A stretch of DNA of 64,000 nucleotides from Candidatus Doudnabacteria bacterium. Its GTDB lineage: Bacteria; Patescibacteriota; Doudnabacteria; UBA920. The position numbers were made by a program, and so were the translations under genes. The notes below the pieces were generated by a model that did not search any database, had not been told where the DNA came from, and saw nothing but the letters and a program-made list of their open reading frames with translations. Shown here in pieces: positions 1-64,000 of this stretch. Position 1 is the first letter of the stretch. The number at the start of each line of letters is the position of its first letter. The stretch is from positions 318,305 through 382,304 of the forward strand of contig CAVYGQ010000001.1 in the NCBI GenBank assembly GCA_963768175.1, read 5' to 3'.

Positions 1-7
1 CCATCCC

Positions 8-541
8 ATGACCACCCACGACGTAAGGAGCGAACAGTATTATTTGGACATGATAAAGCTGCGGCCCAAAAATTTAGCCAACTACGATCTTTTGGGAAAA
101 TTCTATCTGGAGCAATCCAGCTTCACCGACGCCAAAGACATTTACGAATACCTGTGCAACCACGAACCCGGCAATCCGGAATTCCAGGCGCGGTTGGGTT
201 ATTGCTATTACCTGGACAAACAGTTTGCCAAAGCCGTCCAAGCTTATCAAAAATCCCTGGCTCTTGATTCCACCCAGCCAAACCGCTATTATAACCTGGG
301 CCTAAGCTTGGAGGGGGCGGGGAATTTGGCCGAATCGGCAAAGAGTTTTGAAACCGCCATTTCGCTGGAGCCGTCCGTAAAGTATTACGTCAGCCTAAGC
401 AACGTTTATTTAAAACTCAACAGCGGTTTAAAGGCCCGCGAAGTTTTAAAAAAGGCGCAAGCGCTTGACCCGCAAAATGAACTGGTAAAAGCCAAGCTGG
501 AAAAGCTGATGCTGCCGGTCATAGACGTCAATATGAAATAA
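8..541 (+). CDS. TPR (tetratricopeptide) repeat protein
   Basis: Repeated TPR-like helices in the translation (AKDIYEYL..., AKAVQAYQKSLALD..., AESAKSFETAISLEP). The ORF runs uninterrupted from a Met at 8. Confidence 0.55.
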   Translation: MTTHDVRSEQYYLDMIKLRPKNLANYDLLGKFYLEQSSFTDAKDIYEYLCNHEPGNPEFQARLGYCYYLDKQFAKAVQAYQKSLALDSTQPNRYYNLGLSLEGAGNLAESAKSFETAISLEPSVKYYVSLSNVYLKLNSGLKAREVLKKAQALDPQNELVKAKLEKLMLPVIDVNMK

Positions 542-682
542 TAGATTCTATCGTAAAAAAATCAGAATAAAAAAATTCCATTTCCTTGTGCCCAAGTAGC
601 TTCCGCCTTCGTCTGACTCCGGCGGACAAGCAGTTGGCTCCGCACCAAAATAAAAAAATTCCAAAAAATCCAATTATCCAGT

Positions 683-758
683 GCCGACGTAGCTCAGTTG
701 GTAGAGCAATTCCATGGTAAGGAATAGGTCATCGGTTCAATTCCGATCGTCGGCTCCA
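683..758 (+). tRNA. tRNA-Thr (anticodon GGU)
   Basis: 76-nt cloverleaf. Acceptor GCCGACG/CGTCGGC, D-arm GCTCAGTTGGTAGAGC, anticodon stem ATTCC/GGAAT with loop ATGGTAA, T-arm ATCGGTTCAATTCCGAT, encoded CCA. Confidence 0.85.
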
Positions 759-881
759 CTTCTTCGCCAAGGCTACGAAGAACGAGTAGAAGCTTGCGCT
801 GCACGTTGTCAAAGAAGTGACGATAAATTACATCGCAAAGAGGTGTCCTACGTAGGTTTATGCGTAGTAGGACAAAAAATT

Positions 882-913
882 AAATCCCAGATTAATCTGG
901 GATTTTTATTTTA
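882..913 (+). terminator. Intrinsic terminator-like hairpin downstream of the tRNA
   Basis: aaatcccagattaatctgggattt hairpin followed by a T-rich tract. Confidence 0.45.
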
Positions 914-1022
914 GCTTAAAAAATGCTAAAATAAGCCTAAGCGGGAATCTAGATTCCGGATATTTTTTGACTACCGATGATAATCTCTTTTTTAGTCAAA
1001 AATTCCGGAATGACATAAATTT

Positions 1023-1793
1023 ATGCAAAAGAAAAATACTTCCTGGGGCAAAGTTGCCGGCTGGTATAACCGGATGCTGGAAGAAGAGGAAGACACTTAC
1101 CAGGAAAAGCTGATAAAACCGAATTTAACAAGAATACTTTCGCCTAAGCCGGGCGAGGAAATTTTAGACGTCGGCTGCGGACAGGGCTTTTTTGCGCGCG
1201 AACTGGCCAAAAGCTCCGGCGCAAAAGTCGTGGGAATAGATATAGCAGGGGAGCTTATTCGGCTTGCCAAAGAGCAATCGGGAAAAAACGAAACTTACTT
1301 GACGCTCTCGGCGGAAAAGATGGCCGGATTAAATAATGCGCGATTTGACGCCGCCATTTGCATACTCGCCCTGCAAAACATAAAAAATTTACAGGCTGCA
1401 ATTTCCGAAATCTCGCGCGTGCTAAAGCCGGGCGGCAGATGCGTTTTGGTGTTAAATCACCCCGCTTTCCGCATCCCCACCGCTTCCTCTTGGTCTTACG
1501 ATGAAAAGACAAACATCCAATATCGCAATATCTACAAATATCTTTCCGAAATTTCCCAGCAAGTAGACATGACGCAAGGGGAAACCTCCCAAAAAAAGAA
1601 AAAGTTTACCATGTCTTTCCATCATCCGTTGCAGGTTTACTTTAAAGCTTTTGCCAAAGCAGGGCTCAATGTCGTGCGTCTGGAAGAGTGGGTTTCGTAC
1701 AAAACCTCAGATACCGGTCCGCGCAAACAGGCGGAAGATTTGGCCCGCAAAGAAATCCCGCTGTTTATGTGTTTGGAATTAAAAAAAATATGA
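1023..1793 (+). CDS. Class I SAM-dependent methyltransferase
   Basis: Motif I ILDVGCGQGFFARELAK, acidic post-I motif VVGIDIAGE, and motif LKPGG typical of Rossmann-fold methyltransferases. Confidence 0.7.
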   Translation: MQKKNTSWGKVAGWYNRMLEEEEDTYQEKLIKPNLTRILSPKPGEEILDVGCGQGFFARELAKSSGAKVVGIDIAGELIRLAKEQSGKNETYLTLSAEKMAGLNNARFDAAICILALQNIKNLQAAISEISRVLKPGGRCVLVLNHPAFRIPTASSWSYDEKTNIQYRNIYKYLSEISQQVDMTQGETSQKKKKFTMSFHHPLQVYFKAFAKAGLNVVRLEEWVSYKTSDTGPRKQAEDLARKEIPLFMCLELKKI

Positions 1794-2020
1794 ACGAATT
1801 TCCACCCTTAAAGGGCCAGCTTGAAGCGCAGTTGGTTTTAGTCGATAGGGATTTGGCAGGAGTTGAGAAGATAATTAAAGAAAAGGTTTTACAGCTCGGC
1901 AGGGAAAATGACGAAAATGTCAAAAAGCTGATTGCCCTGGAGCTTCTTGAGCACCGCGCCGAAAAGGCACAGCTTTTGGAGGAACAAAAAACACTAAAAA
2001 ATCAAATTAACAACTCATAA
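1790..2020 (+). CDS. Hypothetical protein (coiled-coil-like)
   Basis: ORF 1688..2020 overlaps the upstream gene, so the start was moved to the internal Met MNEFPP at 1790. Charged helical sequence. Confidence 0.35.
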   Translation: MNEFPPLKGQLEAQLVLVDRDLAGVEKIIKEKVLQLGRENDENVKKLIALELLEHRAEKAQLLEEQKTLKNQINNS

Positions 2021-2034
2021 TTAATCCAAAAATT

Positions 2035-2301
2035 ATGGGAACCTACAAAAATTGCCAGAGCTGCGGCATGCCCATGAAAAAAGATCCCCAGGGCGGGGGA
2101 GCAGAGGCAGACGGCAGCAAGAGCGCGATGTATTGCAGTTACTGTTATGCCAACGGCGCGTTTACCGCGCCCAACTGGACCGCGGAGCAAATGCAGGCCT
2201 TTTGCAAATCCAAGCTACAGGAAATGGGCTTTCCCGGTTTTTTGGCCGGCTTTATGACCAAAGGGGTGCCAAAGCTGGAAAGATGGCAGAAGCGGGTTTA
2301 A
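2035..2301 (+). CDS. Zinc-ribbon domain protein
   Basis: CQSCGMPM...CSYCY double CxxC pair characteristic of zinc-ribbon proteins. Confidence 0.5.
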   Translation: MGTYKNCQSCGMPMKKDPQGGGAEADGSKSAMYCSYCYANGAFTAPNWTAEQMQAFCKSKLQEMGFPGFLAGFMTKGVPKLERWQKRV

Positions 2302-2324
2302 TTTTAACGCAATAAAAAAATCAC

Positions 2325-2362
2325 GGCCGGCGCGAAGCGTGCATGCACGCAACGCGCCGGCC
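2325..2362. terminator. GC-rich near-perfect palindrome between convergent genes, likely a bidirectional terminator
   Basis: ggccggcgcg aa gcgtgcatgcacgc aa cgcgccggcc: 10-bp perfect outer arms with a nested 14-bp perfect palindrome. It lies between the stop of 2035..2301(+) and the stop of 2382..2744(-). Confidence 0.45.
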
Positions 2363-2381
2363 TTTGCCGTGGGCATCAAGG

Positions 2382-2744
2382 TCAAACAGGGCTAACCCGC
2401 AAAGCAAAACGGCGAACAGCCCTAAACACCAGGGCAGACAAAGTCAGCTCTCCCCAAAAGAGGTAAAAATAGCGGCGCACCACTACCTTATACCAGTACG
2501 GGGAGATTAATTCTGTATAGCATCTGCCCGGGTGCGGCACCCCGTAACGAAACCACCAAAACTTGTAGGTTGCCCAGACCGCCAGGCAGTACGCAATGCC
2601 AAACGCGAGCGCGCCGGCATAGCGAACAGCCCAGGAAACGGGAATCCACGGGCAGGCCGTTGCCAAGCCGGCAACAGCACCAAGGACGAGCGCCAACGCG
2701 CTCACCCCGGGATTTATGATGCCGAACTTTTTGACGACCAACAT
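2382..2744 (-). CDS. Hypothetical integral membrane protein
   Basis: Multiple hydrophobic helices (ALALVLGAVAGLATA, LAFGIAYCLAVWATY). Confidence 0.45.
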   Translation of the reverse strand: MLVVKKFGIINPGVSALALVLGAVAGLATACPWIPVSWAVRYAGALAFGIAYCLAVWATYKFWWFRYGVPHPGRCYTELISPYWYKVVVRRYFYLFWGELTLSALVFRAVRRFALRVSPV

Positions 2745-2822
2745 AACAGGCCCTCCTTTGCCTTAACTTAATTATCATCCTTAAAAAAGCCCTTTGTCAA
2801 TCATTTTTAAGATATAAAAAAC

Positions 2823-2865
2823 AGGGCCGGGCGCGTACACACACAGTGTACGCGCCCGGCTTTTT
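2823..2865. terminator. Intrinsic terminator (GC-rich palindrome plus T tract)
   Basis: ggccgggcgcgtacac-acaca-gtgtacgcgcccggc with 16-bp perfect arms, followed by ttttt. Sits 3' of the minus-strand gene 2879..3226. Confidence 0.6.
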
Positions 2866-2878
2866 GCGAGGGGCATCT

Positions 2879-3226
2879 TTACCCCCACAGTTTGCGCACA
2901 AACTCATAAAGCAGAATAGCGGCAAACGAGACCACGATGGCCAAGACGTAGTTGAACAAGTGGCTTATGGCCACTTTGCCAAAATTGTGCGACCACTCGG
3001 CCATTTGATCCGGCCACTGCGCTGACTCCCACGGAAAGAAAAACCGGTAGCCCGTGTAGATTACCACCGTGGCCAGTATGCCAACGACCATGGCCATCAG
3101 CAGCAGCCCCACCGGGGACACCTTGGCAATAACCAGCATGGCCGCAAGGTAGCCGAACAACAGCCCGACCGCAACCATTAGCCAGCGGACCACACGGTCC
3201 GCAAAACGGAACGCCTTGTAACTCAT
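2879..3226 (-). CDS. Hypothetical integral membrane protein
   Basis: Three or four predicted TM helices (LMVAVGLLFGYLAAMLVIA, LLLMAMVVGILATVVIY, YVLAIVVSFAAILLY). Confidence 0.5.
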   Translation of the reverse strand: MSYKAFRFADRVVRWLMVAVGLLFGYLAAMLVIAKVSPVGLLLMAMVVGILATVVIYTGYRFFFPWESAQWPDQMAEWSHNFGKVAISHLFNYVLAIVVSFAAILLYEFVRKLWG

Positions 3227-3276
3227 GTCCTATTCCTCCTTAGCCTGAAATTCATTATCGCCCCAAAAAAGGCGCT

Positions 3277-3846
3277 TTGTCAACCAGCCAAAAAAAGTGT
3301 AAAATAAAACCAGAAAATCTTTTTATGCTATTAAAACAAAACAATTACGCTTTCATAGACAGCCAAAATTTAAACCTTGCCATCAGGGAACAAGGATGGT
3401 CTCTGGACTTTGCCCGTTTTCGGGTTTACTTAAAAGAAAAATACAGGGTTAGCAAAGCGTTTTTATTCATTGGTTTTGTGGAAGGCAATAATAGCTTATA
3501 TAAATCTCTTCAGGAAGCGGGTTTTGTTTGCATATTTAAACCAACCCTTAAGTACCAAGACGGTACCACTAAAGGCAACTGCGACGCGGAACTGGTTTTA
3601 CAAGCAATGGTTGAATATCAAAACTACGACAAGGCCGTAATTGTTACGGGAGACGGCGATTTCCACTGTCTGGCTAAGTACCTGCTAGAACAGGGAAAAT
3701 TGCAGGTGATATTAATTCCTAACCGTTTCAAATTTTCCGCACTTCTTAAATTTAAAATATTTAGACCGTATTTAAGATTTATGAACGATTTACAAAGCTT
3801 ATTGGCCTATAAAAAGAAAAGGCCCCATAAGGACGAAACCTCATAG
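3277..3846 (+). CDS. NYN-domain (LabA/PIN-like) protein
   Basis: AFIDSQNL...FLFIGFV...CDAELVLQAM...VIVTGDGDFHCL pattern matches the NYN/LabA-like nuclease fold. Confidence 0.5.
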   Translation: MSTSQKKCKIKPENLFMLLKQNNYAFIDSQNLNLAIREQGWSLDFARFRVYLKEKYRVSKAFLFIGFVEGNNSLYKSLQEAGFVCIFKPTLKYQDGTTKGNCDAELVLQAMVEYQNYDKAVIVTGDGDFHCLAKYLLEQGKLQVILIPNRFKFSALLKFKIFRPYLRFMNDLQSLLAYKKKRPHKDETS

Positions 3847-3914
3847 GGTGAACTTTTCCGTTGGTGATATTAATATTATATCAAATTAAGAGTGTTTGTC
3901 AACCCGTAAAATTG

Positions 3915-3946
3915 GGTGTAAAATAGCCTTAATAAGGCATTTTAAT
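3915..3946 (+). promoter_or_regulatory. Promoter/operator motif shared with the hsdR upstream region
   Basis: ggtgtaaaatagccttaataaggcattttaat is nearly identical to 6167..6200. It contains a -10-like TAAAAT and a small palindrome gcctta-taaggc. A TTGTCA is 17 nt upstream. Confidence 0.45.
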
Positions 3947-3967
3947 TAGTCAGTAAATCGTATTTTT

Positions 3968-4480
3968 ATGCCGGAAACAACTCCCGAACAAGAAGCTTAC
4001 GATAAATATGTAGTACAAGTCGGTAACACTCCCGTAGACCCAAAAGTGGCTAAACGGGAACAGGATGTTTTAGCCAATGCGCAAAGCAGGGGCTATGAAC
4101 CCTTTAGCCACGAAGACCCAACCAGAGATGATTATATAAACGGCTTACCGGAAGGCGAGTTTTATAAAACCGATATGACGGAACCGGAATTGGAACTGGC
4201 CATAAAGGACTTAACCGAAGCTAGGGAAACCCTAACTAAGTTTTTGGAACATTCAACCGCCCCCGAAGTTAAATATCCAAAAGAGACTACGTTATTTGAA
4301 TTTGAGGAAAACATAGAAAAATTTCCGCCTAATATTGCCAAAGCCTTTAGCGACGTAGTAAAGTATTTGGATCCCGAAAGCAATATGGCTCTGTTTGATT
4401 TGCCGGTTTTTATCAAAGAAAATTTGACAAGATACCAAATAATTTTGGAACATAACAAAAAAAAGCAATTAAATAAATAG
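3968..4480 (+). CDS. Hypothetical acidic protein
   Basis: ORF with a good start context and no recognisable motifs. Confidence 0.45.
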   Translation: MPETTPEQEAYDKYVVQVGNTPVDPKVAKREQDVLANAQSRGYEPFSHEDPTRDDYINGLPEGEFYKTDMTEPELELAIKDLTEARETLTKFLEHSTAPEVKYPKETTLFEFEENIEKFPPNIAKAFSDVVKYLDPESNMALFDLPVFIKENLTRYQIILEHNKKKQLNK

Positions 4481-4502
4481 AAATTATTTTTATAATTATA
4501 AT

Positions 4503-4763
4503 ATGGATCAAGAACATTCCCCCGAAAAAGAAAGACAAATGGAGCTGGAAAGTTTAAGGAGTTTGTTGGTTTTATGGAGCCAGCTGGTTGAGGAGGTAAC
4601 AGATTACGGAACCCCGGAGACAATAGGGCGGATGGAAAACATTGCGCAGGAAGTGGAAGAAGAACTTAAGAGGATGCAGGTATCAAAGAGGGAGATTGAG
4701 GCTGACCCGGATTTGGCTGAATTAATGGGGGAGTACAAGGCATATAATGAGGGCCAGGAATAA
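4503..4763 (+). CDS. Hypothetical small acidic protein
   Basis: 86-aa ORF, highly acidic and helical. Confidence 0.35.
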   Translation: MDQEHSPEKERQMELESLRSLLVLWSQLVEEVTDYGTPETIGRMENIAQEVEEELKRMQVSKREIEADPDLAELMGEYKAYNEGQE

Positions 4764-4783
4764 AGTTTGAAATTAAAACCAAA

Positions 4784-5446
4784 ATGCCAATCAAAAATAT
4801 ACATAAAATAGAACAGCCACGCGAAAAGTTAGAAAAGTACGGACCAGGCAGACTTTCCGATGCCGAACTTTTTGCGATTTTACTGCGTACTGGGCCAAAG
4901 GGGACCGGGGTTTTAGAATTATCTAAAAAGATTTTAAAACAATTTCCGGACAGCAAACTGGCTAATGCGAGTTTCAATGAACTAAAAGATATCCACGGGA
5001 TTGGCCCTGCCAAGGCCTGCGAAATTGTAGCGTGCTTCGAATTAGGTCGCCGAATATTGAAAGACAAAAAATCCATCTTAATTTTATCGCCGCGAGAAGT
5101 ATGGGAGCAGTGTAAAGATATCCGCGACAGCAAAAAAGAACATTTTGTTGTATTTTTTCTGGACACGCAAAATCAGGAAATTAAGCGCGAACTAATATCC
5201 ATCGGCACCCTAAACGCCAGCCTCATTCACCCGCGAGAAGTATTTGAGCCCGCGATTAAACATCTGGCATCCCATATAATTCTCGCCCACAACCACCCCA
5301 GCGGCAGCTTGGAGCCGTCCCAAGAAGACCTCACCGTCACCAAACGCCTAACCGACTCCGGCCGGCTCTTGGGCATAGAAGTACTTGACCACGTAATTGT
5401 CACCGGCAGGGGACACGCTAGTTTAAAAGAAAAGAACCTTCTCTAA
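4784..5446 (+). CDS. radC: RadC-family JAB-domain protein
   Basis: N-terminal LSDAELFAILLRTG and HhH GIGPAKA, with the JAB/MPN metalloprotease motif HNHPSG...S..D at the C-terminus. This is the canonical RadC/UPF0758 architecture. Confidence 0.75.
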   Translation: MPIKNIHKIEQPREKLEKYGPGRLSDAELFAILLRTGPKGTGVLELSKKILKQFPDSKLANASFNELKDIHGIGPAKACEIVACFELGRRILKDKKSILILSPREVWEQCKDIRDSKKEHFVVFFLDTQNQEIKRELISIGTLNASLIHPREVFEPAIKHLASHIILAHNHPSGSLEPSQEDLTVTKRLTDSGRLLGIEVLDHVIVTGRGHASLKEKNLL

Positions 5447-5538
5447 TGTCATTCCCGCAGAAGCGGGAATCTTGTCAAAGTTATCCACTTGACAGATGTG
5501 TACATGTACGTTATTATGTACATAAGGAGAATAAACAT

Positions 5539-5910
5539 ATGAACGGTAAAACAACTTTATCTATTACGGACGCGAGAAAGAAGATTTTTGATATTGCGGA
5601 AGATGTCCAGCGGCCGGGTAAATATTATACTTTAACCGAACAGGGGAAGCCCAAAGCCGTTGTTATATCCGCGGATGAGTTTGAAAGTTGGCAGGAAACT
5701 CTGGAAATAATGGAACAATTTCCGGATTTGCCCAAAGATATTGCCCAAGTTGACAAAGACATAAAATCCGGGGCATATAAGAACTATATAACTTTGGAAG
5801 AGCTTTTAGCCAAAGAGGGTTATGTATTAAGCGAAAAAGCAAAGAATAAATATGCCGTATCAAATAAGGCTGGAAAAAAAGGCTCAAAAAGAGCTGGAAA
5901 AACTTCCTGA
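5539..5910 (+). CDS. Type II antitoxin, Phd/YefM family
   Basis: ORF trimmed to the internal Met preceded by an aaggaga RBS. N-terminal ...ITDARKKIFDIAEDV...KPKAVVISADEFESWQETLEI resembles Phd/YefM. It sits immediately upstream of, and overlapping, a RelE/ParE-like gene. Confidence 0.55.
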   Translation: MNGKTTLSITDARKKIFDIAEDVQRPGKYYTLTEQGKPKAVVISADEFESWQETLEIMEQFPDLPKDIAQVDKDIKSGAYKNYITLEELLAKEGYVLSEKAKNKYAVSNKAGKKGSKRAGKTS

Positions 5911-6106
5911 AATATTTAGGCTCAAAGTATTGGCAATTTTGCCGGAAATAGCGGTAAATCCTTTTTTAGGCAAAAAGCTAAAAGGGGAGCTTGCAGGCTC
6001 CTATTCATACCGCGCTTGGCCTTATAGGATTACTTATAAAATATTTAAGCAAGTTTTGGTTGTAGTAGTGGTAAAAGTTGAGCATAGGGGAAGTGCTTAC
6101 AAATAA
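5852..6106 (+). CDS. Type II toxin, RelE/ParE family
   Basis: MPYQIRLEKKAQKELEKLP...YSYRAWPYRITYKI matches the RelE/ParE signature, including the conserved YRIIY-like block. Overlaps the antitoxin gene. Confidence 0.6.
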   Translation: MPYQIRLEKKAQKELEKLPEIFRLKVLAILPEIAVNPFLGKKLKGELAGSYSYRAWPYRITYKIFKQVLVVVVVKVEHRGSAYK

Positions 6107-6120
6107 TAAAGCTTTAAACC

Positions 6121-6146
6121 AAGCCCCGTTTCCACGGGGTTTTGTT
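6121..6146 (+). terminator. Intrinsic terminator after the RelE-like gene
   Basis: aagccccgtttccacggggtttt hairpin plus T tract. Confidence 0.55.
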
Positions 6147-6166
6147 ATAGCCAAAAGGTAAAAAAA

Positions 6167-6200
6167 GGTGTAAAATGGCCTTATAAAAGGCTTTTTTAAT
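6167..6200 (+). promoter_or_regulatory. hsdR promoter/operator motif (second copy of the 3915..3946 motif)
   Basis: ggtgtaaaatggccttataaaaggcttttttaat lies directly upstream of the hsdR ATG at 6201. Confidence 0.45.
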
Positions 6201-8564
6201 ATGTCAAAGAGAGACTTATCAGAACAAGATATCTGTTCCAAGTTTATCCTTCCCGCAGTAACGTCTGCGGGTTGGGATTTGCAAACCCAAATCCGAGAAC
6301 AATATTCGTTTACGGCAGGTCGTATTATTGTGCGAGGAAAAACTATAGCCAGAGGCAAAAGAAAGCGTGTAGATTTTCTTCTTTATTACAAATCAAATTT
6401 TCCAATTGCCGTTATAGAAGCAAAAGAAAATAATTATTCCGTGGGTGCGGGTATACAACAGGCTTTGGGATATGCGGAATCGCTCGATGTACCTTTTGTT
6501 TATAGTTCCAATGGTGATGGATTTTTGGAACACGACAGATTATCAACCAGTGGTCCAAAAGAACAAGAAATTTCTCTGAATAGTTTCCCTTCCCCCAACG
6601 AGCTTTATAAAAGACTAAAGGATTCAAATAAATTATCCCCACAGGCCGAAACTATATTACAGCAAGATTATTTTCAGGAGTTAGGCGGCAAAGAGCCTCG
6701 TTATTTCCAACAGGTTGCTATCAACCGCGCAGTTAAAGCCATTGTTAACGGCCAAAAACGTCTTTTGCTTGTGATGGCAACGGGTACGGGTAAAACTTAT
6801 ACCGCATTTCAAATAATTTGGAGACTGTGGAAGTCTAAATTCAAAAAACGCATTCTTTTTTTGGTTGACAGAAATATTCTTGCGGACCAAGCCATTATGA
6901 ATGATTTTAAACATTTTGGCGATAAAATGGTTAAAATCCAGGATCGTGCAGTAGATAAATCCTATGAAATTTACCTCGCTCTTTACCAGGGCATAACCGG
7001 CAAGGAAGAAGAAAAAAATATTTTTAAACAATTTTCACCAGATTTTTTTGACCTTATTATAGTAGACGAATGTCACCGGGGAAGCGCAAGAGAAAACGCG
7101 CTTTGGCATGATGTTTTGGATTACTATAAAAATGCCACTCAAATAGGATTAACCGCTACCCCAAAAGAAACCAAAGACATTTCCACGCAAACCTATTTCG
7201 GCGAGCCCATTTACACCTATTCTTTGCGCCAAGGCATAGATGACGGATTCCTTGCGCCATATAAAGTTGTTCGTGTAACAATAGACCGGGACGTAGAAGG
7301 CTACCGGCCAGAGCAAGGGAAAATTGACAAGCATGGCAACGAAGTCCCGGACAGAATTTATAACCTGAAAGATTTTGACCGCAACCTTGTTATCGACGAG
7401 CGTACCAAACTTGTTGCCCATAAAATAACAGAGTATTTAAAGGCAACTGACAGAATGCATAAAACCATTGTTTTTTGTGTTGATATAGACCACGCTGAAC
7501 GAATGCGTCAGGCTTTAGTTAACGAAAATCCAGACGAAGTAGCTAAAAATCGCAGGTATGTAGTTAGAATTACCGGCGAAAACCCGGAAGCCCCAATTGA
7601 ACTGGACCATTTTATAGATCCGGAAAGCCCATATCCGGTAATAGCAACCACCTCAAAACTTATGACTACAGGTGTAGACGCTCAAACCTGCAAAATTATT
7701 GCTTTGGACACAAATATACAATCCATGACAGAATTTAAGCAAATCATCGGCCGGGGAACACGCGTGCGGGAAGATTATGGAAAGCTTTTTTTTACGATTT
7801 TAGATTTTAGGGCGGCAACCGAACTTTTTGCTGACCCAAATTTTGACGGCGATCCCGTGGTAATTTACGAACCAAAAAAAGGCGAAAGCATTGTACCGCC
7901 AGAAGAAACGACGCCGGCTGAATTAAATAAAGAGCAGACTGAAGAAGCTGGAAATTTGGATTGGAATCCATTAACAGACGGCGGTCAAATTACGCAGGGA
8001 CCAGTTCAAAAATATTATGTCAATAGTGTTCCGGTTAAAGTTATTAACGAACGTGTACAATACATTGGTGGAGACGGAAAACTTATTACTGAATCATTAA
8101 CAGATTTTACCAAAAAAAGCATCTTGCAGGAATATCGTTCTTTAAATGAGTTTTTAACCGCCTGGTCCCACGCGGAGAAGAAAGAGGCTATAATTAAAGA
8201 ATTGGAAGATCATGGCGTGCTGTTTGAAGCTCTAAAGGAAGAATCGGGAAAAGATTTAGATCCATTTGACTTGGTTTGCCATATTGCTTTTGGTAAACCG
8301 CCGCTCACCCGAAAGGAACGCGCTGAAAATGTAAAAAAGCGTGATTATTTTACAAAATACGAGGGCAAGGCCAGGGAAATAATAGACGCGCTTTTAGAAA
8401 AGTATGCCGATCAGGGCATAACCGCGATTGATGACATTGGTGATTTGGGGGTTGAGCCTTTTTCGGAATTCGGAACGCCTTATGAAATTGTAAATGGTAT
8501 TTTTGGCGGGAGAACACAATATATTAAAGTTATTAATAAAATTCAGGAAGCATTATACGTATAA
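6201..8564 (+). CDS. hsdR: Type I restriction enzyme R subunit (HsdR)
   Basis: N-terminal restriction-endonuclease domain (VDFLLYY...IAVIEAKE), SF2 helicase motifs I (LLLVMATGTGKT) and II (DECHRG), and a typical HsdR C-terminus. Confidence 0.85.
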   Translation: MSKRDLSEQDICSKFILPAVTSAGWDLQTQIREQYSFTAGRIIVRGKTIARGKRKRVDFLLYYKSNFPIAVIEAKENNYSVGAGIQQALGYAESLDVPFVYSSNGDGFLEHDRLSTSGPKEQEISLNSFPSPNELYKRLKDSNKLSPQAETILQQDYFQELGGKEPRYFQQVAINRAVKAIVNGQKRLLLVMATGTGKTYTAFQIIWRLWKSKFKKRILFLVDRNILADQAIMNDFKHFGDKMVKIQDRAVDKSYEIYLALYQGITGKEEEKNIFKQFSPDFFDLIIVDECHRGSARENALWHDVLDYYKNATQIGLTATPKETKDISTQTYFGEPIYTYSLRQGIDDGFLAPYKVVRVTIDRDVEGYRPEQGKIDKHGNEVPDRIYNLKDFDRNLVIDERTKLVAHKITEYLKATDRMHKTIVFCVDIDHAERMRQALVNENPDEVAKNRRYVVRITGENPEAPIELDHFIDPESPYPVIATTSKLMTTGVDAQTCKIIALDTNIQSMTEFKQIIGRGTRVREDYGKLFFTILDFRAATELFADPNFDGDPVVIYEPKKGESIVPPEETTPAELNKEQTEEAGNLDWNPLTDGGQITQGPVQKYYVNSVPVKVINERVQYIGGDGKLITESLTDFTKKSILQEYRSLNEFLTAWSHAEKKEAIIKELEDHGVLFEALKEESGKDLDPFDLVCHIAFGKPPLTRKERAENVKKRDYFTKYEGKAREIIDALLEKYADQGITAIDDIGDLGVEPFSEFGTPYEIVNGIFGGRTQYIKVINKIQEALYV

Positions 8565-8567
8565 AAT

Positions 8568-9995
8568 ATGTCTATTCAAACTGCGGTAAAATCCATTCAA
8601 GATATAATGCGTAAAGATCAAGGCGTGGACGGCGACGCTCAGCGTCTTTCGCAATTGGTGTGGATGTTATTTTTAAAAATTATTGACGACCAGGAAACGC
8701 AGTTTGAACTTGAAAACCCCAAATATAAATCGCCAATCCCTAAAATTTTGCGCTGGCGCGGATGGGCAGCAGACGCAGAAGGCTCCACAGGAGAGGAATT
8801 GTTGGATTTTATAAATAACCATCTTTTTCCAGGACTGAAAAATCTCAAAGTCCAACCTAGTGACAAATTGGGTCAGTTAATTAAAGAGGTGTTTATTGAT
8901 TCAAATAATTACATGAAGTCTGGTACTTTGATTCGCCAGGTCGTAAATAAAATTAATGAGGTTGATTTTAACAAAAAGGACGACCGCCATCATTTTAACG
9001 AAATCTACGAACATCTTTTAAAAGAACTGCAAGGTGCCGGAAATTACGGGGAATTTTATACGCCGCGGCCTTTAACTCGCTTTGTTGTAGAAATGGTTAA
9101 TCCGCAATTAGGAGAAACCGTGCTTGATCCTGCTTGTGGTACCGGCGGATTTTTAGTTAATACTTTGGAATATGTTGGCCATAATCAGGTTAAAAACAGA
9201 AAAGATCAAAGGCTGCTTGAAAGCACTATTCATGGTATGGAGTTAAAGCAATTGCCTTTTACTTTAGCCATTACCAATTTAATTTTGCATGGCGTCCAAA
9301 TGCCCGACCAAATTATCCGCGGCGACGCGCTTTCCAAGCCGTTGCGCGAGTATGGCCCCAAAGACAGGGTAGATGTTATTGTGGCCAATCCTCCTTTTGG
9401 CGGTTCAGTTAAAGACGGTACGGAAGGTAATTTTCCGCTTGAATTTCGTACTAAAGAAACTGCGGATTTATTTTTAGTGCTGTTTATGCATTTACTTAAA
9501 CCCACCGGGCGGGCGGGGATTGTTCTGCCAGATGGCACGCTGTTTGGCGAAGGCGTAAAAACTAAAATTAAAGAAAAATTGCTAGAAGAGTTTAATTTGC
9601 ATACTATTGTGCGTTTACCGCAAGGTGTTTTTAGCCCGTATGCCGGAGTAAACACTAATCTTTTGTTTTTTGAAAAGGGAAACCCGACCAAAGAAATTTG
9701 GTATTATGAACTTCCTTTGCCAGAGGGTATGAAGCAATATACCAAAGGCCGGCCAATTAGAATAGAAGAATTTGACCCGGTAAAAAAATGGTGGAAAAAT
9801 CGTAAAACGAACGGAAATTCCTGGAAAGTTTCCATAAAAGAAATTAAGGATAGAAATTATAACCTGGACTTTAAAAACCCGGCGAAAAAAGAAGATTTAG
9901 CGCATAAAGATCCAAAAGAAATTTTGGGAAATATTTTAGACTTAGAAAACAAGATAATAGGGATTTTAGATACGGTAAAAAAGGAGATTAAGTAA
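8568..9995 (+). CDS. hsdM: Type I restriction-modification methyltransferase subunit (HsdM, N6-adenine)
   Basis: HsdM N-terminal domain, SAM motif LDPACGTGGFL, and catalytic IVANPPFG motif. Confidence 0.85.
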   Translation: MSIQTAVKSIQDIMRKDQGVDGDAQRLSQLVWMLFLKIIDDQETQFELENPKYKSPIPKILRWRGWAADAEGSTGEELLDFINNHLFPGLKNLKVQPSDKLGQLIKEVFIDSNNYMKSGTLIRQVVNKINEVDFNKKDDRHHFNEIYEHLLKELQGAGNYGEFYTPRPLTRFVVEMVNPQLGETVLDPACGTGGFLVNTLEYVGHNQVKNRKDQRLLESTIHGMELKQLPFTLAITNLILHGVQMPDQIIRGDALSKPLREYGPKDRVDVIVANPPFGGSVKDGTEGNFPLEFRTKETADLFLVLFMHLLKPTGRAGIVLPDGTLFGEGVKTKIKEKLLEEFNLHTIVRLPQGVFSPYAGVNTNLLFFEKGNPTKEIWYYELPLPEGMKQYTKGRPIRIEEFDPVKKWWKNRKTNGNSWKVSIKEIKDRNYNLDFKNPAKKEDLAHKDPKEILGNILDLENKIIGILDTVKKEIK

Positions 9996-9996
9996 A

Positions 9997-10239
9997 ATGA
10001 AAAAGAATTGGGATAAATACGACGGGAAGACAAAATATGACGAGGGTGGTCGTGTTTGGGATGGGGTTATTACTTTTGTTCTAAATTTTTTTGCTATTAT
10101 TTTTGTTTTTATTGGATGGATCTTAAAACTTATTTGGAAATTTGTTAAAGATGTTTTACATAGCATGTATGGAAAGGTAGTGGCACTTATTGCGAGTGGC
10201 GTTTTGATATATTTTTTATCTCATTTTTTTAGAAAATAA
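9997..10239 (+). CDS. Small two-TM membrane protein embedded in the R-M operon
   Basis: 80 aa with two hydrophobic helices, between hsdM and the Shedu-like gene. Function unknown. Confidence 0.35.
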   Translation: MKKNWDKYDGKTKYDEGGRVWDGVITFVLNFFAIIFVFIGWILKLIWKFVKDVLHSMYGKVVALIASGVLIYFLSHFFRK

Positions 10240-10254
10240 TTTGGGAATGTTTAT

Positions 10255-11439
10255 TTGATACAAATTATGAATTTTGATTGTAATAATTTCAGAATGATTA
10301 CTTATAACGGATTAAGCCTTTATTTCGATAAAGGTTGTCGTTTTCATGAATACTTTCACCATAGGTTAAAAACAAAAAAATTTCGTTATTACAGAAATGT
10401 TCTCCAATTTTTAGCGGAAAATGTAGAGGCAAGATTATATTTTACTTTGAATGAGGAAGTCAAAAATTTTCAAAAGGTTGAAGGAGGCTTTTTGGTAAAT
10501 ATGGGTTCATATCAAGAGTTTTGTCGTACTATCGGAAGCAAAACAGGTGGAAGGTTAAAAGCTTTTCTCGGACAAAATATTAATTTAAAAGACCTTGATA
10601 TCACTGATATTGAACGAGATAATTTTATTATTGTTCATGCAACTGAGAAAAATATTTTAGAAGCAATAAAAAATTTAAGTGCCGAGGTTCAAATAAATAT
10701 TTTAAACTTTCTAAAGAACTTACACCCTACGGACCAGGGTGGAATAATACCGCCCCAAGAAATAAGTGGCGCCAAACTGATCGAAGCATTGGGAAAGTTT
10801 TTAACAGATAAAAACGTACAGCAGGCTTTTTTTTCAAATTTAACGAAAGTCCAAATTGATATTCTAAAATCACATATTTTATTTTTGAAAAACAATCTAG
10901 ATAAAAATGAGACCTTCATTCAAGACTGGATAGACGAAGATGGTGGTAAATTTAGGAAGCAGCGATGTCTTATATTTGGCCTAGAATATGTGGACCCAAA
11001 GAGGGAAGGGCAAGTGGCGGGAAAATTTTTTGATATTCTAGCCGAACATGATTTAGAACATCATGTTATTTTTGAATTAAAGTCGCCTAAGGACGATACA
11101 TTTAAAGTGGTTGAAAATCAAACACAAGCTGGCGGTATTTCTACTGAATATTCCTTATCTCCACAACTAAGTAGGGCGATACCTGAGGTGCTGGGTTATA
11201 GAAAAATGTATGAAAACGCGCAAGGTGAAGAATTACAAAAATTTGGCGTAAACGTCAAGAAAAAGATTTCAAAATGTGTTATAGTGGTTGGCACACAAAA
11301 AGATGATCTGGTTTGGAAAGAAAATTTTGAGCGCCTTCAGAATAGTTTAAATGGAATCGAATTATTAACATATAACCATCTTATTGACAGACTGCAAAAT
11401 ACCGTAAAAAATTTGGAAGAAAACACTTCAACCCAATGA
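10255..11439 (+). CDS. Shedu-like (DUF4263-like) PD-(D/E)xK nuclease-fold protein embedded between hsdM and hsdS
   Basis: The C-terminal half reads ETFIQDWID...LIFGLEYVD...FDILAEHD...HVIFELKSP...QLSRAIPEVLGY. It has a D...ExK nuclease motif plus a downstream Gln, in an arrangement resembling the DUF4263 domain of Shedu SduA. Called from memory of the family, not from a database search. Confidence 0.4.
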   Translation: MIQIMNFDCNNFRMITYNGLSLYFDKGCRFHEYFHHRLKTKKFRYYRNVLQFLAENVEARLYFTLNEEVKNFQKVEGGFLVNMGSYQEFCRTIGSKTGGRLKAFLGQNINLKDLDITDIERDNFIIVHATEKNILEAIKNLSAEVQINILNFLKNLHPTDQGGIIPPQEISGAKLIEALGKFLTDKNVQQAFFSNLTKVQIDILKSHILFLKNNLDKNETFIQDWIDEDGGKFRKQRCLIFGLEYVDPKREGQVAGKFFDILAEHDLEHHVIFELKSPKDDTFKVVENQTQAGGISTEYSLSPQLSRAIPEVLGYRKMYENAQGEELQKFGVNVKKKISKCVIVVGTQKDDLVWKENFERLQNSLNGIELLTYNHLIDRLQNTVKNLEENTSTQ

Positions 11440-12599
11440 ACAATTGGCCAACAAAAAAATTAGGAGAAATTTGCTCAATAAAAAAAGGAAAAAAACCTGT
11501 ACTGCGAAAAATTGCGATTGCGGGTGATTTGCCATATTTAATTGCAAAATTTTTAAGAGGGACTAAGGAGCCAGAATACGCATCGGCAGACGATAAGGGT
11601 TCGGTAGTGGTACAAGAAAATGAAACAATCATAATTTGTGACGGTTCAAATTCCGGTGATATTTTTACGGGTTTTAAAGGAATATTATCTTCGACAATGG
11701 GTAAAATTAACCATGAAGATAACATTGACACCCAGTACCTTAAAATATTTTTGGTCTCAAATTTTGATTTGTTTAATGGAGCTAAAAAAGGTGCAGCAAT
11801 TCCGCATCTTGATATAAAAGCTTTATACAATCTTAGAATCCCGCTCCCGCCTATTGTAGAACAACAAAAAATTGTAAAAAAAATTGAGGAACTTTTTGGG
11901 GAAATAGATAAGGCGCAAAAATTGCGCGAAGAGGCGCAAAAAGACGCCGCCGCCCTTGTCCCCGCCGCTTTGCATCATATTTTTTCGCGGGGAAAGAAAA
12001 AGGGTTGGAGAGAAATATCATTAGGTGATAAAAAGTATATCAAGATGACAAGTGGGGGGACTCCATCAAGAGGAAATAGATCTTATTATGACGGAAGTAT
12101 TGCCTGGCTAAAGTCTGGCGAATTAAATGATAATCAGAATATTCTGGATTCTGAAGAGCATATTACAGAAGATGCTATAAAAAATTCTAGCGCCAAGGTT
12201 TTCCCGAAAAATACTGTACTATTTGCTATGTACGGTGCTACTGCAGGAAAAACAGGTATTTTGGTTAAAGAAGCAGCTACTAATCAAGCCGTAGCTGGTT
12301 TAATTTGTTCTGAAGAAAGTATTTACTATAGATATGTATTTCAGTGTCTGATGAATATCAGAAACGATGTCATAGCTCAAGCGTGGGGTGGAGCACAACC
12401 AAATTTAAGCCAGACAATCATAAAAAAATTCAAAATTCCACTTCCGTCTCTTCCCGAGCAAAAAAAGATCGTGGAATATTTGGATTCGCTTTCGGAAAAG
12501 ACGAGGAACTTACAGAAGTTGCAGGAGAAGACGGCAGGGGATTTTAAGGCTTTAAAACAATCCATTCTTCACAAAGCCTTCGCGGGAGAATTAATCTAA
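11436..12599 (+). CDS. hsdS: Type I restriction-modification specificity subunit (HsdS)
   Basis: Two target-recognition domains separated by conserved coiled-coil repeats (LPEQKKIVEYLD...). Overlaps the upstream gene by 4 nt. Confidence 0.8.
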   Translation: MNNWPTKKLGEICSIKKGKKPVLRKIAIAGDLPYLIAKFLRGTKEPEYASADDKGSVVVQENETIIICDGSNSGDIFTGFKGILSSTMGKINHEDNIDTQYLKIFLVSNFDLFNGAKKGAAIPHLDIKALYNLRIPLPPIVEQQKIVKKIEELFGEIDKAQKLREEAQKDAAALVPAALHHIFSRGKKKGWREISLGDKKYIKMTSGGTPSRGNRSYYDGSIAWLKSGELNDNQNILDSEEHITEDAIKNSSAKVFPKNTVLFAMYGATAGKTGILVKEAATNQAVAGLICSEESIYYRYVFQCLMNIRNDVIAQAWGGAQPNLSQTIIKKFKIPLPSLPEQKKIVEYLDSLSEKTRNLQKLQEKTAGDFKALKQSILHKAFAGELI

Positions 12600-12691
12600 A
12601 TTTGTAAGCCACAAAACTCATCCTTATAAACTCCAGTATTTAAGGATGATAATTCAAAAAATACTTTTATAAAAGTTAAATAAAATTCTTT

Positions 12692-13141
12692 ATGCCTGTG
12701 AGTTTAGACGAAAAATTTGTCAGAAGAAAAATAATTGACTATTTGGGTAGGCACGGATGGGGACGAAATTTGCGTGAAAAAGCCACCGATGAACACGGAG
12801 TTGATATTTCAGTTTGGCATAATAATTATCAACGCCGATTTTTAGTTGAAGCCAAAGGAAACAGCAAAAATAAAATCAAAGCCCCACGTTCACGAATGGA
12901 AGTAAATTTTAATATTGCTTTAGGGCAAATATTAACAAGAATGAAGACAGAAAAGGCCGATAAGCACTATAAGTACACGCGTAAATATGGCGTTGGTTTT
13001 CCAGATAGCTACCAAGATATTATATTTCGCAGGTTACCCTGGGCAGTATGCGATGTCCTAAATTTATATGTTTTTTTGGTTGACAGTACTGGGAAAGTAA
13101 AAGAATATTGCTGGAGGGATTTAAAAAAATTACAAACGTGA
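12692..13141 (+). CDS. Small PD-(D/E)xK-like hypothetical protein
   Basis: GVDISVW...RRFLVEAKG gives a D-x(n)-E-x-K arrangement in a 149-aa protein immediately after hsdS. Weak. Confidence 0.35.
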   Translation: MPVSLDEKFVRRKIIDYLGRHGWGRNLREKATDEHGVDISVWHNNYQRRFLVEAKGNSKNKIKAPRSRMEVNFNIALGQILTRMKTEKADKHYKYTRKYGVGFPDSYQDIIFRRLPWAVCDVLNLYVFLVDSTGKVKEYCWRDLKKLQT

Positions 13142-13301
13142 ACAGAAGTCGGATAACATTTTAAATTCACGGGTATCCAACCAATAGGCAGGGGACAAAA
13201 GCAGGGGAAGAGGGTTTAACTTTCCATCTAGTAACATCATCCTTAAAAACTGGAGTTTATAAGGATGACTTTTGCCCAAAGTTTGATATTAAACTATATT
13301 T

Positions 13302-13688
13302 ATGAAATTTCTTGGTTTTTTTAAACCAACATGGTTAAAAATTTTAATAACGGCCTGCTTTGGCTTAATTTTTTACGGACTTTTTCAATACGCTGTAGCC
13401 CACGCTATGGATTGCTTTTTGGCATCGTTTTGTCCCAGACCTTGGTATGAAAATTTAATGATGCCGTTAACATATGTTATTTTTGTCCCGGCAATCTGGG
13501 TTGGCTGGCTAGTTGGCGGCATTAGTGGCATAGATGAAGTGCGCCATCAGCAAGCTTACTATACTATGTGCTATATTGGCATTGCAGTTTTTTACTATTT
13601 ATATGCTTGCGTTTTGTACAAAGTTTTTACTTTTTTAAAGAAGCTCTCTGATAAACGGCACACCCGGCCACATAAAAACCTTTTTTAA
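13302..13688 (+). CDS. Hypothetical membrane protein
   Basis: Four hydrophobic helices. Preceded by a copy of the 105-bp repeat. Confidence 0.45.
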   Translation: MKFLGFFKPTWLKILITACFGLIFYGLFQYAVAHAMDCFLASFCPRPWYENLMMPLTYVIFVPAIWVGWLVGGISGIDEVRHQQAYYTMCYIGIAVFYYLYACVLYKVFTFLKKLSDKRHTRPHKNLF

Positions 13689-13816
13689 TCAGATTTGCAC
13701 GGGTATCCAACCAAAAAAGCAAGGGACAAAAGCAGGGGAAGAGGGTTTAACTTTCCCATCTGGTGACATCATCCTTAAAAACTGGAGTTTATAAGGATGT
13801 GGTGTATAATATAAAT

Positions 13817-14101
13817 ATGAAAAAATTAAAGACGGCAAAACAAATGGAGCGGCACCTTAAAGGGATGGCCAACCATTACCGCATCCAAATACTTCTTACT
13901 ATTGCGGGCAGCAAGGGAATAACCCTGGAAAACATTGTCAAAACCCTCCGCGCCAACGAAAAAACCATCGGCGAGCACACCCGGAGGCTGTACGTGGCCG
14001 GGTTGATAGACAAAAAATATCGCGGCAAATTTGTGGAGCATGCCCTTTCGCCATACGGAAAAATATTTGTCGATTTCCTAAAATCATTTCAATCCACATA
14101 A
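13817..14101 (+). CDS. Winged-helix (ArsR/SmtB-like) transcriptional regulator
   Basis: ORF trimmed to MKKLKTAK at 13817. HYRIQILLTIAGSKGITLENIV...LYVAGLIDKKYRGKF resembles ArsR-family HTH. Confidence 0.45.
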   Translation: MKKLKTAKQMERHLKGMANHYRIQILLTIAGSKGITLENIVKTLRANEKTIGEHTRRLYVAGLIDKKYRGKFVEHALSPYGKIFVDFLKSFQST

Positions 14102-14159
14102 CATCATCCTTACATACTTGAGAATATAAGGATGAGTATAACCTGATAAAATAAAGCAT

Positions 14160-14540
14160 ATGGCACAAAAGATAAATAAATTTATATATTGGACGCCAAG
14201 AATTCTGTCAATAATATTTATTCCCTTCTTGATGATATTTTCGCTGGATGTCTTCCAGCCGGGATTAAGCGCTTGGCAAATCGCAATTGGATTATTTATT
14301 CATAATATCCCGGCTTTAATCCTGCTGGCTGTTTTGGTGGTTTCTTGGAGGCACGAAATAGTTGGAGGGATTATTTTTATTCTCGCCGGCATCGCATATA
14401 TTGCATCTATGTTAGCGGCCGGCCGGCTTAAAGGGGGGATGTGGATATCTATTCCGATTATTGCCGGCCCTGCGTTCCTTATAGGAATTTTATTCATTGT
14501 TAATTGGCTAAAAAAGAGAAATAACCATACCGTTCTCTAA
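14160..14540 (+). CDS. Hypothetical membrane protein
   Basis: Four predicted TM helices. Confidence 0.45.
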   Translation: MAQKINKFIYWTPRILSIIFIPFLMIFSLDVFQPGLSAWQIAIGLFIHNIPALILLAVLVVSWRHEIVGGIIFILAGIAYIASMLAAGRLKGGMWISIPIIAGPAFLIGILFIVNWLKKRNNHTVL

Positions 14541-14599
14541 TTCGCTCCAGTTAAATAAAAAATTTAACGGGGTAAACGCGAATAGGAGAACAAAATTAC

Positions 14600-14959
14600 A
14601 TGAAAAAAATTGCGCGAAATAAACTAGGAAGACAAATGAAGCCGGGAAAGCCGAAATTTATGATAATTTATCGCTGCGGCAATTGCGGGCAGGAATTCGG
14701 CAGGACCGAACTGCATACGCCGGTTTGTTCATATTGCGGCTCAAAACAAGGATTCACGGTCATCAAAAAGCAGAAACTCACGCCCAAGGCCATTGCCGAG
14801 AGGCTAAAGGCAAGCACGGATAATATGATGAAGGCGCTAATCGGCGCTTACCAGGCCAGGCCAGAGGGAATTAACGAAAAAGAGCTGCTAAAGGTTATGC
14901 AAAAAGCCAAAGCTTTTGCCGGCAAAGTCCAAAGTCTAAAATTAAAAAAATCAAAATAA
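14600..14959 (+). CDS. Zinc-ribbon protein
   Basis: CGNCGQEF...CSYCGS double CxxC with a basic N-terminus. Preceded by a split copy of the ATTCGC..GCGAAT operator. Confidence 0.5.
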   Translation: MKKIARNKLGRQMKPGKPKFMIIYRCGNCGQEFGRTELHTPVCSYCGSKQGFTVIKKQKLTPKAIAERLKASTDNMMKALIGAYQARPEGINEKELLKVMQKAKAFAGKVQSLKLKKSK

Positions 14960-15005
14960 AATATCGTTCTCTAATTCGCGCGAATGGTAGAATAACTTAT
15001 TTTTT

Positions 15006-15458
15006 ATGAAAAAAGCTGAATTACAAAACGAAGTGGCGAGGATTCGGGCCTTAAGCCCGCAGGAATTCGTAAAAGACTATCAACTTTATGATGCCGAAAT
15101 TCCTGGGGAGAACCAACGAGCTGCCGAGCAAAGGAATAAAAAGTGGCAACTATACCTGGCCTCTGCCACAGACTTGCAGTTGTATTATTTAGCCAAATGT
15201 GAATTCAGAAAGCCCGAACATGGCGGAAAAAAGGACCGGCTGGAAGCCTTTCTGAGATTAAGACTGGGAAACCGCGAGGAGTTTGCCCGCGAGCTTGGAA
15301 TTAAGGCTTATAAAGACAGTGAAGCTTTAAAAGTTGATGTTCGGACATGGGCGGACCAAATCATCAAGGTGCAAAAAGAGGGAGAAGCCATAGCACAAAA
15401 CCCCGAAAAACGTTTGCGGGGACTTTATGAAAATCAAGATTTTGGCCACAGGGCATAA
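15006..15458 (+). CDS. Hypothetical protein
   Basis: 150-aa ORF preceded by the operator palindrome. Confidence 0.45.
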   Translation: MKKAELQNEVARIRALSPQEFVKDYQLYDAEIPGENQRAAEQRNKKWQLYLASATDLQLYYLAKCEFRKPEHGGKKDRLEAFLRLRLGNREEFARELGIKAYKDSEALKVDVRTWADQIIKVQKEGEAIAQNPEKRLRGLYENQDFGHRA

Positions 15459-15551
15459 CATCATCTTAACTTTAAGCTTTAGCATTACCCAAGCTAGTAA
15501 CTATTCGCGCGAATAGTTACCAACTTTAAATAGTAATATAATACATTTACG

Positions 15552-15812
15552 ATGAAAAATTTGGAAAAACAATATAAAGCTTTGGCAAACCGGCGCAGGC
15601 TGGCAATTTTAAAATATCTAAAATCGCACCAACAGGCTACGGTAGGGGATATTGCCAGGGAAATTAAGCTTAAGCTTAAGGCTACGTCCAAACACCTGCG
15701 CATACTCGCCGCCGCGGATTTTGTGGATTTTGAGCAAAAAAGCCTGAATGTATTTTACTTTTTACCGGCTAACAAGCCCGCGGTTTTAAAAAGCACTTTA
15801 CCATTTTTATAA
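15552..15812 (+). CDS. ArsR-family transcriptional regulator
   Basis: LANRRRLAILKYLKSHQQATVGDIAREI...TSKHLRIL is the canonical ArsR/SmtB HTH signature. A perfect 24-bp palindrome lies directly upstream. Confidence 0.65.
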   Translation: MKNLEKQYKALANRRRLAILKYLKSHQQATVGDIAREIKLKLKATSKHLRILAAADFVDFEQKSLNVFYFLPANKPAVLKSTLPFL

Positions 15813-15867
15813 AATAATTAAGTAACCATTCGCGCGAATGGTAGAATGATTTAATTCCTTAGAATTT

Positions 15868-16275
15868 ATGAAAAAAACATTATTTGCATTTGGCCTGGCC
15901 GGAACCTTGTTTTCCGGATACATGAGCGGCGTAAAATTTTTTAGCAAAATTTGCGCGTTTAACGAAACCTGCCCGTACTTTTTGGGCCATCCGGCCTGCT
16001 ATTACGGCTTTACCGTATTTTTAGTTATCGCGATACTTTCCGGTTTGCTGGTTTTTGGGAAAATCAGGGAAAAACAGGCGCTCAACGCCATATTGGCAGT
16101 TTCTTTGCTCGGGATTTTGTTTGCCGGACACTTTAGCGTTAGCGAACTGCCCCTGCTGCTTAAGAACGGTTTTTCGGCCTATGTGTTCGGCCTGCCGACT
16201 TGCATGCTCGGCTTGGTTTTTTACCTCGCCGTGTTTGCGTGTTCCTATTTGGCGCGCTTTGGCAAAAACGGATAA
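15868..16275 (+). CDS. Membrane protein with conserved Cys pairs (possible thiol-disulfide oxidoreductase, VKOR/DsbB-like)
   Basis: Four TM helices. C-x5-C in the first loop and an additional Cys near the TM boundaries. Family assignment is tentative. Confidence 0.35.
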   Translation: MKKTLFAFGLAGTLFSGYMSGVKFFSKICAFNETCPYFLGHPACYYGFTVFLVIAILSGLLVFGKIREKQALNAILAVSLLGILFAGHFSVSELPLLLKNGFSAYVFGLPTCMLGLVFYLAVFACSYLARFGKNG

Positions 16276-16309
16276 ATGTAAGAAGCCGCAATCAATTAAC
16301 TTTTTTGCT

Positions 16310-16738
16310 ATGTACCACCCATTCGAAGACAACAGGATAAAGGCGGAACGGGGACGGGATCCGGAACGGGACCTGGTAGAAAATTTATTTAACCAGCTGG
16401 CCGAAAAATACGGCAGGGGAGCGGTATTAAAATATATTGAAGACCATACCGAAGTAGCCCAGAATGTGGTTAAAAGATGGCTAAATAAAATGGAGCGTCC
16501 AAGCTCGGGCATTTGCAAGGCTATTTTGGCTTACTTGCAAAATTTCCAGCCCGGCGACCTCCCGGAGTTAAAAAAAATACTACGGCCGCCGTTAAAACCA
16601 AAACCAGCCGCCAAGTCGCCTGTTGCCGAAAAAAAACTTAGCCCCCAGGAGCAAAGAAGACAAGACACTATAAAAAGCAACGAGGAACAGTTAAACGCCC
16701 TGATGAAAAAGCTAAAGGACGAAGGCAAAATTTTATAA
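16310..16738 (+). CDS. Hypothetical protein
   Basis: ORF 16055.. overlaps the upstream gene, so it was trimmed to MYHPFED at 16310. Basic, Lys/Pro-rich C-terminus. Confidence 0.4.
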   Translation: MYHPFEDNRIKAERGRDPERDLVENLFNQLAEKYGRGAVLKYIEDHTEVAQNVVKRWLNKMERPSSGICKAILAYLQNFQPGDLPELKKILRPPLKPKPAAKSPVAEKKLSPQEQRRQDTIKSNEEQLNALMKKLKDEGKIL

Positions 16739-16844
16739 AAACCAAAAACCCTGGGCAAAACCCATCCTTATAAACTTGCCTACCCCGTAGTGAACCGTAG
16801 GTTCTGCTACGGGGAGAATGTAAGGATGATAAATTAGATTAGAT

Positions 16845-17240
16845 ATGAATACCTACAACTGCTATCAACAGCTCAAAAAACCCTCCTGGGCTCCGCCGAG
16901 CAGGCTATTTGGCCCGGTATGGTCAGGTTTGTACATTCTAATCGCTGTTTCTTTTGGCAAGGTATTTTTGCTGGCTTGGCAACATAATCTTGCCTTTATT
17001 GTGGCTTTGCCGTTTATATTAAATTTAATTTTTAATTTTGCTTTTACGCCCCTGCAGTTTGGGCTCAAAAATAATTTTTTGGCGGCCATAGACGTTCTGC
17101 TGGTTTTGGCCACCCTGATTTGGGCGATGGTTGCAATTTTCCCATACTTGGGCTGGACGGCCTACATCCAAATCCCATATCTGCTCTGGGTTTGCTTTGC
17201 CACAGTGCTACAACTCACCATTACTTATTTAAACTCCTAA
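16845..17240 (+). CDS. TspO/MBR-family (tryptophan-rich sensory protein-like) membrane protein
   Basis: LKKPSWAPPSRLFGPVWSGLYILIAV matches the conserved TspO N-terminal signature. Somewhat short at 131 aa. Confidence 0.55.
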   Translation: MNTYNCYQQLKKPSWAPPSRLFGPVWSGLYILIAVSFGKVFLLAWQHNLAFIVALPFILNLIFNFAFTPLQFGLKNNFLAAIDVLLVLATLIWAMVAIFPYLGWTAYIQIPYLLWVCFATVLQLTITYLNS

Positions 17241-17419
17241 CCCTTAAACAAACTGATAACCATTCGCGCGAATCCTCCTTCGCTAAAGCTTCGGAGGACG
17301 ATGTAAACGAACAGTCTAAAACCGGGCAAAAAGCCGGTTTTTTGATTGCTTTTAGTTTTAACGATTATTGACAAAAGCGCGAAAAAGCGTATGGTTAATG
17401 ATACGAAAAAGGAGGATAT

Positions 17420-17995
17420 ATGCTGCAGATCGACTGGGGCCTGGACTTTATTGCCTTGGTTGTCTTGTGGTATGTTCTGAACGAAATTGCCGGTCGCTAC
17501 CGGCCTAAACGCCAAAACCGGGACATGGAAGAACTGGACAAGCTCTCCCAGATTCTGACTCGGGAGTTTAATAACAACGCCTTCCTGGAGGAGAAAGGCA
17601 ATGAGTTATATCAGTCGCTTCTGGATGGTATAACACTGAACCCCGATTTTAATTTGCTGCCCGACGGTAGCAAATATTTAGGGTGCGAACAGCTTTTGGC
17701 CAGGTACTGCAGGAACGGGGTGATAAGCGTCCTGGCGGTGGAAGCCGTAGACCAAAGCCAGACGGCTGGACGCGTCCCCATACTGACCGTATGGCTGGAC
17801 GTGAAGGGAGCCAGAATAGTCCGGTACGAACTTTGGCGGAAACAGTACGCCGACTTTGTTCCGGAAGCGATTACAAGCCTGGCTTGGCTGGTGCAGTTCT
17901 TTGTAGCGACGTGGCGGTTTCCCGCGCTACTGGCCAACAAGGAAATAATATCATACCACCCCGGCGTAGTAGCTAAATTAAGGCAACAGCCTTAA
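17420..17995 (+). CDS. Hypothetical protein
   Basis: 191-aa ORF with one N-terminal hydrophobic segment. Confidence 0.45.
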   Translation: MLQIDWGLDFIALVVLWYVLNEIAGRYRPKRQNRDMEELDKLSQILTREFNNNAFLEEKGNELYQSLLDGITLNPDFNLLPDGSKYLGCEQLLARYCRNGVISVLAVEAVDQSQTAGRVPILTVWLDVKGARIVRYELWRKQYADFVPEAITSLAWLVQFFVATWRFPALLANKEIISYHPGVVAKLRQQP

Positions 17996-18295
17996 ATCCC
18001 CCCTGGACCGTATTTTGGTTCCAGGGGATTCGTTTATAATAAAATAAATTGTTATTGAACTAAAACCGGATTTGGTGATATAGTTATAAAGACCTCTTGC
18101 GAGATAACATTTTGGCTAATTTCCCCAAACTTCGGGTTTGAGCCGGCACTGGCGAAGCCAGATGCCATCAAAGCTCTGCAAAACCCTCAAAACTCCTCCG
18201 CTTAGCTACTTAGCTAAACATCGTCGTTTGTTCGGGTTTTTCGCTCGAAGTTTGTAAAAATTATTTCAAAAGCTTATCTCGCAAGACGTCTTAGT

Positions 18296-18859
18296 ATGGA
18301 AGAAATTTTGGATTCGGAACTAATTAAGCAATATTTTAAAGGAGACGAACGGGCGCTAGACACTTTGGTCCGGCGCTATTTTAAGCAGGTATTCTTTTTT
18401 GCCAAGACTTACGTAAAAAATGACGCCGAAGCCGAAGACATAACCCAGGAGGTGTTCGTTAAAGCCTGGAAAAATTTAAGCAAATTTGAGCCGGACAAAA
18501 AATTCAAAACCTGGCTGTTCCAAATTACCAAAAATACCTGCATTGACTTTTTACGCAAGCACAAAAATTTTGTGGCCTCCGAGTCCTTAGACGAGCAGCA
18601 AATGGCGGAAAATTTGGAAAGGATTATAGACAAAGCCCCTTTGCCGGAGGAACTGTTTTTGGCCGCGGAGTTTTCCCAAAAACTGGATGAGGTTTTAAGC
18701 CGCCTGCCCAAAATTTACGAAACGGTGGTGGTTTTGCATTTGCAGCACGATTTAACTTTTCAGGAAATTTCCGAAGTCTTAGACGAGTCTATAAATACCA
18801 TTAAAAGCCGCTATAGGCGCGCTTTACTTATAATTAGGGAAGGTTTTGAGCAACATTAA
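18296..18859 (+). CDS. RNA polymerase sigma-70 family ECF sigma factor
   Basis: Region 2 (DAEDITQEVFVKAWKNL...WLFQITKNTCIDFLR) and region 4 HTH (TFQEISEVLDESINTIKSRYRRAL). Confidence 0.8.
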   Translation: MEEILDSELIKQYFKGDERALDTLVRRYFKQVFFFAKTYVKNDAEAEDITQEVFVKAWKNLSKFEPDKKFKTWLFQITKNTCIDFLRKHKNFVASESLDEQQMAENLERIIDKAPLPEELFLAAEFSQKLDEVLSRLPKIYETVVVLHLQHDLTFQEISEVLDESINTIKSRYRRALLIIREGFEQH

Positions 18860-18924
18860 GCTTAAAAACGGTTATTTTTGCACCAAAAAGCCAAAAATAT
18901 CGTATAATTAATAAGGTTAAGACT

Positions 18925-19395
18925 ATGAAAATAACTTCCCAACAACCCGACCAGGACCAAACGGCTTTAGAGCAGGCTATTAAAAGGCATCTTGAGCAAA
19001 ACCATTTGCCCGATTTTGGCAATTACCTTTTGGACGAAGTCTTAAACCGCCTGGATTACGAACGCGAGCTGAAAATTTTAAAGCCCAAACTTTGGACGGC
19101 CGTAGGTATTTTTCTGGCCGGCCTAGGGCTCTTGGCCTTAGCCGCCGGCATCTCCTGGCAAGCTTTCGCCCAAACCCCCACCCAGCATTATTTTTCTTTA
19201 ATATTCACCGATTTTAATTCAATAATAATCAACTGGCAGGACTATACTTTAGGAGTTTTGGAAAGCTTACCTTTGGGGGCACTGGCAATCCTGCTATCCA
19301 GTCTGCTTGGCAGTATTGTACTGGTGGATTTAGCCACGCACCGTCTGTTGAATTTTCGCAAAGCCTTAAACGCCGCCCATTACGTGCACCGTTAA
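18925..19395 (+). CDS. Membrane protein, candidate anti-sigma factor
   Basis: Immediately downstream of the ECF sigma gene, with TM helices. Lacks an obvious zf-HC2 motif, so the call rests on position only. Confidence 0.3.
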   Translation: MKITSQQPDQDQTALEQAIKRHLEQNHLPDFGNYLLDEVLNRLDYERELKILKPKLWTAVGIFLAGLGLLALAAGISWQAFAQTPTQHYFSLIFTDFNSIIINWQDYTLGVLESLPLGALAILLSSLLGSIVLVDLATHRLLNFRKALNAAHYVHR

Positions 19396-19446
19396 AAATT
19401 GGCGGAAGATTAGACATCCATCCTTTGAAGTATTAACTATAAATAT

Positions 19447-19953
19447 ATGGAGATCCCTAACGGGGCAAAAAATAACCCCCCCGACGACAAACCCAAAGGC
19501 AGCGCTTTAAGCCCGGTTTTTAACAAAACTCCGCACTCTAAAACATTCAAATTTATTATAGTGTTTTTGGCGGAACTGATCCTTTTGGTAGGAGTCTTCT
19601 CCCTGGGTGTAAATGTCGGGATTAAAAAGGCCGGCTTTACTTACGCCTGGAGCCAAAATTATTTTAACAACTTTGGCGGACGCAGCCCCCTTGTCCCGCC
19701 GCCTCCCAGCGGCCAGTTTTTTAATGCCCACGGGTTGGACGGCACCATTTTGACGCTCGACAAAAATACCGTAATTATCAAGGACGAAGACAACAACGAA
19801 AAAACTTTGGTAATTTCACCGCAAACTACCATACGGCAAAACTTCCAGAACATCCAAGCCGGTAATTTAAAAATTGGCGAAGAAATAATTGTCATCGGCG
19901 AGCCGAACCCGCAGGGCCAAATTGACGCTAAACTAATAAGAGTTTTAAACTAA
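19447..19953 (+). CDS. Membrane-anchored hypothetical protein
   Basis: Single N-terminal TM, Pro-rich linker, C-terminal beta-rich domain. Confidence 0.4.
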   Translation: MEIPNGAKNNPPDDKPKGSALSPVFNKTPHSKTFKFIIVFLAELILLVGVFSLGVNVGIKKAGFTYAWSQNYFNNFGGRSPLVPPPPSGQFFNAHGLDGTILTLDKNTVIIKDEDNNEKTLVISPQTTIRQNFQNIQAGNLKIGEEIIVIGEPNPQGQIDAKLIRVLN

Positions 19954-19962
19954 CAAAAAAAT

Positions 19963-21738
19963 ATGCCAAACGACATCCCCGCCAAAGGCGGAAAAACATT
20001 TTTTAAATCTTTGCTCTCCGGCAAAAAAAAGTATATGGTCTTAATTGTTTTGCTTATTGCCGGCTATTTTATTTATAAGCACTATTCGGGCTCCGGCGCC
20101 CCCACGCGCTATGTTTTAGGCCAGGCCAGCACACAAACTATTGTCACTTCCGTTTCCGGGACCGGACAGGTCTCGCAAAACAGGACGGTTAACATAACCG
20201 CGCCAAGTTCCGGCAAACTTACGGCTATAAGCGTAATACAGGGCCAGCAAATTAAAGCCGGACAAACCATAGCAATAGTAGATGAAACCAACAACACCAT
20301 TGCGCTAAACCAGGCTAAGGCATCCCTTGCCAGCGCCCAAGCCAGTTACGACCAGGTTATGGCCGGAGCCACCAGCCAAAGCATCCAGCTGTCCCAGCTT
20401 ACCGTGCAGTCCGACCAGCAGGCTTTGGATAATGCCAGTACCAGTTTGGCAACCGTAATCAAACAACAAGACCAGGCCGTGGCCAACGCGCTAAGCGCCT
20501 ACTTAAACGCGGGATTACAGGCCGTTCCGAGTTCCGGCAACAACAGCAACGGAACCATCGCCATTTCAGGAACCTATACCGGCACCGACCAGGGCGCATA
20601 TACCATTACCACCTACAACACCGGCGGGGGATTGGAATACGTAGTCAGCGGGCTGGAAACGGCCAGCGGGCCCATAAACAAAGTCTCGCCCATAGCTTTG
20701 GGAACCAAAGTCCTGTTTATGCAATTTACCGGAAATTTTTTGAACAACGACAGCTGGACGGTCTCTATCCCAAACTTATTGGCCTCAAGCTACAGCTCCG
20801 CTTATAACGCTTACCAAAATGCCTTAACCAGCCAGACCTCGGCGGAAGCCACCGCCCAAAACCAGGTACAAAGCGCCCAGAACAAACTACAGCAGGACCA
20901 AATAAACCTAAGTGTCCTTGAGGAGCCGCCCACCAACCAGCAGGTAGAAAGCGCCCAAGCTTCTTTGACGCAGGCCCAAGCCCAGCTGCAAAACGCGCAA
21001 ATCGCCTACCAAAATAATATTTTAAGTTCTCCTTTTGACGGCCAAGTCGCGCAGTTAAACAACCAGGTCGGCGACCAGGTTACCGCCTCCACAATTATCG
21101 CGGTGGTGGTCAGCCCGCAGTCGTTGGCCGTAATACCGCTTAACGAAGTGGACGTGGCAAAAGTTAAACTCAGCGATAAAGCCACTATGACTTTTGATGC
21201 CGTGAACGGCCTGACCATTACCGGCACCGTGGTGGAAATTGACAACATCGGCACGGTCAGCCAGGGAGTGGTAAACTATAACGTAAAAATTGCTTTTGAC
21301 ACCGAAGATCCGCGCGTTAAACCGGGTATGAGCGTAAATGTTTCTGTCATTACCGATATCCAAGCCGACGTTTTGGCCGTGCCCAACTCGGCCATCCAGA
21401 CCCAAGGAACCCAAAACTATGTGCAAATTTTGGATCCGACCAAAACCCAAAGTACTACGGGCGTAACCGGCGTAACCTCATCTGTGATACCGACTAATGT
21501 AGTCGTGCAAACCGGCGCCTCCGACGACACCTACACGCAAATTACCAGCGGCAGCCTGAAAGCCGGCGATACCGTGGTCACGCAAACCATTGCGACCACC
21601 GCGACTAAATCCGCGGCCTCCACGGCAACCAGCGCTTTAAGGCTCGGCGGTGGCGGAGGATTCGGCGGCGGAGGCGGAGCCGCGGTCATAAGAACAACCA
21701 CGGGCGGCAGCGCAGCTCCAGCAGCGGCGGGAAGATAG
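19963..21738 (+). CDS. Efflux periplasmic adaptor (HlyD/MacA family) with Gly-rich C-terminus
   Basis: N-terminal TM, long coiled-coil (QAKASLASAQASYDQ..., LTQAQAQLQNAQIAY), and biotinyl-lipoyl-like and beta-barrel segments typical of membrane fusion proteins. Confidence 0.7.
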   Translation: MPNDIPAKGGKTFFKSLLSGKKKYMVLIVLLIAGYFIYKHYSGSGAPTRYVLGQASTQTIVTSVSGTGQVSQNRTVNITAPSSGKLTAISVIQGQQIKAGQTIAIVDETNNTIALNQAKASLASAQASYDQVMAGATSQSIQLSQLTVQSDQQALDNASTSLATVIKQQDQAVANALSAYLNAGLQAVPSSGNNSNGTIAISGTYTGTDQGAYTITTYNTGGGLEYVVSGLETASGPINKVSPIALGTKVLFMQFTGNFLNNDSWTVSIPNLLASSYSSAYNAYQNALTSQTSAEATAQNQVQSAQNKLQQDQINLSVLEEPPTNQQVESAQASLTQAQAQLQNAQIAYQNNILSSPFDGQVAQLNNQVGDQVTASTIIAVVVSPQSLAVIPLNEVDVAKVKLSDKATMTFDAVNGLTITGTVVEIDNIGTVSQGVVNYNVKIAFDTEDPRVKPGMSVNVSVITDIQADVLAVPNSAIQTQGTQNYVQILDPTKTQSTTGVTGVTSSVIPTNVVVQTGASDDTYTQITSGSLKAGDTVVTQTIATTATKSAASTATSALRLGGGGGFGGGGGAAVIRTTTGGSAAPAAAGR

Positions 21739-21849
21739 GACAAATGACAAAAATGACATAAATTAAAAAAATAATAAAAATTATCCGCGACCTTGCAGTT
21801 TATTTTTGTCATTCTTGTTCATTTTTGTTCATTTTTGTCATTACTCTTT

Positions 21850-22554
21850 ATGATTGAAGTCCAAAATGTTACAAAAACTTATACAAGCGGCGATAACTCA
21901 ACCCAGGCGCTAAAAGGCGTAACCTTTACAATTAAAGACGGCGAGTTTGTGGCAATTATGGGGCCTTCCGGCAGCGGCAAATCCACGCTCATGCATATTA
22001 TCGGCGCGCTGGACACGCCGACTTCGGGCAAATATTTCCTGGACGGCAAGGATGTTTCCGAACTTAGCGAAGAGCAGTTGGCGGAAATCCGCAAAGACAA
22101 AATCGGTTTTGTTTTCCAATCCTTTAACCTCTTGCCAAGGACTACGGTTTTAAGGAACGTGGAATTACCCTTAATGTATGCCGAAGTGCCAAAGGCAAAG
22201 CGTGAAGAACTGGCCAAGCAAGCACTTTTGGCCGCCGGCATGGATGAAGAGCACTTTTCCCACTTTTCCAACCAACTTTCCGGCGGGCAAATGCAAAGAG
22301 TAGCCATAGCCCGGGCTTTAGTAAACAACCCTACTTTAATTTTGGCGGATGAGCCCACCGGCAATTTGGACACTAAAACCGGGGAAATTGTGCTTGGCAC
22401 CTTCCAAAAATTAAACAAAGAAGGCCATACGGTTATTTTAATTACCCACGAACGCGACGTGGCCGAACACGCGCAAAGAATCATCCACATCCGCGACGGG
22501 GTGGTACAAAATGACGGGAACTCGCACCAACCAAAAATTATTAATCTTAATTAA
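21850..22554 (+). CDS. ABC transporter ATP-binding protein (MacB/LolD-like)
   Basis: Trimmed to MIEVQNVTKTY. Walker A GPSGSGKST, signature LSGGQMQRVAIARAL, Walker B ILADEPTGNLD. Confidence 0.8.
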   Translation: MIEVQNVTKTYTSGDNSTQALKGVTFTIKDGEFVAIMGPSGSGKSTLMHIIGALDTPTSGKYFLDGKDVSELSEEQLAEIRKDKIGFVFQSFNLLPRTTVLRNVELPLMYAEVPKAKREELAKQALLAAGMDEEHFSHFSNQLSGGQMQRVAIARALVNNPTLILADEPTGNLDTKTGEIVLGTFQKLNKEGHTVILITHERDVAEHAQRIIHIRDGVVQNDGNSHQPKIINLN

Positions 22555-22628
22555 TCCGCCTTAGGCAGGCCGGTTGTAATTTTTATCAATTACCGTAAAA
22601 ACGCAATCAAGCAAAAAATCTAACAATT

Positions 22629-23858
22629 ATGTTGAACAAAGATTTATTTGAAGAAACCTACTGGGCGCTATCCGCCAACAAAGTCAGGACTTCCCTGACT
22701 ATGCTGGGCATTATTATTGGCATCGGCTCGGTTATTGCCATGATAGCCGTCGGCCAAGGCTCGCAAGCCAGCATTGCCTCCAGCATCCAGGCTTCCGGCG
22801 CCAATTTGCTGACCGTAACGCCGGGCGCGGTCAGGGGAGTCGGCACGCAAGTCAGCGCCGGCCGCGGCAGCGCGCAAACTTTGTTGCAAACCGATGCCGA
22901 CGCCATTTCCAGCGGCGTGGCTCTGGTCAAGGAAGTATCCCCGGAATTTGCCACGCGCGACCAAATTACCGCCAAAGGCACCAATACCAACACGCAGGTC
23001 ATCGGCAGCACGCAAAATTATATAGATGTCCATAACGTACAAATTGACCAGGGTGCCTTTATTACCGCCCAGGAAAACACCTCTTTGGCCAAGGTCGCCG
23101 TTTTGGGGCCCACAACGGCGGGCGACTTATTCGGCGTGGGAGCCAACGCGGTAGGCCAAACCATAAAAATCAACAGCCAAGAATTTAAAGTCATCGGCGT
23201 AACCGTGGCCAAAGGAGGTACCGGTTTTAATAACCCGGACACTGCCGTGTTTATTCCGCTGGACACAGTTGAGCACTTTTTGGCCGGCGATACGACCGGT
23301 TATTTAACCAGCATTGCCGTCCAGGTACAGGACGCCAACTCCATGGACGCGGCGCAAAACCAAATTACCAACTTGCTGCTTAGCCGCCATCAAATTACCG
23401 ATCCGACACTTGCGGATTTTAGCATTATTAACCAGGCAGACATTTTAGCCAGCGCCTCCACCGTTACGGGCACATTCACGATTTTGCTGGCCTCGGTCGC
23501 GGCTATTTCGCTTTTGGTCGGCGGTATTGGCATTATGAACATGATGCTGACCACGGTAACCGAACGCACCCGGGAAATCGGGCTTAGAAAAGCCATTGGC
23601 GCGCAGAAAAACGACATTACCAAACAATTCCTAAGCGAAGCCATAGCTTTAACTTTTTTGGGCGGTATTATTGGAATTGTTTTTGGCTGGCTTTTGGCTT
23701 TAGGCGTGCAGCATTTCGCCAACATTGCCGCGCAGGTTTCCTTGTCTTCCATCTTTTTGGCTTTCGGGGTTTCCGCCGCCATCGGTATAATATTCGGCTA
23801 CTATCCGGCGCGACGCGCCGCGGCACTGAACCCAATAGAAGCGTTGAGGTACGAATAA
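22629..23858 (+). CDS. ABC transporter permease (FtsX/MacB-like)
   Basis: N-terminal TM, large periplasmic domain, and C-terminal four-helix FtsX-like permease domain (LTTVTERTREIGLRKAIGA). Confidence 0.8.
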   Translation: MLNKDLFEETYWALSANKVRTSLTMLGIIIGIGSVIAMIAVGQGSQASIASSIQASGANLLTVTPGAVRGVGTQVSAGRGSAQTLLQTDADAISSGVALVKEVSPEFATRDQITAKGTNTNTQVIGSTQNYIDVHNVQIDQGAFITAQENTSLAKVAVLGPTTAGDLFGVGANAVGQTIKINSQEFKVIGVTVAKGGTGFNNPDTAVFIPLDTVEHFLAGDTTGYLTSIAVQVQDANSMDAAQNQITNLLLSRHQITDPTLADFSIINQADILASASTVTGTFTILLASVAAISLLVGGIGIMNMMLTTVTERTREIGLRKAIGAQKNDITKQFLSEAIALTFLGGIIGIVFGWLLALGVQHFANIAAQVSLSSIFLAFGVSAAIGIIFGYYPARRAAALNPIEALRYE

Positions 23859-23966
23859 ATCATGTAAGCATTTAAGCATACAAACATTTTAACACTCGGG
23901 TAAATTCGCGATGCTTAAATGTTTACATGTTTAGATGTTTAAATGAATAATTAACTAAGGACCAAC

Positions 23967-24413
23967 ATGACAAGCAAACAATGGATTATCTTGATAGTGG
24001 TTGCGGTAGTTTTCGCGGGCGGCGGTTTTTTTGGCGGGATGAAATACCAGGCCTCTAAGACTCCGGCTGTAGCCGTAAGGACAAGCACGGCTGGCGCCGC
24101 AGGAGCGGCGGGAGCTTTTGCCGGACGCAGAAGTGGTACAGGAGCCAACGCCAGCTTTATTAGCGGTGACGTGCTTAGCGTAAACGGCAATACCATTACC
24201 GTTAAGTTGGCAAGCGGCGGCTCGCAAGTCGCGGTACTCGCCCCTTCCACCCAATACCGCAAAGCGGTTGACGGCACAAGCGCGGACGTGGCCGTAGGCA
24301 GCCAGGTTACCATAACCGGCACCACCAATTCCGACGGCAGTTTAACGGCCCAAAGCGTGCAAATCCGCACGGCAAGTTCAACCTCTCCCGGTATGGGAAT
24401 GCCTCCGCAATAG
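23967..24413 (+). CDS. Secreted/membrane-anchored Ala-Gly-rich hypothetical protein
   Basis: N-terminal hydrophobic helix and AGAAGAAGAFAG low-complexity region. Confidence 0.4.
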   Translation: MTSKQWIILIVVAVVFAGGGFFGGMKYQASKTPAVAVRTSTAGAAGAAGAFAGRRSGTGANASFISGDVLSVNGNTITVKLASGGSQVAVLAPSTQYRKAVDGTSADVAVGSQVTITGTTNSDGSLTAQSVQIRTASSTSPGMGMPPQ

Positions 24414-24556
24414 CATTTTTAAAAATCCCCGTCACGGTGAATCGGGGCGGGGATTTATGCTATAATAGAAGTATTAAACTTATATTAGCTCCTCGGCTCG
24501 GAAACTTAAAAGTCAAACTTTTAAGTTTCTCTCGCTCTACGTCGCTAATAAAAAGC

Positions 24557-25222
24557 ATGGATACACACCCAACGGCAGGAATCGTCCAAAGATACCTCTC
24601 CCTAAAATCGCATAAAGTTTTTTACCTCCAGCTAGTTACGGGAATTTTATTTTTGTCCCTTAGCCTGTTTTTCAATTACTACGCGCAGGCCTACACCGCC
24701 ACCCACTCCACCAACAACTCCGTCAGCGATATTATTTTAGACCACTTGCCGGCCAAAAACGTGGACGACGTGTTTTTGGAAGGCTTTATGATTTTTATCG
24801 CTTTTGTCACGGTGCTGGCCATCCACAAACCCAGCCGTATTCCGTTTATCCTCAAAGCCTCGGCTTTGTTTATTTTTACCCGCGCAATTTTTATTACCTT
24901 AACGCATTTGGCGCCGCCCGCCCACATGACCACGGTCAACGCGGTAAGTTTTTGGGAAAGATTGCTTTCCGGTTCCGGGGATGACCTATTTTTTTCCGGC
25001 CATACGGGGTTTCCGTATTTAATGGCGTTGATTTTTTGGCAAAACAAATACCTGCGCTGGCTGTTTTTGGCAACTGCCGTCTTTTTTGGCGGAGCGGTGC
25101 TTTTGGGGCACCTGCACTATTCTATAGACGTTTTTTCGGCCTTCTTTATAACCTACGGCATTTTCAACATTGCCAAGCGCATATTTAAAAAAGATTACGA
25201 ATTTTTTCCTTATCATAAATGA
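24557..25222 (+). CDS. PAP2-like membrane phosphatase (tentative)
   Basis: Trimmed to MDTHP at 24557. FFSGHTG and GHLHYSIDVF resemble the PSGH and SR..H...D motifs of PAP2 phosphatases. Multiple TM helices. Confidence 0.4.
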   Translation: MDTHPTAGIVQRYLSLKSHKVFYLQLVTGILFLSLSLFFNYYAQAYTATHSTNNSVSDIILDHLPAKNVDDVFLEGFMIFIAFVTVLAIHKPSRIPFILKASALFIFTRAIFITLTHLAPPAHMTTVNAVSFWERLLSGSGDDLFFSGHTGFPYLMALIFWQNKYLRWLFLATAVFFGGAVLLGHLHYSIDVFSAFFITYGIFNIAKRIFKKDYEFFPYHK

Positions 25223-25235
25223 GACAACCAGGCAT

Positions 25236-25970
25236 ATGGAAAATAACGAACATTCAATTATCCATCACTTAATCTCGGAAAAACGCCGCATAGGCAGAAT
25301 CTCCCAAATTAGGGAACTAATATTCGGGGCCCAGGACGGTTTATTAACTTCCATAATTATTGTATCTACGGTGGCAGGGGCTTTTACCGACAGCCGCGTG
25401 GTGTTAATAACAGGCGTTGCACAAGGCCTGGCCGGCGCCATTTCCATGGGTACGGGAGCTTTTCTGGCCTCCGAGGCGGAACATCAAGTTCAACATGCCG
25501 AGCTTATAAAAGAGAGGGCTGCCAACAGACATTCACCGGAAGAAGAAAAAGAAGAAATGTTATTATTGTTTGAGCATGAAGACGTGCCTAAGCATAATGC
25601 TACGGTAATCGTTGAAAATTTGATGACCAGCGAAAAAGCTTTCTTTAATACCATGGTACAAAAGGAATTCGGCATTGACCCGGCGCCTTCTACCACACCT
25701 TTGGCCGACAGCTTTGTAGTTGGGACATCGTATCTTATTACTTCATTTGTGCCGCTTCTGCCTTACTTTTTTTTACCGGTTAAACACGCGCTTTTTTACT
25801 CCATATCATTTACCATTTTTACATTATTCGGATTGGGGGCATTGAAAGCCAAATTCGCCAAGTTGCATTATATCAAAAGCGGCTTGCAAATAGTCGTTAT
25901 CGGAGCCTTATCCGGCCTGGGAGGCTACTTGCTCGGCACAGTTTTGCCGAGGGTGTTGGGAATTAAATAG
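25236..25970 (+). CDS. VIT1/CCC1-family (iron/manganese transporter-like) membrane protein
   Basis: Trimmed to MENNEH at 25236. ELIFGAQDGLLTSIIIVSTVAGA is the characteristic VIT-family signature. Confidence 0.6.
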   Translation: MENNEHSIIHHLISEKRRIGRISQIRELIFGAQDGLLTSIIIVSTVAGAFTDSRVVLITGVAQGLAGAISMGTGAFLASEAEHQVQHAELIKERAANRHSPEEEKEEMLLLFEHEDVPKHNATVIVENLMTSEKAFFNTMVQKEFGIDPAPSTTPLADSFVVGTSYLITSFVPLLPYFFLPVKHALFYSISFTIFTLFGLGALKAKFAKLHYIKSGLQIVVIGALSGLGGYLLGTVLPRVLGIK

Positions 25971-25995
25971 CCAAAATAAGTTCTTACTAAATAAA

Positions 25996-26023
25996 AAGAC
26001 TCTGCCTGGCGCGGAGTCTTTTT
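25996..26023 (+). terminator. Intrinsic terminator
   Basis: agactctgcctggcgcggagtct hairpin plus ttttt. Confidence 0.6.
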
Positions 26024-26073
26024 ATGGTGGGCACTATTTGACAAAGTTGGAACAGAAATAGCTAAAAATATGG

Positions 26074-26736
26074 CTACAGTTTTTTAATTTCGGCAGTTGC
26101 TGTTCCGGATTTTTTATTAATTTTGTAAGGCCCAATCTTATAGCCCATTTCTTTTGCCAAAACTCGGTACATTGATGCTTTGGCTTTTTCATCTTCAGCA
26201 AAATTTTCTCCTTCAACAAAAAATTGAACAATGTTTCTTCCGCTACTTACAGCGTCCAAAATATTTTCTCTGTACCCTTCTCTCTTTTTTGCAATTTCTT
26301 CAGGTGGACTGCCTTTGTCAGCTAAAAGCTGCCAATATTTTTCAGAGTATTGACTGTCTCTGTCGGTCGCTATTTCCGCAGCCCCTAGTTGTTGCCTTAA
26401 TCTTGCAATTTCAGCAGCGTCTTCATTTCGTCTTTGGGCATGTGCTTCGGCCTTAAAAGGTTTTAAAATTCTGCGTTCGCCATTTTGACCAACGGCCACG
26501 GCTTCAAAATCTGTGCCTTCTCCCTTGTTTATTACAAAACTTTCTCCTTCGTTCAACGGGATAAAATTCCCTTCAGGATCCCTTACTCCTGTTTCTTTAC
26601 CGTTTTCAATTCTTGGTTGCCATAACTGCCTTTCTGATAAAGCCGAGCCGGGTCGGCGCAAGTTTGTTGTTGAATTTTTAGAAGGTTGATTATTTTTATC
26701 CTGAAAATCAGGGTTATCAAATTGTCCTGGGCGCAT
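26074..26736 (-). CDS. Hypothetical protein
   Basis: 220-aa ORF with no recognisable motifs. Confidence 0.4.
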   Translation of the reverse strand: MRPGQFDNPDFQDKNNQPSKNSTTNLRRPGSALSERQLWQPRIENGKETGVRDPEGNFIPLNEGESFVINKGEGTDFEAVAVGQNGERRILKPFKAEAHAQRRNEDAAEIARLRQQLGAAEIATDRDSQYSEKYWQLLADKGSPPEEIAKKREGYRENILDAVSSGRNIVQFFVEGENFAEDEKAKASMYRVLAKEMGYKIGPYKINKKSGTATAEIKKL

Positions 26737-26813
26737 ATAAAAAAATTTAATGCTAAAATCCTTTGCTTAAAATATAGCAAATTTTGGCTTAAAATAACAG
26801 GTGGATAAGGCCT

Positions 26814-26842
26814 TTGACACATCCAAATTGTTCAGGTATAAT
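26814..26842 (+). promoter_or_regulatory. Consensus sigma-70 promoter (TTGACA-N17-TATAAT) with no ORF downstream
   Basis: ttgaca at 26814..26819 and tataat at 26837..26842, with an exact 17-nt spacer. Confidence 0.55.
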
Positions 26843-26848
26843 TCTTAT

Positions 26849-26950
26849 GTGCTTGTGGACCTAGTCCTGTTCGGCTAAGGCAATAGCCAGTAAGCCGAAA
26901 AGCAAGCACACAATAGAATAATTTTAAAACGACCAGGCTGGTCGTTTTTT
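26849..26950 (+). ncRNA. Candidate small RNA (promoter to terminator unit)
   Basis: About 100 nt between the consensus promoter and the intrinsic terminator aaacgaccaggctggtcgttttttt. Internal pairing gtgcttg/caagcac and a hairpin ggctaaggcaatagcc. The only possible ORF is 5 codons. Confidence 0.35.
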
Positions 26951-26958
26951 TATATTCT

Positions 26959-27423
26959 TCATTCGTCGCTCATCCGGACAGAACCGAATACCTTATGCCC
27001 GTTTATTTCCGTCCAATAGGGCATTACGCTCCAAAAGTTATACTGTCCATTTTCGACCTGCCTTACAATCGCTTTCACCCTGGTTTTTTTATTCAAGACA
27101 GCCCAAAATGCGTAGTAATGAACTTTAACTGCCGGTCGCAATCCTTGCGCATCTTTTAAGCCGGCGGCTTCTAAAGTGGCCCGGTATTCCTGAATAGTTG
27201 ACGATAATTTTATTGTCTCAACCGCGGCAGCGATATGCGATAGTTTATTTCTGCGTTCCAGCTTACTCCTTTCCTTAAGAGAGCGGTCATAGCGAAGATG
27301 GTGAAACCCTTCAGAAGTAAAATGTACCTCGGCATTTAAAGCTGGGCATTTTACTTTATCAATTTTTTTATAAAACTCTTTTGCTTCAAAGAGTAACTTT
27401 TTAAATGGGTCGTTGGCGTCCAT
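26959..27423 (-). CDS. Hypothetical protein
   Basis: 154-aa ORF. Confidence 0.45.
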   Translation of the reverse strand: MDANDPFKKLLFEAKEFYKKIDKVKCPALNAEVHFTSEGFHHLRYDRSLKERSKLERRNKLSHIAAAVETIKLSSTIQEYRATLEAAGLKDAQGLRPAVKVHYYAFWAVLNKKTRVKAIVRQVENGQYNFWSVMPYWTEINGHKVFGSVRMSDE

Positions 27424-27523
27424 ATCGCTTTTTTGGAAAACTACTCTTATTTTTGCACCTTATTACCTAAAAGTCAAAATATTACTTAAAGCAAAAGCCG
27501 CCAAATATTTTGGCGGCTTTTGC

Positions 27524-27611
27524 TGGTGGGCAGGGAGGGATTCGAACCCCCGTAGCCAGTGAAGGCGTCGCGTCTACAGCGCGATGTAATTGACCGCTCT
27601 ACCACCTGCCC
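27524..27611 (-). tRNA. tRNA-Tyr (anticodon GUA), long variable arm
   Basis: Reverse complement gives acceptor GGGCAGG/CCTGCCC, anticodon stem-loop TCGCG-CTGTAGA-CGCGA, long variable arm, T-arm GGTTCGAATCC, and CCA. Followed 3' by hairpin gcaaaagccgcc...ggcggcttttgc. Confidence 0.8.
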
Positions 27612-27699
27612 AAACATTACTTATTCTATCATTTATCGGACAATTTGGTCAATCCTGCCTGAGACTAAGCTTACTTTGATTATAAAAATATTTCAGTAA

Positions 27700-28143
27700 T
27701 TATCCAATTTGCTCGGTATGAATTTCCGGCAAACCCTCATCCCCATGGCCTATGATTTCCACAAAAACCGTCTTGACTTCCAAATCCGGATGCTTAGTTA
27801 ATATTGCGAGTCGGGCAGAATATAAAGAATCGACGATAACTTTTTTCTCGGCAGTCGGGTCTTTAGGCGCGCCTTTTAAGGCAAAGCCGCCGCAGTTGCT
27901 GTGGCCGACGATAATAACTTGGCTAATACCATGCACCTTTAACGAAACATTTTGCAAAAGCCACCAAAAACTATCGGGGTCATACGGCTGATGAGGCTCG
28001 GTCATCCACAAAGACGGCCCGGCGTAAGTTAAAACTTCGTATTCGCCCGATGTTAAGCTAACTTTTTGGGCAATTTTTATTTCATTTTCCCCCTGAAGCC
28101 GGGGATCCATACAGTTAATTAGGAGCGCGCGATAGGTATGCAT
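27700..28143 (-). CDS. Beta-class carbonic anhydrase-like protein
   Basis: CMDPR and GHSNCGG correspond to the beta-CA zinc-ligand motifs (C-x-D-x-R, H-x-x-C-G). 147 aa is short for the family. Confidence 0.45.
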   Translation of the reverse strand: MHTYRALLINCMDPRLQGENEIKIAQKVSLTSGEYEVLTYAGPSLWMTEPHQPYDPDSFWWLLQNVSLKVHGISQVIIVGHSNCGGFALKGAPKDPTAEKKVIVDSLYSARLAILTKHPDLEVKTVFVEIIGHGDEGLPEIHTEQIG

Positions 28144-28197
28144 CTTTTTTGAAATCTAATCACTTAGCACTAAGCACTAAGCACTAACAACTTCCCC

Positions 28198-29478
28198 TTA
28201 CGTTCCTTCCTGCCAACTCGCCAAATACTTTTTTTGCGCAGGGGTTAAAACGTCAATTTTAACCCCAATTGATTTCAGCTTTAATTTGGAAACACGCTCA
28301 TCAATTTCGGCAGGTACATCATAAACTTGATTTTGAAGCTCCTGATAATGTTTAACCAGCCAGTCACAAGTTAGCGCTTGGTCGGCAAACGACATATCCA
28401 TAACGGCGGAAGGATGCCCTTCGGCCGCGGCCAGGTTCATGAGGCGGCCTTCAGCGATGAGGAAAAGTTTGCGCCCGTCTTTCATAGTATACTCCATCAA
28501 GCTATCCCTGACCTGCTTCATGCTTTTTGCTTCATGCTTCATGTCCTTCACATTTATTTCCACGTTAAAATGCCCGCTGTTGCCCAAAATCGCCCCATCT
28601 TTCATCAATTTAAAATGTTGCTTGGTAAGAACGTCTTTATCTCCGGTAGCGGTCAAAAATATATCGCCAATTTTTGCCGCCTTGGGCATTGGCATAACAT
28701 CAAAACCGTCCATGGCGGCCTGAAGCGCCGGCAGGGGATCTACCTCTGTGACAATCACGCGCGCGCCCAAACCCTTAGCCCTAAGTGCCATGCCCTTGCC
28801 GCAGTAACCGTAGCCGGCCACAACCAAAATTTTTCCGGCCAAAAGGATGTTGGTGGCGCGGAGCAAACCGTCCATAGTGCTCTGGCCGGTGCCATAATAA
28901 TTATCAAACATGTGCTTGGTCGGGGTGTCGTTTATGGCCACAACCGGATATTTTAACGCGCCGTCTTTGGCCATGGCCTTTAGCCGGATTATGCCGGTAG
29001 TGGTTTCTTCCTGGCCGGCCCAGACGGTTTTTAAAAGCTCGCTTCGTCCGGAATGGATAAGCGATATCAAGTCCGCGCCGTCGTCTATGGTAATCTGCGG
29101 TTTAAAATCCAAAACTTTATTTAGCGCCCAATAATAATCTTTCTTGGAAATATGCTTCCAGGCAAAAACGTTAATGTTCAGCTCCGCCAAAGCCGCGGCT
29201 ACGTCATCCTGCGTAGACAGGGGATTAGAGGCGCACAAGGCCATTTTTGCCCCGCCCGCCGCCAAAGCCTTCATTAGCACCGCGGTCTCTTTGGTCACGT
29301 GGAGACACGCCGCTATGGTTATGCCTTCAAAAGGCCGCCGCTTTTTTCCGCCAGAGGCGGATCCGCCTTTGGCGGAGAAATCTTCCGCGATAATCCGCAA
29401 AACCGGCATTTCCCGCTCGGCCAAAGCAATATTAATATGCCCTTGCTTGGCCAGTTTAATGTCTTTTACTTTGTGCAT
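28198..29478 (-). CDS. ahcY: Adenosylhomocysteinase
   Basis: NAD-binding GYGxxGKG (VVAGYGYCGKGMA), conserved LHVTKETAVL and HFNVEI blocks, and length 426 aa. Contains an in-frame GGSASGG palindromic insertion. Confidence 0.85.
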   Translation of the reverse strand: MHKVKDIKLAKQGHINIALAEREMPVLRIIAEDFSAKGGSASGGKKRRPFEGITIAACLHVTKETAVLMKALAAGGAKMALCASNPLSTQDDVAAALAELNINVFAWKHISKKDYYWALNKVLDFKPQITIDDGADLISLIHSGRSELLKTVWAGQEETTTGIIRLKAMAKDGALKYPVVAINDTPTKHMFDNYYGTGQSTMDGLLRATNILLAGKILVVAGYGYCGKGMALRAKGLGARVIVTEVDPLPALQAAMDGFDVMPMPKAAKIGDIFLTATGDKDVLTKQHFKLMKDGAILGNSGHFNVEINVKDMKHEAKSMKQVRDSLMEYTMKDGRKLFLIAEGRLMNLAAAEGHPSAVMDMSFADQALTCDWLVKHYQELQNQVYDVPAEIDERVSKLKLKSIGVKIDVLTPAQKKYLASWQEGT

Positions 29479-29645
29479 CTTGTGGTTGATTATTTTTAAG
29501 CTTTAAAAAGTATAGCAAATAATGGCCACCATTGCGAATGCAGATTGGGCTCGCAGCCCAAGGATGCCCCTCGGACAAAGGAATCTCCGGCCGAGGGGCA
29601 TCCTTGGTTGAACAACGCTGGTAAAAAATCCCGGATGACGAAACG

Positions 29646-30125
29646 CTACCGTCCCAACTTCCTGGTCAAATAATTATATTCGTGCCAAATTACAATTACG
29701 AACAGGGCGTCAAAAATGGTAAGCAGGGACAGTAAAAGGGAATGGTTTACGGCAATCCTAAAAATTTGATAGAGCATAAACGAACACAACACGCCGATGG
29801 CAACCAAATAAGCCCAAGTTTTTTCTTTGACCAGTCCCAAAACCAAAAGCAGGTTAATAATTCCGTGGGCTAAAATGTAAAGGCCGGCAAAATTTTTGAT
29901 TCCCACCGTTAAGTGGTTAAGATACTGGTGCGCGTAAACAAGGAAAAAATCCCGCGGGTCTTCCAGTTGCTCACCGCGGGAAAGCCGGCTTAAAATTCCC
30001 GTTAAAACCGCCGGGCTTAAATACACGAGCAAAAAACCGCTGGCCGTTTCCACCAAGCCGGTTAAGGTTTTTATGCAAATACTGATGATAAAAAATTCGT
30101 GCCAGTATTTTTCTTTGAGCTTCAT
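29646..30125 (-). CDS. Hypothetical membrane protein
   Basis: Four TM helices. Confidence 0.45.
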   Translation of the reverse strand: MKLKEKYWHEFFIISICIKTLTGLVETASGFLLVYLSPAVLTGILSRLSRGEQLEDPRDFFLVYAHQYLNHLTVGIKNFAGLYILAHGIINLLLVLGLVKEKTWAYLVAIGVLCSFMLYQIFRIAVNHSLLLSLLTIFDALFVIVIWHEYNYLTRKLGR

Positions 30126-30142
30126 ATATTCTTAAACGCACT

Positions 30143-30178
30143 TGAGGACAGTCCTCTGGACGTCCAGAGGACTGTCCT
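30143..30178. repeat. 36-bp perfect GC-rich palindrome (intergenic)
   Basis: gaggacagtcctctggac|gtccagaggactgtcctc: perfect 18+18 arms with nested sub-palindromes. Confidence 0.7.
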
Positions 30179-30327
30179 CGCTTGATGTTCACTAACACCA
30201 ATTATATCAAAAAAACTTCTTATTTAAAAGCCTTTTAAAACCGATTTTAGCCCTAACATAAGCCGGAAAAAAACTGAAACAATCTTTTGAACAATTACGT
30301 ATTAATTTATACAAGGAGCTAGTTGAT

Positions 30328-31302
30328 ATGAAATTTAAACCAAATATTTTAAATTTCCCCTTAACTTTGGGTTTAATACTGGCGACAGCGTTAACACTCG
30401 GGCAAAATACGGCTTTAGCCCAAACCGCACAAGCCACCGCTCCCAATTCCGGAGCGGGAGCAAACTCTTCCTATAACTGGGCCGGTTATGTTGCCACGGG
30501 AGGCAGCTTTACTTCTGTTACCGGCAGCTGGGTAATTCCGCAAATTCCCGCAACTTCCGGCCTTACGGGCGACGCAACTTGGATTGGCATTGGCGGGGTA
30601 ACCAGCACCGAGTTAATCCAAACCGGCACCCAGGCCTTGACTAATACCAACGGCTCGGCTGTTAGTTACGAAGCCTGGTACGAAGCTTTGCCCGGATATT
30701 CCCAACCCATATCCATTACGGTTAATCCCGGAGACTTAATTACGGCAAGCGTAACCGAACAAGCCCAAAACCAGTGGGCCATTACGTTACGCGATAACAC
30801 CAACGGCCAAAACTTCCAAACCGTCATCCCTTACAATTCTTCCATGTCGAGTGCCGAATGGATAGAAGAAATGCCCAGCCAACAAAGCGGCGCTTTTATC
30901 CCATTGGATAATTTCGGCACAATGCAGTTTAGCGCCGGCACCACGGTAAAAAACGGCCAAACATTAACCATCGCCCAGGCGGGCGCTCAACCTATGACTA
31001 TGGTTAACTCCTCCCAGCAAGCCTTGGCTACGCCATCGGCGCTAGGCTCTGACGGCGCAAGCTTTAGCGTTTCGCGCGGCAGCACCGCCGCCACTTCGCC
31101 CAATACCGTTCCTTACGGCAGCCGCGGATGGACAAGGACAGGTGTAGGGATACGGGGTTTTGGAGGATTTTCAACAAGGCCGCAAAGCCTTAGACGGTCT
31201 TATTACAATCATTTTTTAAGACTTAGAACCAGGATGTTTACCCCGTTAAAGAATACCGCCAACAAAGTTGGTGGCATAGAAAAGATTTTTTGGAACCGAT
31301 GA
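30328..31302 (+). CDS. Secreted protein with peptidase A4/G1 (eqolisin)-like N-terminal domain (tentative)
   Basis: Signal peptide, then NWAGYVATGGSFTSVTGSWVIPQ...DATWIGIGGV...LIQTGTQ resembles the conserved blocks of scytalidoglutamic peptidases. Confidence 0.35.
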   Translation: MKFKPNILNFPLTLGLILATALTLGQNTALAQTAQATAPNSGAGANSSYNWAGYVATGGSFTSVTGSWVIPQIPATSGLTGDATWIGIGGVTSTELIQTGTQALTNTNGSAVSYEAWYEALPGYSQPISITVNPGDLITASVTEQAQNQWAITLRDNTNGQNFQTVIPYNSSMSSAEWIEEMPSQQSGAFIPLDNFGTMQFSAGTTVKNGQTLTIAQAGAQPMTMVNSSQQALATPSALGSDGASFSVSRGSTAATSPNTVPYGSRGWTRTGVGIRGFGGFSTRPQSLRRSYYNHFLRLRTRMFTPLKNTANKVGGIEKIFWNR

Positions 31303-31599
31303 TGGTTTTAATGCCGCCATCGGTTCTCTAACGAGGTTTACCCGCGAATCTTTTAAAAAATAATTAATAACAGGACTTACGCATTGAGCCAAGTTCGAGG
31401 CATTTTCCGAGGATTTTATGAGACGTACTTTAGGTACGACGAATAAAACCGCAGGAAAATAACGAAGAAATTGGCCAAAGCCGCTTTGAGGGTCGGGCTC
31501 AAAAGCGATGACTTTTGGCTCCGCCAAAAGGCAAGCTCGTTCTGCCCGCCCAAAAAGCGGCGGTGCGGAAGTCCTGAATAAGATAATTAATCCCTTTGC

Positions 31600-31680
31600 G
31601 TTGGAGCAAGGGGGCTAGGAGGGGGTGCGAGAGCAAGCAGTCTTGTTCCCACTCCTCCTAACCTCCTCGCTCCAGCCAAA
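31600..31680 (+). ncRNA. Candidate SRP RNA (4.5S-like) or other structured RNA
   Basis: Long imperfect helix ggagcaagggggctaggaggg...cctcctaacctcctcgctcc closing an apical GNRA-like gaga tetraloop followed by agcaag. This partly resembles SRP RNA domain IV. A strong intrinsic terminator lies at 31742..31772. Confidence 0.25.
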
Positions 31681-31741
31681 ATTAGAGTGAGGATAAATCT
31701 GCAAGGGTGGCCAAAATCACCCAAATTTTTGTTTCTCACAA

Positions 31742-31772
31742 AAACCCCGCCTTCCGCAATGGCGGGGTTTTT
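31742..31772 (+). terminator. Strong intrinsic terminator
   Basis: aaaccccgccttccgcaatggcggggttttt. Confidence 0.7.
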
Positions 31773-31867
31773 GTACAGATTTTAAAACGCCTACCCTAAC
31801 GTACATTTGTTTGGTATAATAAAAGCGAAAGAATATATTTAAAACAAAGATTAATCAATTATTTATT

Positions 31868-33061
31868 ATGGGATATATACTAAAAGTTCCCATGAGCACA
31901 AAGGCTTTAGCCACTTTGGCCTGTTTTGGCATTTTAGCGGTTGCCGCTATATTTGCCCCTCGCGTTTCTGCTTTAACCATGTCCGATATTTTAAATCAGC
32001 CGAAGATTTTAGGGGATACTACATCAAACCCATATCCTTACCCCACCGCCAGTCTGGTCAACGACAACGGGACGATTTATTTTATCAGCGGTACCACAAA
32101 AATCCCTTTTACCAATTACAAAGCTTTTACCGGACTGGGTTATTCTTTGCGCAATGTGGTAAAAGGAGATTTAAGCAGCTACAACCCGTCGCAAAGTTAT
32201 GCAATTAATACCGCTAACGCCGCCCATCCCTGGGGGAGCTGGATAAGTTACAACAAAGTGGTTTATTATTCCGCCCAAACCGGAATGATTGGCGTACCCA
32301 GCGCCGAAGTATTTTTGTCCAACGGCGGCGAATGGAACCTGGTGGTTAAAGCCAATAAGTACGACCTTGCCCTTTTAAAAACCGGCGGGGCGCCGGCTGT
32401 GTTAACCGATAACGACCCGCGGGTTGCCGGCCAACCAACCCTACGATTTAACGGCTCCACCCCTTCCCAAAATAATCCTGCGAATTTGAGTTCCGGCTCC
32501 GGCGGTTCTTCCGCAAACAATACAGTCCCCACGAGTACGCTGTCGGTTATTATCCCTCAAAATATTTACGCCAGCTCTACGGCGACTTTTAACGTAACCT
32601 CCGCAGACCCTAACTTGCCTTTGATCTATACTTTTGCCTGGGACGACGGCTCGCCCAGCAATTCGGTTACGGCAAATTCCGTAGTCCATACCTACTATCT
32701 TCCCGGTTTGTATTATCTTTCGCTGACACAAACCGACTTCCAAAATAATACGGTCGCAACCACTATCCCGCTGACCGTTCTTTTACCTCCCAACCAAACT
32801 CCTTCGGTACCGCAGTTTAGCCTGCCTACCGGCATAATTATTGGGCAGCAAGTCACTGTTAACGCCAGCGCCTACGATCCGCAAAGCCTGCCTATAAATT
32901 ATACTTTTTCCTGGGGGGACGGCTCTCCCGACACAACAGCCCCGGCCAATTACGCCACTCACGTTTACAGCACTTCCGATAATTTCACGGTAACAGTTAC
33001 GGTTACCAACAGCCTGGGTTTTTCCAGCTCGGCCTCTAATTACATTTACATCGCGCCGTAA
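31868..33061 (+). CDS. Secreted PKD-domain repeat protein
   Basis: Signal peptide. Two C-terminal repeats carry the PKD signature (WDDGSPSNSV...HTY, WGDGSPDT...HVY). Confidence 0.6.
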   Translation: MGYILKVPMSTKALATLACFGILAVAAIFAPRVSALTMSDILNQPKILGDTTSNPYPYPTASLVNDNGTIYFISGTTKIPFTNYKAFTGLGYSLRNVVKGDLSSYNPSQSYAINTANAAHPWGSWISYNKVVYYSAQTGMIGVPSAEVFLSNGGEWNLVVKANKYDLALLKTGGAPAVLTDNDPRVAGQPTLRFNGSTPSQNNPANLSSGSGGSSANNTVPTSTLSVIIPQNIYASSTATFNVTSADPNLPLIYTFAWDDGSPSNSVTANSVVHTYYLPGLYYLSLTQTDFQNNTVATTIPLTVLLPPNQTPSVPQFSLPTGIIIGQQVTVNASAYDPQSLPINYTFSWGDGSPDTTAPANYATHVYSTSDNFTVTVTVTNSLGFSSSASNYIYIAP

Positions 33062-33093
33062 CAAACCAAGCTTTACGCGGCATTATCCATACA

Positions 33094-33121
33094 AAAAATC
33101 CCTCTAGCGAGGGATTTTTTA
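33094..33121. terminator. Bidirectional intrinsic terminator between convergent genes
   Basis: aaatccctctagcgagggattttt. Confidence 0.6.
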
Positions 33122-33145
33122 GCAGTTCCACTTAGCAAAAATTGT

Positions 33146-33772
33146 TTAATACTTTGGGGCGTTTGGATTTAAACAATCATTAACACTAAAAGTGCCGGGG
33201 GAAAAAGTATATAACGACCAACCTTGATAAACACCTTTTAAAATTATATGATACGCTGCGTTAGGAGGGATATCACTTCCTACCGTCCAGGGGTAATTGC
33301 CTTTGCCATCATTCTTTGGGGATTTATACGAGGCGGGGAATGTCCCAAGATTGTAAATTGGCGGTTGGTCATCGGCGGTTACAACATCTAAGCTTAAGGA
33401 AAGCATGTCTGAAGGAACCTGCCACTTAATGTCAACCGGCTGGCCAATGCACAATTTTGCGCCGTTTAGGGGTGTTAGTAAATGAATTTTGGCGTTTAAA
33501 TCCAAACCCTGCTGCCTAATTGCATCTGCTTCCGATTGAGCCGAAGAGCTTGGATTTGATACTGTTGAACTGCTATTGTTTGTTTGGTTTGGTTGGGCTT
33601 CCGGTACTGTTGGGCTCGCCGGTGCTGGAGCGCTGGCTTGAGGCTGAATTTGGGAAGCCGGAGCTGAGTTTGTATTTGGAGCAACCGGAGTTTGATAACC
33701 GGCCTGCTGGAGCGAACTGCATCCGGCGGCTAATAAGACGATGATTGGGAAAGCACAAAATATTTTTTTCAT
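33146..33772 (-). CDS. Lipoprotein with low-complexity linker
   Basis: Lipobox LLAAGCSS, then a Pro/Ser/Gln-rich linker and a C-terminal globular domain. Confidence 0.5.
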   Translation of the reverse strand: MKKIFCAFPIIVLLAAGCSSLQQAGYQTPVAPNTNSAPASQIQPQASAPAPASPTVPEAQPNQTNNSSSTVSNPSSSAQSEADAIRQQGLDLNAKIHLLTPLNGAKLCIGQPVDIKWQVPSDMLSLSLDVVTADDQPPIYNLGTFPASYKSPKNDGKGNYPWTVGSDIPPNAAYHIILKGVYQGWSLYTFSPGTFSVNDCLNPNAPKY

Positions 33773-33995
33773 AAATCATTGTTAATTAAGGCCATTATAC
33801 TTCTTTTTACCGCACCTTACAACCCGCTATAGTTTTAGCTCTATTTCCACGAATATTTACAAAAAATCGCCCACAAATGTGGACGATTTTTGCATACCCA
33901 TTTTTATGATTTAAAATTTTCATTCATTTGCTTAAAATAAGTATTTAATATAAAATTAACTTGTAGTTAATCCAAACAGGAGGATTTAGCTTTAC

Positions 33996-34409
33996 ATGAC
34001 CGACCCCACTCAGAGGCCGATTTTTGTTTTAACGCTAATGGACTTGCAAGATTATTACCAGTTCAAGCATTGCTTGAAGAGTAAACGCTTCCAGGTGCTG
34101 AACTTGACGGAACAAGTCGCTTTGGAGTATTTACGGACACACCACGTATCTGTGGTAATCTATGACAACGACCGCTACCACCATCACTGGCGTAGATTTT
34201 TCGCACAAACCCGGACGATCAATAACATGCCCCCAAAAATAATCGTGGCTTCCCGCCACGCCGATGAGCGGTTTTGGACAGAAGTCCTGAATGTGGGAGG
34301 CCCTGACATGGACGTTTTGGCCATACCTTTCCACAAAGACGAACTGTTCATTATTGCATCGATGGACCACCATTGGCGGCATCCGGGCGGACACCCAAAA
34401 CAGAAATAA
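33996..34409 (+). CDS. Receiver-like (CheY-like, possibly degenerate) domain protein
   Basis: VVIYDND...PKIIVASRHADE...GGPDMDVLAIPFHKDEL mirrors the receiver-domain beta3/beta4/beta5 blocks. The N-terminal acidic pocket is unclear. Confidence 0.3.
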   Translation: MTDPTQRPIFVLTLMDLQDYYQFKHCLKSKRFQVLNLTEQVALEYLRTHHVSVVIYDNDRYHHHWRRFFAQTRTINNMPPKIIVASRHADERFWTEVLNVGGPDMDVLAIPFHKDELFIIASMDHHWRHPGGHPKQK

Positions 34410-34610
34410 GGGTTGGCGCGATGCGGCTTGGGAAGAACGATTGAGAACATCAATCTGACCCGGCCGCTTTGTTTTTGGCCAAAATTAGTAACCTTTACCC
34501 GAAACATCGGGTGTTTTTGTCTGGCAGCCCCTGTGGGATGCCGTTCAAACGGAATTAGTTAAAATGGCAGGACGTTGTTAGGGATATTAGAACTTTGATT
34601 AGGCAACGCA

Positions 34611-34643
34611 AAATCCGAGAACTTTACCGCTCTCGGATTTTTT
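34611..34643. terminator. Intrinsic terminator
   Basis: aaatccgagaactttaccgctctcggatttttt. Confidence 0.55.
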
Positions 34644-34660
34644 AAACACCCTTTTATCTT

Positions 34661-34915
34661 TTACTCCACACCCGTATTACTATCTGTTTCCATGGCGCTG
34701 CTAATTTCCTCGGCAAGCTGCACTGGGTCTGTGGTTTCATCGTAACTGATATTATTATCGTCCGCCAGTTCGTGTAAACGCTCGATGGATTCCGAGGTAC
34801 CGGCTTGGGCCAGTTTTATCAATTGCTCGTAGCCTACCTGCCCATGATCGCCGAGCCAATTATACGCATGGCCTATTGGTTCTTGGTCGGAAGGGTTTTG
34901 GTTCAAGCCAGACAT
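34661..34915 (-). CDS. Small acidic hypothetical protein
   Basis: 84-aa ORF flanked by 23-bp direct repeats. Confidence 0.35.
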   Translation of the reverse strand: MSGLNQNPSDQEPIGHAYNWLGDHGQVGYEQLIKLAQAGTSESIERLHELADDNNISYDETTDPVQLAEEISSAMETDSNTGVE

Positions 34916-35014
34916 AAAATTGTTTTTAATTTAAGCTGATTAGCTCAAACGTGGCTTATGTATTCTTTGGCAGCGGTTATGGGATAGCGTTCAAGCGGAA
35001 ATTTTCAAAATATA

Positions 35015-35533
35015 TTAACTTTTATCTCCAATTTTAGCAGTATTTTGGCTTTCTAGGCCGCCTAAAATTTGTTGTTTAAGCTCTTGCATGTCATAGTTTT
35101 CCTTTGGTTTTATATGCAAAATGTTTAAATCGGAGGCTTTTACGGCTTCATTTACGAAACTATCTCTTTGCCTTCGTTCAGGCTGATTATGGCTAGGGTC
35201 ATCTAGTTCAATAGCCAGTAGAGCATTTAAATTTTGTTTATCAAAGATTACAAAATCAAAAGATTTCCTGATGATTTTATTAAACCAAGCCATAAAGTTT
35301 GGCTGTCCCTTTATGACTTCTAGAACGCTGGCTATATGGACTTGGGGAAAGACAAAATATTGGTCATTAACGATTTGCAGCAATACCTCAAAAAAGGCTC
35401 TCTCATTAGGAGTAAGGAAATACTTTTTCTTTTGATAAGGATAAATTTCTTTCTTCTTAGATAAGTTACTCAAAATAACGACCACGATTGCGATTACTAC
35501 TAGGATGACCGCAAAGATATACAGTTTAGACAT
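35015..35533 (-). CDS. DUF2726-like (PD-(D/E)xK nuclease-fold) membrane-anchored protein
   Basis: N-terminal TM, then LTPNERAFFEVLLQIV...YFVFPQV...IIRKSFDFVIFDKQNLNALLAIELDD, typical of DUF2726. Confidence 0.5.
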   Translation of the reverse strand: MSKLYIFAVILVVIAIVVVILSNLSKKKEIYPYQKKKYFLTPNERAFFEVLLQIVNDQYFVFPQVHIASVLEVIKGQPNFMAWFNKIIRKSFDFVIFDKQNLNALLAIELDDPSHNQPERRQRDSFVNEAVKASDLNILHIKPKENYDMQELKQQILGGLESQNTAKIGDKS

Positions 35534-35543
35534 TATATTTTAT

Positions 35544-36179
35544 TTAATTATTATTGAAGGATGTTAAATTTCTGACGTCTTGGTTGTGTATTTTAAGAGC
35601 TTCTTTATCTTGGATATTGGCATTTACCAGAATCTCATATATCTTGTCTCGGTCAGAGTCGGAGAGCACTGGAACAGTAAACTCTTCTATTTTATCAAGC
35701 ATATCTTCAGCATATCCTACGGAATCTGTCCCAGAAATTTCAAGTTTACCTGCGGATGGAAATACCACAAAGGAGGAAATAGGAACTTTGGGATATAAAG
35801 GACTAACTAAAGCCTCTATAGCTTTGGTGTGGGCATAATTTTGTCGTAATGGGTTATAAAACCTTTGTCTATAGTTATATATGACTTGAGTCCAATATTG
35901 CTGATGGGCACCGCCGAAAATCCACCCTTCGTAGTCTTTTGTCTCAATACAAAAAATACCATAATTTGAAATAACAACGTGGTCAATCTGCGTGGTATCT
36001 GTGTTTCCCAGAGATGGCAAAAGTAGATTATTTAAAACCTTATAATGTACAGGGTCTAATTGTAATAGGTCATTTGCTACAAACTCTTCGCCCATTCTGC
36101 CTTTCCAGACTGGATATTTTATTTTAACCCAAATTGCTATTACAAATATTACAATAGCAATAAAAAATAAAAAGCCCAT
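35544..36179 (-). CDS. NERD-domain membrane-anchored protein
   Basis: N-terminal TM, then GRMGEEFVANDL...IDHVVISNYGIFCIETKDYEGWIFG matches NERD (nuclease-related domain) conserved blocks. Confidence 0.6.
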   Translation of the reverse strand: MGFLFFIAIVIFVIAIWVKIKYPVWKGRMGEEFVANDLLQLDPVHYKVLNNLLLPSLGNTDTTQIDHVVISNYGIFCIETKDYEGWIFGGAHQQYWTQVIYNYRQRFYNPLRQNYAHTKAIEALVSPLYPKVPISSFVVFPSAGKLEISGTDSVGYAEDMLDKIEEFTVPVLSDSDRDKIYEILVNANIQDKEALKIHNQDVRNLTSFNNN

Positions 36180-36331
36180 ATAAAAATTTATTTATTAGAA
36201 ATTGTCCTTAAATAATCAACTAATTGGTCATATTGTCCACGCAAAAGAGGTGCTGGTGCCCGGCTCCATAATTAATCGATTCAGCAAAAACCTTAGCATA
36301 CTCCCGGTTTTTAGGTTCCAACTAATTCTGT

Positions 36332-36526
36332 TTACCGTTTTCTAACCTGATTATCAACCCAACCCATTCCTGCTGAAATTATGATAAATATTACCCATAC
36401 TTTCCAGAGGCGGATAAAATACAAATAAACAAGAAATTTTAACACGGGCCAGGTATAAATAGCAACGTTTTTCGTAAATTCCCAATAACTAGGGAGATTC
36501 ACTAACGCCGGTGTTGTTGTAGCCAT
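36332..36526 (-). CDS. Small hydrophobic ORF (doubtful)
   Basis: 64 aa with a weak codon signal. Confidence 0.2.
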   Translation of the reverse strand: MATTTPALVNLPSYWEFTKNVAIYTWPVLKFLVYLYFIRLWKVWVIFIIISAGMGWVDNQVRKR

Positions 36527-36793
36527 TTTCTTATTTTAATTTTCAAAGAGCCGGCACAAGAAACACAAAGCCCCGCGCCAGCAGGTTTTTAAGCCCCAGC
36601 TTTTTTAGAAACGGACTCTAAAATCATTATTTACACCCTAAGAATACGCTTATTCAAAACAAATGTAAACCCCGCACCACGCCTTTACAGGCGTGGTCTT
36701 GGGGAATTACGCTGCGCGTTTTTATAGCATTCAGCCCCATCTTTACAGATGGGGCTTTCTGCGTGGTGCGGGGTAAATATCTTACTCTTAATA

Positions 36794-36822
36794 AAACAAA
36801 AACAGCCGCTTTAACGGCTGTC
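36794..36822 (-). terminator. Intrinsic terminator on the minus strand, downstream of tRNA-Trp
   Basis: The reverse complement reads acagccgttaaagcggctgtttttgtttt. Confidence 0.5.
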
Positions 36823-36830
36823 ATTACACA

Positions 36831-36866
36831 ATGGCAGGGGGTTGAAGGAGTCGAACCCGCACAATT
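36831..36866 (-). pseudogene. Duplicated 3'-end fragment of tRNA-Trp (pseudo-tRNA)
   Basis: tggcagggggttgaaggagtcgaacc repeats the T-arm and acceptor 3' end of the intact tRNA 60 bp away. The upstream part does not fold as a tRNA. Confidence 0.45.
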
Positions 36867-36891
36867 GTCAATTTTTTATTATCACCCTTTT

Positions 36892-36965
36892 TGGCAGGGG
36901 ATGAAGGAGTCGAACCTTCGCAATTGGTTTTGGAGACCAATGTACTACCGTTATACGAACCCCCC
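36892..36965 (-). tRNA. tRNA-Trp (anticodon CCA)
   Basis: Reverse complement gives anticodon stem-loop TTGGT-CTCCAAA-ACCAA, T-arm GAAGGTTCGACTCCTTC, and CCA end. The acceptor stem contains G-U pairs and the exact 5' boundary is uncertain by 1-2 nt. Confidence 0.65.
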
Positions 36966-37125
36966 ACCAAAAAGGTTGATTTATTTAAATAGAGTTTTGT
37001 CCCGATGTCCGCTTAGCGGAATCGGGATCCCGACTGAAACGTCGGGAGAGACCACTGTGATACCGTTTCACCAAGCCCCCAGGGGGAAGGAATATTGAAT
37101 TTAGAATATTGAATATTGACGAACG

Positions 37126-37512
37126 CTAACCTTTTAAAAATTCCTTAGTCTTTTTAATTAATCCCGATAGAAGTTTGCTAACGACAACTATCTGATTGTT
37201 TAACTTACTGAATAATTCGCCTTTTATATAACTTAGGTCTTTTGCTATTATAAGTTGGTTTTCAATTTCGGTCAGCGAACCAAGCGCTACGCAATAAAAC
37301 TGCAGTTTATCTTTGTAAGTATTCCTGCTAAAGCCTTCCGCTATATTTGAAGTCAAAGAGACAGAAGCCCGTCTCAGTTGGGAGATTAATCCAAAAATTT
37401 CTGATTTTGGGAAAGCTTCCGTCTCTTTATATATTAGCAGCACAAGAGCATGCGCTTCTTTCCAGGAATTTAAATCTTTGAACGATTGAATTCTTTTTGG
37501 TTCAATATTCAT
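37126..37512 (-). CDS. Four-helix-bundle protein (23S rRNA intervening-sequence-protein family)
   Basis: LISQLRRASVSLTSNIAEGFSRNTYKDKLQFYCVALGSLTEIENQLIIA matches the conserved core of this family (TIGR02436-like). Confidence 0.6.
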   Translation of the reverse strand: MNIEPKRIQSFKDLNSWKEAHALVLLIYKETEAFPKSEIFGLISQLRRASVSLTSNIAEGFSRNTYKDKLQFYCVALGSLTEIENQLIIAKDLSYIKGELFSKLNNQIVVVSKLLSGLIKKTKEFLKG

Positions 37513-37942
37513 AATTCAAGATTCTAAATTCTTGCTACTTCGTTTCTTTGTGCGCAGTTTTCTTTTTGCAGAATTTGCAGAATTTTTGCAGTTCCAGACG
37601 CTTAGCGGTATTTTTTTTGTTCTTCGTGGTTTGATAATTCAAATTATGGCAAATCGTGCATTCCATATTTATCAGGTTATCTTGGGACATAGGAGATTAG
37701 ATTTAAGATTAAAGATTTGTGATTTAGGGTTTTCCTGGGCGTCAGGAAAATCCAAATGTATCATTTTGATCCATTAGAGATGAAGGCGCTTGCACTTCGT
37801 AGTCACCCGCAGGGTGACGAAGAGGTGGAGCCAGCTGTCGGACTCACCACAGTCATCCGACGTGGCTCCCTATCGAATGATAGGGCGAACCGACGAACTA
37901 TTTACCCCGCACCATTTATCAAAAAATCAACTTAAAATTTAG

Positions 37943-38018
37943 TGGAGCCGATGGTCGGGCTTGAACCGACGACCTACGGTTTACAAAACCGTTGCTCTAC
38001 CAACTGAGCTACATCGGC
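37943..38018 (-). tRNA. tRNA-Thr (anticodon UGU)
   Basis: Reverse complement gives GCCGATGTAGCTCAGTTGGTAGAGCAACGGTTTTGTAAACCGTAGGTCGTCGGTTCAAGCCCGACCATCGGCTCCA. This is a perfect cloverleaf with anticodon loop TTTGTAA. Confidence 0.85.
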
Positions 38019-38322
38019 AATATGACCGATGATATAATTGATAAATGGTGCGGGGCGGTTTACCCGCCTTCGCCAAGGCTCTAGCGGACTTTCAGCAAAA
38101 CCGTTGCTCTACTTCACCCCGTTAAATAATTCCAACTTATGTTGGAATGCCGCGAAGCGGCATTTAACGGGGCAAGGATGAGCTAAGCTGGCAAGCTTTA
38201 TATATTTTACTATAAATAACCCAAATTGTCCATACACATACGGCTAAAAAACCTTTATCCCAGACAAGTTATTTGCTATAATTAGCTTATATCCAGCTTA
38301 GATTACTATTAAACTTACACTT

Positions 38323-38679
38323 ATGTCACAAATGGATCAAGCGCCAACTCCTTTGCCACCGGAAGAGCAAACAAAATTAGTAGAAGCTTTTATAGCTCAA
38401 AATTTTTCCAGCTTTGAAGAACTTATTTCGGGATTAAGAAGACTAGAACAGCAGGGAGTAAAGACCTTAATGGGCAGCCATGGAAAACCTCATGAGCTAT
38501 CTTCTCAAATCCAAAAATTGGAAGAATTCTTACAGCAACTCAGAAGATCTGCGGAATCACCAACAAGAGCGTCTGATGCCCAAAAATTTACTATTTATAC
38601 AATAAAAAAATTTTATGGCATCACCGAACTGATTGCCAAAAAACTAATGCCTTTGATGGACGAATATTACAAACAGTAA
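38323..38679 (+). CDS. Hypothetical protein
   Basis: 118-aa helical ORF. Confidence 0.4.
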   Translation: MSQMDQAPTPLPPEEQTKLVEAFIAQNFSSFEELISGLRRLEQQGVKTLMGSHGKPHELSSQIQKLEEFLQQLRRSAESPTRASDAQKFTIYTIKKFYGITELIAKKLMPLMDEYYKQ

Positions 38680-38855
38680 AGGGTTAAATAAACAGGCAAA
38701 AATCCGATGAACACAGAAAGTTTTTTACTATAATACAATTATGGACGTTAAAGATAAAGTTATAATTATTTCCGAAAAGCCCGAAGCCATGATGTAATCC
38801 TATAATCATCCTTACATTCTTAAGTATGTAAGGATGATGTCTAAAATTTAAAAAT

Positions 38856-40385
38856 ATGCCAAATCCTGTTTGCCTCATAATTCTTGACGGCTGGGGCTAT
38901 CGCGAAAATCCGGAAAACAACGCCATCGCGCAGGCCAAGACGGCCTTTTTTGACGCTCTGCTAAAAAAATATCCGCACACGCAGCTTTTCGCCAGCGAAG
39001 AACACGTGGGCCTACCCAAAGGACAAATCGGCAACAGCGAAATCGGCCATATGACCATGGGCACCGGCCAGGTTTTGGACGTGGATTTGGTAAAAATCAA
39101 CAAAGCGGCGCAAAAAGGCGAATTCCACACTAATCCCGCCTTTTTGCAACTTTTTGACCACGTCAAGCAATACAATTCCACTCTACATGTCGTAGGTATG
39201 GTAAGCCCTGGCGGAGTCCACAGCCATCAGGACCATTTGCACGAATTCCTAAAAGCCGCCAAAACTGCCGGCGTAGAAAAAGTCGCCATTCACGCCATTA
39301 CCGACGGGCGTGATTTGCCTCCGCAAAGCGGCGCCCAATACCTAAAAGACCTGGAAAAAGTTTTGGCCGATTTAAAAATCGGTTTTATCGCCACCGTACA
39401 CGGGCGTTTTTACGCGATGGACCGAGACAAAAACTGGGAACGCTTGGCAAAAACCGAAGCTGCTATTTTTGAAAGCAAAGGCAAGGTCGTGCGGGCAAAA
39501 AAACCGTCCGAAGTCCTAAATGAGCTTTACAAACAAGGGGTTGTGGACGAGCATGTTGAACCGATAGTATTTTTGGACGAAACCGGCAAAGGCTGGCCCA
39601 TTTCGCAAAACGACGGCGTGTTCTTTTTTAACTACCGGCCCGACCGCGCCAGGCAGCTGGCCAAAAAAATCCTGGAAAAAAAGCAGACCCACAACCTGTG
39701 TTTTGTCACGCTTACCGAGTACGACAAAACTTTTGAAACGCTGGTTGCTTTTCCGCAAAGCAAAATCGATACATCTTTGGCCGCGGAAATATCCAAAGCC
39801 GGCTTAAAACAGTCACACATCGCGGAAACGGAAAAATACGCGCACGTAACTTACTTTTTTAACGGCGGACACGAACAGCCTCATAAAAACGAACACTTCT
39901 TTTTAATAGACAGCCGGCGAGACGTACCGACCCACGATTTGGCGCCGGAAATGCGCGCGCACGAAATTGCGGACAAAACCGTGGAAAGAATAAAGGCCGG
40001 CGACAATTTTTTGGTTATTAACTTTGCCAACGCCGACATGGTCGGCCACACGGCTAACCAAAGCGCGATTATAACGGCCGTGGAAACCGTAGACAGGGAA
40101 CTAAAAAGGGTGGTTGAAGAAGTTACAAAACACGATGGAATAGCTATTGTTACCGCGGACCACGGCAACGCCGAAGTAAATATAGACGAAAAAACCGGCG
40201 AAAAGCATACCGCCCACACCACCAACTTAGTCCCATTTATCTTGGTCAGTAATGTCATTCCCGCGAAAGCGGGAATCTTGCGCCCATTGGGCACCCTCGC
40301 CGACATCGCTCCCACCATTTTGGAGCTGATGAATTTAAAAAAACCCGCCTCAATGACGGGAAAAAGTTTAATTGTGTTAAATTAA
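38856..40385 (+). CDS. gpmI: 2,3-bisphosphoglycerate-independent phosphoglycerate mutase
   Basis: Conserved CLIILDGWG, NSEIGHMTMGTG, DGRD, ADHGNAE and C-terminal ADIAPTIL blocks. Contains a 30-bp palindromic element in-frame near the C-terminus. Confidence 0.9.
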   Translation: MPNPVCLIILDGWGYRENPENNAIAQAKTAFFDALLKKYPHTQLFASEEHVGLPKGQIGNSEIGHMTMGTGQVLDVDLVKINKAAQKGEFHTNPAFLQLFDHVKQYNSTLHVVGMVSPGGVHSHQDHLHEFLKAAKTAGVEKVAIHAITDGRDLPPQSGAQYLKDLEKVLADLKIGFIATVHGRFYAMDRDKNWERLAKTEAAIFESKGKVVRAKKPSEVLNELYKQGVVDEHVEPIVFLDETGKGWPISQNDGVFFFNYRPDRARQLAKKILEKKQTHNLCFVTLTEYDKTFETLVAFPQSKIDTSLAAEISKAGLKQSHIAETEKYAHVTYFFNGGHEQPHKNEHFFLIDSRRDVPTHDLAPEMRAHEIADKTVERIKAGDNFLVINFANADMVGHTANQSAIITAVETVDRELKRVVEEVTKHDGIAIVTADHGNAEVNIDEKTGEKHTAHTTNLVPFILVSNVIPAKAGILRPLGTLADIAPTILELMNLKKPASMTGKSLIVLN

Positions 40386-40430
40386 TACACACTGGAATTT
40401 ATACTCATTATTGAATTTTACATGGCAGAG

Positions 40431-40850
40431 AGGTCGACGGCGCGCCTCTCTGCCATGCGTGCTACAGGACGGTGCCCTACTCCTGACCGGCCCAAGCGGC
40501 TTGGCCGAGCTGGACGCCCTGAGTGACATGGGCGGCCTGGGTGGTGTCGGTAGTTGTGCCAACCAACTCCGGGTTCTTCAGCTTCAACTGCAAGATCCCC
40601 GAAGACGGCTCCTGGCAGGGTTCGAAGACCGGGATACCAGTTCTCGTGAACTTGAGCTGGTACATATCCGATCCGCTGGGCGATCTTTTGCCCCTGGCGT
40701 ATACGACCCCGGAGATCACACAAGCCTCTCCGGCATTCATTTGCTTCACTGCTTCCCGAACCTGCTCTTCTAGGCTACTAGTAGCGCTGGGCACTATGGA
40801 ATTCCTCCGTAGATAAAATTTAATCTTAAATAACTTTTTTGTCAACATCC
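40431..40850. other. GC-rich (about 60% GC) anomalous island with no convincing gene, opening with a 37-bp palindrome
   Basis: catggcagagagg-tcgacggcgcg-cctctctgccatg at 40431..40467. The overlapping ORFs on both strands have implausible composition. GC is far above the window mean. Confidence 0.4.
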
Positions 40851-40878
40851 CAAATTCCCACTATAATAACTAATAAAT

Positions 40879-42630
40879 ATGAAATCCCTAACCCGCAAAA
40901 CTTTTGATATTTTTGCCCAGCACTCCAAGCCGTACAAAAAAATGATTATGTTGGTGCTGCTCGGACTGGTTTTCGGCGTGGCTTTTGACACCTACCAGCC
41001 GTTTTTATATAAGGCGTTATTTAATCTTTTAGCCGCGGGCAACATTGCGGCAACCGGGCAAATGCTCAATATTGTCTGGAAAGTTTTGGCGATAAGTTTG
41101 TTTTCCTGGGCGGCTTGGCGGACTTCGCAATTTGCCCTGAATTTTTACGAAGCCAACGTCATGTCGGATTTGCTGAATACCTGTTTCGCGTATTTGCAAA
41201 ATCATTCTTATGGGTTTTTTTCCAACAATTTTTCCGGCAGTTTGGTACGCAAAGTCAACCGCTACAGCCGGACTTTTGAAGATTTATCCGACATCTTTTT
41301 CCAGAATATGCTGCAGACCGCCCTGCAGGTTATGATTATTATAGTTGTGCTGTTTATTTACTTCCGCCCCTTGGGCTGGATAGTCCTAATCTGGTCTTTG
41401 CTCTACATTTACTTTAACTACCGTTTTGCCTTGTGGAAAATAAAATATGATGTCGCCCGGGCCGCACAGGATACCAAAGTCAGCGGCCAGTTGGCCGATA
41501 CGGTAAGCAACAACATCAACCTTAAGCTGTTTAACGGCCTAAAAAAGGAAACCGAAGATTATAAAAGTTTGACTGGCGAGCTTTACCGTTTGCGTCTGCT
41601 CGGCTGGAATTTGGGGCAGATCTCCGAAACCGTGCAGGGGGCGCTGGTGGTCATTTTGGAATTCGGCGTAATGTACGCCGCGGTTTTGCTGTGGCAAAAA
41701 CATCTGCTGACCGTCGGTGATTTTGCTTTGCTGCAGGCTTACCTTATCCAAATTTTCCAGCAGCTTTGGAATTTCGGCCGCTTTGTCCGCCGCATTTACG
41801 AAAGCGTGGCCGATGCCAACGAGATGACGGAAATTTTGAAAATGCCGCATGAAGTACAGGATATTCCCAACGCCGATAATTTGCGCGTAAACAAGGGAAA
41901 AATTGAACTTCGTGGCGTGGACTTTGCTTATGAAAACAATCCGCCGGTGCTAAAAAACTTTAATTTGATTATTTCGCCCGGCGAACGCGCGGCGCTTATC
42001 GGCCCTTCCGGCGGCGGCAAATCCACCATTGTAAAACTGCTTTTGCGCTTTACGGACATCCAAGGCGGCGAAATCCTGATTGACGAACAGAACATTGCCA
42101 AGGTTGTCCAGGAGTTTTTGCGCGCCAACATTTCCCTGGTGCCGCAGGAACCGATTCTTTTTCATCGCAGCCTGATGGAAAATATCCGTTACGGCAAGCC
42201 ACAAGCTACGGAAGAACAAATTATCGCGGCGGCTAAGCTGGCCCATGCCGATGAGTTTATAACCAAGTTTCCCCAGGGCTACCAGACTTTTGTTGGGGAG
42301 CGGGGGATTAAGCTTTCGGGTGGGGAACGCCAGCGCGTGGCCATTGCCAGGGCCATACTGAAAAACGCGCCCATTTTAATTTTGGACGAAGCGACTTCCT
42401 CACTTGATTCCGAAAGTGAACACTTTATCCAGGATGCGTTAAAAAATTTAATGCAAGGCAAAACCGTTATTGTCATCGCCCACCGCCTAAGCACCATTAT
42501 GCAAATGGATAGGATTATTGTTTTGCAAGACGGCAAAATTACCGAACAAGGCAAACACGAAGAGCTGCTCAAAGTTGAACAGGGCACCTACCAAAAATTG
42601 TGGCAAATCCAGGCGGGGGGATTTGCTTAA
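40879..42630 (+). CDS. ABC transporter permease/ATP-binding fusion protein (type I exporter, MsbA-like)
   Basis: Six-TM N-terminal domain, Walker A GPSGGGKST, signature LSGGERQRVAIARA, Walker B ILILDEATS. Confidence 0.85.
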   Translation: MKSLTRKTFDIFAQHSKPYKKMIMLVLLGLVFGVAFDTYQPFLYKALFNLLAAGNIAATGQMLNIVWKVLAISLFSWAAWRTSQFALNFYEANVMSDLLNTCFAYLQNHSYGFFSNNFSGSLVRKVNRYSRTFEDLSDIFFQNMLQTALQVMIIIVVLFIYFRPLGWIVLIWSLLYIYFNYRFALWKIKYDVARAAQDTKVSGQLADTVSNNINLKLFNGLKKETEDYKSLTGELYRLRLLGWNLGQISETVQGALVVILEFGVMYAAVLLWQKHLLTVGDFALLQAYLIQIFQQLWNFGRFVRRIYESVADANEMTEILKMPHEVQDIPNADNLRVNKGKIELRGVDFAYENNPPVLKNFNLIISPGERAALIGPSGGGKSTIVKLLLRFTDIQGGEILIDEQNIAKVVQEFLRANISLVPQEPILFHRSLMENIRYGKPQATEEQIIAAAKLAHADEFITKFPQGYQTFVGERGIKLSGGERQRVAIARAILKNAPILILDEATSSLDSESEHFIQDALKNLMQGKTVIVIAHRLSTIMQMDRIIVLQDGKITEQGKHEELLKVEQGTYQKLWQIQAGGFA

Positions 42631-42814
42631 GGGTTGATAGGCATCTTCGGTTGAAGGGAGTCTCTTACTACAAAATTAGCCGGCCGATTTCTGTTAGTTT
42701 GATTACAAATAAAAAATAATCTTGTTATCCATAACGAAGACTCCCTTCAATCCTGGTTTTAAAAAACCTCCGCTCTCGCAAACTTAGATTTTTTTGTTTT
42801 GATTACGATATAAT

Positions 42815-43672
42815 TTGTTTGTGGCTAAAGCCGACTTACAATTTAACTTTTTGGCTTTCCTCAAAGGCCTTTGGCTGCTCAAAGAAAAGCCGTTACGCTA
42901 TGGCACCAAAAAATTCATTTTGGCTTTTTGGAAATACTATCTGCGCATACAATACTCAAACTTGGGCAAGCCGATTGTGGTTTCCTTACCGATTGACAAA
43001 AAAATTCCGTCCATACCTTCGGCAATAAAAACTTACAATAGCTATTTGCCGGTTTTTGGGGGCTGCGCTTACTGGGCCAGCCGTGAATTCGGAAAAAGAT
43101 CGTTGCAAGACATCGGCAAATTTTTTGAAGGGCTTAATGAATATTACAAGGATGCCGCGATAATTTTTAAAAACGCGCCCACAACCTGCGGCAGATCCGG
43201 ATATGGCGGAATTTTAACGGGAATAATAAGGCTTTTTGACCGCGACCTAAACGCGGCGCCAAGCCTCCATGTAGTATTGGTTGCCAGCTGGTACATGAAT
43301 TTTACGGAGATGATAAATACTTATGCCAACAGCTCCACTTCTTATGACGGCATCAAACAAAAAATTTTTAACCAAACCGTCAAAATAATTGAATCAACTT
43401 TGTTAACCAAACAGCACTGCGTAATGGATATCGCCCTGGCTTTTACCTTTCTTTCATGTCGTGACAGAAACTTTACCCAAGAGCGGGCAAAAAAATTTAC
43501 ATACGCTCTGTTTTCCCAATTTGATTATAGGATGGGCAAACAAACTGTGGCGGAAATCCAATCGGCAATTTTGGACATTTATTCCCAAACCTTAGCATTA
43601 TGCGAAGCCAGCGGGGATAAAAAAGGCCTTAATATCATAATCCCATTCCTTCAAGGATTACGCACTACGTAG
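42815..43672 (+). CDS. Hypothetical protein
   Basis: 285-aa ORF. Confidence 0.4.
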   Translation: MFVAKADLQFNFLAFLKGLWLLKEKPLRYGTKKFILAFWKYYLRIQYSNLGKPIVVSLPIDKKIPSIPSAIKTYNSYLPVFGGCAYWASREFGKRSLQDIGKFFEGLNEYYKDAAIIFKNAPTTCGRSGYGGILTGIIRLFDRDLNAAPSLHVVLVASWYMNFTEMINTYANSSTSYDGIKQKIFNQTVKIIESTLLTKQHCVMDIALAFTFLSCRDRNFTQERAKKFTYALFSQFDYRMGKQTVAEIQSAILDIYSQTLALCEASGDKKGLNIIIPFLQGLRTT

Positions 43673-43790
43673 ATTTTAGCTAAAGTAACCGGCACCTGCA
43701 TTTATAGGAAAAAAATAGCAACCAAAACAGTGGAGGAAGCGCCTTCTGGGCGCTTTTTATTTTCAAAAATGCTATAATACTTTTATTAAT

Positions 43791-44465
43791 ATGGATTACC
43801 TTGCCGAGATTGCCAAAACTAAGCTGCCTTTTGAACCTGTAGATATGCCTTTGGCCAAACGGGTTTTTGACATTATTATGGCGTGTCTGTTAACCCTGCT
43901 TTTGTCTCCGCTAATTTTATTGATTTTAATTTTATTTTTTCTTGAACAAATATTTGTGCCTCCCAGCCGGGGACCGCTGTTTTATTCGGAAACGAGAATC
44001 TCCAAAGGCCGGCCGTTTACTATTTTTAAATTTAGGATTTTTAAAATCCGAAGCAGCGGGGATTATTTTAAACAGCACGGTTATGTAGAAACCAAAGCTT
44101 TGGAAAACAACAAAAATAATTTAACCCTAACCGGCAAAATTCTCAAACAAATTTACATGGATGAATTTCCCCAGCTTTATAACGTACTGAGAGGGGATAT
44201 GACACTGGTGGGACCGCGCCCTTCCAACGTGGTGGTTACCTGGCAGGACGGCCAAAACGGCCGTTTCCAAAGATATTTGTTTACCGGCGGAATTACCGGC
44301 CCGTTCCAGGTGGTAAAAGATTCCGAGACGGTCCATAACCAAAGCCAAATCGACATGGACTACATCCAGTTTTGCAAAAACAACCCCGGCTGGAAAGTAG
44401 TGCTTAAAGACCTAAAATGCCTGCTTAGCACGATTTTTACGGTTATCCGGGCCAAGGGGGTTTAA
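43791..44465 (+). CDS. Polyprenyl-phosphate sugar phosphotransferase (bacterial sugar transferase family)
   Basis: KRVFDIIMACLLTLLLSPL TM segment and conserved DEFPQLYNVLRGDMTLVGPRP. Confidence 0.75.
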   Translation: MDYLAEIAKTKLPFEPVDMPLAKRVFDIIMACLLTLLLSPLILLILILFFLEQIFVPPSRGPLFYSETRISKGRPFTIFKFRIFKIRSSGDYFKQHGYVETKALENNKNNLTLTGKILKQIYMDEFPQLYNVLRGDMTLVGPRPSNVVVTWQDGQNGRFQRYLFTGGITGPFQVVKDSETVHNQSQIDMDYIQFCKNNPGWKVVLKDLKCLLSTIFTVIRAKGV

Positions 44466-44528
44466 ATAATTTGCCAAAAAAGCTATTGTGAATTATTATA
44501 ATAGTGAACTATCGTATACTATTAAAAT

Positions 44529-45701
44529 ATGGAACCGCTAGCCAATAAAATTCGCCCGACGTCGCTTAAAGGATTTGTCGGCCAACAGCATCTGGTCGGG
44601 CCGGATAAACCTTTAAAGATTGCCGTTGAACAAAAACATTTGTTCAGCTTTATTTTTTGGGGCCCGCCGGGGGTAGGGAAAACCACCCTGGCGCGGATTT
44701 ATGCCAAAGCGGTTAACGCGGAATATTTTGAACTGTCCGCTGTTTCCGCGGGTAAAGATGACATCCGGAAAATTGTTGACCGCCCGCCGATGATGGGACA
44801 GCCGAAAATATTGTTCCTTGATGAAATCCACCGCTTTAACAAAGCCCAGCAGGATTATCTATTGCCGTTTGTGGAAACCGGCAAATTATATTTAATCGGC
44901 GCCACCACGGAAAATCCTTCGTTTGAAGTGATCCCGCCTTTGCTTTCCCGTTGCAGGGTGTTTGTGCTAAACGAGTTGGCCGATGACGAAATCGAAAAAA
45001 TCATCGTTCAGGCCTGCAGAAGTGTCCCCTCTGCTGCAGAGGGGACACTTCTGCCAAAGAACAAAATAGATAAAAAATCCAAAGACTGGCTGGTACAAAT
45101 GGCTAACGGCGACGCTCGCCAGGCCATCAGCATGATAGAAAACACGGTAAATCTATACGGAAAAATTACCGTTGAAACCTTAAAAGACACCCTGCAATCC
45201 AAATTTTTGCGCTACGATAAAGCCGGTGAAGAACACTACAATATCATCAGTGCGTTTATAAAAAGTATGCGCGCCAGCCAGCCGGACGCGGCGCTCTATT
45301 ATATGTGCCGGATGATTGCTGCCGGCGAAGATCCGCTGTTCATCGCGCGGCGCATGGTGATTTTCGCCAGCGAGGACATCGGCTTAGCCCAGCCCACGGC
45401 CTTGGTGGTCGCCAACGCCGTATTCCGCGCCTGCGAAACCATCGGCTACCCCGAATGCGCCGAGAACCTTGCCCACGGGACCGTTTATCTGGCGCTGGCC
45501 AAAAAGGACCGCAGCGCCTACAACGCCTACCTGGCCGCGATGAAGGATGCCAAGGAATACGGCAACCTGCCCGTGCCGCTTAAAATCCGCAACGCACCCA
45601 CCAAGCTTATGAAAGAATTAAAATATGGGGAAGGTTATGAAAGTTATGATAAAGATGATTATCTGCCGGAAAAATTAAAAAGGAAAAAATATCTAATTTA
45701 G
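44529..45701 (+). CDS. rarA: Replication-associated recombination protein A (AAA+ ATPase)
   Basis: Walker [12 protein letters not shown], Walker [13 protein letters not shown], and conserved [10 protein letters not shown] and [11 protein letters not shown] blocks. Carries a 37-bp perfect palindrome in-frame. Confidence 0.85.
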
Positions 45702-45718
45702 GCAAAAAAGCTCCATCG

Positions 45719-46771
45719 ATGACGCAACTTAAAAAATTTTTAAAAAAATACGCCTATCGACTGCCATCGGAACTAGTTGCGCAAACTCCGGCCAAACCGC
45801 GCGATGCTGCGCGGCTTTTGGTTTACAATCGACGGTCAAAAAAAATAAAATTTGATCGATTTTTTAATCTTGCGGGATATTTACCCAAAAACGCCGTCCT
45901 GGTCTTTAACCAAACCAAAGTCTGGCCGGCGCGGCTAACAATAATCAAACCAACCGGTGGCAAAGTCAAAATTTTGTACATTGATGCCGATAAAAAAAGC
46001 GGGCTTATAAAAATTATCAGCAACAAGCATCTCCCAGTAGGGGAGCGTGTTGATTTTTTGCGCGGCCGCGCAAAAAATCAACACCTTAAAGTCATCGGCA
46101 AAAAAAACGGCTTTTATTATTTAAGACCAAATTTTCCAATATCCCAAATCACCAAAATCATGACAAAATACGGCGTAACGCCGCTACCACCTTACATTAA
46201 AAATTCCCCTTTATCGGAAATCCAACGCCGCAAAGAGTACCAATCGGTCTTTGCAAAAACCGGTTTATCGGTAGCCGCGCCCACAGCGAGTTTGCATTTT
46301 ACCAAACGATTAATCAACCAGCTTCAAAAGCAGGGGATAGGCATCGCTTTTGTTCAGCTTGATGTAAACTTAGGAACTTTTGCGCCTTTGCGCGAAGAAC
46401 AAATTAAATCTGGAAAACTTCACCAGGAGTTTTACCGGATAAATAAATCAACGGCGCGATTTTTGAATCAAGCCAAAGCGGCTGGCCGTCCCATTATTGC
46501 CGTTGGCACCACCGTGGTCCGCACCCTGGAATCCGCTGCAAAAAATCAACGGCTGACAAAACTAACGGGGAATACAGATCTGTTTATTAAAGAAAATTAT
46601 AAGTTTAAATTTGTTGACGGCCTTATTACCAACTTCCATGTTCCCAAATCCAGCCTGCTGATGCTCACTTCCGCCTTTGTCGGCCGAAAAAAATTATTTG
46701 ATCTATACAAGCAGGCCATCAGTAAAAACTTCCGCTTCTTCTCCTTCGGCGACGGCATGTTAATTTTTTAG
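45719..46771 (+). CDS. queA: S-adenosylmethionine:tRNA ribosyltransferase-isomerase
   Basis: YRLPSELVAQTPAKPRDAARLLVY N-terminus plus conserved GTTVVRTLES and HVPKSSLLML blocks of QueA. Confidence 0.8.
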   Translation: MTQLKKFLKKYAYRLPSELVAQTPAKPRDAARLLVYNRRSKKIKFDRFFNLAGYLPKNAVLVFNQTKVWPARLTIIKPTGGKVKILYIDADKKSGLIKIISNKHLPVGERVDFLRGRAKNQHLKVIGKKNGFYYLRPNFPISQITKIMTKYGVTPLPPYIKNSPLSEIQRRKEYQSVFAKTGLSVAAPTASLHFTKRLINQLQKQGIGIAFVQLDVNLGTFAPLREEQIKSGKLHQEFYRINKSTARFLNQAKAAGRPIIAVGTTVVRTLESAAKNQRLTKLTGNTDLFIKENYKFKFVDGLITNFHVPKSSLLMLTSAFVGRKKLFDLYKQAISKNFRFFSFGDGMLIF

Positions 46772-46786
46772 TGATATAATACTTTT

Positions 46787-47122
46787 ATGAACATAGTCTA
46801 TTCCACTCCCGCCTTTGCCTGGCTACTGGTTTCGGTGGCGTTTTTCGCGGTAGGAGAATATTTTTCCAAAAAATTCGCGCTGGGGCCGAGCTGGCAATAT
46901 GTCTTGTTGATCTTAACTGCATATATTTTAGGAACTTTGGCCTGGTTACCGGCGATTTTACAAAAAAATCAGTTATCCGTAACCGGAACAATTTGGTCCG
47001 TGCTTTCGGTTTTGGCAACAATCAGTATTGGCATATTAATATTCAAAGAACATTTAAATGCTTTGCAGATAACTGGTCTAATCTTGGCCATAGTGGCTTT
47101 AGCTTTGTTAAATTACCGCTAA
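46787..47122 (+). CDS. Small four-TM DMT/SMR-like transporter
   Basis: 111 aa with four TM helices resembling an EamA half-domain. Confidence 0.4.
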   Translation: MNIVYSTPAFAWLLVSVAFFAVGEYFSKKFALGPSWQYVLLILTAYILGTLAWLPAILQKNQLSVTGTIWSVLSVLATISIGILIFKEHLNALQITGLILAIVALALLNYR

Positions 47123-47343
47123 ATTGTGGATATCTTTTTTACCTCTAAATTTCTTTTAAGCTCAGTAAAATTAGGGTAAATCAAAATTCTCTTATACTTA
47201 AGCCCGTTTTAAAAGATTAACCATTAGCCAAATCTTTTAAATTTCCGGAAAACTCTTGACACTTTGGGAAAAACGCTTGATTTTATTGGCTTTTTTAGTT
47301 AATATGTAATCGTTAAAGAAATTAATAAAAGGGAGACAAAAAT

Positions 47344-47616
47344 ATGACGAAGTCAGAAATCTTGCAGGCCCTGGCTGAAAAGCTGGGAATAACCCGCAAA
47401 CAGGTTAGTGAGTTCATGGACGCCATGGTCGAAATGGCTTACACCGTAACCAAAAAAGAAGGCGAATTCGTTATTCCTGGCATGGGAAAACTCCAAAAAA
47501 AGCACCGTGAAGCCAGAATGGGCCGCAACCCAGCTACCGGCGCTTCCATCCAGATCCCGGCTAAAACCGTCTTAAAGTTCCGCGTTGCCAAACAGGCCAA
47601 AGACGCAATCCTGTAA
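47344..47616 (+). CDS. hup: HU-family DNA-binding protein
   Basis: MTKSEILQALAEKLGITRKQV...RMGRNPATGASIQIPAKTVLKFRVAK is the classic HU/IHF fold signature. Confidence 0.85.
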   Translation: MTKSEILQALAEKLGITRKQVSEFMDAMVEMAYTVTKKEGEFVIPGMGKLQKKHREARMGRNPATGASIQIPAKTVLKFRVAKQAKDAIL

Positions 47617-47632
47617 TCTAATTGTTGTTAAT

Positions 47633-47668
47633 AACCCCGTTTCTTTAGAGAGGCGGGGTTTTGTTTGC
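47633..47668 (+). terminator. Intrinsic terminator
   Basis: aaccccgtttctttagagaggcggggttttgtttgc. Confidence 0.6.
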
Positions 47669-47715
47669 TTTTTTATGGTATAATATACAGGAAAGCATAT
47701 TAAACACAAATTCAA

Positions 47716-48156
47716 ATGCAAAACTTTTTAAAGAAAATCACTTTGGAAACAAAAAAACAGTTTGAAATAATAGACATTACCGACCACGTAAAAAAAATTG
47801 TCGCTGAAAGCGGCGTTAAAGAAGGCATCGCGGTAATTTTTTGCCCGCATACAACGGCCGCGGTTCGGCTTAACCATAACGAGCCGCTGCTTATGCAGGA
47901 TATTATGAAAATGCTTTACAGGCTAGTGCCCATAGATACCAGTTACAGCCACGATTTGTTTGAAGTCAGGCAAAATGTGTCACCCAATGAGCGCAGCAAC
48001 GGGCACGCGCACGTTAAAGCTTTTTTATTGGGATCGTCCGAAACTTTGCCGGTCGAAAAATCCAGTTTGGCCTTGGGCGCCAAACAAAGTATCTTTTTTG
48101 TGGAATTGGATGGCGGCCGGGGCCGTGAAGTCCTGGTTAAAATTTTAGGCGAATAA
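47716..48156 (+). CDS. YjbQ-family (UPF0047, secondary thiamine-phosphate synthase-like) protein
   Basis: Conserved GIAVIFCPHTTAAVRLNHNE and NGHAHVKAFLLGSSETLPV blocks. Confidence 0.6.
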   Translation: MQNFLKKITLETKKQFEIIDITDHVKKIVAESGVKEGIAVIFCPHTTAAVRLNHNEPLLMQDIMKMLYRLVPIDTSYSHDLFEVRQNVSPNERSNGHAHVKAFLLGSSETLPVEKSSLALGAKQSIFFVELDGGRGREVLVKILGE

Positions 48157-48333
48157 AAAACTTAAGTGGTCGGTCTTAAGAAAAATTTGTCAGACAAAAA
48201 AACTTGATACCTAAATCAAAATAAAGGTTACTCGGAGCAGAGCTGTGAGGTATTGAACCTGTATTAGCTCCTCGGCTCGGTCTCCCTTCGGGAGACTCTC
48301 GCTCTACGTCGCTAATAAATAGAAAGGAACAAA

Positions 48334-49017
48334 ATGGATTACACAACATATCAGGCTGTAGTGATTCAGGCTTTGGGGGATTTATATTCCAAAACCCTAA
48401 CCTACCTGCCTAATCTTGTTGCCGCAATTATAGTTGTAATTATTGGCTGGCTGTTGGCCATATTCTTAAGCAAGGTAATTTACAAAATTTTAGAGATCAT
48501 TAAAATCGATCAGTTAGCCAACCAGCTTGGCTTAAAAAATCTCTCCGAAAAAGCCGGCAGAAAATTAAGCCTGGTCGCTTTGGGCGCTTGGCTGGTAAAA
48601 TGGTTCTTCTTCTTGGGCAGCTTTATTGCCGCCGCCGACATCTTGGGCCTTCAGGAAGTTTCAACCTTCCTCTACCAGGATGTGTTAAATTACGCCGGGC
48701 ATGTGGTCGTGGCAATGGCCATTCTGCTTTTGGGTATTCTGGCTGCAAACTTCTTTGCGAATATTGTTGTAAGCACGGTTAAAGCCAGCGGTCTGCATAA
48801 GGGCGAATCTTTGGGCACCCTTACCAAGTGGGCGATCTTAGTTTTTACCGCAATAGCCGCTCTGTCCCAGCTCCAAATTGCCACCGCGTTTTTGCAGGAC
48901 TTGTTCAGGGCTGTAGTTGCCATGCTAGCCATTGCTGGTGGTTTGGCCTTTGGCTTGGGCGGCAGGGATCATGCAAAAAAAGTCTTGGATAATATAGAAA
49001 ACGGCTTAAAGTCTTAG
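48334..49017 (+). CDS. Membrane protein with duplicated TM-helix repeat (mechanosensitive-channel-associated type)
   Basis: Two similar halves each with a TM helix. Preceded by the conserved leader motif. Confidence 0.45.
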   Translation: MDYTTYQAVVIQALGDLYSKTLTYLPNLVAAIIVVIIGWLLAIFLSKVIYKILEIIKIDQLANQLGLKNLSEKAGRKLSLVALGAWLVKWFFFLGSFIAAADILGLQEVSTFLYQDVLNYAGHVVVAMAILLLGILAANFFANIVVSTVKASGLHKGESLGTLTKWAILVFTAIAALSQLQIATAFLQDLFRAVVAMLAIAGGLAFGLGGRDHAKKVLDNIENGLKS

Positions 49018-49094
49018 TAAAAAAATACAAAATAGTTTATAATACAGAAACGACGCTTTTTGTGCCGTAATATTTTATTGTAATTTTACCAAGA

Positions 49095-49916
49095 ATGATA
49101 AAAAAATTTCTGATCGTTTTTATTATTTTTCTTCTTTTTTTAGGCTGTTTTGGTATTTACGGAGCTATAAAATACCGGAATCAGGTTAGGCAGGAAAGGC
49201 AGACGGCAAAAGCGCCGCAAATTAGCGTAACTTTTTTGGAAGGCTGGAGCAACCAGGATATCGCCCAATATTTAGAAAAAAATCAGATTGTTTCTTCCGC
49301 GGATTTTTTGGCTGCGGTTAAAAATTTTGACAGCTCAAACTATCAAAGCCAGTCGTTTAAACCGCAAACCCCTGACTTGGAGGGTTACTTGTTTCCCGAT
49401 ACTTATTTTATACCCAAAAACCCGCCGGCCGGCCAAAACATCAACAACATTATTATAGAAAAGGCTTTAAATAATTTTACGCAAAAAATTACGCCAGAAA
49501 TGCTCGCGCAAGCCCAAAATGAAGGCATGAGCTTATACCAAATTATCACACTGGCGTCCATTATAGAAAAAGAATCGGGCGGAAACCAGGACGACCGGAA
49601 AACAATCGCCGGAGTCTTTTACAACCGTTTAAAAGCCGGCATGCCTTTGGAAAGCGACGCCACCGTAAGTTTTGTAACGGGAACTTCGCCGATAAGCGCG
49701 GCGGACACGCTAATTGATTCGCCCTACAATACCTACAAATACAAAGGCCTGCCGCCGGGACCAATTTGCAACCCCGGGCTAAATTCCATTATGGCGGCGC
49801 TTTACCCGACGCCAAGCGATTATTTTTATTTCCTCACAAACCCGCAAACCGGCCGCGCGGTGTTTGCCCAAACCTTCGCTGAACATCAAAAAAATAAAGC
49901 GCAATACTTAAAGTAA
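49095..49916 (+). CDS. mltG: Endolytic murein transglycosylase MltG (YceG family)
   Basis: N-terminal TM. Conserved LASIIEKESG...AGVFYNRLKAGMPLESDATV...YNTYKYKGLPPGPI. Confidence 0.75.
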   Translation: MIKKFLIVFIIFLLFLGCFGIYGAIKYRNQVRQERQTAKAPQISVTFLEGWSNQDIAQYLEKNQIVSSADFLAAVKNFDSSNYQSQSFKPQTPDLEGYLFPDTYFIPKNPPAGQNINNIIIEKALNNFTQKITPEMLAQAQNEGMSLYQIITLASIIEKESGGNQDDRKTIAGVFYNRLKAGMPLESDATVSFVTGTSPISAADTLIDSPYNTYKYKGLPPGPICNPGLNSIMAALYPTPSDYFYFLTNPQTGRAVFAQTFAEHQKNKAQYLK

Positions 49917-49920
49917 TTAA

Positions 49921-49953
49921 AAAACCCCCGTCCTTTAAAAGAGGCGGGGTTTT
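49921..49953. terminator. Bidirectional intrinsic terminator
   Basis: aaaacccccgtcctttaaaagaggcggggtttt. Confidence 0.6.
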
Positions 49954-49954
49954 G

Positions 49955-50935
49955 TTATCCCAGACGACTTCCAATAAATTGCGGATAGCCGTTTAAAAAG
50001 TCGCCGATGGCAACTTCCGATTTCCCCTCAAGCTGAAGTTGTTTAATTTGCAAAAAAGTATTACTGCCGCAAACCGCCACTCCGTTTTCAAGCACTGTGC
50101 CCGGCATTCGTGTCATTCGTGTGCTATTCGTGTCATTCGTGTCGCTTAAAATACAATCGGTAATCTTTAAAATTTTACCGTTCCAAGTTGTCCAAATTCC
50201 AGGCCAAATATAAAAAGCGCGAAATTGATTATAAATTTCCGGAGATGTGCGCTGCCAATCAACTTTGCCGTCGGCTTTACTGATTATTTTGGTATAAGAA
50301 GCTTTGACTTCATCCTGGGGCAGGGGAGTAATTTTGCCGCTGGCATAATCCTCAACAACCCGATTAATCAACCGGGCGGACAGTCTGGCTAGCTTGTCGG
50401 ACAAAGTGAAATAGTTATCATCGGGATCAATTCCAACTATTTCCTGTGCCAGCAGCGGGCCGCCATCAATTTTTTGGTCCAACAAAAATATAGACGTGCC
50501 GGTTTGCTGGTCGCCATTAAGCAAAGCAAACTGGATGGGCGAAGGGCCACGATACTTTGGCAAAATTGAAAAGTGGACGTTAATCGTTTTGTATCGAGGC
50601 AGGCCGATAATTTCCGCCGGCAAAATTTTGCCGTAAGCCACCACTACAAAAATATCCGCGTTTAAATTTTGCAGCTGCCGTAAAAATTCCGGATTCTCCT
50701 TCAAATTTTCCGGCTTTAAAACAAACAGCTTTAAATCTTTTGCCAAAGCCGAAACCGGGCTTTCCTGCAAGTCCTGCGACCTTCCCGCTTCAGCGTCCGG
50801 CTTGGTAACCACAGCTAAAATTTTGTGCTGTTTATTTAAAGTTTCCAATACCGGCAAAGCTTCGTTAGCCGTGCCAAAAAATACAATTTTTCCGCCAAAG
50901 GCGGACCCGCCTCCGGCGGGCATTTTCTCATTCAT
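49955..50935 (-). CDS. fmt: Methionyl-tRNA formyltransferase
   Basis: N-terminal KIVFFGT, formyltransferase core (HFSILPKYRGPSPIQ), and C-terminal domain. Carries a GGSAFGG palindromic element at the 5' end and an in-frame tandem repeat. Confidence 0.85.
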   Translation of the reverse strand: MNEKMPAGGGSAFGGKIVFFGTANEALPVLETLNKQHKILAVVTKPDAEAGRSQDLQESPVSALAKDLKLFVLKPENLKENPEFLRQLQNLNADIFVVVAYGKILPAEIIGLPRYKTINVHFSILPKYRGPSPIQFALLNGDQQTGTSIFLLDQKIDGGPLLAQEIVGIDPDDNYFTLSDKLARLSARLINRVVEDYASGKITPLPQDEVKASYTKIISKADGKVDWQRTSPEIYNQFRAFYIWPGIWTTWNGKILKITDCILSDTNDTNSTRMTRMPGTVLENGVAVCGSNTFLQIKQLQLEGKSEVAIGDFLNGYPQFIGSRLG

Positions 50936-51498
50936 AATTTCCTCATTACTTTTCTTAAAACTTCCGCCTCCAACCGACAGTCAACCAAAGCGTTGTGCAA
51001 CTGGTTTTTACCGATTTTTATTTTAAATATTTTAATTAAATACTCCAGCCCAAAACCGGCAAAGTCTTTTTTGGAATTAAGCTTGTTGCGTTTGGCCAAA
51101 AAGCCGTAAAATAGAGCCCACAAATCAAAATAATGGTAGTCAAACGGCCACTTAACTCCAGCTTTTTTATAAGCATCCGTTAAAATCCGTTTGTCGTTAA
51201 AACCCACATAAAAAGCCTGGGTTACGTTGTGGGGAAACGCGCGGTTGAACTTTTTTATCGCCTGGCTCAAAGTCGGCGCGTCTTTGACCATTTCCCAGGT
51301 AATTTTATTCACCGCCATGGACTTAAGGTCGCGGCTTTTCCACTTGGACGGTTTGACGTAAGTGCTAAAATATTTTTTTTCTTTTAAAGTTTTTTTGTCC
51401 AAAAGCACCGCGGCGATTTGCAGCAAATCGTGCTTTTTGGGAACATCAAAACCGGAAAACTCGGTATCAATTAGCAGTAAATCCTTGTGAAAGTTCAT
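50932..51498 (-). CDS. DEDDh 3'-5' exonuclease (DnaQ-like)
   Basis: Exo I LLIDTEFSGFD, Exo II FNDKRILTD, Exo III HNALVDC. Confidence 0.65.
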   Translation of the reverse strand: MNFHKDLLLIDTEFSGFDVPKKHDLLQIAAVLLDKKTLKEKKYFSTYVKPSKWKSRDLKSMAVNKITWEMVKDAPTLSQAIKKFNRAFPHNVTQAFYVGFNDKRILTDAYKKAGVKWPFDYHYFDLWALFYGFLAKRNKLNSKKDFAGFGLEYLIKIFKIKIGKNQLHNALVDCRLEAEVLRKVMRKL

Positions 51499-51566
51499 AG
51501 ATAGTGGATAGTGGTCAGTGGATAGTGGTCAGTCCTGTCCACTGATCACTGTACACTGTCCACTTT

Positions 51567-52103
51567 TTAAACTTCTTTAATTATTCTCCTGAATATTTCC
51601 GCCGCCAGCCTGACTTTTTCCAGCATATCGTAAGGATTTTTTTGCTTTAACCTGAAATAATCCAGTAAAGTCTGGAACGTCGGCATTTTATTTAACCCGT
51701 AATTTAAAGTGTAAATATACCCTAAAGTCCAAAGCTGTATCACATGATAGTCGTAATCGTAAGTTACGGCCGCTTTTTTAAAGGCATTTTTTAAAAACCA
51801 AAGGTTGTTTGAGCTGTGGGTGGCCAGAAGCAAATCCGCGCCGAATTTTTTATGGAAATTTTTTATGGCATCATAGACTTTTGGGCTTTTGCGCAAGGTT
51901 TCGTAATCGGTATGTAAAATTTTTGCGTGTTCGTTGATAATGCTGTCCAAATAACTTATCCTGATAAAAGTATTAAAATTATTTTTTTCCAGCAGGTTAT
52001 CTTTATCCAGCAAAACCGCGGAAAGCTGGATTATGGAATCTTTGTCCGGGTCGTGCCCGGTGGTCTGGATTTCAAAAAATAAAATGTCTTTGATAAATTT
52101 CAC
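51567..52103 (-). CDS. DnaQ-like exonuclease paralog with substituted catalytic residues
   Basis: Same fold as the adjacent gene, but Exo I reads FFEIQTTG (D to E, E to Q) and Exo III reads YDMLEKV (H to Y, D to E). Confidence 0.5.
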   Translation of the reverse strand: MKFIKDILFFEIQTTGHDPDKDSIIQLSAVLLDKDNLLEKNNFNTFIRISYLDSIINEHAKILHTDYETLRKSPKVYDAIKNFHKKFGADLLLATHSSNNLWFLKNAFKKAAVTYDYDYHVIQLWTLGYIYTLNYGLNKMPTFQTLLDYFRLKQKNPYDMLEKVRLAAEIFRRIIKEV

Positions 52104-52194
52104 AACATAATCCTAATGCCCCGAATTAGTATCCGAATGCTCCAAATACTTCCCTTTCGGGTCATTTGGATTGTATCTATTCGGGTAATTCGGA

Positions 52195-52698
52195 TTATAA
52201 CAATTTTTCTTTCTTCCACCGGTTAACAATCTCTCCGCCTTGCGTATATTTTTTTATTAAATCGATAATTAAACGCCCGTTGATATGGTCAATTTCGTGC
52301 TGGGTGACACGGGCAAACCAGCCGTCATCCGTAAATTGCACGGTTTTGCCTTCGGCTGTTTGCGCCTCGAAGGTAACTTTTTTTGGCCGTTTGACCATAC
52401 CAAAGACATCTGGAATCGACAAACAGCCTTCTTCAATTTCGGTCTTGGTAAAACTTTTGGAAATTATTTTAGGGTTGTAAAAAACGACCAGCGGAATACC
52501 GCTTTTTTCCAGATTGACGATTATTACCTTAACCGGTTTTCCTACCTGCGGCGCGGCCAGACCAATACCGTCGGCCTTGCGCACGGTGTCTACCATGTCC
52601 CGAGTCAACTTTTTTATTTCCTTGGACAAAGGGAAAACTACCGGCTGGGTCGGCTGTCTTAAAACAGAATCGGGATAAATTTTTATTGGAAGAATCAT
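52195..52698 (-). CDS. def: Peptide deformylase
   Basis: GIGLAAPQVG, EGCLSIP and HEIDHING motifs. Confidence 0.9.
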   Translation of the reverse strand: MILPIKIYPDSVLRQPTQPVVFPLSKEIKKLTRDMVDTVRKADGIGLAAPQVGKPVKVIIVNLEKSGIPLVVFYNPKIISKSFTKTEIEEGCLSIPDVFGMVKRPKKVTFEAQTAEGKTVQFTDDGWFARVTQHEIDHINGRLIIDLIKKYTQGGEIVNRWKKEKLL

Positions 52699-52771
52699 AG
52701 CGATACTAATACACTAATTTATACGAATGACACTAATCCGCAATTCGTATTATTCGTATGCCATTCGTGGA

Positions 52772-53200
52772 TTAGTGTCGCTTTTCTTCATTATACTTTT
52801 TAATCAAATAAGCAAACAGTTTCCCCGGGCTCTTTACATCTTTTCCCTCCAAAACCTGCCCTAACAAATTTCTTAAAAAATTATGGTCATACAAAGTGGC
52901 CATTTTTAAATAAAAACCGAAATGCTTTTTATCGTTCAACTTTTGACATAACTCGTCGGCCAACAAATGGGCAGGGGAGTGCAAGTGGGCATCTTTTTTG
53001 GCCAACCTTTTAATATCATATAGATGGCCATCCTCCGAAGCCTTGGCGGAGGAGGATGGCTTGGCCGAAGAAAATTTGGCGATTTTACCCAAGCGCTCCA
53101 TAAAGCTAATGAACAAAAGGGACGGGAATGACAAAAATGAGCAAAAACGGCAGATTGCTGCCGTCCCGAACAAAGTGAGGGATCCCTCTCTCGGCTGCAC
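52772..53200 (-). CDS. Hypothetical protein
   Basis: 142-aa ORF containing an imperfect GC-rich palindrome at 53027..53060. Confidence 0.35.
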   Translation of the reverse strand: MQPREGSLTLFGTAAICRFCSFLSFPSLLFISFMERLGKIAKFSSAKPSSSAKASEDGHLYDIKRLAKKDAHLHSPAHLLADELCQKLNDKKHFGFYLKMATLYDHNFLRNLLGQVLEGKDVKSPGKLFAYLIKKYNEEKRH

Positions 53201-53347
53201 TCGCTCGGGATGACAACTATATTAGAAAATAGTTGTTTGTCATTTTCGTCGTTTTTGTCATTTTTTTAATTTTTGTCGTTAATATATTATACAGGATTTT
53301 GTGGATTTTGGCTATCAAATCGGGCTAAAATGAGCTATAATCCAAAT

Positions 53348-54682
53348 ATGACAAAAATAGACATAGCAGGGTTAAAAGTTGACGCTATAACTAAAAAGGA
53401 ATTACTTGATAGTGTTCTCGGCCGAATAAAAAACGGACAAAAAACTTTTATTATAACCCCCTATTCCGAATTTTTATACCACGGTTTTCAGGACCCAAAA
53501 ATTTTGAAGATTTTTAACCAAGCCGATCTCTCCGTGGCCGACGGCATCGGCCTGTTTTGGGCCAAACGATTTTTGGATATCCCGCTGACCGCCAAAAGCT
53601 ACTGGGGAAAAGTTTTGCAGGCGGCTTGGCAAATCAAATTCAGCTTGGCGGCGATTATATTCTACCCGCGATGGATTAAATCGGCATTGCCGGAAAAGAT
53701 TGTCGGCGCGGATTTAGTCTGGGATTTGGCAAAACTGGCCGCCGATAATAATTTGTCAGTTTATCTGCTTGGCGGCTTTGGCAACATTCCGCAACTCGCG
53801 GCAGAAAAACTATCTACTGCTATAAACCGCGGCCGCGGTTTTAACGAGTATTTAAAAATTGCGGGGTCGTCGAATAAAAATTCTGACGATCCGGCAATCA
53901 TTGACGGCATTAATATGGCTAATCCCGACCTCCTGTTTGTTGCTTTTGGCCCGATTAAACAGGAACAATGGATAGCCGAAAATCTATCTAAGCTAAATAT
54001 TAAACTCGCAATTGGCCTGGGCGGAAGCTTTGATTATATTGCCGAAAAAAAATCCACGCCGCCCAAATTTATCCGCTACATTGGGCTTGAGTGGCTGTGG
54101 CGCTTAATTACCCAACCTTACCGCCTAAAAAGGATTTTTAACGCGACTTTCGGGCTAATATCGCGTTTGTGGCGCTATAAAGTCTTTATGAGCCTGCCTT
54201 ATAGGCCAAACGTGGTTTCTATAATCCTAAACAGCCAAAACGACATTTTAATTGCCTTAAGAAATCCTGCAGATAAAGACTTACGTGACGTCGGCGATTT
54301 TGACATGGTAAAATTTAAAAACTATTGGCAGTTTTCCCAGGGAGGCGTTGAGGCCGATGAAAATTTGGAAACCGGCGCCAGACGTGAAATTTTTGAAGAA
54401 TTGGGTATTAAGAATCTTAAATTTTTATTCCGTTCCAGCCAAACGCCAAACTATTTCTGGAAGAACGGCCTTCGCCCATTTTTTAATATTTACCATTACA
54501 AAGGCCAGCAGCAGCAAATACTTTACTTCAAGTTTACCGGCGAGGACAGTGAAATTAAATTGGATAATCAGGAATTTATCCAATATAAATGGGCTAAGCT
54601 TAAAGATCTGGATAAACTTATACATCCGGAAAGGCTGCCCTTGGCAAAAATCGTCCAGGAAGATTTGAAGGATTTGGCTTAA
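53348..54682 (+). CDS. WecB/TagA/CpsF-family glycosyltransferase fused to a C-terminal NUDIX hydrolase domain
   Basis: N-terminal GADLVWDLAKLAADNNLSVYLLGG...FVAFGPIKQE resembles WecB/TagA. The C-terminus has the Nudix box GGVEADENLETGARREIFEELGI. Trimmed to the Met at 53348. Confidence 0.55.
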   Translation: MTKIDIAGLKVDAITKKELLDSVLGRIKNGQKTFIITPYSEFLYHGFQDPKILKIFNQADLSVADGIGLFWAKRFLDIPLTAKSYWGKVLQAAWQIKFSLAAIIFYPRWIKSALPEKIVGADLVWDLAKLAADNNLSVYLLGGFGNIPQLAAEKLSTAINRGRGFNEYLKIAGSSNKNSDDPAIIDGINMANPDLLFVAFGPIKQEQWIAENLSKLNIKLAIGLGGSFDYIAEKKSTPPKFIRYIGLEWLWRLITQPYRLKRIFNATFGLISRLWRYKVFMSLPYRPNVVSIILNSQNDILIALRNPADKDLRDVGDFDMVKFKNYWQFSQGGVEADENLETGARREIFEELGIKNLKFLFRSSQTPNYFWKNGLRPFFNIYHYKGQQQQILYFKFTGEDSEIKLDNQEFIQYKWAKLKDLDKLIHPERLPLAKIVQEDLKDLA

Positions 54683-54762
54683 AATGATAGAATAACTCAA
54701 GCCAATGGGCATCTTTGGTCTAAGATGGTGCCCAGTCCAAAGATGCCCATTGGAGCTAATTT

Positions 54763-56328
54763 ATGACGAATAAAAATCCACAAATCCGCACCCGTTTCGC
54801 TCCCAGCCCCACCGGGTTTGTCCACATTGGCAATCTGCGCACCGCGCTGTTTAGTTTTTTGTTCGCGCGCCATAACGGCGGCGTCCACGTTTTACGGATT
54901 GAAGACACCGACCAAAACAGAAAAATGGAAGGAGCTTTGATAAACTTATTGGGCGTCATGAAAGTTATGGGTGTGGAATTTGACGAAGGCTATTGCTTAA
55001 AAGACAACCGCGAAATAGGGGAGAGGGGAGATTATGGCCCTTACCTGCAATCAAAAAGACTTGATAAATACCAGCGGCATGCCCAAGAGCTCATTGAAAA
55101 GGGCAAAGCTTATTACTGTTTTTGCTCCGAACAACGGCTGGAAGATTTGCGCAAAGAGCAAACCGCGCTAAAAAAACCGCCGATGTACGACCGGCACTGC
55201 CGCAATTTAACGGACGGCGAAGTTAAAAAATTGCGCAATGAATTTGCGGCGGCGGGCAAAAACCCGGTAATCCGTTTTGCCATTCCTCTGGAAGGGCAAA
55301 CCGTAATCCACGATTTGGTTTACGGCGACATAACTTATGAGCATAAAATTTTGGACGACCAGGTAATCATAAAGTCCGACGGCTTTCCGACTTACCATTT
55401 GGCCGTAGTCATAGACGACCATTACATGAAAATTTCCCACGTTATCCGCGGCGAAGAATGGATTCCTTCCACGCCAAAACATCTGTTGATTTACCAAGCG
55501 CTGGGCTGGGAGCCAACGCAGTTCGCCCATTTGCCACTGATAGTCAACCCGGACAAAACCAAACTTAGCAAACGTCAAGGCGATGTTAGTGTGGAAGACT
55601 TTATCCAAAAAGGATATTTGAAAGAAGCGCTAATTAACTTTGTGGCGTTTTTAGGTTGGAACCCAAAAACCGAGCAGGAATTATTTTCCATGCAAGACCT
55701 GATTAAGCAGTTTGATTTAGCAAAAATCAACAAATCCGGCGCGGTTTTTGACATCAACAAACTGGACTGGCTAAACAGCCACTATATCCGCCAAATGCCA
55801 ATTAAGGAATTAACCGAACGTCTGATTCCTTATTGGCAGGAGGCTAAATTGGCCATACACAAATTTTTGCAAAAAAAAGATTACTTGGCGGCAATTGCGA
55901 ATTTGGAAAGAGACCGCCTTAAAAAACTTTCCGAAATAGGGGAGAGGACAAAGTATTTTTTTGCGACACCCGAATATGACCAAAGCCTGCTCATTTGGAA
56001 AAAGTCCGATAAGAAAAAAATCAAACAGGCGTTGTTGGATTTAGTAAACTTGTTCGAAAATATGGACTTATCCGCCTTCGCTAAAGCTACGGCGGATGAC
56101 CCTCTACATTTTGTCTCGGCTACCGCCGAGACTATAGAAAAGTGGATCAAAAAAATGATTTCGGATAAAGGCTACGACAACGGCTCCGCGCTTTGGCCGC
56201 TTCGGGTGGCTTTAACCGGATTGTCCGCCAGCCCCGGACCTTTTGAAGTTTGCGCCACCATAGCCTTGGGCTTGGGCAAAGAAGAAATTTTAAAAAGGCT
56301 GAATGCCGCAATAGCAAAATTAGGCTGA
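54763..56328 (+). CDS. gltX: Glutamate--tRNA ligase
   Basis: HIGH motif (FVHIGNLRTALF), KMSKS motif (KLSKRQG), and class I catalytic core. Confidence 0.9.
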   Translation: MTNKNPQIRTRFAPSPTGFVHIGNLRTALFSFLFARHNGGVHVLRIEDTDQNRKMEGALINLLGVMKVMGVEFDEGYCLKDNREIGERGDYGPYLQSKRLDKYQRHAQELIEKGKAYYCFCSEQRLEDLRKEQTALKKPPMYDRHCRNLTDGEVKKLRNEFAAAGKNPVIRFAIPLEGQTVIHDLVYGDITYEHKILDDQVIIKSDGFPTYHLAVVIDDHYMKISHVIRGEEWIPSTPKHLLIYQALGWEPTQFAHLPLIVNPDKTKLSKRQGDVSVEDFIQKGYLKEALINFVAFLGWNPKTEQELFSMQDLIKQFDLAKINKSGAVFDINKLDWLNSHYIRQMPIKELTERLIPYWQEAKLAIHKFLQKKDYLAAIANLERDRLKKLSEIGERTKYFFATPEYDQSLLIWKKSDKKKIKQALLDLVNLFENMDLSAFAKATADDPLHFVSATAETIEKWIKKMISDKGYDNGSALWPLRVALTGLSASPGPFEVCATIALGLGKEEILKRLNAAIAKLG

Positions 56329-56547
56329 TTTTTTGTGAAGCTCTAGCAAGAACTTGGCGACTTCACTGCGTATCCGCCTTCGCTAAAAGCTTCGACGGAT
56401 CACCAGCCTAACTTGCGGAACCAGCCGCAGCTAAACTTAAAAAGTCTGATAAGTTTACAATATCCGTACCGCTTTCAGCCGCGGGAAGAACCCGCGGCCT
56501 TCAGCGGAGGCTGGTGAAAATCGGCCTTTTTTGGTATAATATAGCAG

Positions 56548-57903
56548 ATGTTAAAGCTATATGACACCAAAACAAAAGTTCACCCCGTTAAATTCAGACA
56601 AAAAGAATTTGTCTTGATTTTAAAAACATTTAACGGGGTAAAAATTGCCTTAGGCTTAATTTTCGCCTTAGTTTTAACTGTAAACTTTAATTTTGCTTTA
56701 GGTGATACAATATCCGACCAGCTGACGGCCAGCCAGCAAAAGTTACTGCAAATTAACCAACAAATAAAAGGATACCAACAGCAGGTCGCCGACACCCAGG
56801 CTAAAGCGAGTTCCTTAAAAAACGAAATCTCTATTTACAACGACCAAATTTCCTCGCTGGAGCTGGAAATAGAAGCCAACCAAACCCAAATAGACGACGC
56901 TAATCTACAAATCAGCCAGCTGCAACTGTTGATTAACCAAAAAAACCAGGAAATTTCCGACAACAAAAATATTCTTGGGCAACTAATTGTGGAACTGAAT
57001 GAATATGACGACCGGTATGCTTTACAGACAACTGTGGGCAGCAATAATTTATCCGATTTTTTGGATCAACTTCAATATACCCAAAACCTTCAGGACAAAA
57101 TTTACCAGCTGGTAAAAAAAATTGAAGATTTAAAAACCCAGCTCCAAAGCGAGCAGCACGACTTGCAAGTCCAAGCCACCCAACTGGAGCAGGCTAAAAA
57201 CCAACTGATAATAAGCCAAAGCTCTTTAACCACAGTCAGAAATCAAAAACAGCAGCTATATAACCAAACACAGGGCCTGGAAAAAAATTTCCAAAAACTC
57301 TTGGCTTCCAGCAAACAGGACGCGGCAAACTTACAAAAAGAAATTGAGGACTTGGACGCGCAAGCCCGCGCGAAGGTAGGCAAAAATATTATTACTGGGA
57401 CACCAGGGCTCCTGGCTTGGCCAATGGATGGAATAATTACCCAAGGTTACGGCAACACCGGCTTTACTGCCTTGGGATATGACTTCCATAACGGGATTGA
57501 TATTGCCGGGCCGCCCGGACAGCCGATTTACGCCGCGGCCGACGGCGATGTGCTTTACACCGACCAAAGCGACGCCGATTTCGGCAATTGGGTGGCGCTA
57601 AAAAGCACGCTTGCTATTACCAAAGGCGCCGCGCAAATTATTACGCTTTACGGCCATATGCAGAGTTTTAAGGTCCAAGTCGGCCAGCACCTTTCGCAAG
57701 GGAATTTAATCGGTTATGAAGGCAACACCGGTAACACAACCCGTTTAATTTACGGGCCGGAGAGGGGATACCATCTGCACTTTGGAGTCTATGATGCTAA
57801 CGGTTTTGGCGTAAGCCAAGGCAAATACACCAGCGTCTATGGCAATTATAAAGTGCCTTACGGCTATACTTATAACCCCTTGGACTTTTTGAGTCCCGAT
57901 TAA
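56548..57903 (+). CDS. M23-family peptidoglycan metalloendopeptidase with N-terminal coiled coil (EnvC-like)
   Basis: Long Gln-rich coiled coil. C-terminal HNGIDIAGPPGQPIYAAADGDV...GYHLHFGVY M23 motifs. Confidence 0.7.
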   Translation: MLKLYDTKTKVHPVKFRQKEFVLILKTFNGVKIALGLIFALVLTVNFNFALGDTISDQLTASQQKLLQINQQIKGYQQQVADTQAKASSLKNEISIYNDQISSLELEIEANQTQIDDANLQISQLQLLINQKNQEISDNKNILGQLIVELNEYDDRYALQTTVGSNNLSDFLDQLQYTQNLQDKIYQLVKKIEDLKTQLQSEQHDLQVQATQLEQAKNQLIISQSSLTTVRNQKQQLYNQTQGLEKNFQKLLASSKQDAANLQKEIEDLDAQARAKVGKNIITGTPGLLAWPMDGIITQGYGNTGFTALGYDFHNGIDIAGPPGQPIYAAADGDVLYTDQSDADFGNWVALKSTLAITKGAAQIITLYGHMQSFKVQVGQHLSQGNLIGYEGNTGNTTRLIYGPERGYHLHFGVYDANGFGVSQGKYTSVYGNYKVPYGYTYNPLDFLSPD

Positions 57904-58853
57904 TGCGCTATAATAAAGCCACTATGACAAAAATAAAAAAATGCTTCTTCACCTTACTGCTTTTGGAATTGTTTTTTGCCTATGTGCCGGCTTTTGCCCA
58001 AACCACCCCGCCACCTTACGATTATGGTGCAAATGCAGGCGTTTCCAAACAGATTGAAGCCTACCTCTGCAATCCCACGGCAAGCGGCAGCGGGATTTTA
58101 TACCAGTGCATTAACCAACTCTACAAATTTGCCATAATTTTAGCCTGCGTTCTTGGCGTACTTTTTATAGTCGTTGCCGGCTATGTTTATATGTCAGCCG
58201 AAGGCAATTCCGAGTCCATAGACAAAGCCAAAAGTATCCTAGAAAGCACTATTACCGCCCTGGTTATCCTTTTTGCAGGTTACCTTCTGCTTTCCACCAT
58301 AAACCCCGACCTGGTGCAATTCCACGGCAATACCTTGCAGCCGGTCAACATAACCGGGCCTTCGGGTACTGGTGGAGGAGGAGGGCAATGCCAAGCGCCA
58401 ACTGTTGGTCCCGCCACAGCTTCGGCTCTAGCACAAACCTGCTTTGGCATTAACGCAAACAATGCCGCCATGATTGCCGGTAAAGAAACCGGGGGCAACT
58501 CTACTATTGGCAGTACAGTCGATATATGCCAAGACCAAAACGGCAATAAAGTTCCGTATACAGGCCAATATTCATCATATTCCAACAAATACGCTTCTGT
58601 ATCTTGGGGCCTGTTCCAAATTAATCTATCAGCTCATCCTATTGTAACATCAAGCGGGACTACTTTGCCCTGTCCAACCGCTTTTAGCTCGCAATATTCG
58701 GGTTCAAATAAAAAATGCACAATCACAAATATGCCCTTATATGAACAATGTATAGGAGCGGCCATAGATGCGACGACAAACATTAATAATGCTTGCCAAA
58801 TCTCAAACAACGGAACAAACTGGAGCCAATGGCAAAATGAGTGCGGTTTTTAA
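57903..58853 (+). CDS. Membrane protein with two-TM pilin-like N-terminus and lytic-transglycosylase-like Cys-rich C-terminus (tentative)
   Basis: Signal peptide. Two adjacent TM helices separated by a short polar loop, in a VirB2/TrbC-like topology. C-terminal ...KETGGNST...SWGLFQIN resembles the E...GLMQ core of SLT/GH23 lytic transglycosylases. Confidence 0.3.
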   Translation: MRYNKATMTKIKKCFFTLLLLELFFAYVPAFAQTTPPPYDYGANAGVSKQIEAYLCNPTASGSGILYQCINQLYKFAIILACVLGVLFIVVAGYVYMSAEGNSESIDKAKSILESTITALVILFAGYLLLSTINPDLVQFHGNTLQPVNITGPSGTGGGGGQCQAPTVGPATASALAQTCFGINANNAAMIAGKETGGNSTIGSTVDICQDQNGNKVPYTGQYSSYSNKYASVSWGLFQINLSAHPIVTSSGTTLPCPTAFSSQYSGSNKKCTITNMPLYEQCIGAAIDATTNINNACQISNNGTNWSQWQNECGF

Positions 58854-58873
58854 ATTATAACTATACCTAATAT

Positions 58874-59326
58874 ATGAACAAAATTAACAAAATTATTATC
58901 ACAATATTTATTATCTTGATAATTTTTGGTTTGGCGGCTATTTTTACCATTTTAAAAAATAATCGGCCAACCAAAAGTGTTCCTGGGACAAAAACTATCC
59001 AAACATCCCAAGGGCCAGTTACCGTAAACGATTACACCCAACATCCGGCAGCAACAACCAGCGATGCCACGATTATTGAAGAAAACAGTGAATTCCAAAT
59101 TTTGAATTATAAAATAGACGGTTCTTTCTTAATTACACTTTTATCAACTCCATTAAAAAAAGCCCGGACAGATGCCGAAAACACCTTTCTGAAGGATCTA
59201 AACATTAATCAAACACAAGCTTGCAGCTTAAAGTCATCAGTGGTCGTACCACAAAGCATAGATACTAATTACTCAGGCAAGGAGTTGGGTATGGATTTTT
59301 GCCCTAATTCAGCAACTTTACCCTAA
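58874..59326 (+). CDS. Membrane-anchored hypothetical protein
   Basis: N-terminal TM and a 150-aa ORF. Confidence 0.4.
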   Translation: MNKINKIIITIFIILIIFGLAAIFTILKNNRPTKSVPGTKTIQTSQGPVTVNDYTQHPAATTSDATIIEENSEFQILNYKIDGSFLITLLSTPLKKARTDAENTFLKDLNINQTQACSLKSSVVVPQSIDTNYSGKELGMDFCPNSATLP

Positions 59327-59643
59327 ATAGGTCAAATCAACACCATAGAAACAATACCTATATTTAAGGCGTCTCAATTTAGTACGTCGTAAAAGTTACC
59401 TTATGCGACCTTATAAATATTGAACTTTCTAAGACCCCCTTCTAACAAACAAGCCGTCCTATATAGGAACGGCTTATTTGTTATTTATCGAAATATTTTT
59501 CAATTTAAAATTTTCATTCAGTTATGTAGGATTAAAATCGCTTTTTTTAAACTGAATTTTATCTAAACATAGTTTATCCCCTAATTCAGCTTTTGGTTTA
59601 CGAAATTTAGGCCGCCCGTATTGAATAAAAAGTACGCATTTAA

Positions 59644-60861
59644 TCAAGCCCTCATTTTTCGCATTTCGGCAACTATTCCGGATAAAACTCTTAATACATA
59701 GTCTAAATTGGCTTTTGTGGTGCTTTTGCCCAAGCTAAACCTTATACTGCTTAAAGCGGCCTTTTTTGACCGCCCAATGGCCAATAAGACATGGGACGCA
59801 TCACTACTGCCGGTACTACAGGCACTGCCGGTGGAAACGGCAATCCCGTAACTATCCAAATACAACATTAACGCTTCGCCTTCAACGCCTTTAATGGTAA
59901 CGTTGATATTATTTGCCAAGCGTCTATTACCATCGCTGCCTGGCCCATTTAACTCAACCCCCGAAAGTTTAACCAATCTGGAAATAAAGTAGTGTTGCAG
60001 TTTTCCGATCCTCCGATTTTCCGATTCTCTAATTTCCTGAACCGACTCCAAAGCCTTGGCCAAACCGACAATGCCGGGAACATTTTCCGTGCCGCTTCGC
60101 AAATCACGCTCCTGCCCGCCACCGTAAATAAGAGGCTCTAAATCCACGCCGTTTTTTACAAATAAAAAGCCTGTCTGTTTTGGGCCGTAAATTTTGCTGC
60201 CGTTTAGCGACATCAAATTTACGCCCAAACGGTTAACATTAACATCAAGATACCCGGCCGCTTGGCAGGCGTCCGTATGGAAGATTATTCGCGACTGATG
60301 TTTTTGCCCACGCTTTTGGTTTTCGCTTCTAAGCCACTTCCCTATCTCCGCAATAGGCTCTATTGTGCCAATTTCGTTATTGGCATACATTACGGAAACT
60401 AAAATTGTTTCCGGACGGACGGCCTGTTGTAAAGTTTTTAGATTTACAAAGCCGTATTTATCTACGCCGAGGATAGTCAGGCCAAACCCCTCCCCTACTA
60501 GCGATTTTGCGGGATTGATTACCGCGTGGTGTTCAATGGCGGAAATAATTATATGCGGCTCAAAAATTTTTGTGGGTTTATATTTTTTAGCAGTGCCCAA
60601 AATTGCCAAGTTACAACTCTCCGTGCCGCCGGCAGTAAAAATAATTTCTTCCTGCCGCGCCCCGATTATATCAGCTATCTTTTTTCTTGAACAATCAACC
60701 GCTTTTTTGGCCTCTCTCCCCTGCTTATACAAACTTGACGGGTTGCCAAAAGACTTGCCCCAAAACGGCTGCATGGCTTTTGCAACTTTTGGGTCAACCG
60801 GCGTGGCGGCGGCATAATCCAAATAAATGGGGCTCACTAATTTTTTTTCTTTGGGAAACAT
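59644..60861 (-). CDS. Cysteine desulfurase (class V aminotransferase, IscS/NifS-like)
   Basis: PLP-lysine region SLNGSKIYGPKQTGFLFV, HHAVINPA, and C-terminal active-site Cys loop GSACSTGS. Confidence 0.85.
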   Translation of the reverse strand: MFPKEKKLVSPIYLDYAAATPVDPKVAKAMQPFWGKSFGNPSSLYKQGREAKKAVDCSRKKIADIIGARQEEIIFTAGGTESCNLAILGTAKKYKPTKIFEPHIIISAIEHHAVINPAKSLVGEGFGLTILGVDKYGFVNLKTLQQAVRPETILVSVMYANNEIGTIEPIAEIGKWLRSENQKRGQKHQSRIIFHTDACQAAGYLDVNVNRLGVNLMSLNGSKIYGPKQTGFLFVKNGVDLEPLIYGGGQERDLRSGTENVPGIVGLAKALESVQEIRESENRRIGKLQHYFISRLVKLSGVELNGPGSDGNRRLANNINVTIKGVEGEALMLYLDSYGIAVSTGSACSTGSSDASHVLLAIGRSKKAALSSIRFSLGKSTTKANLDYVLRVLSGIVAEMRKMRA

Positions 60862-60899
60862 AGGTGGATTATAGCAAAAAACGGCGAATAAAAAAACCG

Positions 60900-61380
60900 C
60901 TCATTTATACTGGGCGGCGAAAGGAGGCAAGGCACATAAAAGCCGGGTCAGCTTAAAGTGTCTTGTGATTGCTACGAATTCCTCCTTTCGCCGCAACAGG
61001 ATAAAACAAGGCCACCCCCTGTTCTTCGGACTCAGCCTTCTCGCTGATCACCCGTGTCCTCGCCCGCCTGTTACAGCAGGTTTCGTTGAGCCCCCCAACT
61101 GAAGAACAGCAAAATTGGCCGGGGACTCAACAAAGATACAGAAGAAAAACCCTGGTTATCCTGTTCTTCCGAACCTGTCCAACGGACAAGACGGGGCCCA
61201 TTCCAAGCCTGGGCAACAGCCTCGGGCCAAGTAGGCACAGAATTCCCAAGATCCTTTTTGCATAATCATCACCCCGATTTTACGGGGCCACCCGCTACCG
61301 GCCTCTAGGTCATGCAAAAAAGAAACTAGGCTCACGAATTCCTACCTTCCCAAACTAAAATCAAAAAACTCTAATAAACT
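60900..61380. other. 480-nt GC-enriched non-coding island with no 60-aa ORF in any frame
   Basis: Contains a 14-bp inverted repeat gcggcgaaaggagg / cctcctttcgccgc enclosing about 60 nt, and acgaattcct repeated twice. Function unknown. Confidence 0.3.
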
Positions 61381-61405
61381 ATTATAATTACTCTATCAAG
61401 CCCTG

Positions 61406-61816
61406 TCAACGGCTGGATTTCACAAACCCGGCAGCCAAGGCTTCGGCTTCAGTGTTAAAACACTGCTCGGGTTTTACTCTGTTATAAAACGCCCCGCCCT
61501 GTACGTGGTAAATTTTCTTGCCAGTGGAAGATATATTTCCCTTTACCACGCACGTTGAAGCCTGGGTGCTGGAGGCTGCTGTTGTCGTCTTCCCCAAAAC
61601 TTGGCCTTGGGTGGAAGTCGCGGTATTAGCTGGTTTTTTGGCCGCAGCCGTGGTATAATTCGCCTGAGGTTTGCTGCTGTCTCTCCGTGTCTCGCGCACG
61701 TAGCTGCCCGCGCCAAAACCCACTATAAAGACCAATACAAAACTAAGCCCCAGCACGAGCTTATCTTTATTTTCTTTTTGTTTCAGCCAATCTTTTACTT
61801 TTTCGTAAAAAGACAT
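61406..61816 (-). CDS. Membrane-anchored hypothetical protein with conserved C-terminal domain
   Basis: N-terminal TM, Thr/Ala-rich linker, C-terminal KIYHVQGGAFYNRV...CFNTEAEALAAGF block. Confidence 0.4.
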   Translation of the reverse strand: MSFYEKVKDWLKQKENKDKLVLGLSFVLVFIVGFGAGSYVRETRRDSSKPQANYTTAAAKKPANTATSTQGQVLGKTTTAASSTQASTCVVKGNISSTGKKIYHVQGGAFYNRVKPEQCFNTEAEALAAGFVKSSR

Positions 61817-61934
61817 TTGCTTAATTATAGCACAGATTTAATGACAAGAGCGGCATGATTTAAATGATTGACAAGATTTGGTGCAATTAATTCATGTCAT
61901 TCTTGTCAATCGTGTCATTCTTGTCAATTATTCT

Positions 61935-63308
61935 ATGAAATACGCTTTTATTTTAGGGAGGGTTTATACTTTATCGGTGGCCGAACTTTTGGCTGTTTTG
62001 GAAAAAACAGACGCCTCTTTAGGCTTAACGGGTGAACCTGTGCAAATTTTGGAAGCCTCGGAAGAAGTTTTAATCGTAGAAACCGGAAAACCCCTTAACG
62101 TGGAAAGGCTGCAAAAAAAGCTCGGCGGGGTAATTAAGATTCTTGAGGTAGTTGATGTGATAAAAAAACGCGAACGGGATTCCATTAATTTTGCCCTAAA
62201 ACATTATTTTAAGCCCGGCATCCTTAAAAAACAGTTTTTTAAGGACTACAAAGGCAAAGTGCAGTTCGGCCTGAGCATTTATATTTTAGATATGGATCTG
62301 CTTAAACGCCCCGGGCCGAATCCGAGGGACAAAAACCAAGGAGTTTTTTCCGCCGGAGGCGGATCCGCCTTCGGCGGAAATTCTGTTTTTAGCGAGCCCA
62401 AAAGAGTAGGCATGATGATAAAAAACGGGCTTACCGAAAGCGGCGCCAGCGTCAGGCTGGTCTTGCCCGAATACAATTCCCTATCGCTGGCTTCGGTAGT
62501 GGTAACAAAAAATTTGCTTCTGCAAAAAGGCGCGGAGATTTGCATCTTGGCCGCCAAAGACAATATTTTTACGGCTAAAACTTTAACAGTGCAGGACTTT
62601 GAAGATTACGGCCGCAGGGATTATCAACGGCCTGCCAGGGACGAGAAACAAGGCATGATCCCCCCAAAAGTGGCGCAAATTATGCTTAACCTCTCGGGCT
62701 GCAAATCCGGGGACAGCATTTTAGACCCGTTCTGCGGCGTCGGCACAATTATCCAGGAAGGCTTGTTGCTTGGCTTCCGCATGATTGGCAGCGATATAAA
62801 TAAGCAGGCCATAAAAGGCAGCGAACAAAATTTGGAATGGTTCAGAAACCGCTACAAAATCGCTCCGGGAAAATACGGAGTGGAGGTTTCCAACGCCGCC
62901 AAGGTCGCCGATTTGATAGATAAATCCAAAAGCCAAATTTCCGCCATTGTCACCGAAGGCACCCTGGGGCCAATATACGGCCAATACCCCAAAGCCGACG
63001 AGATTGCCAAAAATTTTAAGGACCTGGAAAAACTTTATAAAGCCAGTTTTAAAGAATTTGCCAAATTTCTCCCCAAACAAGCCAAAATTGTCATGTGCCT
63101 GCCGGCTTACCGGAAAAGCCGCGACCAATACGAAATGTTCCCCAGCCTTGACTTCGCCCAAGCTTTAGGATATAATTTAGTGGATATTATTTCCCCATCT
63201 GTTGTAAAAAAACTTAAATTCCTCAAACTGACGACCAGAAACACGGCTATTTATGATCGCAAAGATCAGATTGTTGCGAGAGAGATAGTAATCTTTGAAA
63301 AAATATAA
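61935..63308 (+). CDS. THUMP-domain class I SAM-dependent RNA methyltransferase (Trm11/RlmL-like)
   Basis: Trimmed to MKYAF at 61935. Motif I ILDPFCGVGTIIQEG and acidic motif II MIGSDIN. Carries a GGSAFGG palindromic element in-frame. Confidence 0.5.
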   Translation: MKYAFILGRVYTLSVAELLAVLEKTDASLGLTGEPVQILEASEEVLIVETGKPLNVERLQKKLGGVIKILEVVDVIKKRERDSINFALKHYFKPGILKKQFFKDYKGKVQFGLSIYILDMDLLKRPGPNPRDKNQGVFSAGGGSAFGGNSVFSEPKRVGMMIKNGLTESGASVRLVLPEYNSLSLASVVVTKNLLLQKGAEICILAAKDNIFTAKTLTVQDFEDYGRRDYQRPARDEKQGMIPPKVAQIMLNLSGCKSGDSILDPFCGVGTIIQEGLLLGFRMIGSDINKQAIKGSEQNLEWFRNRYKIAPGKYGVEVSNAAKVADLIDKSKSQISAIVTEGTLGPIYGQYPKADEIAKNFKDLEKLYKASFKEFAKFLPKQAKIVMCLPAYRKSRDQYEMFPSLDFAQALGYNLVDIISPSVVKKLKFLKLTTRNTAIYDRKDQIVAREIVIFEKI

Positions 63309-63394
63309 TTATCCACGAATTCACTAATTATCACGAATTACACAAAACGATTATTCGTGAAATTAGTAAAAATTCGTGAATTAGTGGAGAACGT

Positions 63395-63676
63395 ATGGCA
63401 CATAAAAAAGCAGGCGGCAGTACAGCACTAGGCCGCGATAGCGTATCCAAAAGATTAGGCGTTAAGATTTTCGGCAACCAAGCCGTCAAATGTGGCCAAA
63501 TAATTGTCCGCCAAAAAGGCACCAAATACCACCCCGGCAAGAATGTTGGCATTGGCGGCGACTCCACCCTGTATTCTCTGGCCGATGGATTGGTCCAATT
63601 CCAACACAAGATGACTAAACGCTTCCACGGCAATTTGCGCAAGACCAAGATTGTAAACGTGGTACCTGCCAAATAG
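63395..63676 (+). CDS. rpmA: 50S ribosomal protein L27
   Basis: [29 protein letters not shown]...[24 protein letters not shown] is a near-canonical L27. Confidence 0.9.
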
Positions 63677-63767
63677 GTCTTATACGACCAATCCGACCGA
63701 TTTTAAGCCCCGTCACTTAAGCGGGGCTTTATGTTTGGCTATCGTCTCTCTTAAAAACTTTTCAATC

Positions 63768-63989
63768 TCACCATTCGGAAAATCTAAAAATTCCGGAGGT
63801 ATTGCGCCAGACCCCCCCACATAACGAATGGTAAAGCATGCAGTGTTGGTATTCTTCAGGATATTTGGCATGTATTTCTCTTGCCTTTGCCTTGCATTCT
63901 TCCCATAAACCCAGATGATATAATTCCCGCCGTAAGGAATCTAATTCTTTAAATTTTTGCAATTGCTCGTCCTCTGGAAATTCTCCCAT
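63768..63989 (-). CDS. Hypothetical small protein
   Basis: 73-aa ORF at the window edge. Confidence 0.25.
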   Translation of the reverse strand: MGEFPEDEQLQKFKELDSLRRELYHLGLWEECKAKAREIHAKYPEEYQHCMLYHSLCGGVWRNTSGIFRFSEW

Positions 63990-64000
63990 AAATCAACTTC

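What the first reader, a model, noticed from the sequence alone, without database searches (positions are those of the whole stretch)
40251..40280. Second palindromic element family: one copy in-frame in gpmI, one in the radC-yefM intergenic region
aatgtcattcccgcgaaagcgggaatcttg (hairpin attcccgc-gaaa-gcgggaat) lies inside the iPGM C-terminus and encodes NVIPAKAGIL. That spot is about 5 residues longer than the usual ...PFILxGKGVKLREGGILADIAPT... region. A 28/30 identical copy aatgtcattcccgcagaagcgggaatcttg sits at 5445..5474, immediately after radC, where it also supplies an ATG for ORF 5446. The same short mobile palindrome in both coding and non-coding contexts supports a dispersed, insertion-competent element.
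Basis: partly seen in the sequence, partly recalled or inferred. Interest (0 to 1): 0.6.

Follow-up and report, generated by a model that had tools for sequence, protein, structure and literature searches.

The report
Ssn-type hairpin repeat translated inside GpmI
The 30-base palindrome is a copy of a hairpin repeat found across many bacterial phyla, known in Neisseria as the cutting site of a small single-strand DNA nuclease; here one copy is translated as nine amino acids in the single loop of a glycolytic enzyme where related bacteria carry other short repeats.

Summary
Two 28/30-identical copies of AATGTCATTCCCGC-N4-GCGGGAATCTTG lie at 40251-40280 and 5445-5474. The first is in frame in gpmI and encodes NVIPAKAGIL. 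The second starts in the radC stop codon.

This is not a private family of this genome. It matches the NTS/SRM hairpin repeat of Chenal et al. 2025, CGTCATTCCCGCGMAVGCGGGAATCYRG, which contains Neisseria dRS3 and is the ssDNA target of single-domain GIY-YIG Ssn nucleases. The exact 27-mer occurs in many phyla, including several Patescibacteria (CPR, Candidate Phyla Radiation). In one Patescibacteria genome a GIY-YIG gene is flanked by inverted copies.

The host is a Candidatus Doudnabacteria relative. In 120 GpmI orthologues, every internal insertion of 10 residues or more lies in this one loop. Most Doudnabacteria-type orthologues carry a short loop there that is built from heptanucleotide tandem repeats wherever its DNA was read. 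About 20 others carry one of at least six different hairpin-repeat peptides. The copy is shared with an 84%-identical orthologue and is the longest identical DNA run between the two genes.

No Ssn gene, transposase or further copy was found in 148 kb of Doudnabacteria DNA, so current mobility in this genome is not shown. My verdict is a new member of a known repeat family in an unusual, recurrent, in-frame location.

The parts
40253..40280 (+). NTS/SRM-type hairpin repeat, copy 1: TGTCATTCCCGCGAAAGCGGGAATCTTG, in frame in gpmI
   Evidence: It matches the published NTS consensus at 26 of 28 positions and matches the published degenerate SRM pattern; it is the only SRM match in the window, against 0.06 expected. 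The identical sequence is present in the orthologue L004.
40257..40276 (.). Perfect 8-bp stem ATTCCCGC/GCGGGAAT with loop GAAA; also fits the dRS3 pattern ATTCCC-N8-GGGAAT
   Evidence: ssDNA dG -9 kcal/mol, z-score -4.3.
40251..40280 (+). Codons N466-L475 of GpmI (NVIPAKAGIL), the hypervariable surface loop
   Evidence: In the AF2 model (mean pLDDT 89.2), residues 466-474 are coil between strand 459-465 and strand 478-480/helix 481-491. HMMER places a 5-residue insertion here against 1EJJ. In 120 orthologues the segment I462-L481 ranges from 11 to 72 residues, and it is the only site with internal insertions of 10 aa or more.
38856..40385 (+). gpmI, 2,3-bisphosphoglycerate-independent phosphoglycerate mutase, intact
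   Evidence: It is 509 aa and carries Pfam iPGM_N and Metalloenzyme domains. It matches PDB 1EJJ at E=5e-131, and columns that are invariant across 64 aligned orthologues are listed.
5447..5474 (+). NTS-like hairpin repeat, copy 2: TGTCATTCCCGCAGAAGCGGGAATCTTG, intergenic, directly after the radC stop
   Evidence: It matches the NTS consensus at 24 of 28 positions. It keeps the 5' GTC and the C after the stem, but its atypical AGAA loop fails the SRM pattern.
5451..5470 (.). 8-bp stem ATTCCCGC/GCGGGAAT with loop AGAA
   Evidence: dG -9 kcal/mol, z-score -5.5.
4784..5446 (+). radC; its TAA stop (5444-5446) overlaps the first bases of the 30-mer
   Evidence: Pfam RadC, E=8.8e-42, profile covered to position 120 of 121, so the C-terminus is native.
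5489..5517 (+). Sigma-70-like promoter TTGACA-17-TATTAT for the antitoxin gene, downstream of copy 2
   Evidence: 11 of 12 positions. No terminator-like site was found in 5200-5700.
5539..5910 (+). PhD/YefM antitoxin. It is followed by a ParE-family toxin (5852-6106) and a type I R-M/Shedu-like island up to about 12599
   Evidence: Pfam results.

Best explanation
The 27-28-nt sequence is a copy of the NTS/SRM hairpin repeat family. When the strand reading 5'-(T)GTC-ATTCCCGC-GAAA-GCGGGAAT-C-3' is single-stranded, as in replication, repair or DNA uptake, it folds into an 8-bp stem with a 4-nt loop. Single-domain GIY-YIG 'Ssn' nucleases bind this sequence-plus-structure and nick it just 5' of the stem. 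Both positions reported as critical are present in both copies: the C directly after the stem for binding, and the three bases before the stem for cutting. Such repeats travel with an ssn gene that is typically flanked by inverted copies, an arrangement that resembles an insertion sequence.

In this Doudnabacteria genome the two copies look like solo copies. One lies right after the radC stop codon, at the edge of a defence island. The other occupies the one loop of GpmI that tolerates almost any sequence. The unit is 27 nt (9 codons) and is open in five of its six reading frames, so it is read through as VIPAKAGIL without breaking the enzyme. The copy was already present in the common ancestor of this genome and the organism carrying L004.

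Shown here: family identity by sequence, hairpin potential, in-frame position, presence/absence among orthologues, the single-loop hot spot, and the Ssn-repeat association in other CPR genomes.

Inferred: that an Ssn nuclease acts on these two copies, how the copies got in, and that the nine residues are neutral for the enzyme.
For: Family identity:
- The consensus and SRM pattern come from PMC11893778. The gpmI copy matches the NTS at 26 of 28 positions and matches the SRM pattern.
- In 172 matches from viral contigs the repeat shows an oriented consensus, YGTC-ATTCCCGC-GNAR-GCGGGAAT-CCAG. Both window copies have the same GTC flank and orientation; only the gpmI copy's GAAA loop fits GNAR.

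Distribution:
Hits include Kingella, Eikenella, Gammaproteobacteria, Dehalococcoidia, Ignavibacteria, Rickettsiales and Coxiellaceae.
- CPR hits are Magasanikbacteria, Falkowbacteria, Saccharibacteria, Berkelbacteria and a 'Patescibacteria group' genome.

Ssn association:
- A GIY-YIG ORF lies next to the repeat in L168, L171, L184, L201, L237, L257, L260 and L266. Pfam confirmed the GIY-YIG domain for the two ORFs submitted, L168 and L184.
- In Patescibacteria L277 the GIY-YIG gene (10001-10312) is flanked by TGTCATTCCCGCGAAAGCGGGAATCCAG at 9934-9961 (+) and an inverted copy at 10287-10314. The first 25 nt of the upstream copy equal the window's gpmI copy.
- Close homologues of this nuclease are annotated in Moranbacteria, Berkelbacteria, Saccharimonadales, Gracilibacteria and Peregrinibacteria.

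In-frame copies elsewhere:
- In ORFs with Pfam-confirmed domains: a Mur ligase and LigA in Magasanikbacteria and PolA in L277, read as PVIPAKAGIR.
- In long ORFs that I identified by eye from the translations: ValRS in Saccharibacteria, MutL in Dehalococcoidia and a RecD-like ORF in Moraxellaceae.

Acquisition and age:
- P0001 and P0002 are sisters in a tree built with the loop masked, and both carry the copy. Their 7-member clade shows 5 different loop states.
- The two genes are 82.5% identical in DNA and 68% at third positions. The element is their longest identical run, at 30 nt.

Permissive loop.
Against: - No Ssn-like gene was found in the 64-kb window or in 84 kb of related Doudnabacteria contigs. 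None of the best 120 Ssn-like proteins is named Doudnabacteria or sits on a 949,077-bp contig.
- Copy number is low, 3 copies in 148 kb, far from the hundreds seen where Ssn is active.
- Both copies deviate from the strict NTS, with T for C at position 1 and T for R at position 27. The radC copy has an atypical AGAA loop; about 95% of family members begin the loop with G.
- Ssn cleavage and any role in spreading the repeats are unproven for CPR. Even the original paper treats mobility as a hypothesis.
- The perfect conservation between orthologues is only modestly improbable: 0.69^10 is about 0.02, and runs of 26-27 nt occur elsewhere in the gene.
Confidence: 0.72

Rival explanations
1. The copies are integration or recombination sites of the dRS3 type. 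In this reading the hairpin is a target at which a phage or IS110/Piv-type recombinase, or homologous recombination with incoming DNA, joins foreign DNA, so copies mark junctions of acquired segments. This is not exclusive of the main explanation.
For: Both copies fit ATTCCC-N8-GGGAAT, and the literature describes dRS3 as the target of a phage recombinase (PMC11893778). The motif is frequent in viral or proviral contigs, with at least 120 stretches. The radC copy sits exactly between a conserved gene and a lower-GC defence island of TA, type I R-M and a Shedu-like ORF; GC is 0.33-0.40 across 6-14 kb.
Against: Pfam scans of about 70 window ORFs found no integrase, recombinase or transposase. 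The gpmI copy has no foreign DNA next to it. Orthologous radC loci could not be fetched to test for a synteny break.
Confidence: 0.12
2. It is a REP-type element, a repetitive extragenic palindrome mobilised by a RAYT (IS200/IS605-like Y1 transposase).
For: It is a short GC-rich imperfect palindrome that is dispersed and oriented. REP/RAYT and NTS/Ssn are explicitly compared in PMC11893778.
Against: The sequence fits the NTS consensus. No RAYT or Y1 transposase appears among the window ORFs. Wherever a gene is adjacent to the repeat in other genomes it is GIY-YIG, not Y1. The copies are not in inverted pairs or BIME-like clusters here.
Confidence: 0.04
3. It is a MITE or a remnant of a longer transposon end, inserted by a transposase with a target-site duplication.
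For: Orthologues L006 and L276 carry elements of about 115-130 nt at the same gpmI site. Their inverted ends, GTCGTTCCGAGC (L006) or GTCATTCCGAGC (L276) at the left and GGTCGGGATGAC at the right, resemble the left end of the 27-mer.
Against: At 27-28 nt it is far below MITE size. The flanks show no direct repeat: AGTAAT|...|CGCCCA in gpmI and TCTAAT|...|TCAAAG after radC. No transposase is in the window.
Confidence: 0.05
4. It is a functional RNA or regulatory hairpin, such as a terminator, attenuator or translational pause site, or a peptide segment selected at the protein level.
For: The hairpin is stable. The copy is perfectly conserved between two orthologues that are 82.5% identical in DNA.
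Against: There is no T-tract, and the terminator scan found nothing. Rfam gives only tRNAs in the window. The same DNA occurs in intergenic regions and in at least four different reading frames of unrelated genes in many phyla, which fits a DNA-level element rather than a peptide or an mRNA signal. The loop content is freely replaceable among orthologues.
Confidence: 0.05

Closest known systems
NTS / SRM repeats, targets of Ssn single-domain GIY-YIG ssDNA nucleases (Chenal et al., Nat Commun 2025, PMC11893778)
   Same: It shares the 28-nt architecture: 5' (C/T)GTC, an ATTCCCGC/GCGGGAAT stem, a 4-nt loop (GNAR type in the gpmI copy), and a C after the stem followed by YNG. The orientation-defining flanks are the same. 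The gpmI copy matches the published SRM search pattern. The same sequence flanks GIY-YIG genes in other genomes, including a Patescibacteria genome.
   Different: The radC copy has an AGAA loop. Copy number is low. No ssn gene was seen in the DNA available for this lineage. One copy is translated inside a housekeeping gene, a location the paper does not mention.
Neisseria dRS3 (ATTCCC-N8-GGGAAT) / NIME arrays
   Same: Both copies fit the dRS3 pattern exactly.
   Different: dRS3 is defined in Neisseria, where copies are intergenic, number in the hundreds, flank RS elements and serve as Nf-phage integration sites. Here there are single copies in a CPR genome, with no arrays and no phage.
Rickettsia palindromic elements (RPE)
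   Same: Both are palindromic repeats inserted in frame into unrelated housekeeping genes, translated, and located where the protein fold tolerates them (PMC10969869).
   Different: RPEs are about 100-150 bp, restricted to Rickettsia and unrelated in sequence. This unit is 27 nt and belongs to a cross-phylum family linked to a nuclease.
REP elements / RAYT
   Same: Both are short, oriented, hairpin-forming ssDNA-recognised repeats that may be maintained by a domesticated nuclease or transposase.
   Different: The associated protein class differs (GIY-YIG rather than Y1/HUH), the sequence differs, and there are no BIME-like clusters here.

Membership tests
NTS (strict, Neisseria-type) | 28-nt consensus CGTCATTCCCGCGMAVGCGGGAATCYRG, searched in the paper with at most 1 mismatch | tested here: not met
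   The gpmI copy has 2 mismatches, at positions 1 (T for C) and 27 (T for R). The radC copy has 4, at positions 1, 13, 14 and 27. The consensus is quoted; the sequences are.
SRM (Ssn-related motif) | Match to HGTCWY-N(0-2)-YYVSBRH-N(0-5)-WNVSBRG-N(0-2)-RNCYNB | tested here: met
   The gpmI copy at 40253-40280 matches and is the only match in the window, against 0.06 expected in order-1 Markov simulations. The radC copy fails at one loop position.
SRM (Ssn-related motif) | Hairpin-forming semi-palindrome with oriented non-palindromic flanks: GTC 5' of the stem and C 3' of the stem | tested here: met
   Both copies have the 8-bp stem, the 5' GTC and the 3' C. The orientation agrees with the consensus of 172 family members.
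SRM (Ssn-related motif) | Enriched, multi-copy repeat in the genome | tested here: inconclusive
   There are 2 copies in 64 kb against 0.04 expected. Only 3 copies occur in 148 kb of Doudnabacteria DNA. The rest of the 949-kb contig could not be read.
SRM (Ssn-related motif) | A cd10448-type single-domain GIY-YIG (ssn) gene in the same genome, often flanked by the repeat | not testable with these tools
   None is in the window or in related contigs (tblastn; Pfam on about 70 ORFs). The association is shown in other genomes, including CPR L277 and L279.
SRM (Ssn-related motif) | Bound and nicked as ssDNA by the cognate Ssn | not testable with these tools
   This needs a biochemical assay.
dRS3 | ATTCCC-N8-GGGAAT | tested here: met
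   Both copies match.
dRS3 | Neisseria intergenic arrays (NIME) and use as an Nf-phage integration site | tested here: not met
   These are single copies with no arrays, no phage genes and no recombinase in the window.
REP/RAYT | A Y1 (IS200/IS605-like) transposase gene flanked by the repeat, with BIME-like paired clusters | tested here: not met
   No such gene is among the window ORFs. The neighbours of the repeat in other genomes are GIY-YIG. There are no paired copies here.
MITE | Terminal inverted repeats plus a target-site duplication, usually 100-400 bp | tested here: not met
   The unit is 27-28 nt and has no flanking direct repeat.
RPE-like in-frame palindromic insertion (a behaviour, not a sequence family) | A palindromic repeat read through in frame at a structurally tolerant site of an intact housekeeping gene | tested here: met
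   The ORF is intact and columns invariant across 64 orthologues are retained. The AF2 model shows coil at residues 466-474. Orthologues vary freely at this site.

The most novel reading that the evidence does not exclude
In Doudnabacteria, and more widely in CPR, one loop of GpmI may act as a landing pad that several unrelated families of short GC-rich hairpin repeats hit repeatedly and independently. Those families are the Ssn-type NTS, the PLPLGEG type, the PPFQGG/GGGW type, the SFxKRG type, the double-hairpin PPEADPP type, and elements of about 120 nt. The pad itself would be a heptanucleotide tandem repeat whose unit differs between lineages. That would imply site-directed insertion or replacement, guided by structure or by the repeat, that rewrites protein loops in frame. 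It would be a mode of protein diversification beyond simple tolerance of random insertions.
Probability: 0.25. Interest if true: 0.75.

Novelty: new member of a known kind. Interest (0 to 1): 0.5.

Why it matters
Three points make this worth recording.

1. It extends the recently described Ssn/NTS hairpin-repeat system into CPR bacteria. In the copy of the Ssn paper held here, a term search found no mention of Patescibacteria or of 'candidate' phyla. Here the same repeat flanks a GIY-YIG gene in a Patescibacteria genome.

2. These repeats are translated inside intact housekeeping genes. Pfam confirmed domains in the GpmI, PolA, LigA and Mur ligase ORFs. I read the ValRS and MutL ORFs by eye from the translations. 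The closest precedent I know is the Rickettsia palindromic elements, and I found no paper describing it for this family.

3. The GpmI loop gives a natural, phylogenetically replicated test of whether short hairpin repeats land at random and are filtered by protein tolerance, or are targeted. Every insertion of 10 residues or more in 120 orthologues lies in one loop.

It also has a practical use. The peptides VIPAKAGI, HSRESGN, DSRFRGND and IPAFAGMT in predicted proteins flag this DNA repeat, not a protein motif.

Tried and rejected
- **Broad pattern scans.** They show breadth but give no copy count for the source genome. No Doudnabacteria row appeared among the 120.
- **Narrower metagenome scan.** The pattern with the RAT left flank gave 26 stretches of mixed GC content, none related to the window. 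The 'AAT' flank is therefore not part of the element; in gpmI it is the native Asn codon.
- **Source genome.** The look-up of encoding contigs did not return the 949-kb NCBI contig, only a 7.5-kb Logan contig that lies inside the window. A genome-wide count and a search for ssn were impossible.
- **P0079.** No DNA was available for this orthologue, which carries PPEADPP in the same loop.
- **GIY-YIG in the window.** A regular-expression search over all six-frame ORFs found nothing, and tblastn with four Ssn-like queries gave nothing below E=0.1.
- **Ssn-like homologue search.** It found many CPR homologues, but none named Doudnabacteria among the best 120.
- **Rfam.** The window contains only four tRNAs.
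- **Terminator hypothesis for the radC copy.** Rejected: there is no T-run and no scan hit.
- **Literature.** Searches for the repeat-encoded peptides, and for palindromic repeats in CPR or Patescibacteria, returned nothing relevant.
- **Other inserted elements.** I looked for second copies of the hairpins from L005, L006 and L007 on their own 10-17-kb contigs and found none.
Full report
**Observation**

ATTCCCGC-N4-GCGGGAAT occurs exactly twice in 64 kb, both times on the + strand, against 0.04 expected by chance. The copies differ only in the loop, GAAA versus AGAA.

The copy at 40251-40280 is codons N466-L475 of an intact 509-aa GpmI (ORF 38856..40385). The copy at 5445-5474 starts in the TAA stop of radC. 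As single-stranded DNA each folds into an 8-bp stem with a 4-nt loop, dG about -9 kcal/mol, z-score -4.3 to -5.5.

The gpmI copy is also present in an independent Logan assembly (L001) and in a JGI metagenome orthologue (L004). It is therefore not an assembly artefact.

**Host**

The GpmI protein sits on a 949,077-bp NCBI contig. Its nearest named homologues are Candidatus Doudnabacteria, which belong to the CPR/Patescibacteria.

**What the element is**

The motif contains the Neisseria dRS3 pattern ATTCCC-N8-GGGAAT. Chenal et al. 2025 (PMC11893778) showed that about half of dRS3 copies belong to a longer, oriented 28-nt repeat called the NTS, CGTCATTCCCGCGMAVGCGGGAATCYRG. The single-domain GIY-YIG nuclease SsnA binds this repeat and nicks it only as ssDNA. 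They also showed that NTS-like 'Ssn-related motifs' (SRM) flank ssn homologues in many phyla.

- The gpmI copy, TGTCATTCCCGCGAAAGCGGGAATCTTG, matches the NTS at 26 of 28 positions.
- It is the only match in the window to the published SRM search pattern, against 0.06 expected.
- The radC copy matches at 24 of 28 positions and fails the SRM pattern only because of its AGAA loop.
- Both copies keep the two features the paper reports as critical: the three bases 5' of the stem (GTC) and the C right after the stem.
- 172 matches from viral or proviral contigs give the oriented consensus YGTC-ATTCCCGC-GNAR-GCGGGAAT-CCAG. Both window copies share its GTC flank and orientation; only the gpmI loop GAAA fits GNAR.

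**Distribution and the Ssn link**

- Non-CPR hits include Kingella, Eikenella, many Gammaproteobacteria, Dehalococcoidia, Ignavibacteria, Rickettsiales, Coxiellaceae, Planctomycetes, Omnitrophota and Bacteroidota.
- CPR hits are Magasanikbacteria, Falkowbacteria, Saccharibacteria, Berkelbacteria and a 'Patescibacteria group' genome.

A GIY-YIG ORF of about 95 aa lies within a few hundred bases of the repeat in eight fetched loci: L168, L171, L184, L201, L237, L257, L260 and L266. Pfam confirmed the GIY-YIG domain for the two ORFs submitted, L168 and L184. Close homologues of this nuclease are annotated in several CPR lineages.

In a 761-kb Patescibacteria contig (L277) the GIY-YIG gene is flanked by inverted SRMs. 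The upstream copy, TGTCATTCCCGCGAAAGCGGGAATCCAG, is identical to the window's gpmI copy over its first 25 nt. The NTS-ssn-NTS arrangement therefore exists in CPR.

It is not shown for this genome. There is no Ssn-like gene in the window or in 84 kb of related contigs. The rest of the source contig could not be read.

**The gpmI site**

Against Bacillus stearothermophilus iPGM (1EJJ) there is a 5-residue insertion at this point. In an AlphaFold2 model (mean pLDDT 89.2), residues 466-474 are coil between strand 459-465 and strand 478-480/helix 481-491.

Across 120 orthologues the segment I462-L481 ranges from 11 to 72 residues:

- 43 sequences have the short form of 13 residues or fewer.
- About 56 have a loop of 14-39 residues, mostly 17-21. 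Thirteen show a clear LxxxxYxL pattern.
- 21 carry recognisable repeat peptides of seven kinds (six besides the NTS type): VIPAKAGI (P0001 and P0002 only); PLPLGEG type; PPFQGG/GGGW/RGGLRGG type; SFxKRGxGGV type; a long ...GRDD element; and PPEADPP.
- The PPEADPP peptide matches what one frame of a double-hairpin family elsewhere in this window would encode.

DNA of nine orthologues shows what these loops are made of:

- The LxxxxYxL loops are heptanucleotide tandem repeats: (CTACAAG)x4 in L274 and (TTACAAC)x4 in L275. The same-length loop of L002 (P0003, QQTADSRQL) is (CAGACAG)x3.
- The others are GC-rich hairpins: CCCCCTCTTT-TTTA-AAGAGGGGG in L005, and two hairpins in L007.
- L006 and L276 carry elements of about 115-130 nt with inverted ends: GTCGTTCCGAGC (L006) or GTCATTCCGAGC (L276) at the left and GGTCGGGATGAC at the right.

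All internal insertions of 10 residues or more in the 120 sequences lie in this one loop. Elsewhere there are only four small G/A-rich insertions of 6-9 aa.

In a neighbour-joining tree built with the loop masked, P0001 and P0002 are sisters and share the NTS copy. Their seven-member clade has five different loop states. The PLPLGEG type recurs in unrelated clades.

The 27 nt sit exactly where P0003 (81% identical) has 27 nt of heptamer repeat. The preceding AAT is the native Asn codon. The element therefore replaced, or filled, an already extended loop rather than lengthening it.

Between the window and L004 the gene is 82.5% identical in DNA and 68% at third positions. The element is the longest identical run, at 30 nt. 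This is suggestive of constraint on the DNA sequence, or of homogenisation, but it is not strong evidence: 0.69^10 is about 0.02.

**Why it is tolerated**

Read directly from the sequence, the 27-mer is open in five of six frames: VIPAKAGIL, SFPRKRES, CHSRESGNL, QDSRFRGND and KIPAFAGMT. Only RFPLSRE* ends in a stop. Its length is nine codons.

At least four of these frames are used inside long ORFs elsewhere:

- ORFs with Pfam-confirmed domains: a Mur ligase and LigA in Magasanikbacteria, and PolA in L277.
- ORFs that I identified by eye from the translations: ValRS in Saccharibacteria, MutL in Dehalococcoidia and a RecD-like ORF in Moraxellaceae.

Most copies in the metagenome sample are intergenic.

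**The radC copy**

It lies between the radC stop and a defence island. The island holds a PhD/YefM antitoxin (5539-5910), a ParE-family toxin, and type I R-M HsdR/HsdM/HsdS with a Shedu SduA_C-like ORF. GC is 0.33-0.40 across this region.

There is no terminator-like site. A TTGACA-17-TATTAT promoter-like site at 5489-5517 lies downstream of the hairpin, and the PhD/YefM domain begins right after ATG 5539. The ATG supplied by the element at 5446 is therefore probably not a start codon.

**Mechanism, and how sure I am**

- I am fairly confident (about 0.7) that these are solo copies of the Ssn-type hairpin repeat, and that the gpmI copy is an inherited, translated passenger in a uniquely permissive or targeted loop.
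- It is inferred, not shown, that a resident Ssn nuclease nicks them in ssDNA, for example during DNA uptake, replication or repair.
- How such 27-nt units enter new sites is unknown even for Neisseria.

Rival readings score low. They are an integration site of the dRS3 type, REP/RAYT, a MITE remnant, and an RNA signal or selected peptide. Pfam scans of about 70 window ORFs found no recombinase, transposase or GIY-YIG gene. There is no target-site duplication and no terminator. The same DNA appears in different frames and in intergenic DNA across phyla.

**Novelty**

The repeat family is known (2025), and in-frame palindromic insertions are known from Rickettsia RPEs (PMC10969869). In the literature I could search, the following are not described:

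- the presence of this family in CPR;
- its translation inside housekeeping genes;
- the single-loop, multi-family hot spot in GpmI that sits on a heptamer tandem repeat.

Noticed in passing
L274 2032-2115; L275 5145-5228; L002 5014-5041; window 28156-28187, 28514-28543, 37090-37119, 51500-51528: Heptanucleotide tandem repeats of 3-4 units make up the GpmI loop in orthologues: (CTACAAG)x4 encoding LQATSYKLQA, (TTACAAC)x4, and (CAGACAG)x3. The unit sequence differs between lineages. Four more heptamer arrays of about 4 units lie in this window. One of them, 28514-28543, is inside the S-adenosylhomocysteine hydrolase ORF. A change of one unit would shift the reading frame.
   Followed up: partly
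window 29342-29376, 50886-50920, 62344-62378: A double-hairpin family, TCCGCC-NNNN-GGCGGA(T/C)CCGCC-NNNN-GGCGG, lies in frame inside three ORFs with Pfam-confirmed domains: AdoHcy hydrolase (28198..29478, - strand), methionyl-tRNA formyltransferase-like (49955..50935, - strand) and a methyltransferase (61878..63308, + strand). GpmI orthologue P0079 carries the peptide PPEADPPLAD in the same hot-spot loop; this matches another frame of these copies (FFPPEADPPLAE).
   Followed up: partly
window 17272-17301, 53031-57, 56070-56099: Another palindrome family, ATCC(T/G)CCTTCGCTAAAGCT(T/A)CGG(A/C)GGA. The copy at 56070 is in frame (LSAFAKATADD) in the anticodon-binding domain of a GluRS/GlnRS-type synthetase (54763..56328).
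   Followed up: partly
window 45016-45054: A perfect 18-bp-stem palindrome, GCAGAAGTGTCCCCTCTG-CTG-CAGAGGGGACACTTCTGC, lies in frame ([14 protein letters not shown]) inside the MgsA/RarA-type AAA+ ATPase gene (44529..45701).
   Followed up: no
window 12617-12667, 13236-13286, 13768-13818, 14103-14153, 38805-38855: There are five copies of a palindrome of about 32 nt, ATCATCCTTA-N12-TAAGGATGAT. Four sit between small unknown ORFs downstream of the type I R-M genes. One ends immediately upstream of the gpmI start codon and could be an operator or another mobile hairpin.
   Followed up: no
window 5539-12599: A defence island lies directly after the radC copy. It holds a PhD/YefM antitoxin, a ParE-family toxin, and type I R-M HsdR, HsdM and HsdS, with a Shedu SduA_C-like ORF (10255..11439) between hsdM and hsdS. 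GC is lower here, 0.33-0.40.
   Followed up: partly
L006 6839-6952; L276 about 1579-1710: Structured elements of about 115-130 nt occupy the same GpmI loop. Their inverted ends, GTCGTTCCGAGC (L006) or GTCATTCCGAGC (L276) at the left and GGTCGGGATGAC at the right, resemble the 5' end of the NTS. They are translated as ...GSLHS...LGVGRDDKK. L276 comes from the same sample (ERR10755942) as the window's organism.
   Followed up: partly
protein P0009, loop region: The insert IPNPPPLARGGLRGG is flanked by a duplicated native segment, GSLANIAP ... GTLADIAPT. This may be a long target duplication made at insertion. No DNA was fetched for it.
   Followed up: no
window 24468-24561 and 48247-48328: Two blocks of 33-34 nt, spaced about 60 nt (first pair) and about 50 nt (second pair) apart, are 88-91% identical between the two places. 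The second place has a small GC hairpin between the blocks. One pair lies at the 5' end of the PAP2_C-family ORF (24437..25222); the other lies upstream of the mechanosensitive-channel-like ORF (48334..49017). Neither matches any Rfam family.
   Followed up: no
window, about 17000-18000: Cumulative GC skew rises to a maximum near 17-18 kb and then falls steadily. This could be a replication terminus or origin-type switch, or simply reflect gene orientation.
   Followed up: no
L277 5528-5555, 6141-6168, 6197-6224: In the Patescibacteria genome that carries the SRM-flanked GIY-YIG gene, three SRM copies of the ATCCCCGC stem variant lie in frame in polA. They are translated as PVIPAKAGIR, ADPRLRGDDK and SVIPAQAGIR.
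   Followed up: yes

Follow-up and report, generated by a model that had tools for sequence, protein, structure and literature searches.

The rarA gene of a Candidatus Doudnabacteria bacterium carries a perfect 39-bp palindrome (positions 45016..45054, forward strand, of the 64,000-nucleotide stretch analysed here, referred to as the window), and comparison with related sequences argues that this palindrome is one state of a clade-wide orthologous hairpin slot and not a one-off event. With a probability that we put at roughly 55%, the palindrome is a small GC-rich palindromic DNA element in a tolerant linker of the RarA protein, the arms of which are re-matched by copying at the level of DNA. 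Such an element is probably of no use to its host, being selfish or neutral.

A perfect palindrome within the rarA coding sequence

The palindrome reads GCAGAAGTGTCCCCTCTGC T GCAGAGGGGACACTTCTGC, and its two 19-base arms pair around a single central base with zero mismatches up to the outermost pair (G45016/C45054). It lies in frame inside an intact open reading frame of 390 aa, where it codes for residues C163-P176. The initial annotation had described an 18-1-18 palindrome at 45016..45052; the palindrome is real, but that 37-mer sits at 45017..45053 and the actual extent is 19-1-19. The central base, T45035, is the third position of a codon, with third positions pairing to third positions and first to second, and this codon phase is the most constraining one. 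Both arms begin with GCAGA and end with TCTGC.

Shuffled sequences were used to estimate how often palindromes of this kind are expected. The longest arm in the window (loop 0-4) is 19, compared to 8-13 in 60 dinucleotide-preserving shuffles, and arms of at least 11 were observed 10 times against an expectation of 0.18 from the same shuffles (n=60). After synonymous-codon shuffling within genes the maximum arm was 8-12, and palindromes in coding sequences with arms of at least 12 numbered 4, compared to 0.07 expected. Together, the dinucleotide and synonymous-codon shuffles rule out a chance origin of the rarA palindrome, and since the synonymous shuffles abolish it, the palindrome is not dictated by the protein sequence. 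A palindrome census had been set beforehand as a possible refutation of the idea that these palindromes are unusual, and it gave a large excess over the shuffled expectation. It had also been argued that such a palindrome is improbable in an AT-rich genome; the shuffles agree that chance does not account for it, but the window is not very AT-rich, with a GC content of 0.34-0.51 that is ~0.46 near the palindrome.

The palindrome is predicted to fold into a very stable stem both as RNA (-38.4 kcal/mol, z -8.4) and as DNA (-22.5 kcal/mol, z -9.3), and in each case none of the shuffles equalled it (0/200). An intrinsic terminator was rejected; the terminator scan made no call, and the stem is followed by CAAAGAACAAAA, which has no T-run. 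A known structured RNA was rejected as well, with the Rfam 15 gathering-level matches in the window being tRNAs only, and the matches that overlap the palindrome were sub-threshold and miRNA-like. A search of the 64-kb window for a second copy of the rarA arm with up to 3 mismatches found none beyond chance and so gives no indication that this sequence is mobile. The elements yielded no definable target-site duplication, target site or consensus. A 17-mer scan allowing 4 mismatches across all loci had a background that was too noisy to use.

The palindrome encodes a variable linker of RarA

The host gene, rarA (mgsA; 44529..45701, forward strand), encodes a RarA/MgsA AAA+ protein as judged by its match to E. 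coli MgsA (3PVS, 2e-93). The Pfam domains AAA, AAA_assoc_2 and MgsA_C are recorded on homologues of the protein, and its nearest relatives come from metagenome bins of Patescibacteria/CPR. An AlphaFold2 model (mean pLDDT 68) puts the palindrome peptide in a coil that spans residues 166-181 and connects helix 152-165 to helix 182-192, with pLDDT <50 at 170-177; in the alignment the peptide stands where E. coli MgsA (3PVS) has its EDKTRGYGGQDI loop. Because the peptide falls in a low-pLDDT coil and takes the place of this loop, the palindrome site is predicted to be a tolerant surface linker joining the AAA+ core to the lid, and the low-pLDDT variable linker matches the variable loop that had been recognised from the sequence, with the AAA+ core on one side and the MANGDARQA helix on the other. 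The reading frame is intact with conserved RarA on both flanks of the palindrome, and the arms encode a variable linker without counterpart in most homologues.

The segment from LSR to GDAR is 45 residues long in most CPR RarA proteins, 49 in some, 56 in non-CPR RarA and 59 in the window protein. Conservation of the palindrome peptide in distant RarA proteins had also been set beforehand as a possible refutation, and it was absent, the typical CPR protein having a segment of 45 residues compared to 59. The expected insertion relative to RarA orthologues is seen against the short CPR forms, but the loop is about the same length as that of E. coli MgsA.

A hairpin slot shared by rarA genes of related Patescibacteria

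The DNA of close relatives (L161-L169) was compared with the window at the rarA slot. Strong hairpins were found in the extra rarA DNA of seven clade members, namely the window, L161, L164, L165, L167, L168 and L169, with z values of -5 to -7.7 and perfect stems of 10-19; in the 45-, 49- and 56-residue forms of rarA the median z is close to 0 and the stems measure 5. Across 140 loci, the slot structure was limited to the clade of the window. Its architecture differs between members. L161 has an outer stem around two perfect 11-bp hairpins, which are unlike each other yet each perfect, and L165 has three hairpins. The slots of L167 and L168 read CCGAGGGTTCCCCTCGG-N17-CCGAGGGGAACCCTCGG, that of L169 reads CAGAGGATGCCCCTCT-TGTT-AGAGGGGCATCCTCTG and that of L164 reads TTGGAAGAAG-GGACA-CTTCTTCCAA. 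L166 has the extra residues with a decayed hairpin only (z about 0), and L162, with a RarA that is 92.6% identical, has the short form without a hairpin. The slot hairpins have loops as short as 1 nt and as long as about 90 nt, in which nested perfect hairpins may occur.

The outer stem has a core, TCCCCTC/GAGGGGA, that is common to four distinct orthologues, with compensatory changes on both arms, as in GTGTC..GACAC of the window and ATATC..GATAT of L161. In a hand-built alignment of these four stems with the loops removed (L164, which was shifted by MAFFT, was dropped and L165, which has a bulge, was left out), 85.9% of the cells are paired compared to about 50% in slid controls, and both sides have changed in 6/16 pairs. 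On this evidence the outer stems of the rarA slot hairpins are orthologous. The elements of L167 and L168 are identical at 57/59 bases, compared to 77.5% identity of their rarA genes overall and 55% at third positions, and this could reflect double coding constraint on paired arms, selection or recent exchange.

Concerted change of the arms of a palindrome in queA

A second coding palindrome (46047..46084, forward strand) was found in queA (Queuosine_synth; 45719..46771, forward strand). It is a perfect 19-0-19 palindrome (GTGTTGATTTTTTGCGCGG|CCGCGCAAAAAATCAACAC) that codes for part of VDFLRGRAKNQH and brings no length insertion relative to orthologues. In five orthologues the same codons form a palindrome with the common centre CGG|CCG and differing arms; three of these are perfect over 18-22 bp, and two have one to three mismatches. 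The queA palindromes of L162 and L163 are identical. When the orthologues were aligned on the centre, 95.6% of the cells were paired compared to about 42% in slid controls, only 2/90 cells were G-U, and both sides had changed in 12/18 pairs across the five orthologues, a result that 0/500 shuffles reached; the covariation counts for rarA and queA rest on 4-5 orthologues. The peptide at the palindrome varies freely (VDFLRGRAKNQH, VDVSLGRAKRQQ, VTVFLGREKQSP), and the distant queA orthologues of L168, L169 and L001 have a decayed centre or nothing at this place. The queA palindrome is the clearest case of concerted evolution in our data. Between the lineages that share the rarA slot and the queA palindrome, synonymous sites are near saturation, and persistence of both across such lineages would also fit with selection.

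Dispersed palindromic elements in the window and its relatives

Perfect palindromes with arms of at least 18 number three in the window: those of rarA and queA, and an intergenic one at 30144..30179 (no strand assigned; perfect 18-0-18, GAGGACAGTCCTCTGGAC|GTCCAGAGGACTGTCCTC). Upstream of ahcY lies an intergenic stem-loop (29558..29607, no strand assigned; perfect 17-16-17, CCAAGGATGCCCCTCGG..CCGAGGGGCATCCTTGG). The in-frame rarA element of L167 and L168 can be aligned to it from end to end, including both arms and the loop, and the rarA hairpin of L169 has a match to its core GGATGCCCCTC. An intergenic stem-loop at 54702..54753 (no strand assigned; perfect 17-18-17, CCAATGGGCATCTTTGG..CCAAAGATGCCCATTGG) has the same architecture as the one at 29558..29607, and the arms of the two match at ~14/17 bases. 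A hairpin of the CCCCCTCTTA type lies between genes in L164 and within coding sequence in L161 and L165. An SAH riboswitch was considered for the hairpin upstream of ahcY and rejected for want of Rfam support, and a coding segment of ahcY (window position 28408) that resembles the arm of the 29558 stem-loop was judged compatible with chance.

A different element consists of two TCCGCC-NNN-GGCGGA mini-hairpins and encodes the peptide GGSAFGG or GGSASGG. All three copies in the window are within coding sequence. In ahcY, the copy at 29347..29376 (reverse strand) is inserted in frame as 30 nt (SAKGGSASGG) relative to the L169 orthologue, from which it is absent. The N-terminus of fmt (MNEKMPAGGGSAFGGKIVFFGT) contains, in frame, the copy at 50891..50920 (reverse strand); the L162 gene is without it, and in the L169 gene the element is present with a further hairpin nested in its middle. 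The third copy (62349..62378, forward strand) is in frame in a methyltransferase-like open reading frame at 61878..63308 (..SAGGGSAFGGNS..). A search of 167 loci found no GGSAFGG element. Two further hairpins within genes were inspected. One is a 10-14-10 hairpin at 53027..53060 (reverse strand; open reading frame 52772..53200), which falls within a 16-residue insertion relative to orthologues, and the other is ATTCCCGC-GAAA-GCGGGAAT at 40257..40276 (forward strand) inside the iPGM gene (38856..40385), which the initial annotation had listed at 40251. The other examples within coding sequences that had been offered in support of a wider pattern hold up in that both 53027..53060 and the GGSAFGG copy of ahcY are insertions relative to orthologues.

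Hairpin DNA in the large indels of the clade

Comparison of the window genes with those of close relatives gave 24 distinct indels of at least 5 residues, and 58% of these are hairpins (z <= -3), compared to 11% of length-matched control segments of coding sequence that fold at the same threshold. By this folding criterion, most of the large indels in the proteins of this clade are shown to be hairpin DNA, and the difference from controls supports the earlier suggestion that in-frame hairpins are generally tolerated or actively generated. Perfect stems of at least 12 bases with loops of up to 8 nt numbered 28 in 150 kb of the clade, compared to 48 in 1,059 kb of other loci, making the clade ~4-fold denser. 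The loops of 13/28 of the clade stems are 0-1 nt.

Discussion

Three features stand out among the palindromes described here, namely symmetry that runs through the centre, a near absence of G-U pairs, and tandem or nested hairpins that have diverged from each other and are each perfect. Because of these features, the sequences point to a copying process at the level of DNA and not to selection on an RNA fold; bases at the very centre are unable to pair once the strand is folded, and therefore selection on the fold alone would not be expected to preserve their symmetry. We propose that the elements would arise and grow by inverted copying of DNA, through fold-back or template switching in replication or repair, and/or that mini-hairpin elements may transpose with a preference for hairpin tips. 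A change in one arm would be copied to the other by templated correction, so that the arms stay complementary while the sequence drifts, and selection would act as a filter only, passing in-frame copies in tolerant loops. The GCAGA and TCTGC ends of the arms, and the resemblance of the right arm to the small hairpin of L164, suggest that the rarA palindrome may have grown by inverted doubling of a smaller hairpin. Nesting at the hairpin centres of L161, L165 and the fmt gene of L169 suggests that hairpin tips may be preferred sites for new insertion.

More tentatively, and with less confidence than in the reading of the rarA palindrome itself, the clade may possess an active process at the level of DNA, specific to its lineage, by which palindromes are created, nested and continually re-perfected. 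Such a process might be the main generator of loop insertions and length variation in the proteins of these reduced genomes, and the slots at the rarA linker and at queA codons 110-122 might maintain themselves over the long term. A candidate basis would be hairpin-templated conversion, possibly together with a hairpin-recognising enzyme of a mobile element or the loss of a hairpin-cleaving repair function.

The same hairpins could alternatively be selected cis-acting structures, either an mRNA stem that acts in ribosome pausing at the boundary of AAA+ core and lid, or in decay, or a DNA cruciform bound by protein. The stability of the stem agrees with this explanation, as do the persistence of hairpins with compensatory changes at the rarA slot (seven clade members) and at the queA codons (five) and the L167/L168 element, which is far more conserved than flanking synonymous sites. 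However, a structure under selection would not readily vary in its architecture from a loop of 1 nt to one of about 90 nt with nested hairpins, and this one is missing in L162, decayed in L166 and missing in nearly all other RarA genes, while similar hairpins occur in unrelated genes and in intergenic DNA. The symmetry across an unpairable centre and the scarcity of G-U argue for DNA rather than RNA, and the rarA palindrome has neither an Rfam family nor a terminator tail. We consider a selected structure unlikely overall.

A single local template switch that perfected a quasi-palindromic stretch of rarA, with no family of elements and no upkeep, would account for an arm sequence that is unique within the window, for a right arm that resembles the smaller self-contained hairpin at this place in L164, as though by doubling of a small hairpin, and for the recurrence of GCAGA at the start and TCTGC at the end of each arm. 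However, L161, L167, L168 and L169 have the outer stem in common with the window, with its core and compensatory changes; homologous elements also exist elsewhere (29558 of the window versus L167 and L168), and the same process recurs across many genes, all of which makes a one-off origin quite improbable. Errors of amplification or assembly, such as a fold-back chimera, can generate palindromes, but the frame is kept between conserved RarA flanks, equivalent slot hairpins are present in independent assemblies (JGI, ENA, Logan) that differ in sample and pipeline, and the queA palindrome is identical in L162 and L163, so that an assembly or sequencing artefact is very improbable.

The nearest counterparts known are nematomorph coding palindromes, Rickettsia RPEs, yeast mitochondrial GC clusters and REPs. 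Nematomorph mitochondrial genes contain perfect in-frame inverted repeats of up to 284 bp that have concerted arms and are gained and lost between species, and template-switch repeat conversion was proposed as their upkeep, together with a parasitic character (PMC6649704). The rarA palindrome is likewise perfect, in frame and within an intact gene, and the arms co-change here as well (rarA 6/16 pairs, queA 12/18 pairs). Unlike the nematomorph palindromes, which are found in animal mitochondria and have arms that encode conserved regions, those described here are in variable loops of a bacterial host and are 36-51 bp in length, their orthologous copies are not always perfect (L165, L167), and some are members of dispersed families with copies in intergenic DNA as well.

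RPEs are about 100-150 bp in length, form multi-copy, sequence-recognisable families in a small-genome bacterium and also occur outside genes. As summarised in the nematomorph study, they are selfish palindromic repeats in frame in Rickettsia housekeeping genes, and their repeat identity fades over time (Ogata 2000, 2002; Claverie & Ogata 2003; via PMC6649704). Like RPEs, the rarA palindrome is in frame at what is modelled as a surface position, where it would leave the fold intact. In contrast to RPEs, which exceed them 3-4 times in length, many elements of this clade have a unique sequence, and their arms are perfect or co-vary.

The GC42 elements of yeast mitochondria are mobile GC-rich palindromes of ~40 nt in a lower-GC genome (Wu & Hao 2015, PMC4478555). 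Conservation is higher in their stems than at synonymous sites, and the palindromes merge and shuffle into composites (PMC4478555), which recalls the conserved L167/L168 element and the nested hairpins of this clade. GC42 elements mostly lie between genes, and both a consensus and an AG target site are defined for them (PMC4478555), whereas neither a target site nor a consensus is definable here, and the host is a bacterium and not a mitochondrion. REP/BIME sequences are extragenic, high-copy palindromes of 20-40 bp, dispersed in bacterial genomes, with a GTAG or CGTC head that are associated with RAYT transposases (Di Nocera 2013, PMC3733652). A REP-like GTAG..CTAC tag is present in hairpins of some relatives (queA of L166, upstream of fmt in L162, L004 and L069), but the rarA palindrome differs from REP/BIME in being intragenic and single-copy in 64 kb, with a GCAG start and a CTGC end.

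With respect to mechanism, quasipalindrome correction is described, in the account cited here, as a template switch that perfects imperfect inverted repeats in a single event (Ripley 1982; van Noort 2003; via PMC6649704). It predicts compensatory double changes and central symmetry, as found here; however, it describes a mechanism of mutation and not a family of elements, and knowledge of it comes mainly from mutation spectra and not from conserved genic palindromes of 36-44 bp across species. In a 2026 survey, the density of perfect inverted repeats was highest in CPR phyla among all phyla, and inverted repeats were reported to be mainly intergenic (PMC13155455). Our search of the full-text literature gave no account of palindromes that lie in frame in CPR genes and co-evolve.

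The pattern described here offers a testable explanation for the top density of perfect inverted repeats in CPR phyla (PMC13155455). Hairpin inserts inflate the apparent novelty of proteins and can mislead alignments and phylogenies, and they are likely to cause trouble in assembly and cloning. If the pattern is genome-wide, it would represent a bacterial, multi-species counterpart of the nematomorph coding palindromes, with hundreds of metagenomic genomes for its study, and the ultra-small CPR proteins would gain and lose loop segments via hairpin DNA and not by ordinary slippage.

A palindrome in queA and its orthologues

The queA gene of the window contains a perfect 19-0-19 palindrome (46047..46084), and we found that the same codons hold a palindrome in five orthologues, with sites in the loci of relatives at L162:4217-4252, L165:7596-7655, L166:4545-4588 and L167:3306-3339. 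Among the five orthologues, both sides were changed in 12 of 18 pairs, and the encoded peptide is variable. The palindrome at 46047..46084 is not a length insertion. Directly past a PALP gene of locus L165, a perfect intergenic 20-0-20 palindrome was also observed (L165:1595-1634). It shares its centre, CGCTCGG|CCGAGCG, with the queA palindrome of L162, and the arms of the two are alike in part (TGTT....CGCTCGG).

A 35-residue insertion (YLPRTNF...KLVRGLP) was seen in the queA genes of L162 (3783-4997) and L166 (4073-5299). It is built by perfect arms of ~16 bp, TTACCCCGCACCAATTT / AAATTGGTGCGGGGT, and comparison of the two loci showed identical arms around a strongly diverged loop of ~70 nt.

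The GGSAFGG element and other inverted repeats

The GGSAFGG element, a palindromic sequence of 30 nt composed of two TCCGCC-NNN-GGCGGA units, occurs in three in-frame copies, located in ahcY (29347..29376), fmt (50891..50920) and a methyltransferase-like ORF (62349..62378) of the window. No copy was detected in the 167 loci searched. In L162, the spacer where the window and the relative L169 have the in-frame GGSAFGG element is filled instead by a composite hairpin tagged GTAG...CTAC, GTAGCGGAGGGCACCGCCCTCC....GGCGGCCGGTGGCCGCCGCTAC, which lies ~80 nt upstream of fmt (10107-10186, minus strand). At window 61842..61923, around the point where the methyltransferase-like ORF (61878..63308) begins, TGACAAGA / TCTTGTCA occurs in several inverted copies.

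Two perfect intergenic stem-loops with arms related to each other were identified in the window, one of 17-16-17 located ~80 nt upstream of ahcY (29558..29607) and one of 17-18-17 (54702..54753). The former is homologous to the in-frame element in rarA of L167 and L168. Inverted repeats were also seen at ORF boundaries: a 26-nt repeat of tandem GATAGTG-like units, 81% complementary (51500..51560), separates two RNase T-like ORFs on the minus strand (50932..51498 and 51567..52103), and an AT-rich repeat with 41-nt arms that are 76% complementary, including a nested 22-nt pair at 91% (23854..23952), is situated where ORFs 22629..23858 and 23967..24413 adjoin. The minus-strand tRNA-Tyr gene (27524..27611) is directly adjoined on its 3' side by a perfect 16-3-16 hairpin (27490..27524), probably its terminator.

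Since the Peptidase_A4 family is known mainly from fungi, the presence of this domain (1e-35) in ORF 30328..31302 seemed unexpected in this bacterium.

Variation in and around rarA

In the window, queA comes immediately after rarA (45701..45719), whereas L162 (2754-3602), L165, L166, L167 and L168 carry at least one extra gene between them; these spacer genes include one for a hypothetical protein of ~280 aa, without a Pfam match. A second insertion hotspot of RarA was located immediately N-terminal of the C-terminal DDYLP motif (rarA of L083; proteins P0017 and P0026), and in L083 a hairpin, CTTCCCCCTCTCCCTTGAGGGGAGAGGGTGGGGG, is found there too. As for the RarA linker, very close relatives (P0005 versus P0006, and P0003 versus P0002) have either a short form (..ST-GYKLKKDA..) or a long, hairpin-bearing form (..QA..KIDKKSK..), and the residues flanking the linker also differ. 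Judging from these sequences, the two forms look like old alleles swapped by recombination rather than the outcome of a simple deletion.

What the first reader, a model, noticed from the sequence alone, without database searches (positions are those of the whole stretch)
50893..50931. Copy 2 of the GGSAFGG palindromic element forms the 5' end of fmt
The minus-strand coding sequence reads atg ccc gcc gga ggc ggg tcc gcc ttt ggc gga aaa att gta ttt ttt, translating to MPAGGGSAFGGKIVFFGT. The element sits immediately before the canonical Fmt N-terminus KIVFFGT. The palindrome therefore either donated or lies on the start codon and ribosome-binding region of an essential gene. It is also a stable GC hairpin at a translation start, which could modulate initiation.
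Basis: seen in the sequence. Interest (0 to 1): 0.6.

Follow-up and report, generated by a model that had tools for sequence, protein, structure and literature searches.

The report
Palindromic insert translated at fmt's start
A 30-base GC-rich double-hairpin element, found in many genes and many bacterial phyla, sits directly after the original start codon of the essential fmt gene, is translated as a floppy 10-residue tail, and has probably pushed translation initiation 12 bases upstream.

Summary
Window 50891-50920 (minus strand) is two tandem 15-nt hairpin units, CCCGCC-gga-GGCGGG and TCCGCC-ttt-GGCGGA. They lie between an ATG (50921-50923) and the conserved Fmt N-terminus KIVFFGT.

About 90% of the 120 closest Fmt orthologues start MKIVFFGT. 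Removing the 30 nt restores ATG-AAA-ATT-GTA, so the element was inserted after the ancestral start codon and did not donate it. It must be translated. There is no canonical in-frame start before codon 27, and the frame stays open in every filled orthologue.

All 8 filled loci I read carry a second in-frame ATG 12 nt upstream (50933-50935). In the window this ATG overlaps the stop of the upstream gene. Opening the ribosome site costs about 4 kcal/mol there and about 18 at the ancestral ATG, so initiation has probably moved upstream.

The element belongs to a dispersed family:
- It is exactly 30 bp, leaves no target duplication, and inserts at TTY^AAA-like sites.
- Inside long ORFs it is almost always in the Ser-Ala-x-Gly-Gly frame.
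- It occurs in Patescibacteria, Omnitrophota, PVC phyla, Ignavibacteria and others.

The stems are held constant or change by compensatory substitution. I found no published description. How the element moves is unknown.

The parts
50891..50920 (-). The 30-bp double-hairpin element, copy 2. The mRNA-5' unit is CCCGCC-gga-GGCGGG (50906-50920) and the mRNA-3' unit is TCCGCC-ttt-GGCGGA (50891-50905). It encodes PAGGGSAFGG, residues 6-15 of the long ORF.
   Evidence: sequence and enrichment. (fold). (absent from most orthologues; removing it restores ATG AAA ATT GTA).
50921..50923 (-). ATG2, the ancestral fmt start codon. It now directly abuts the hairpin.
   Evidence: In 11 of 12 empty loci an ATG directly precedes K/R-I-V-F-F. 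Opening energy here is 18.2 kcal/mol with the element and 5.5 without it.
50933..50935 (-). ATG1, the in-frame upstream start. It is probably the functional start in element-bearing alleles. It overlaps the TGA stop (50932-50934) of the upstream exonuclease gene as ATGA.
   Evidence: overlap. (present 12 nt upstream of ATG2 in 7 filled loci; in L152 it is the only ATG left). (opening energy 4.3 kcal/mol). (no empty locus has an ATG 4 codons upstream of its start; L131 has one 3 codons upstream).
50940..50944 (-). GAGGA, a Shine-Dalgarno-like motif 4 nt upstream of ATG1.
   Evidence: Read from the sequence. Its function is inferred.
49955..50935 (-). The fmt coding sequence (methionyl-tRNA formyltransferase), 326 aa counted from ATG1.
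   Evidence: Pfam Formyl_trans_N (residues 16-193) and Formyl_trans_C. Solved Fmt chains align from residue 16. AlphaFold2 mean pLDDT 92; residues 1-15 have no secondary structure and residues 4-10 have pLDDT below 50.
50932..51498 (-). The upstream RNase_T-family exonuclease gene. Its stop codon overlaps ATG1.
29347..29376 (-). Copy 1 of the element, in frame in ahcY (SAKGGSASGG), between conserved F and KK.
   Evidence: Empty and filled orthologues at protein and DNA level.
62349..62378 (+). Copy 3 of the element, in frame (SAGGGSAFGG) in an RMKL-like/N6_N4 methyltransferase ORF.
19978..19992 (+). A single 15-nt unit, CCCGCC-aaa-GGCGGA, in frame (PAKGG) at the 5' end of the HlyD-like ORF 19963-21738.

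Best explanation
Copy 2 is a member of a dispersed family of 30-bp GC-rich elements. Each is two tandem 15-nt hairpin units, (T/C)CCGCC-N3-GGCGG(A/G) twice. They insert into A/T-rich TTY^AAR-like sites without duplicating the target.

In an ancestor of this Patescibacteria (CPR) lineage, one copy landed between the fmt start codon and codon 2 (ATG^AAA). It survives because it reads in the one benign frame, (S/P)-A-x-G-G twice. That gives a disordered 10-residue Gly/Ser/Ala stretch ahead of strand beta-1.

The hairpin buries the ancestral ATG. Element-bearing alleles therefore start at an in-frame ATG 12 nt upstream, which puts the hairpin at +16 to +45, at or just beyond the edge of the ribosome's initiation footprint. 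In the window this ATG is served by GAGGA and overlaps the upstream gene's stop codon (ATGA), which would allow translational coupling.

Shown here: the insertion, its exact boundaries, its family membership, the frame bias, the nucleotide-level conservation and covariation of the stems, and the disordered prediction.

Inferred: use of ATG1, any throttling of fmt translation, and the way the element moves. For movement my best guess is a trans-acting enzyme that recognises hairpins or palindromes and both inserts and removes the element cleanly. This is unproven.
For: Insertion and boundaries:
- 108 of the 120 closest Fmt proteins lack the insert, and nearly all of them start M(K/R/N)I(V/I)FFG. 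The closest, P0002 at 81% identity, is one of these. Twelve carry a 10-residue insert after an M.
- DNA of 12 empty loci shows ATG directly before AAA/AGA-ATT-GTA in 11.

The family inserts exactly 30 bp with no duplication:
- ahcY empties read GAA TTT|AAA AAA. The window reads GAT TTC[30 bp]AAA AAG.
- A second, independent insertion in L022 reads CCG TTT[30 bp]AAA AAT.
- Flank logo over 135 copies: T at -2 in 77%, A at +1 in 70%, A at +2 in 82%.

Family and frame:
- A pattern scan of species-representative genomes hit its 120-locus limit, across many phyla.
- In ORFs of 250 aa or more, 51 of 60 copies are in the SAxGG frame (p = 2e-16). In ORFs under 120 aa the three phases are 12/16/14.

The element is translated:
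- The frame is open in all 8 filled loci I read.
- There is no downstream canonical start before codon 27.

Start shift:
- The motif ATGA-N8-ATG is present in 7 of 8 filled loci. In L152 only the upstream ATG remains.
- Opening energy of -18..+13 is 4.3 kcal/mol at ATG1 and 18.2 at ATG2. L003, L153, L148 and L150 show the same pattern.

Stem constraint:
- No differences at the 8 four-fold-degenerate stem sites between window, L003 and L153. Elsewhere in fmt, 58-69% of four-fold sites differ.
- More distant orthologues keep the pairing with different stems. 92.7% of cells are paired, against 77.5 +/- 3.1 when shuffled (0 of 500 shuffles reach it). The covariation score is 0.435 against 0.199. 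Slid controls are at most 0.07.

Protein:
- AlphaFold2 mean pLDDT is 92; residues 1-15 have no secondary structure.
Against: - No transposase or other mobilising enzyme was identified, and no population with both filled and empty alleles was examined. Current mobility is therefore not shown.
- The filled fmt alleles share a 45-nt module (ATGA-N8-ATG plus the element), which suggests a single origin. Yet they are scattered over a rough NJ tree of Fmt. That needs many losses, recombination or tree error, and I could not tell which.
- Covariation of the stems in genomes where I found no other copies in 21 kb (L154, L155) fits a selected hairpin better than a purely selfish passenger.
- The cross-phylum set was found with a perfect-stem pattern. 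It therefore cannot itself show stem conservation.
- Use of ATG1 rests on folding energies and co-occurrence only.
Confidence: 0.7

Rival explanations
1. The hairpin is an exapted, selected cis-acting RNA structure in the def-exo-exo-fmt transcript. It might be a translational attenuator of fmt or a processing or stability barrier at the exo/fmt junction. Its origin as an inserted element would then be secondary.
For: - Stems are invariant at saturated synonymous sites.
- Stems change by compensation in distant orthologues, and hairpin 2 is 100% paired in 8 of 8.
- All four wobble cells are U.G on the mRNA strand. They would be A.C on the other strand.
- The hairpin persists in genomes where I found no other copies in 21 kb.
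- Six of 12 empty relatives carry unrelated long inverted repeats in the same exo-fmt junction.
- The hairpin changes accessibility of the start by about 13 kcal/mol.
Against: - About 90% of orthologues, including the closest, do without it.
- The same 30-mer sits in unrelated genes and in non-coding DNA across phyla, so nothing about it is specific to fmt.
- Four U.G against zero A.C is only p of about 0.06.
- Covariation could also arise from gene conversion or reinsertion by variant family members. Such variants exist, for example at L001:5690.
- No Rfam family matches.
Confidence: 0.3
2. The element is a 5'-UTR hairpin and Fmt starts downstream of it.
For: Most orthologues are 306-313 aa and start at the residue equivalent to position 15-16. 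An ATT codon (I17) follows the element and could in principle act as a rare start.
Against: - The codon before K16 is GGA, not ATG.
- The next canonical start is TTG at codon 27, past the invariant F19 F20 G21 and the first beta-strand.
- The reading frame through the element is intact in all 8 filled loci despite sequence change.
- Inside long ORFs the family is frame-locked. That is expected only if the element is translated.
Confidence: 0.04
3. GGSAFGG is a protein-level motif, a glycine-rich linker that arose or is kept for its peptide. The DNA palindrome would be incidental.
For: - Loop codons in coding copies favour K/E/G/Q and S over F, which shows some protein-level filtering.
- The peptide is predicted to be flexible.
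Against: - Unrelated genes share 28 to 30 of 30 nucleotides.
- Third-codon positions in the stems are fixed.
- Copies occur in short-ORF, probably non-coding, DNA in all three phases.
- Amino-acid changes in orthologues follow base-pairing rules (A..G, R..A, P..G, G..A), not residue similarity.
Confidence: 0.03
4. It is an assembly or sequencing artefact, or a chance low-complexity match.
For: All carriers are metagenome-assembled or single-cell genomes. The only isolate hit (Nocardioides, 3 mismatches in a high-GC genome) looks like chance.
Against: - The same insertion is seen in independent assemblies made with different assemblers and by different groups.
- The copies are frame-locked.
- Host genes are otherwise intact.
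- The chance expectation is about 0.
Confidence: 0.01

Closest known systems
Rickettsia palindromic elements (RPEs)
   Same: Selfish-looking palindromic repeats inserted in frame into housekeeping genes that stay functional, as well as into non-coding DNA (summarised in PMC3733652 and PMC10969869).
   Different: By my recollection RPEs are roughly 100-150 bp, unrelated in sequence and confined to Rickettsia. This element is 30 bp, is built from two triloop hairpins, is locked to one frame, has a defined TTY^AAA target with no duplication, and is shared by many phyla.
REP/BIME elements mobilised by RAYT tyrosine (HUH) transposases
   Same: They are 20-40 bp GC-rich palindromes, often paired, sometimes found inside genes, and proposed to act as RNA hairpins (PMC3733652).
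   Different: The element has no GTAG or CGTC tag. It is mainly intragenic in CPR genomes. No RAYT was seen in the DNA I examined. True GTAG...CTAC palindromes do occur in relatives (L124, L128), but they are a different element.
IS200/IS605-type hairpin transposition and its non-autonomous derivatives (PATEs)
   Same: No target duplication, hairpin ends and sequence-specific target choice. By my recollection this family also excises seamlessly, which would explain patchy presence at identical sites.
   Different: By my recollection those elements need guide and cleavage sequences outside the hairpins and insert 3' of an asymmetric 4-5 nt target. Here the target preference is symmetric (TT^AA), and the element consists of nothing but the two hairpins. 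No TnpA was identified.
GC clusters of yeast mitochondria and mitochondrial 'byp' elements (from my own knowledge)
   Same: Short GC-rich palindromes spreading in an AT-rich genome, some of them inside coding sequences.
   Different: These are organellar and unrelated in sequence. Byps are skipped by the ribosome, whereas the frame bias here shows the element is read through.
HIP1 (GCGATCGC) of cyanobacteria and uptake signal sequences (from my own knowledge)
   Same: Short palindromic or oriented motifs over-represented in genomes and found in preferred reading frames inside genes.
   Different: Those are 8-12 nt motifs at a density of about one per kilobase, and they arise by substitution rather than as discrete insertions. 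Here clear filled and empty alleles differ by exactly 30 bp.

Membership tests
Methionyl-tRNA formyltransferase (the host gene) | Formyl_trans_N plus Formyl_trans_C domains, with homology to solved Fmt structures | tested here: met
   Pfam E = 7e-38 and 2.3e-21. PDB Fmt chains match with E down to 3e-53, aligned from residue 16.
Rickettsia palindromic elements | In-frame insertion into functional ORFs | tested here: met
   fmt, ahcY and a methyltransferase in the window. Other loci carry it in proteins I recognised by eye (not tested) as a PheT-like, an aminoacyl-tRNA-synthetase-like and a UvrC-like N-terminus.
Rickettsia palindromic elements | Length of about 100-150 bp and sequence similarity to RPE families; Rickettsia host | tested here: not met
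   The element is exactly 30 bp. The hosts are Patescibacteria and other environmental phyla.
REP / REPIN (RAYT-associated) | A short GC-rich imperfect palindrome of 20-40 bp, often in pairs | tested here: met
   Two 15-nt hairpin units in tandem.
REP / REPIN (RAYT-associated) | A conserved GTAG (or CGTC) tetranucleotide at one end | tested here: not met
   The ends are (T/C)CCGCC and GGCGG(A/G), and the flanks are host TTY/AAA.
REP / REPIN (RAYT-associated) | A cognate RAYT gene in the genome | not tested
   All-against-all clustering of ORFs of at least 90 aa from the 120 element loci gave no recurring transposase-like family. Only GIY-YIG and BrnT recurred, and only a few clusters were annotated. 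Whole genomes could not be scanned.
MITE | Terminal inverted repeats with a target-site duplication; typically 70-300 bp | tested here: not met
   No duplication at three resolved sites. Length is 30 bp.
IS200/IS605-derived hairpin elements | No target duplication and a sequence-specific insertion site | tested here: met
   TTY^AAA at both ahcY sites and ATG^AAA at fmt, plus the flank logo.
IS200/IS605-derived hairpin elements | Mobilisation by a Y1 HUH transposase with seamless excision | not testable with these tools
   Patchy presence at identical sites is compatible with this but does not prove it.
Intrinsic terminator | A GC-rich hairpin followed directly by a U-tract on the transcribed strand | tested here: not met
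   On the fmt sense strand the hairpins are followed by AAAAAUUG. The scan flags only a weak antisense-strand match at 50906-50920.
Any curated RNA family (Rfam 15) | A covariance-model match | tested here: not met
   No hit at the element down to E = 1.

The most novel reading that the evidence does not exclude
The 30-mer is a previously undescribed, minimal mobile element that is active across phyla. It would be a pair of triloop hairpins that a still unknown, horizontally shared enzyme inserts at TTY^AAR sites and removes cleanly. Small free-standing GIY-YIG nucleases found next to several copies are one candidate for that enzyme. The element would write a 10-residue linker into essential proteins. 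Its hairpins would also be selected at the RNA level, so at fmt it would act as a real translational control element that has relocated the start codon.
Probability: 0.2. Interest if true: 0.85.

Novelty: new variant of a known kind. Interest (0 to 1): 0.62.

Why it matters
- Annotation. Start-codon calls and protein lengths in CPR and other metagenome-derived genomes are affected by such inserts. Here the inserts make Fmt 326 aa, where most of its close orthologues are 306-313 aa, and AhcY 426 aa, where its empty orthologues are about 416 aa.
- Evolution. This is a second, much smaller and far more widespread case of the "selfish DNA inside protein-coding genes" phenomenon known from Rickettsia. 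The boundaries are clean, there is a target motif and a frame filter, and housekeeping proteins gain flexible Gly/Ser loops.
- Mechanism. An element with no room for anything but two hairpins, no target duplication, and the same sequence in phyla as distant as Patescibacteria, Omnitrophota and Ignavibacteria implies an unidentified shared mobilising or maintaining activity.
- Gene expression. At fmt it offers a natural experiment on how a stable hairpin placed at +4 of a start codon is tolerated, apparently by using a start 12 nt upstream.

Tried and rejected
- Target-site duplication at fmt. I looked for direct repeats (AAAAT on both sides). They are weak and inconsistent across loci, and the ahcY sites show none.
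- "TTT...AAA is part of the element". Rejected, because F and K are conserved host residues in the empty ahcY alleles.
- One long 13-15 bp hairpin as the selected form. The window copies can fold that way. However, the two loops are not complementary more often than chance, and L148 can form only two separate hairpins.
- [quoted passage not shown]. Not supported. The anti-correlation at the middle loop position is better explained by codon preference for K/E and S.
- A minimal transposon made of two terminal repeats of a larger autonomous element. No pairs of solitary units at transposon-like spacing were found around an ORF.
- Associated protein. All-against-all clustering of ORFs from the 120 loci gave only GIY-YIG nucleases and BrnT toxins as recurrent neighbours, and no transposase-like family. 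I treat this as a lead only.
- Rfam and terminator and promoter scans explain nothing on the sense strand.
- Literature. Six full-text searches found no description of this element or of its peptide or DNA strings.
- Source genome. I could not name it.
- From memory only: GGCGGA is the recognition site of the restriction enzyme EciI. I did not pursue this.

Full report
**1. The observation**

On the minus strand the window reads aggaaatt-ATG-aat-gag-aaa-ATG-[CCC GCC gga GGC GGG TCC GCC ttt GGC GGA]-aaa-att-gta-ttt-ttt-ggc-acg. The bracketed 30 nt (50891-50920) are two tandem 15-nt units. Each unit has a 6-bp GC stem and a 3-nt loop.

The longest ORF (49955-50935) begins MNEKMPAGGGSAFGGKIVFFGT. 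Its first ATG overlaps the TGA stop of the upstream RNase_T-family exonuclease gene, as ATGA. Pfam places the formyltransferase domain from residue 16.

The motif is far from chance:
- CCGCCNNNGGCGG occurs 7 times, against 0.05 expected.
- The 20-mer core hits three loci, against 0 expected.

Full copies also lie in ahcY (29347-29376, SAKGGSASGG) and in a methyltransferase ORF (62349-62378, SAGGGSAFGG). A single unit lies at 19978-19992. All of these are read in the same frame.

**2. It is an insertion after the ancestral start codon**

Of the 120 closest Fmt proteins, 108 lack the insert, and nearly all of those start M(K/R/N)I(V/I)FFG. This includes the closest relative, P0002, at 81% identity. 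Twelve, including the window, carry ten extra residues after an M. Examples are PAGGGSAFGG, PAKGGSASGG, PREAGSAFGG, SREAGSRFAG and SPYGGSPVGG.

I read the DNA of 12 empty relatives. Eleven have ATG directly before AAA/AAG/AGA-AT(T/A/C). Deleting the 30 nt from the window restores ATG-AAA-ATT-GTA. So the element did not create the start codon. It separated the start codon from codon 2.

**3. It is translated**

After the element there is no ATG, GTG or TTG in frame until codon 27. That is beyond the invariant F19-F20-G21 and the first beta-strand. In all eight filled loci whose DNA I fetched, the frame through the element is open even where the sequence has changed.

AlphaFold2 folds the protein confidently (mean pLDDT 92). 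Residues 1-15 have no secondary structure, and residues 4-10 have pLDDT below 50. Solved Fmt structures align from residue 16. The insert is therefore a disordered N-terminal tail.

**4. Which ATG is used**

Seven of the eight filled loci share ATGA-N8-ATG directly before the element. In the eighth (L152) only the upstream ATG survives. None of the 12 empties has an ATG four codons upstream of its start. One, L131, has an ATG three codons upstream.

I computed the energy needed to make positions -18 to +13 single-stranded:

| Start site | Opening energy, kcal/mol |
|---|---|
| ATG1 (50935) | 4.3 |
| ATG2 (50923) | 18.2 |
| ATG2 with the element removed in silico | 5.5 |

L003, L153, L148 and L150 behave the same way.

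A GAGGA motif lies 4 nt upstream of ATG1. I infer that initiation moved to ATG1, which places the hairpin at +16 to +45. This part is inference, not demonstration.

**5. The family**

A scan of one genome per species for CCGCCNNNGGCGGNTCCGCCNNNGGCGG stopped at its 120-locus limit. The hits come from:
- many Patescibacteria classes;
- Omnitrophota;
- Kiritimatiellae, Lentisphaerae, Verrucomicrobia and Planctomycetes;
- Ignavibacteria and Bacteroidota;
- Chloroflexota and others.

The Ignavibacteria copies sit inside what look by eye (not tested against a domain library) like T9SS C-terminal sorting domains, so the taxonomic labels look credible.

Across 138 copies found in 918 kb:
- In ORFs of 250 aa or more, 51 of 60 are in the (S/P)AxGG-SAxGG frame (p = 2e-16).
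- In ORFs under 120 aa the phases are 12/16/14.
- None of the three frames necessarily contains a stop, so this is a real filter on what is tolerated.

The common variant CCCGCC...GGCGGG, which is the form of the fmt copy's first unit, is a compensated change of the outer base pair.

**6. Boundaries and target**

ahcY gives clean empty and filled alleles:

| Allele | Sequence at the site |
|---|---|
| ahcY empty | (D/E)F\|KK, GAA TTT\|AAA AAA |
| Window ahcY, filled | GAT TTC[30 bp]AAA AAG |
| L022 ahcY, second site six codons downstream | CCG TTT[30 bp]AAA AAT |

The L022 insertion is independent of the window's. The element is thus exactly 30 bp and leaves no duplication. The flanking F and K are host residues. 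The flank logo therefore reflects target preference: T at -2 in 77%, A at +1 in 70% and A at +2 in 82%. ATG^AAA at fmt fits this preference.

Presence is patchy:
- Filled ahcY alleles fall in at least four places on an NJ tree, among empties that are 85-89% identical.
- Filled fmt alleles are scattered likewise.
- Different loci assort independently. Judging by matching contig lengths, the genome with P0122 has a filled ahcY but an empty fmt (P0009).

**7. The stems are constrained**

Between window, L003 and L153, 58-69% of four-fold-degenerate sites in fmt differ. The eight four-fold sites inside the stem codons show no differences at all.

More distant orthologues have different but still complementary stems:
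- CCCCGC/GCGGGG
- TCCCGC/GCGGGA
- TCCCCC/GGGGGA
- TCTGGC/GCCGGA

On the 8-sequence alignment, 92.7% of cells pair, against 77.5 +/- 3.1 in shuffles (0 of 500 reach it). The covariation score is 0.435 against 0.199, and slid controls are at most 0.07. Hairpin 2 is paired in every sequence. All four wobble cells are U.G on the mRNA strand.

Two genomes with variant fmt copies showed no canonical copy in a further 21 kb each. This argues for in-place compensatory evolution there.

This keeps alive the rival reading that the hairpin is itself useful. It could act as an attenuator or as a barrier at the exo/fmt junction. Six of the 12 empty relatives carry unrelated long inverted repeats in that same junction. 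That may mean a hotspot or a functional need.

**8. Comparison with known systems**

The closest analogy is the Rickettsia palindromic element, which also inserts in frame into functional genes (cited in PMC3733652 and PMC10969869). The size, sequence, host range, target and frame lock are all different here.

- It resembles REPs in size and GC hairpins but lacks the GTAG or CGTC tag (PMC3733652).
- It is not a MITE, because it has no duplication and is too short.
- It is not a terminator on the sense strand.
- It matches no Rfam family.
- The absence of a duplication and the patchy presence at identical sites recall IS200/IS605-type hairpin transposition, but no transposase was found.
- Small GIY-YIG nuclease genes lie within 200 nt of copies in four loci. 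A degraded one lies just upstream of the fmt element in L150. I treat this as a lead only.

Six literature searches found no description of this element. Reported gene exchange between Patescibacteria, Omnitrophota and Bacteroidota (PMC12455944) is compatible with its distribution.

**9. Verdict**

The element is coding, it abuts the start, and its hairpin matters for initiation. However, it neither donated the start codon nor overlies the ribosome-binding site.

The finding is a new variant of a known kind, namely in-frame palindromic insertions. Two features are of wider interest. An identical 30-mer is spread across phyla, and its stems are conserved at the nucleotide level.

The open points are how the element moves, whether it is still moving, and whether the fmt hairpin is selected for a function.

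Noticed in passing
window 51499-51566: A different palindromic element of about 60 nt (gtggacagtg...ccactatccac) fills the spacer between the two RNase_T-like exonuclease genes. It gave a sub-threshold Rfam hit to mir-1537, which I take to be chance.
   Followed up: partly
L124:1428-1485, L125:1387-1480, L126:1406-1481, L127:1405-1494, L128:570-617, L133:610-675: In six relatives that lack the 30-mer, the exonuclease-fmt spacer carries other long inverted repeats. These include GTAG...CTAC REP-like ones (L124, L128) and 'ccacagat' types (L125, L127). The junction is a hotspot for palindromes, or it needs one.
   Followed up: partly
L006:4690-5124, L039:7488-7781, L045:7230-7598, L070:323-640, L150:1549-1914: Small GIY-YIG nuclease genes (Pfam PF01541) lie within 200 nt of a copy of the element. 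In L150 a degraded one, with in-frame stops, sits directly upstream of the fmt element. BrnT toxin genes also recur in loci that carry the element.
   Followed up: partly
L044:6021, L063:390, L104:2838: In three Ignavibacteria loci the element sits at the same position of what look like T9SS C-terminal sorting domains (..VQF|SAxGGSAxGG|D/N..SSGVYFY). This suggests spread with paralogues or a repeatedly used site.
   Followed up: no
L001:5690-5719: A tandem double hairpin with both stems different from the canonical ones (TCCGGC-gga-GCCGGA, CCCCGC-ttt-GCGGGG) lies just upstream of the mechanosensitive-channel gene. It shows that stem-variant family members exist.
   Followed up: no
window 19978-19992: A single 15-nt unit (PAKGG in frame) lies five codons into the HlyD-like ORF 19963-21738. 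A second possible start (M at codon 25) lies downstream, so this unit may be coding or may be 5' leader.
   Followed up: no
L032:3666-3732: Two copies lie 37 nt apart inside one 720-aa ORF of an Omnitrophota contig. They are therefore in different phases, which is an exception to the frame rule.
   Followed up: no
P0047, P0052, P0067 (Fmt orthologues): Their N-termini, MNKKIVFFGT and MSEKIVFFGT, are what a 36-nt deletion between the AAAAT repeats flanking ATG2 plus the element would leave. They may be scars of element loss.
   Followed up: no
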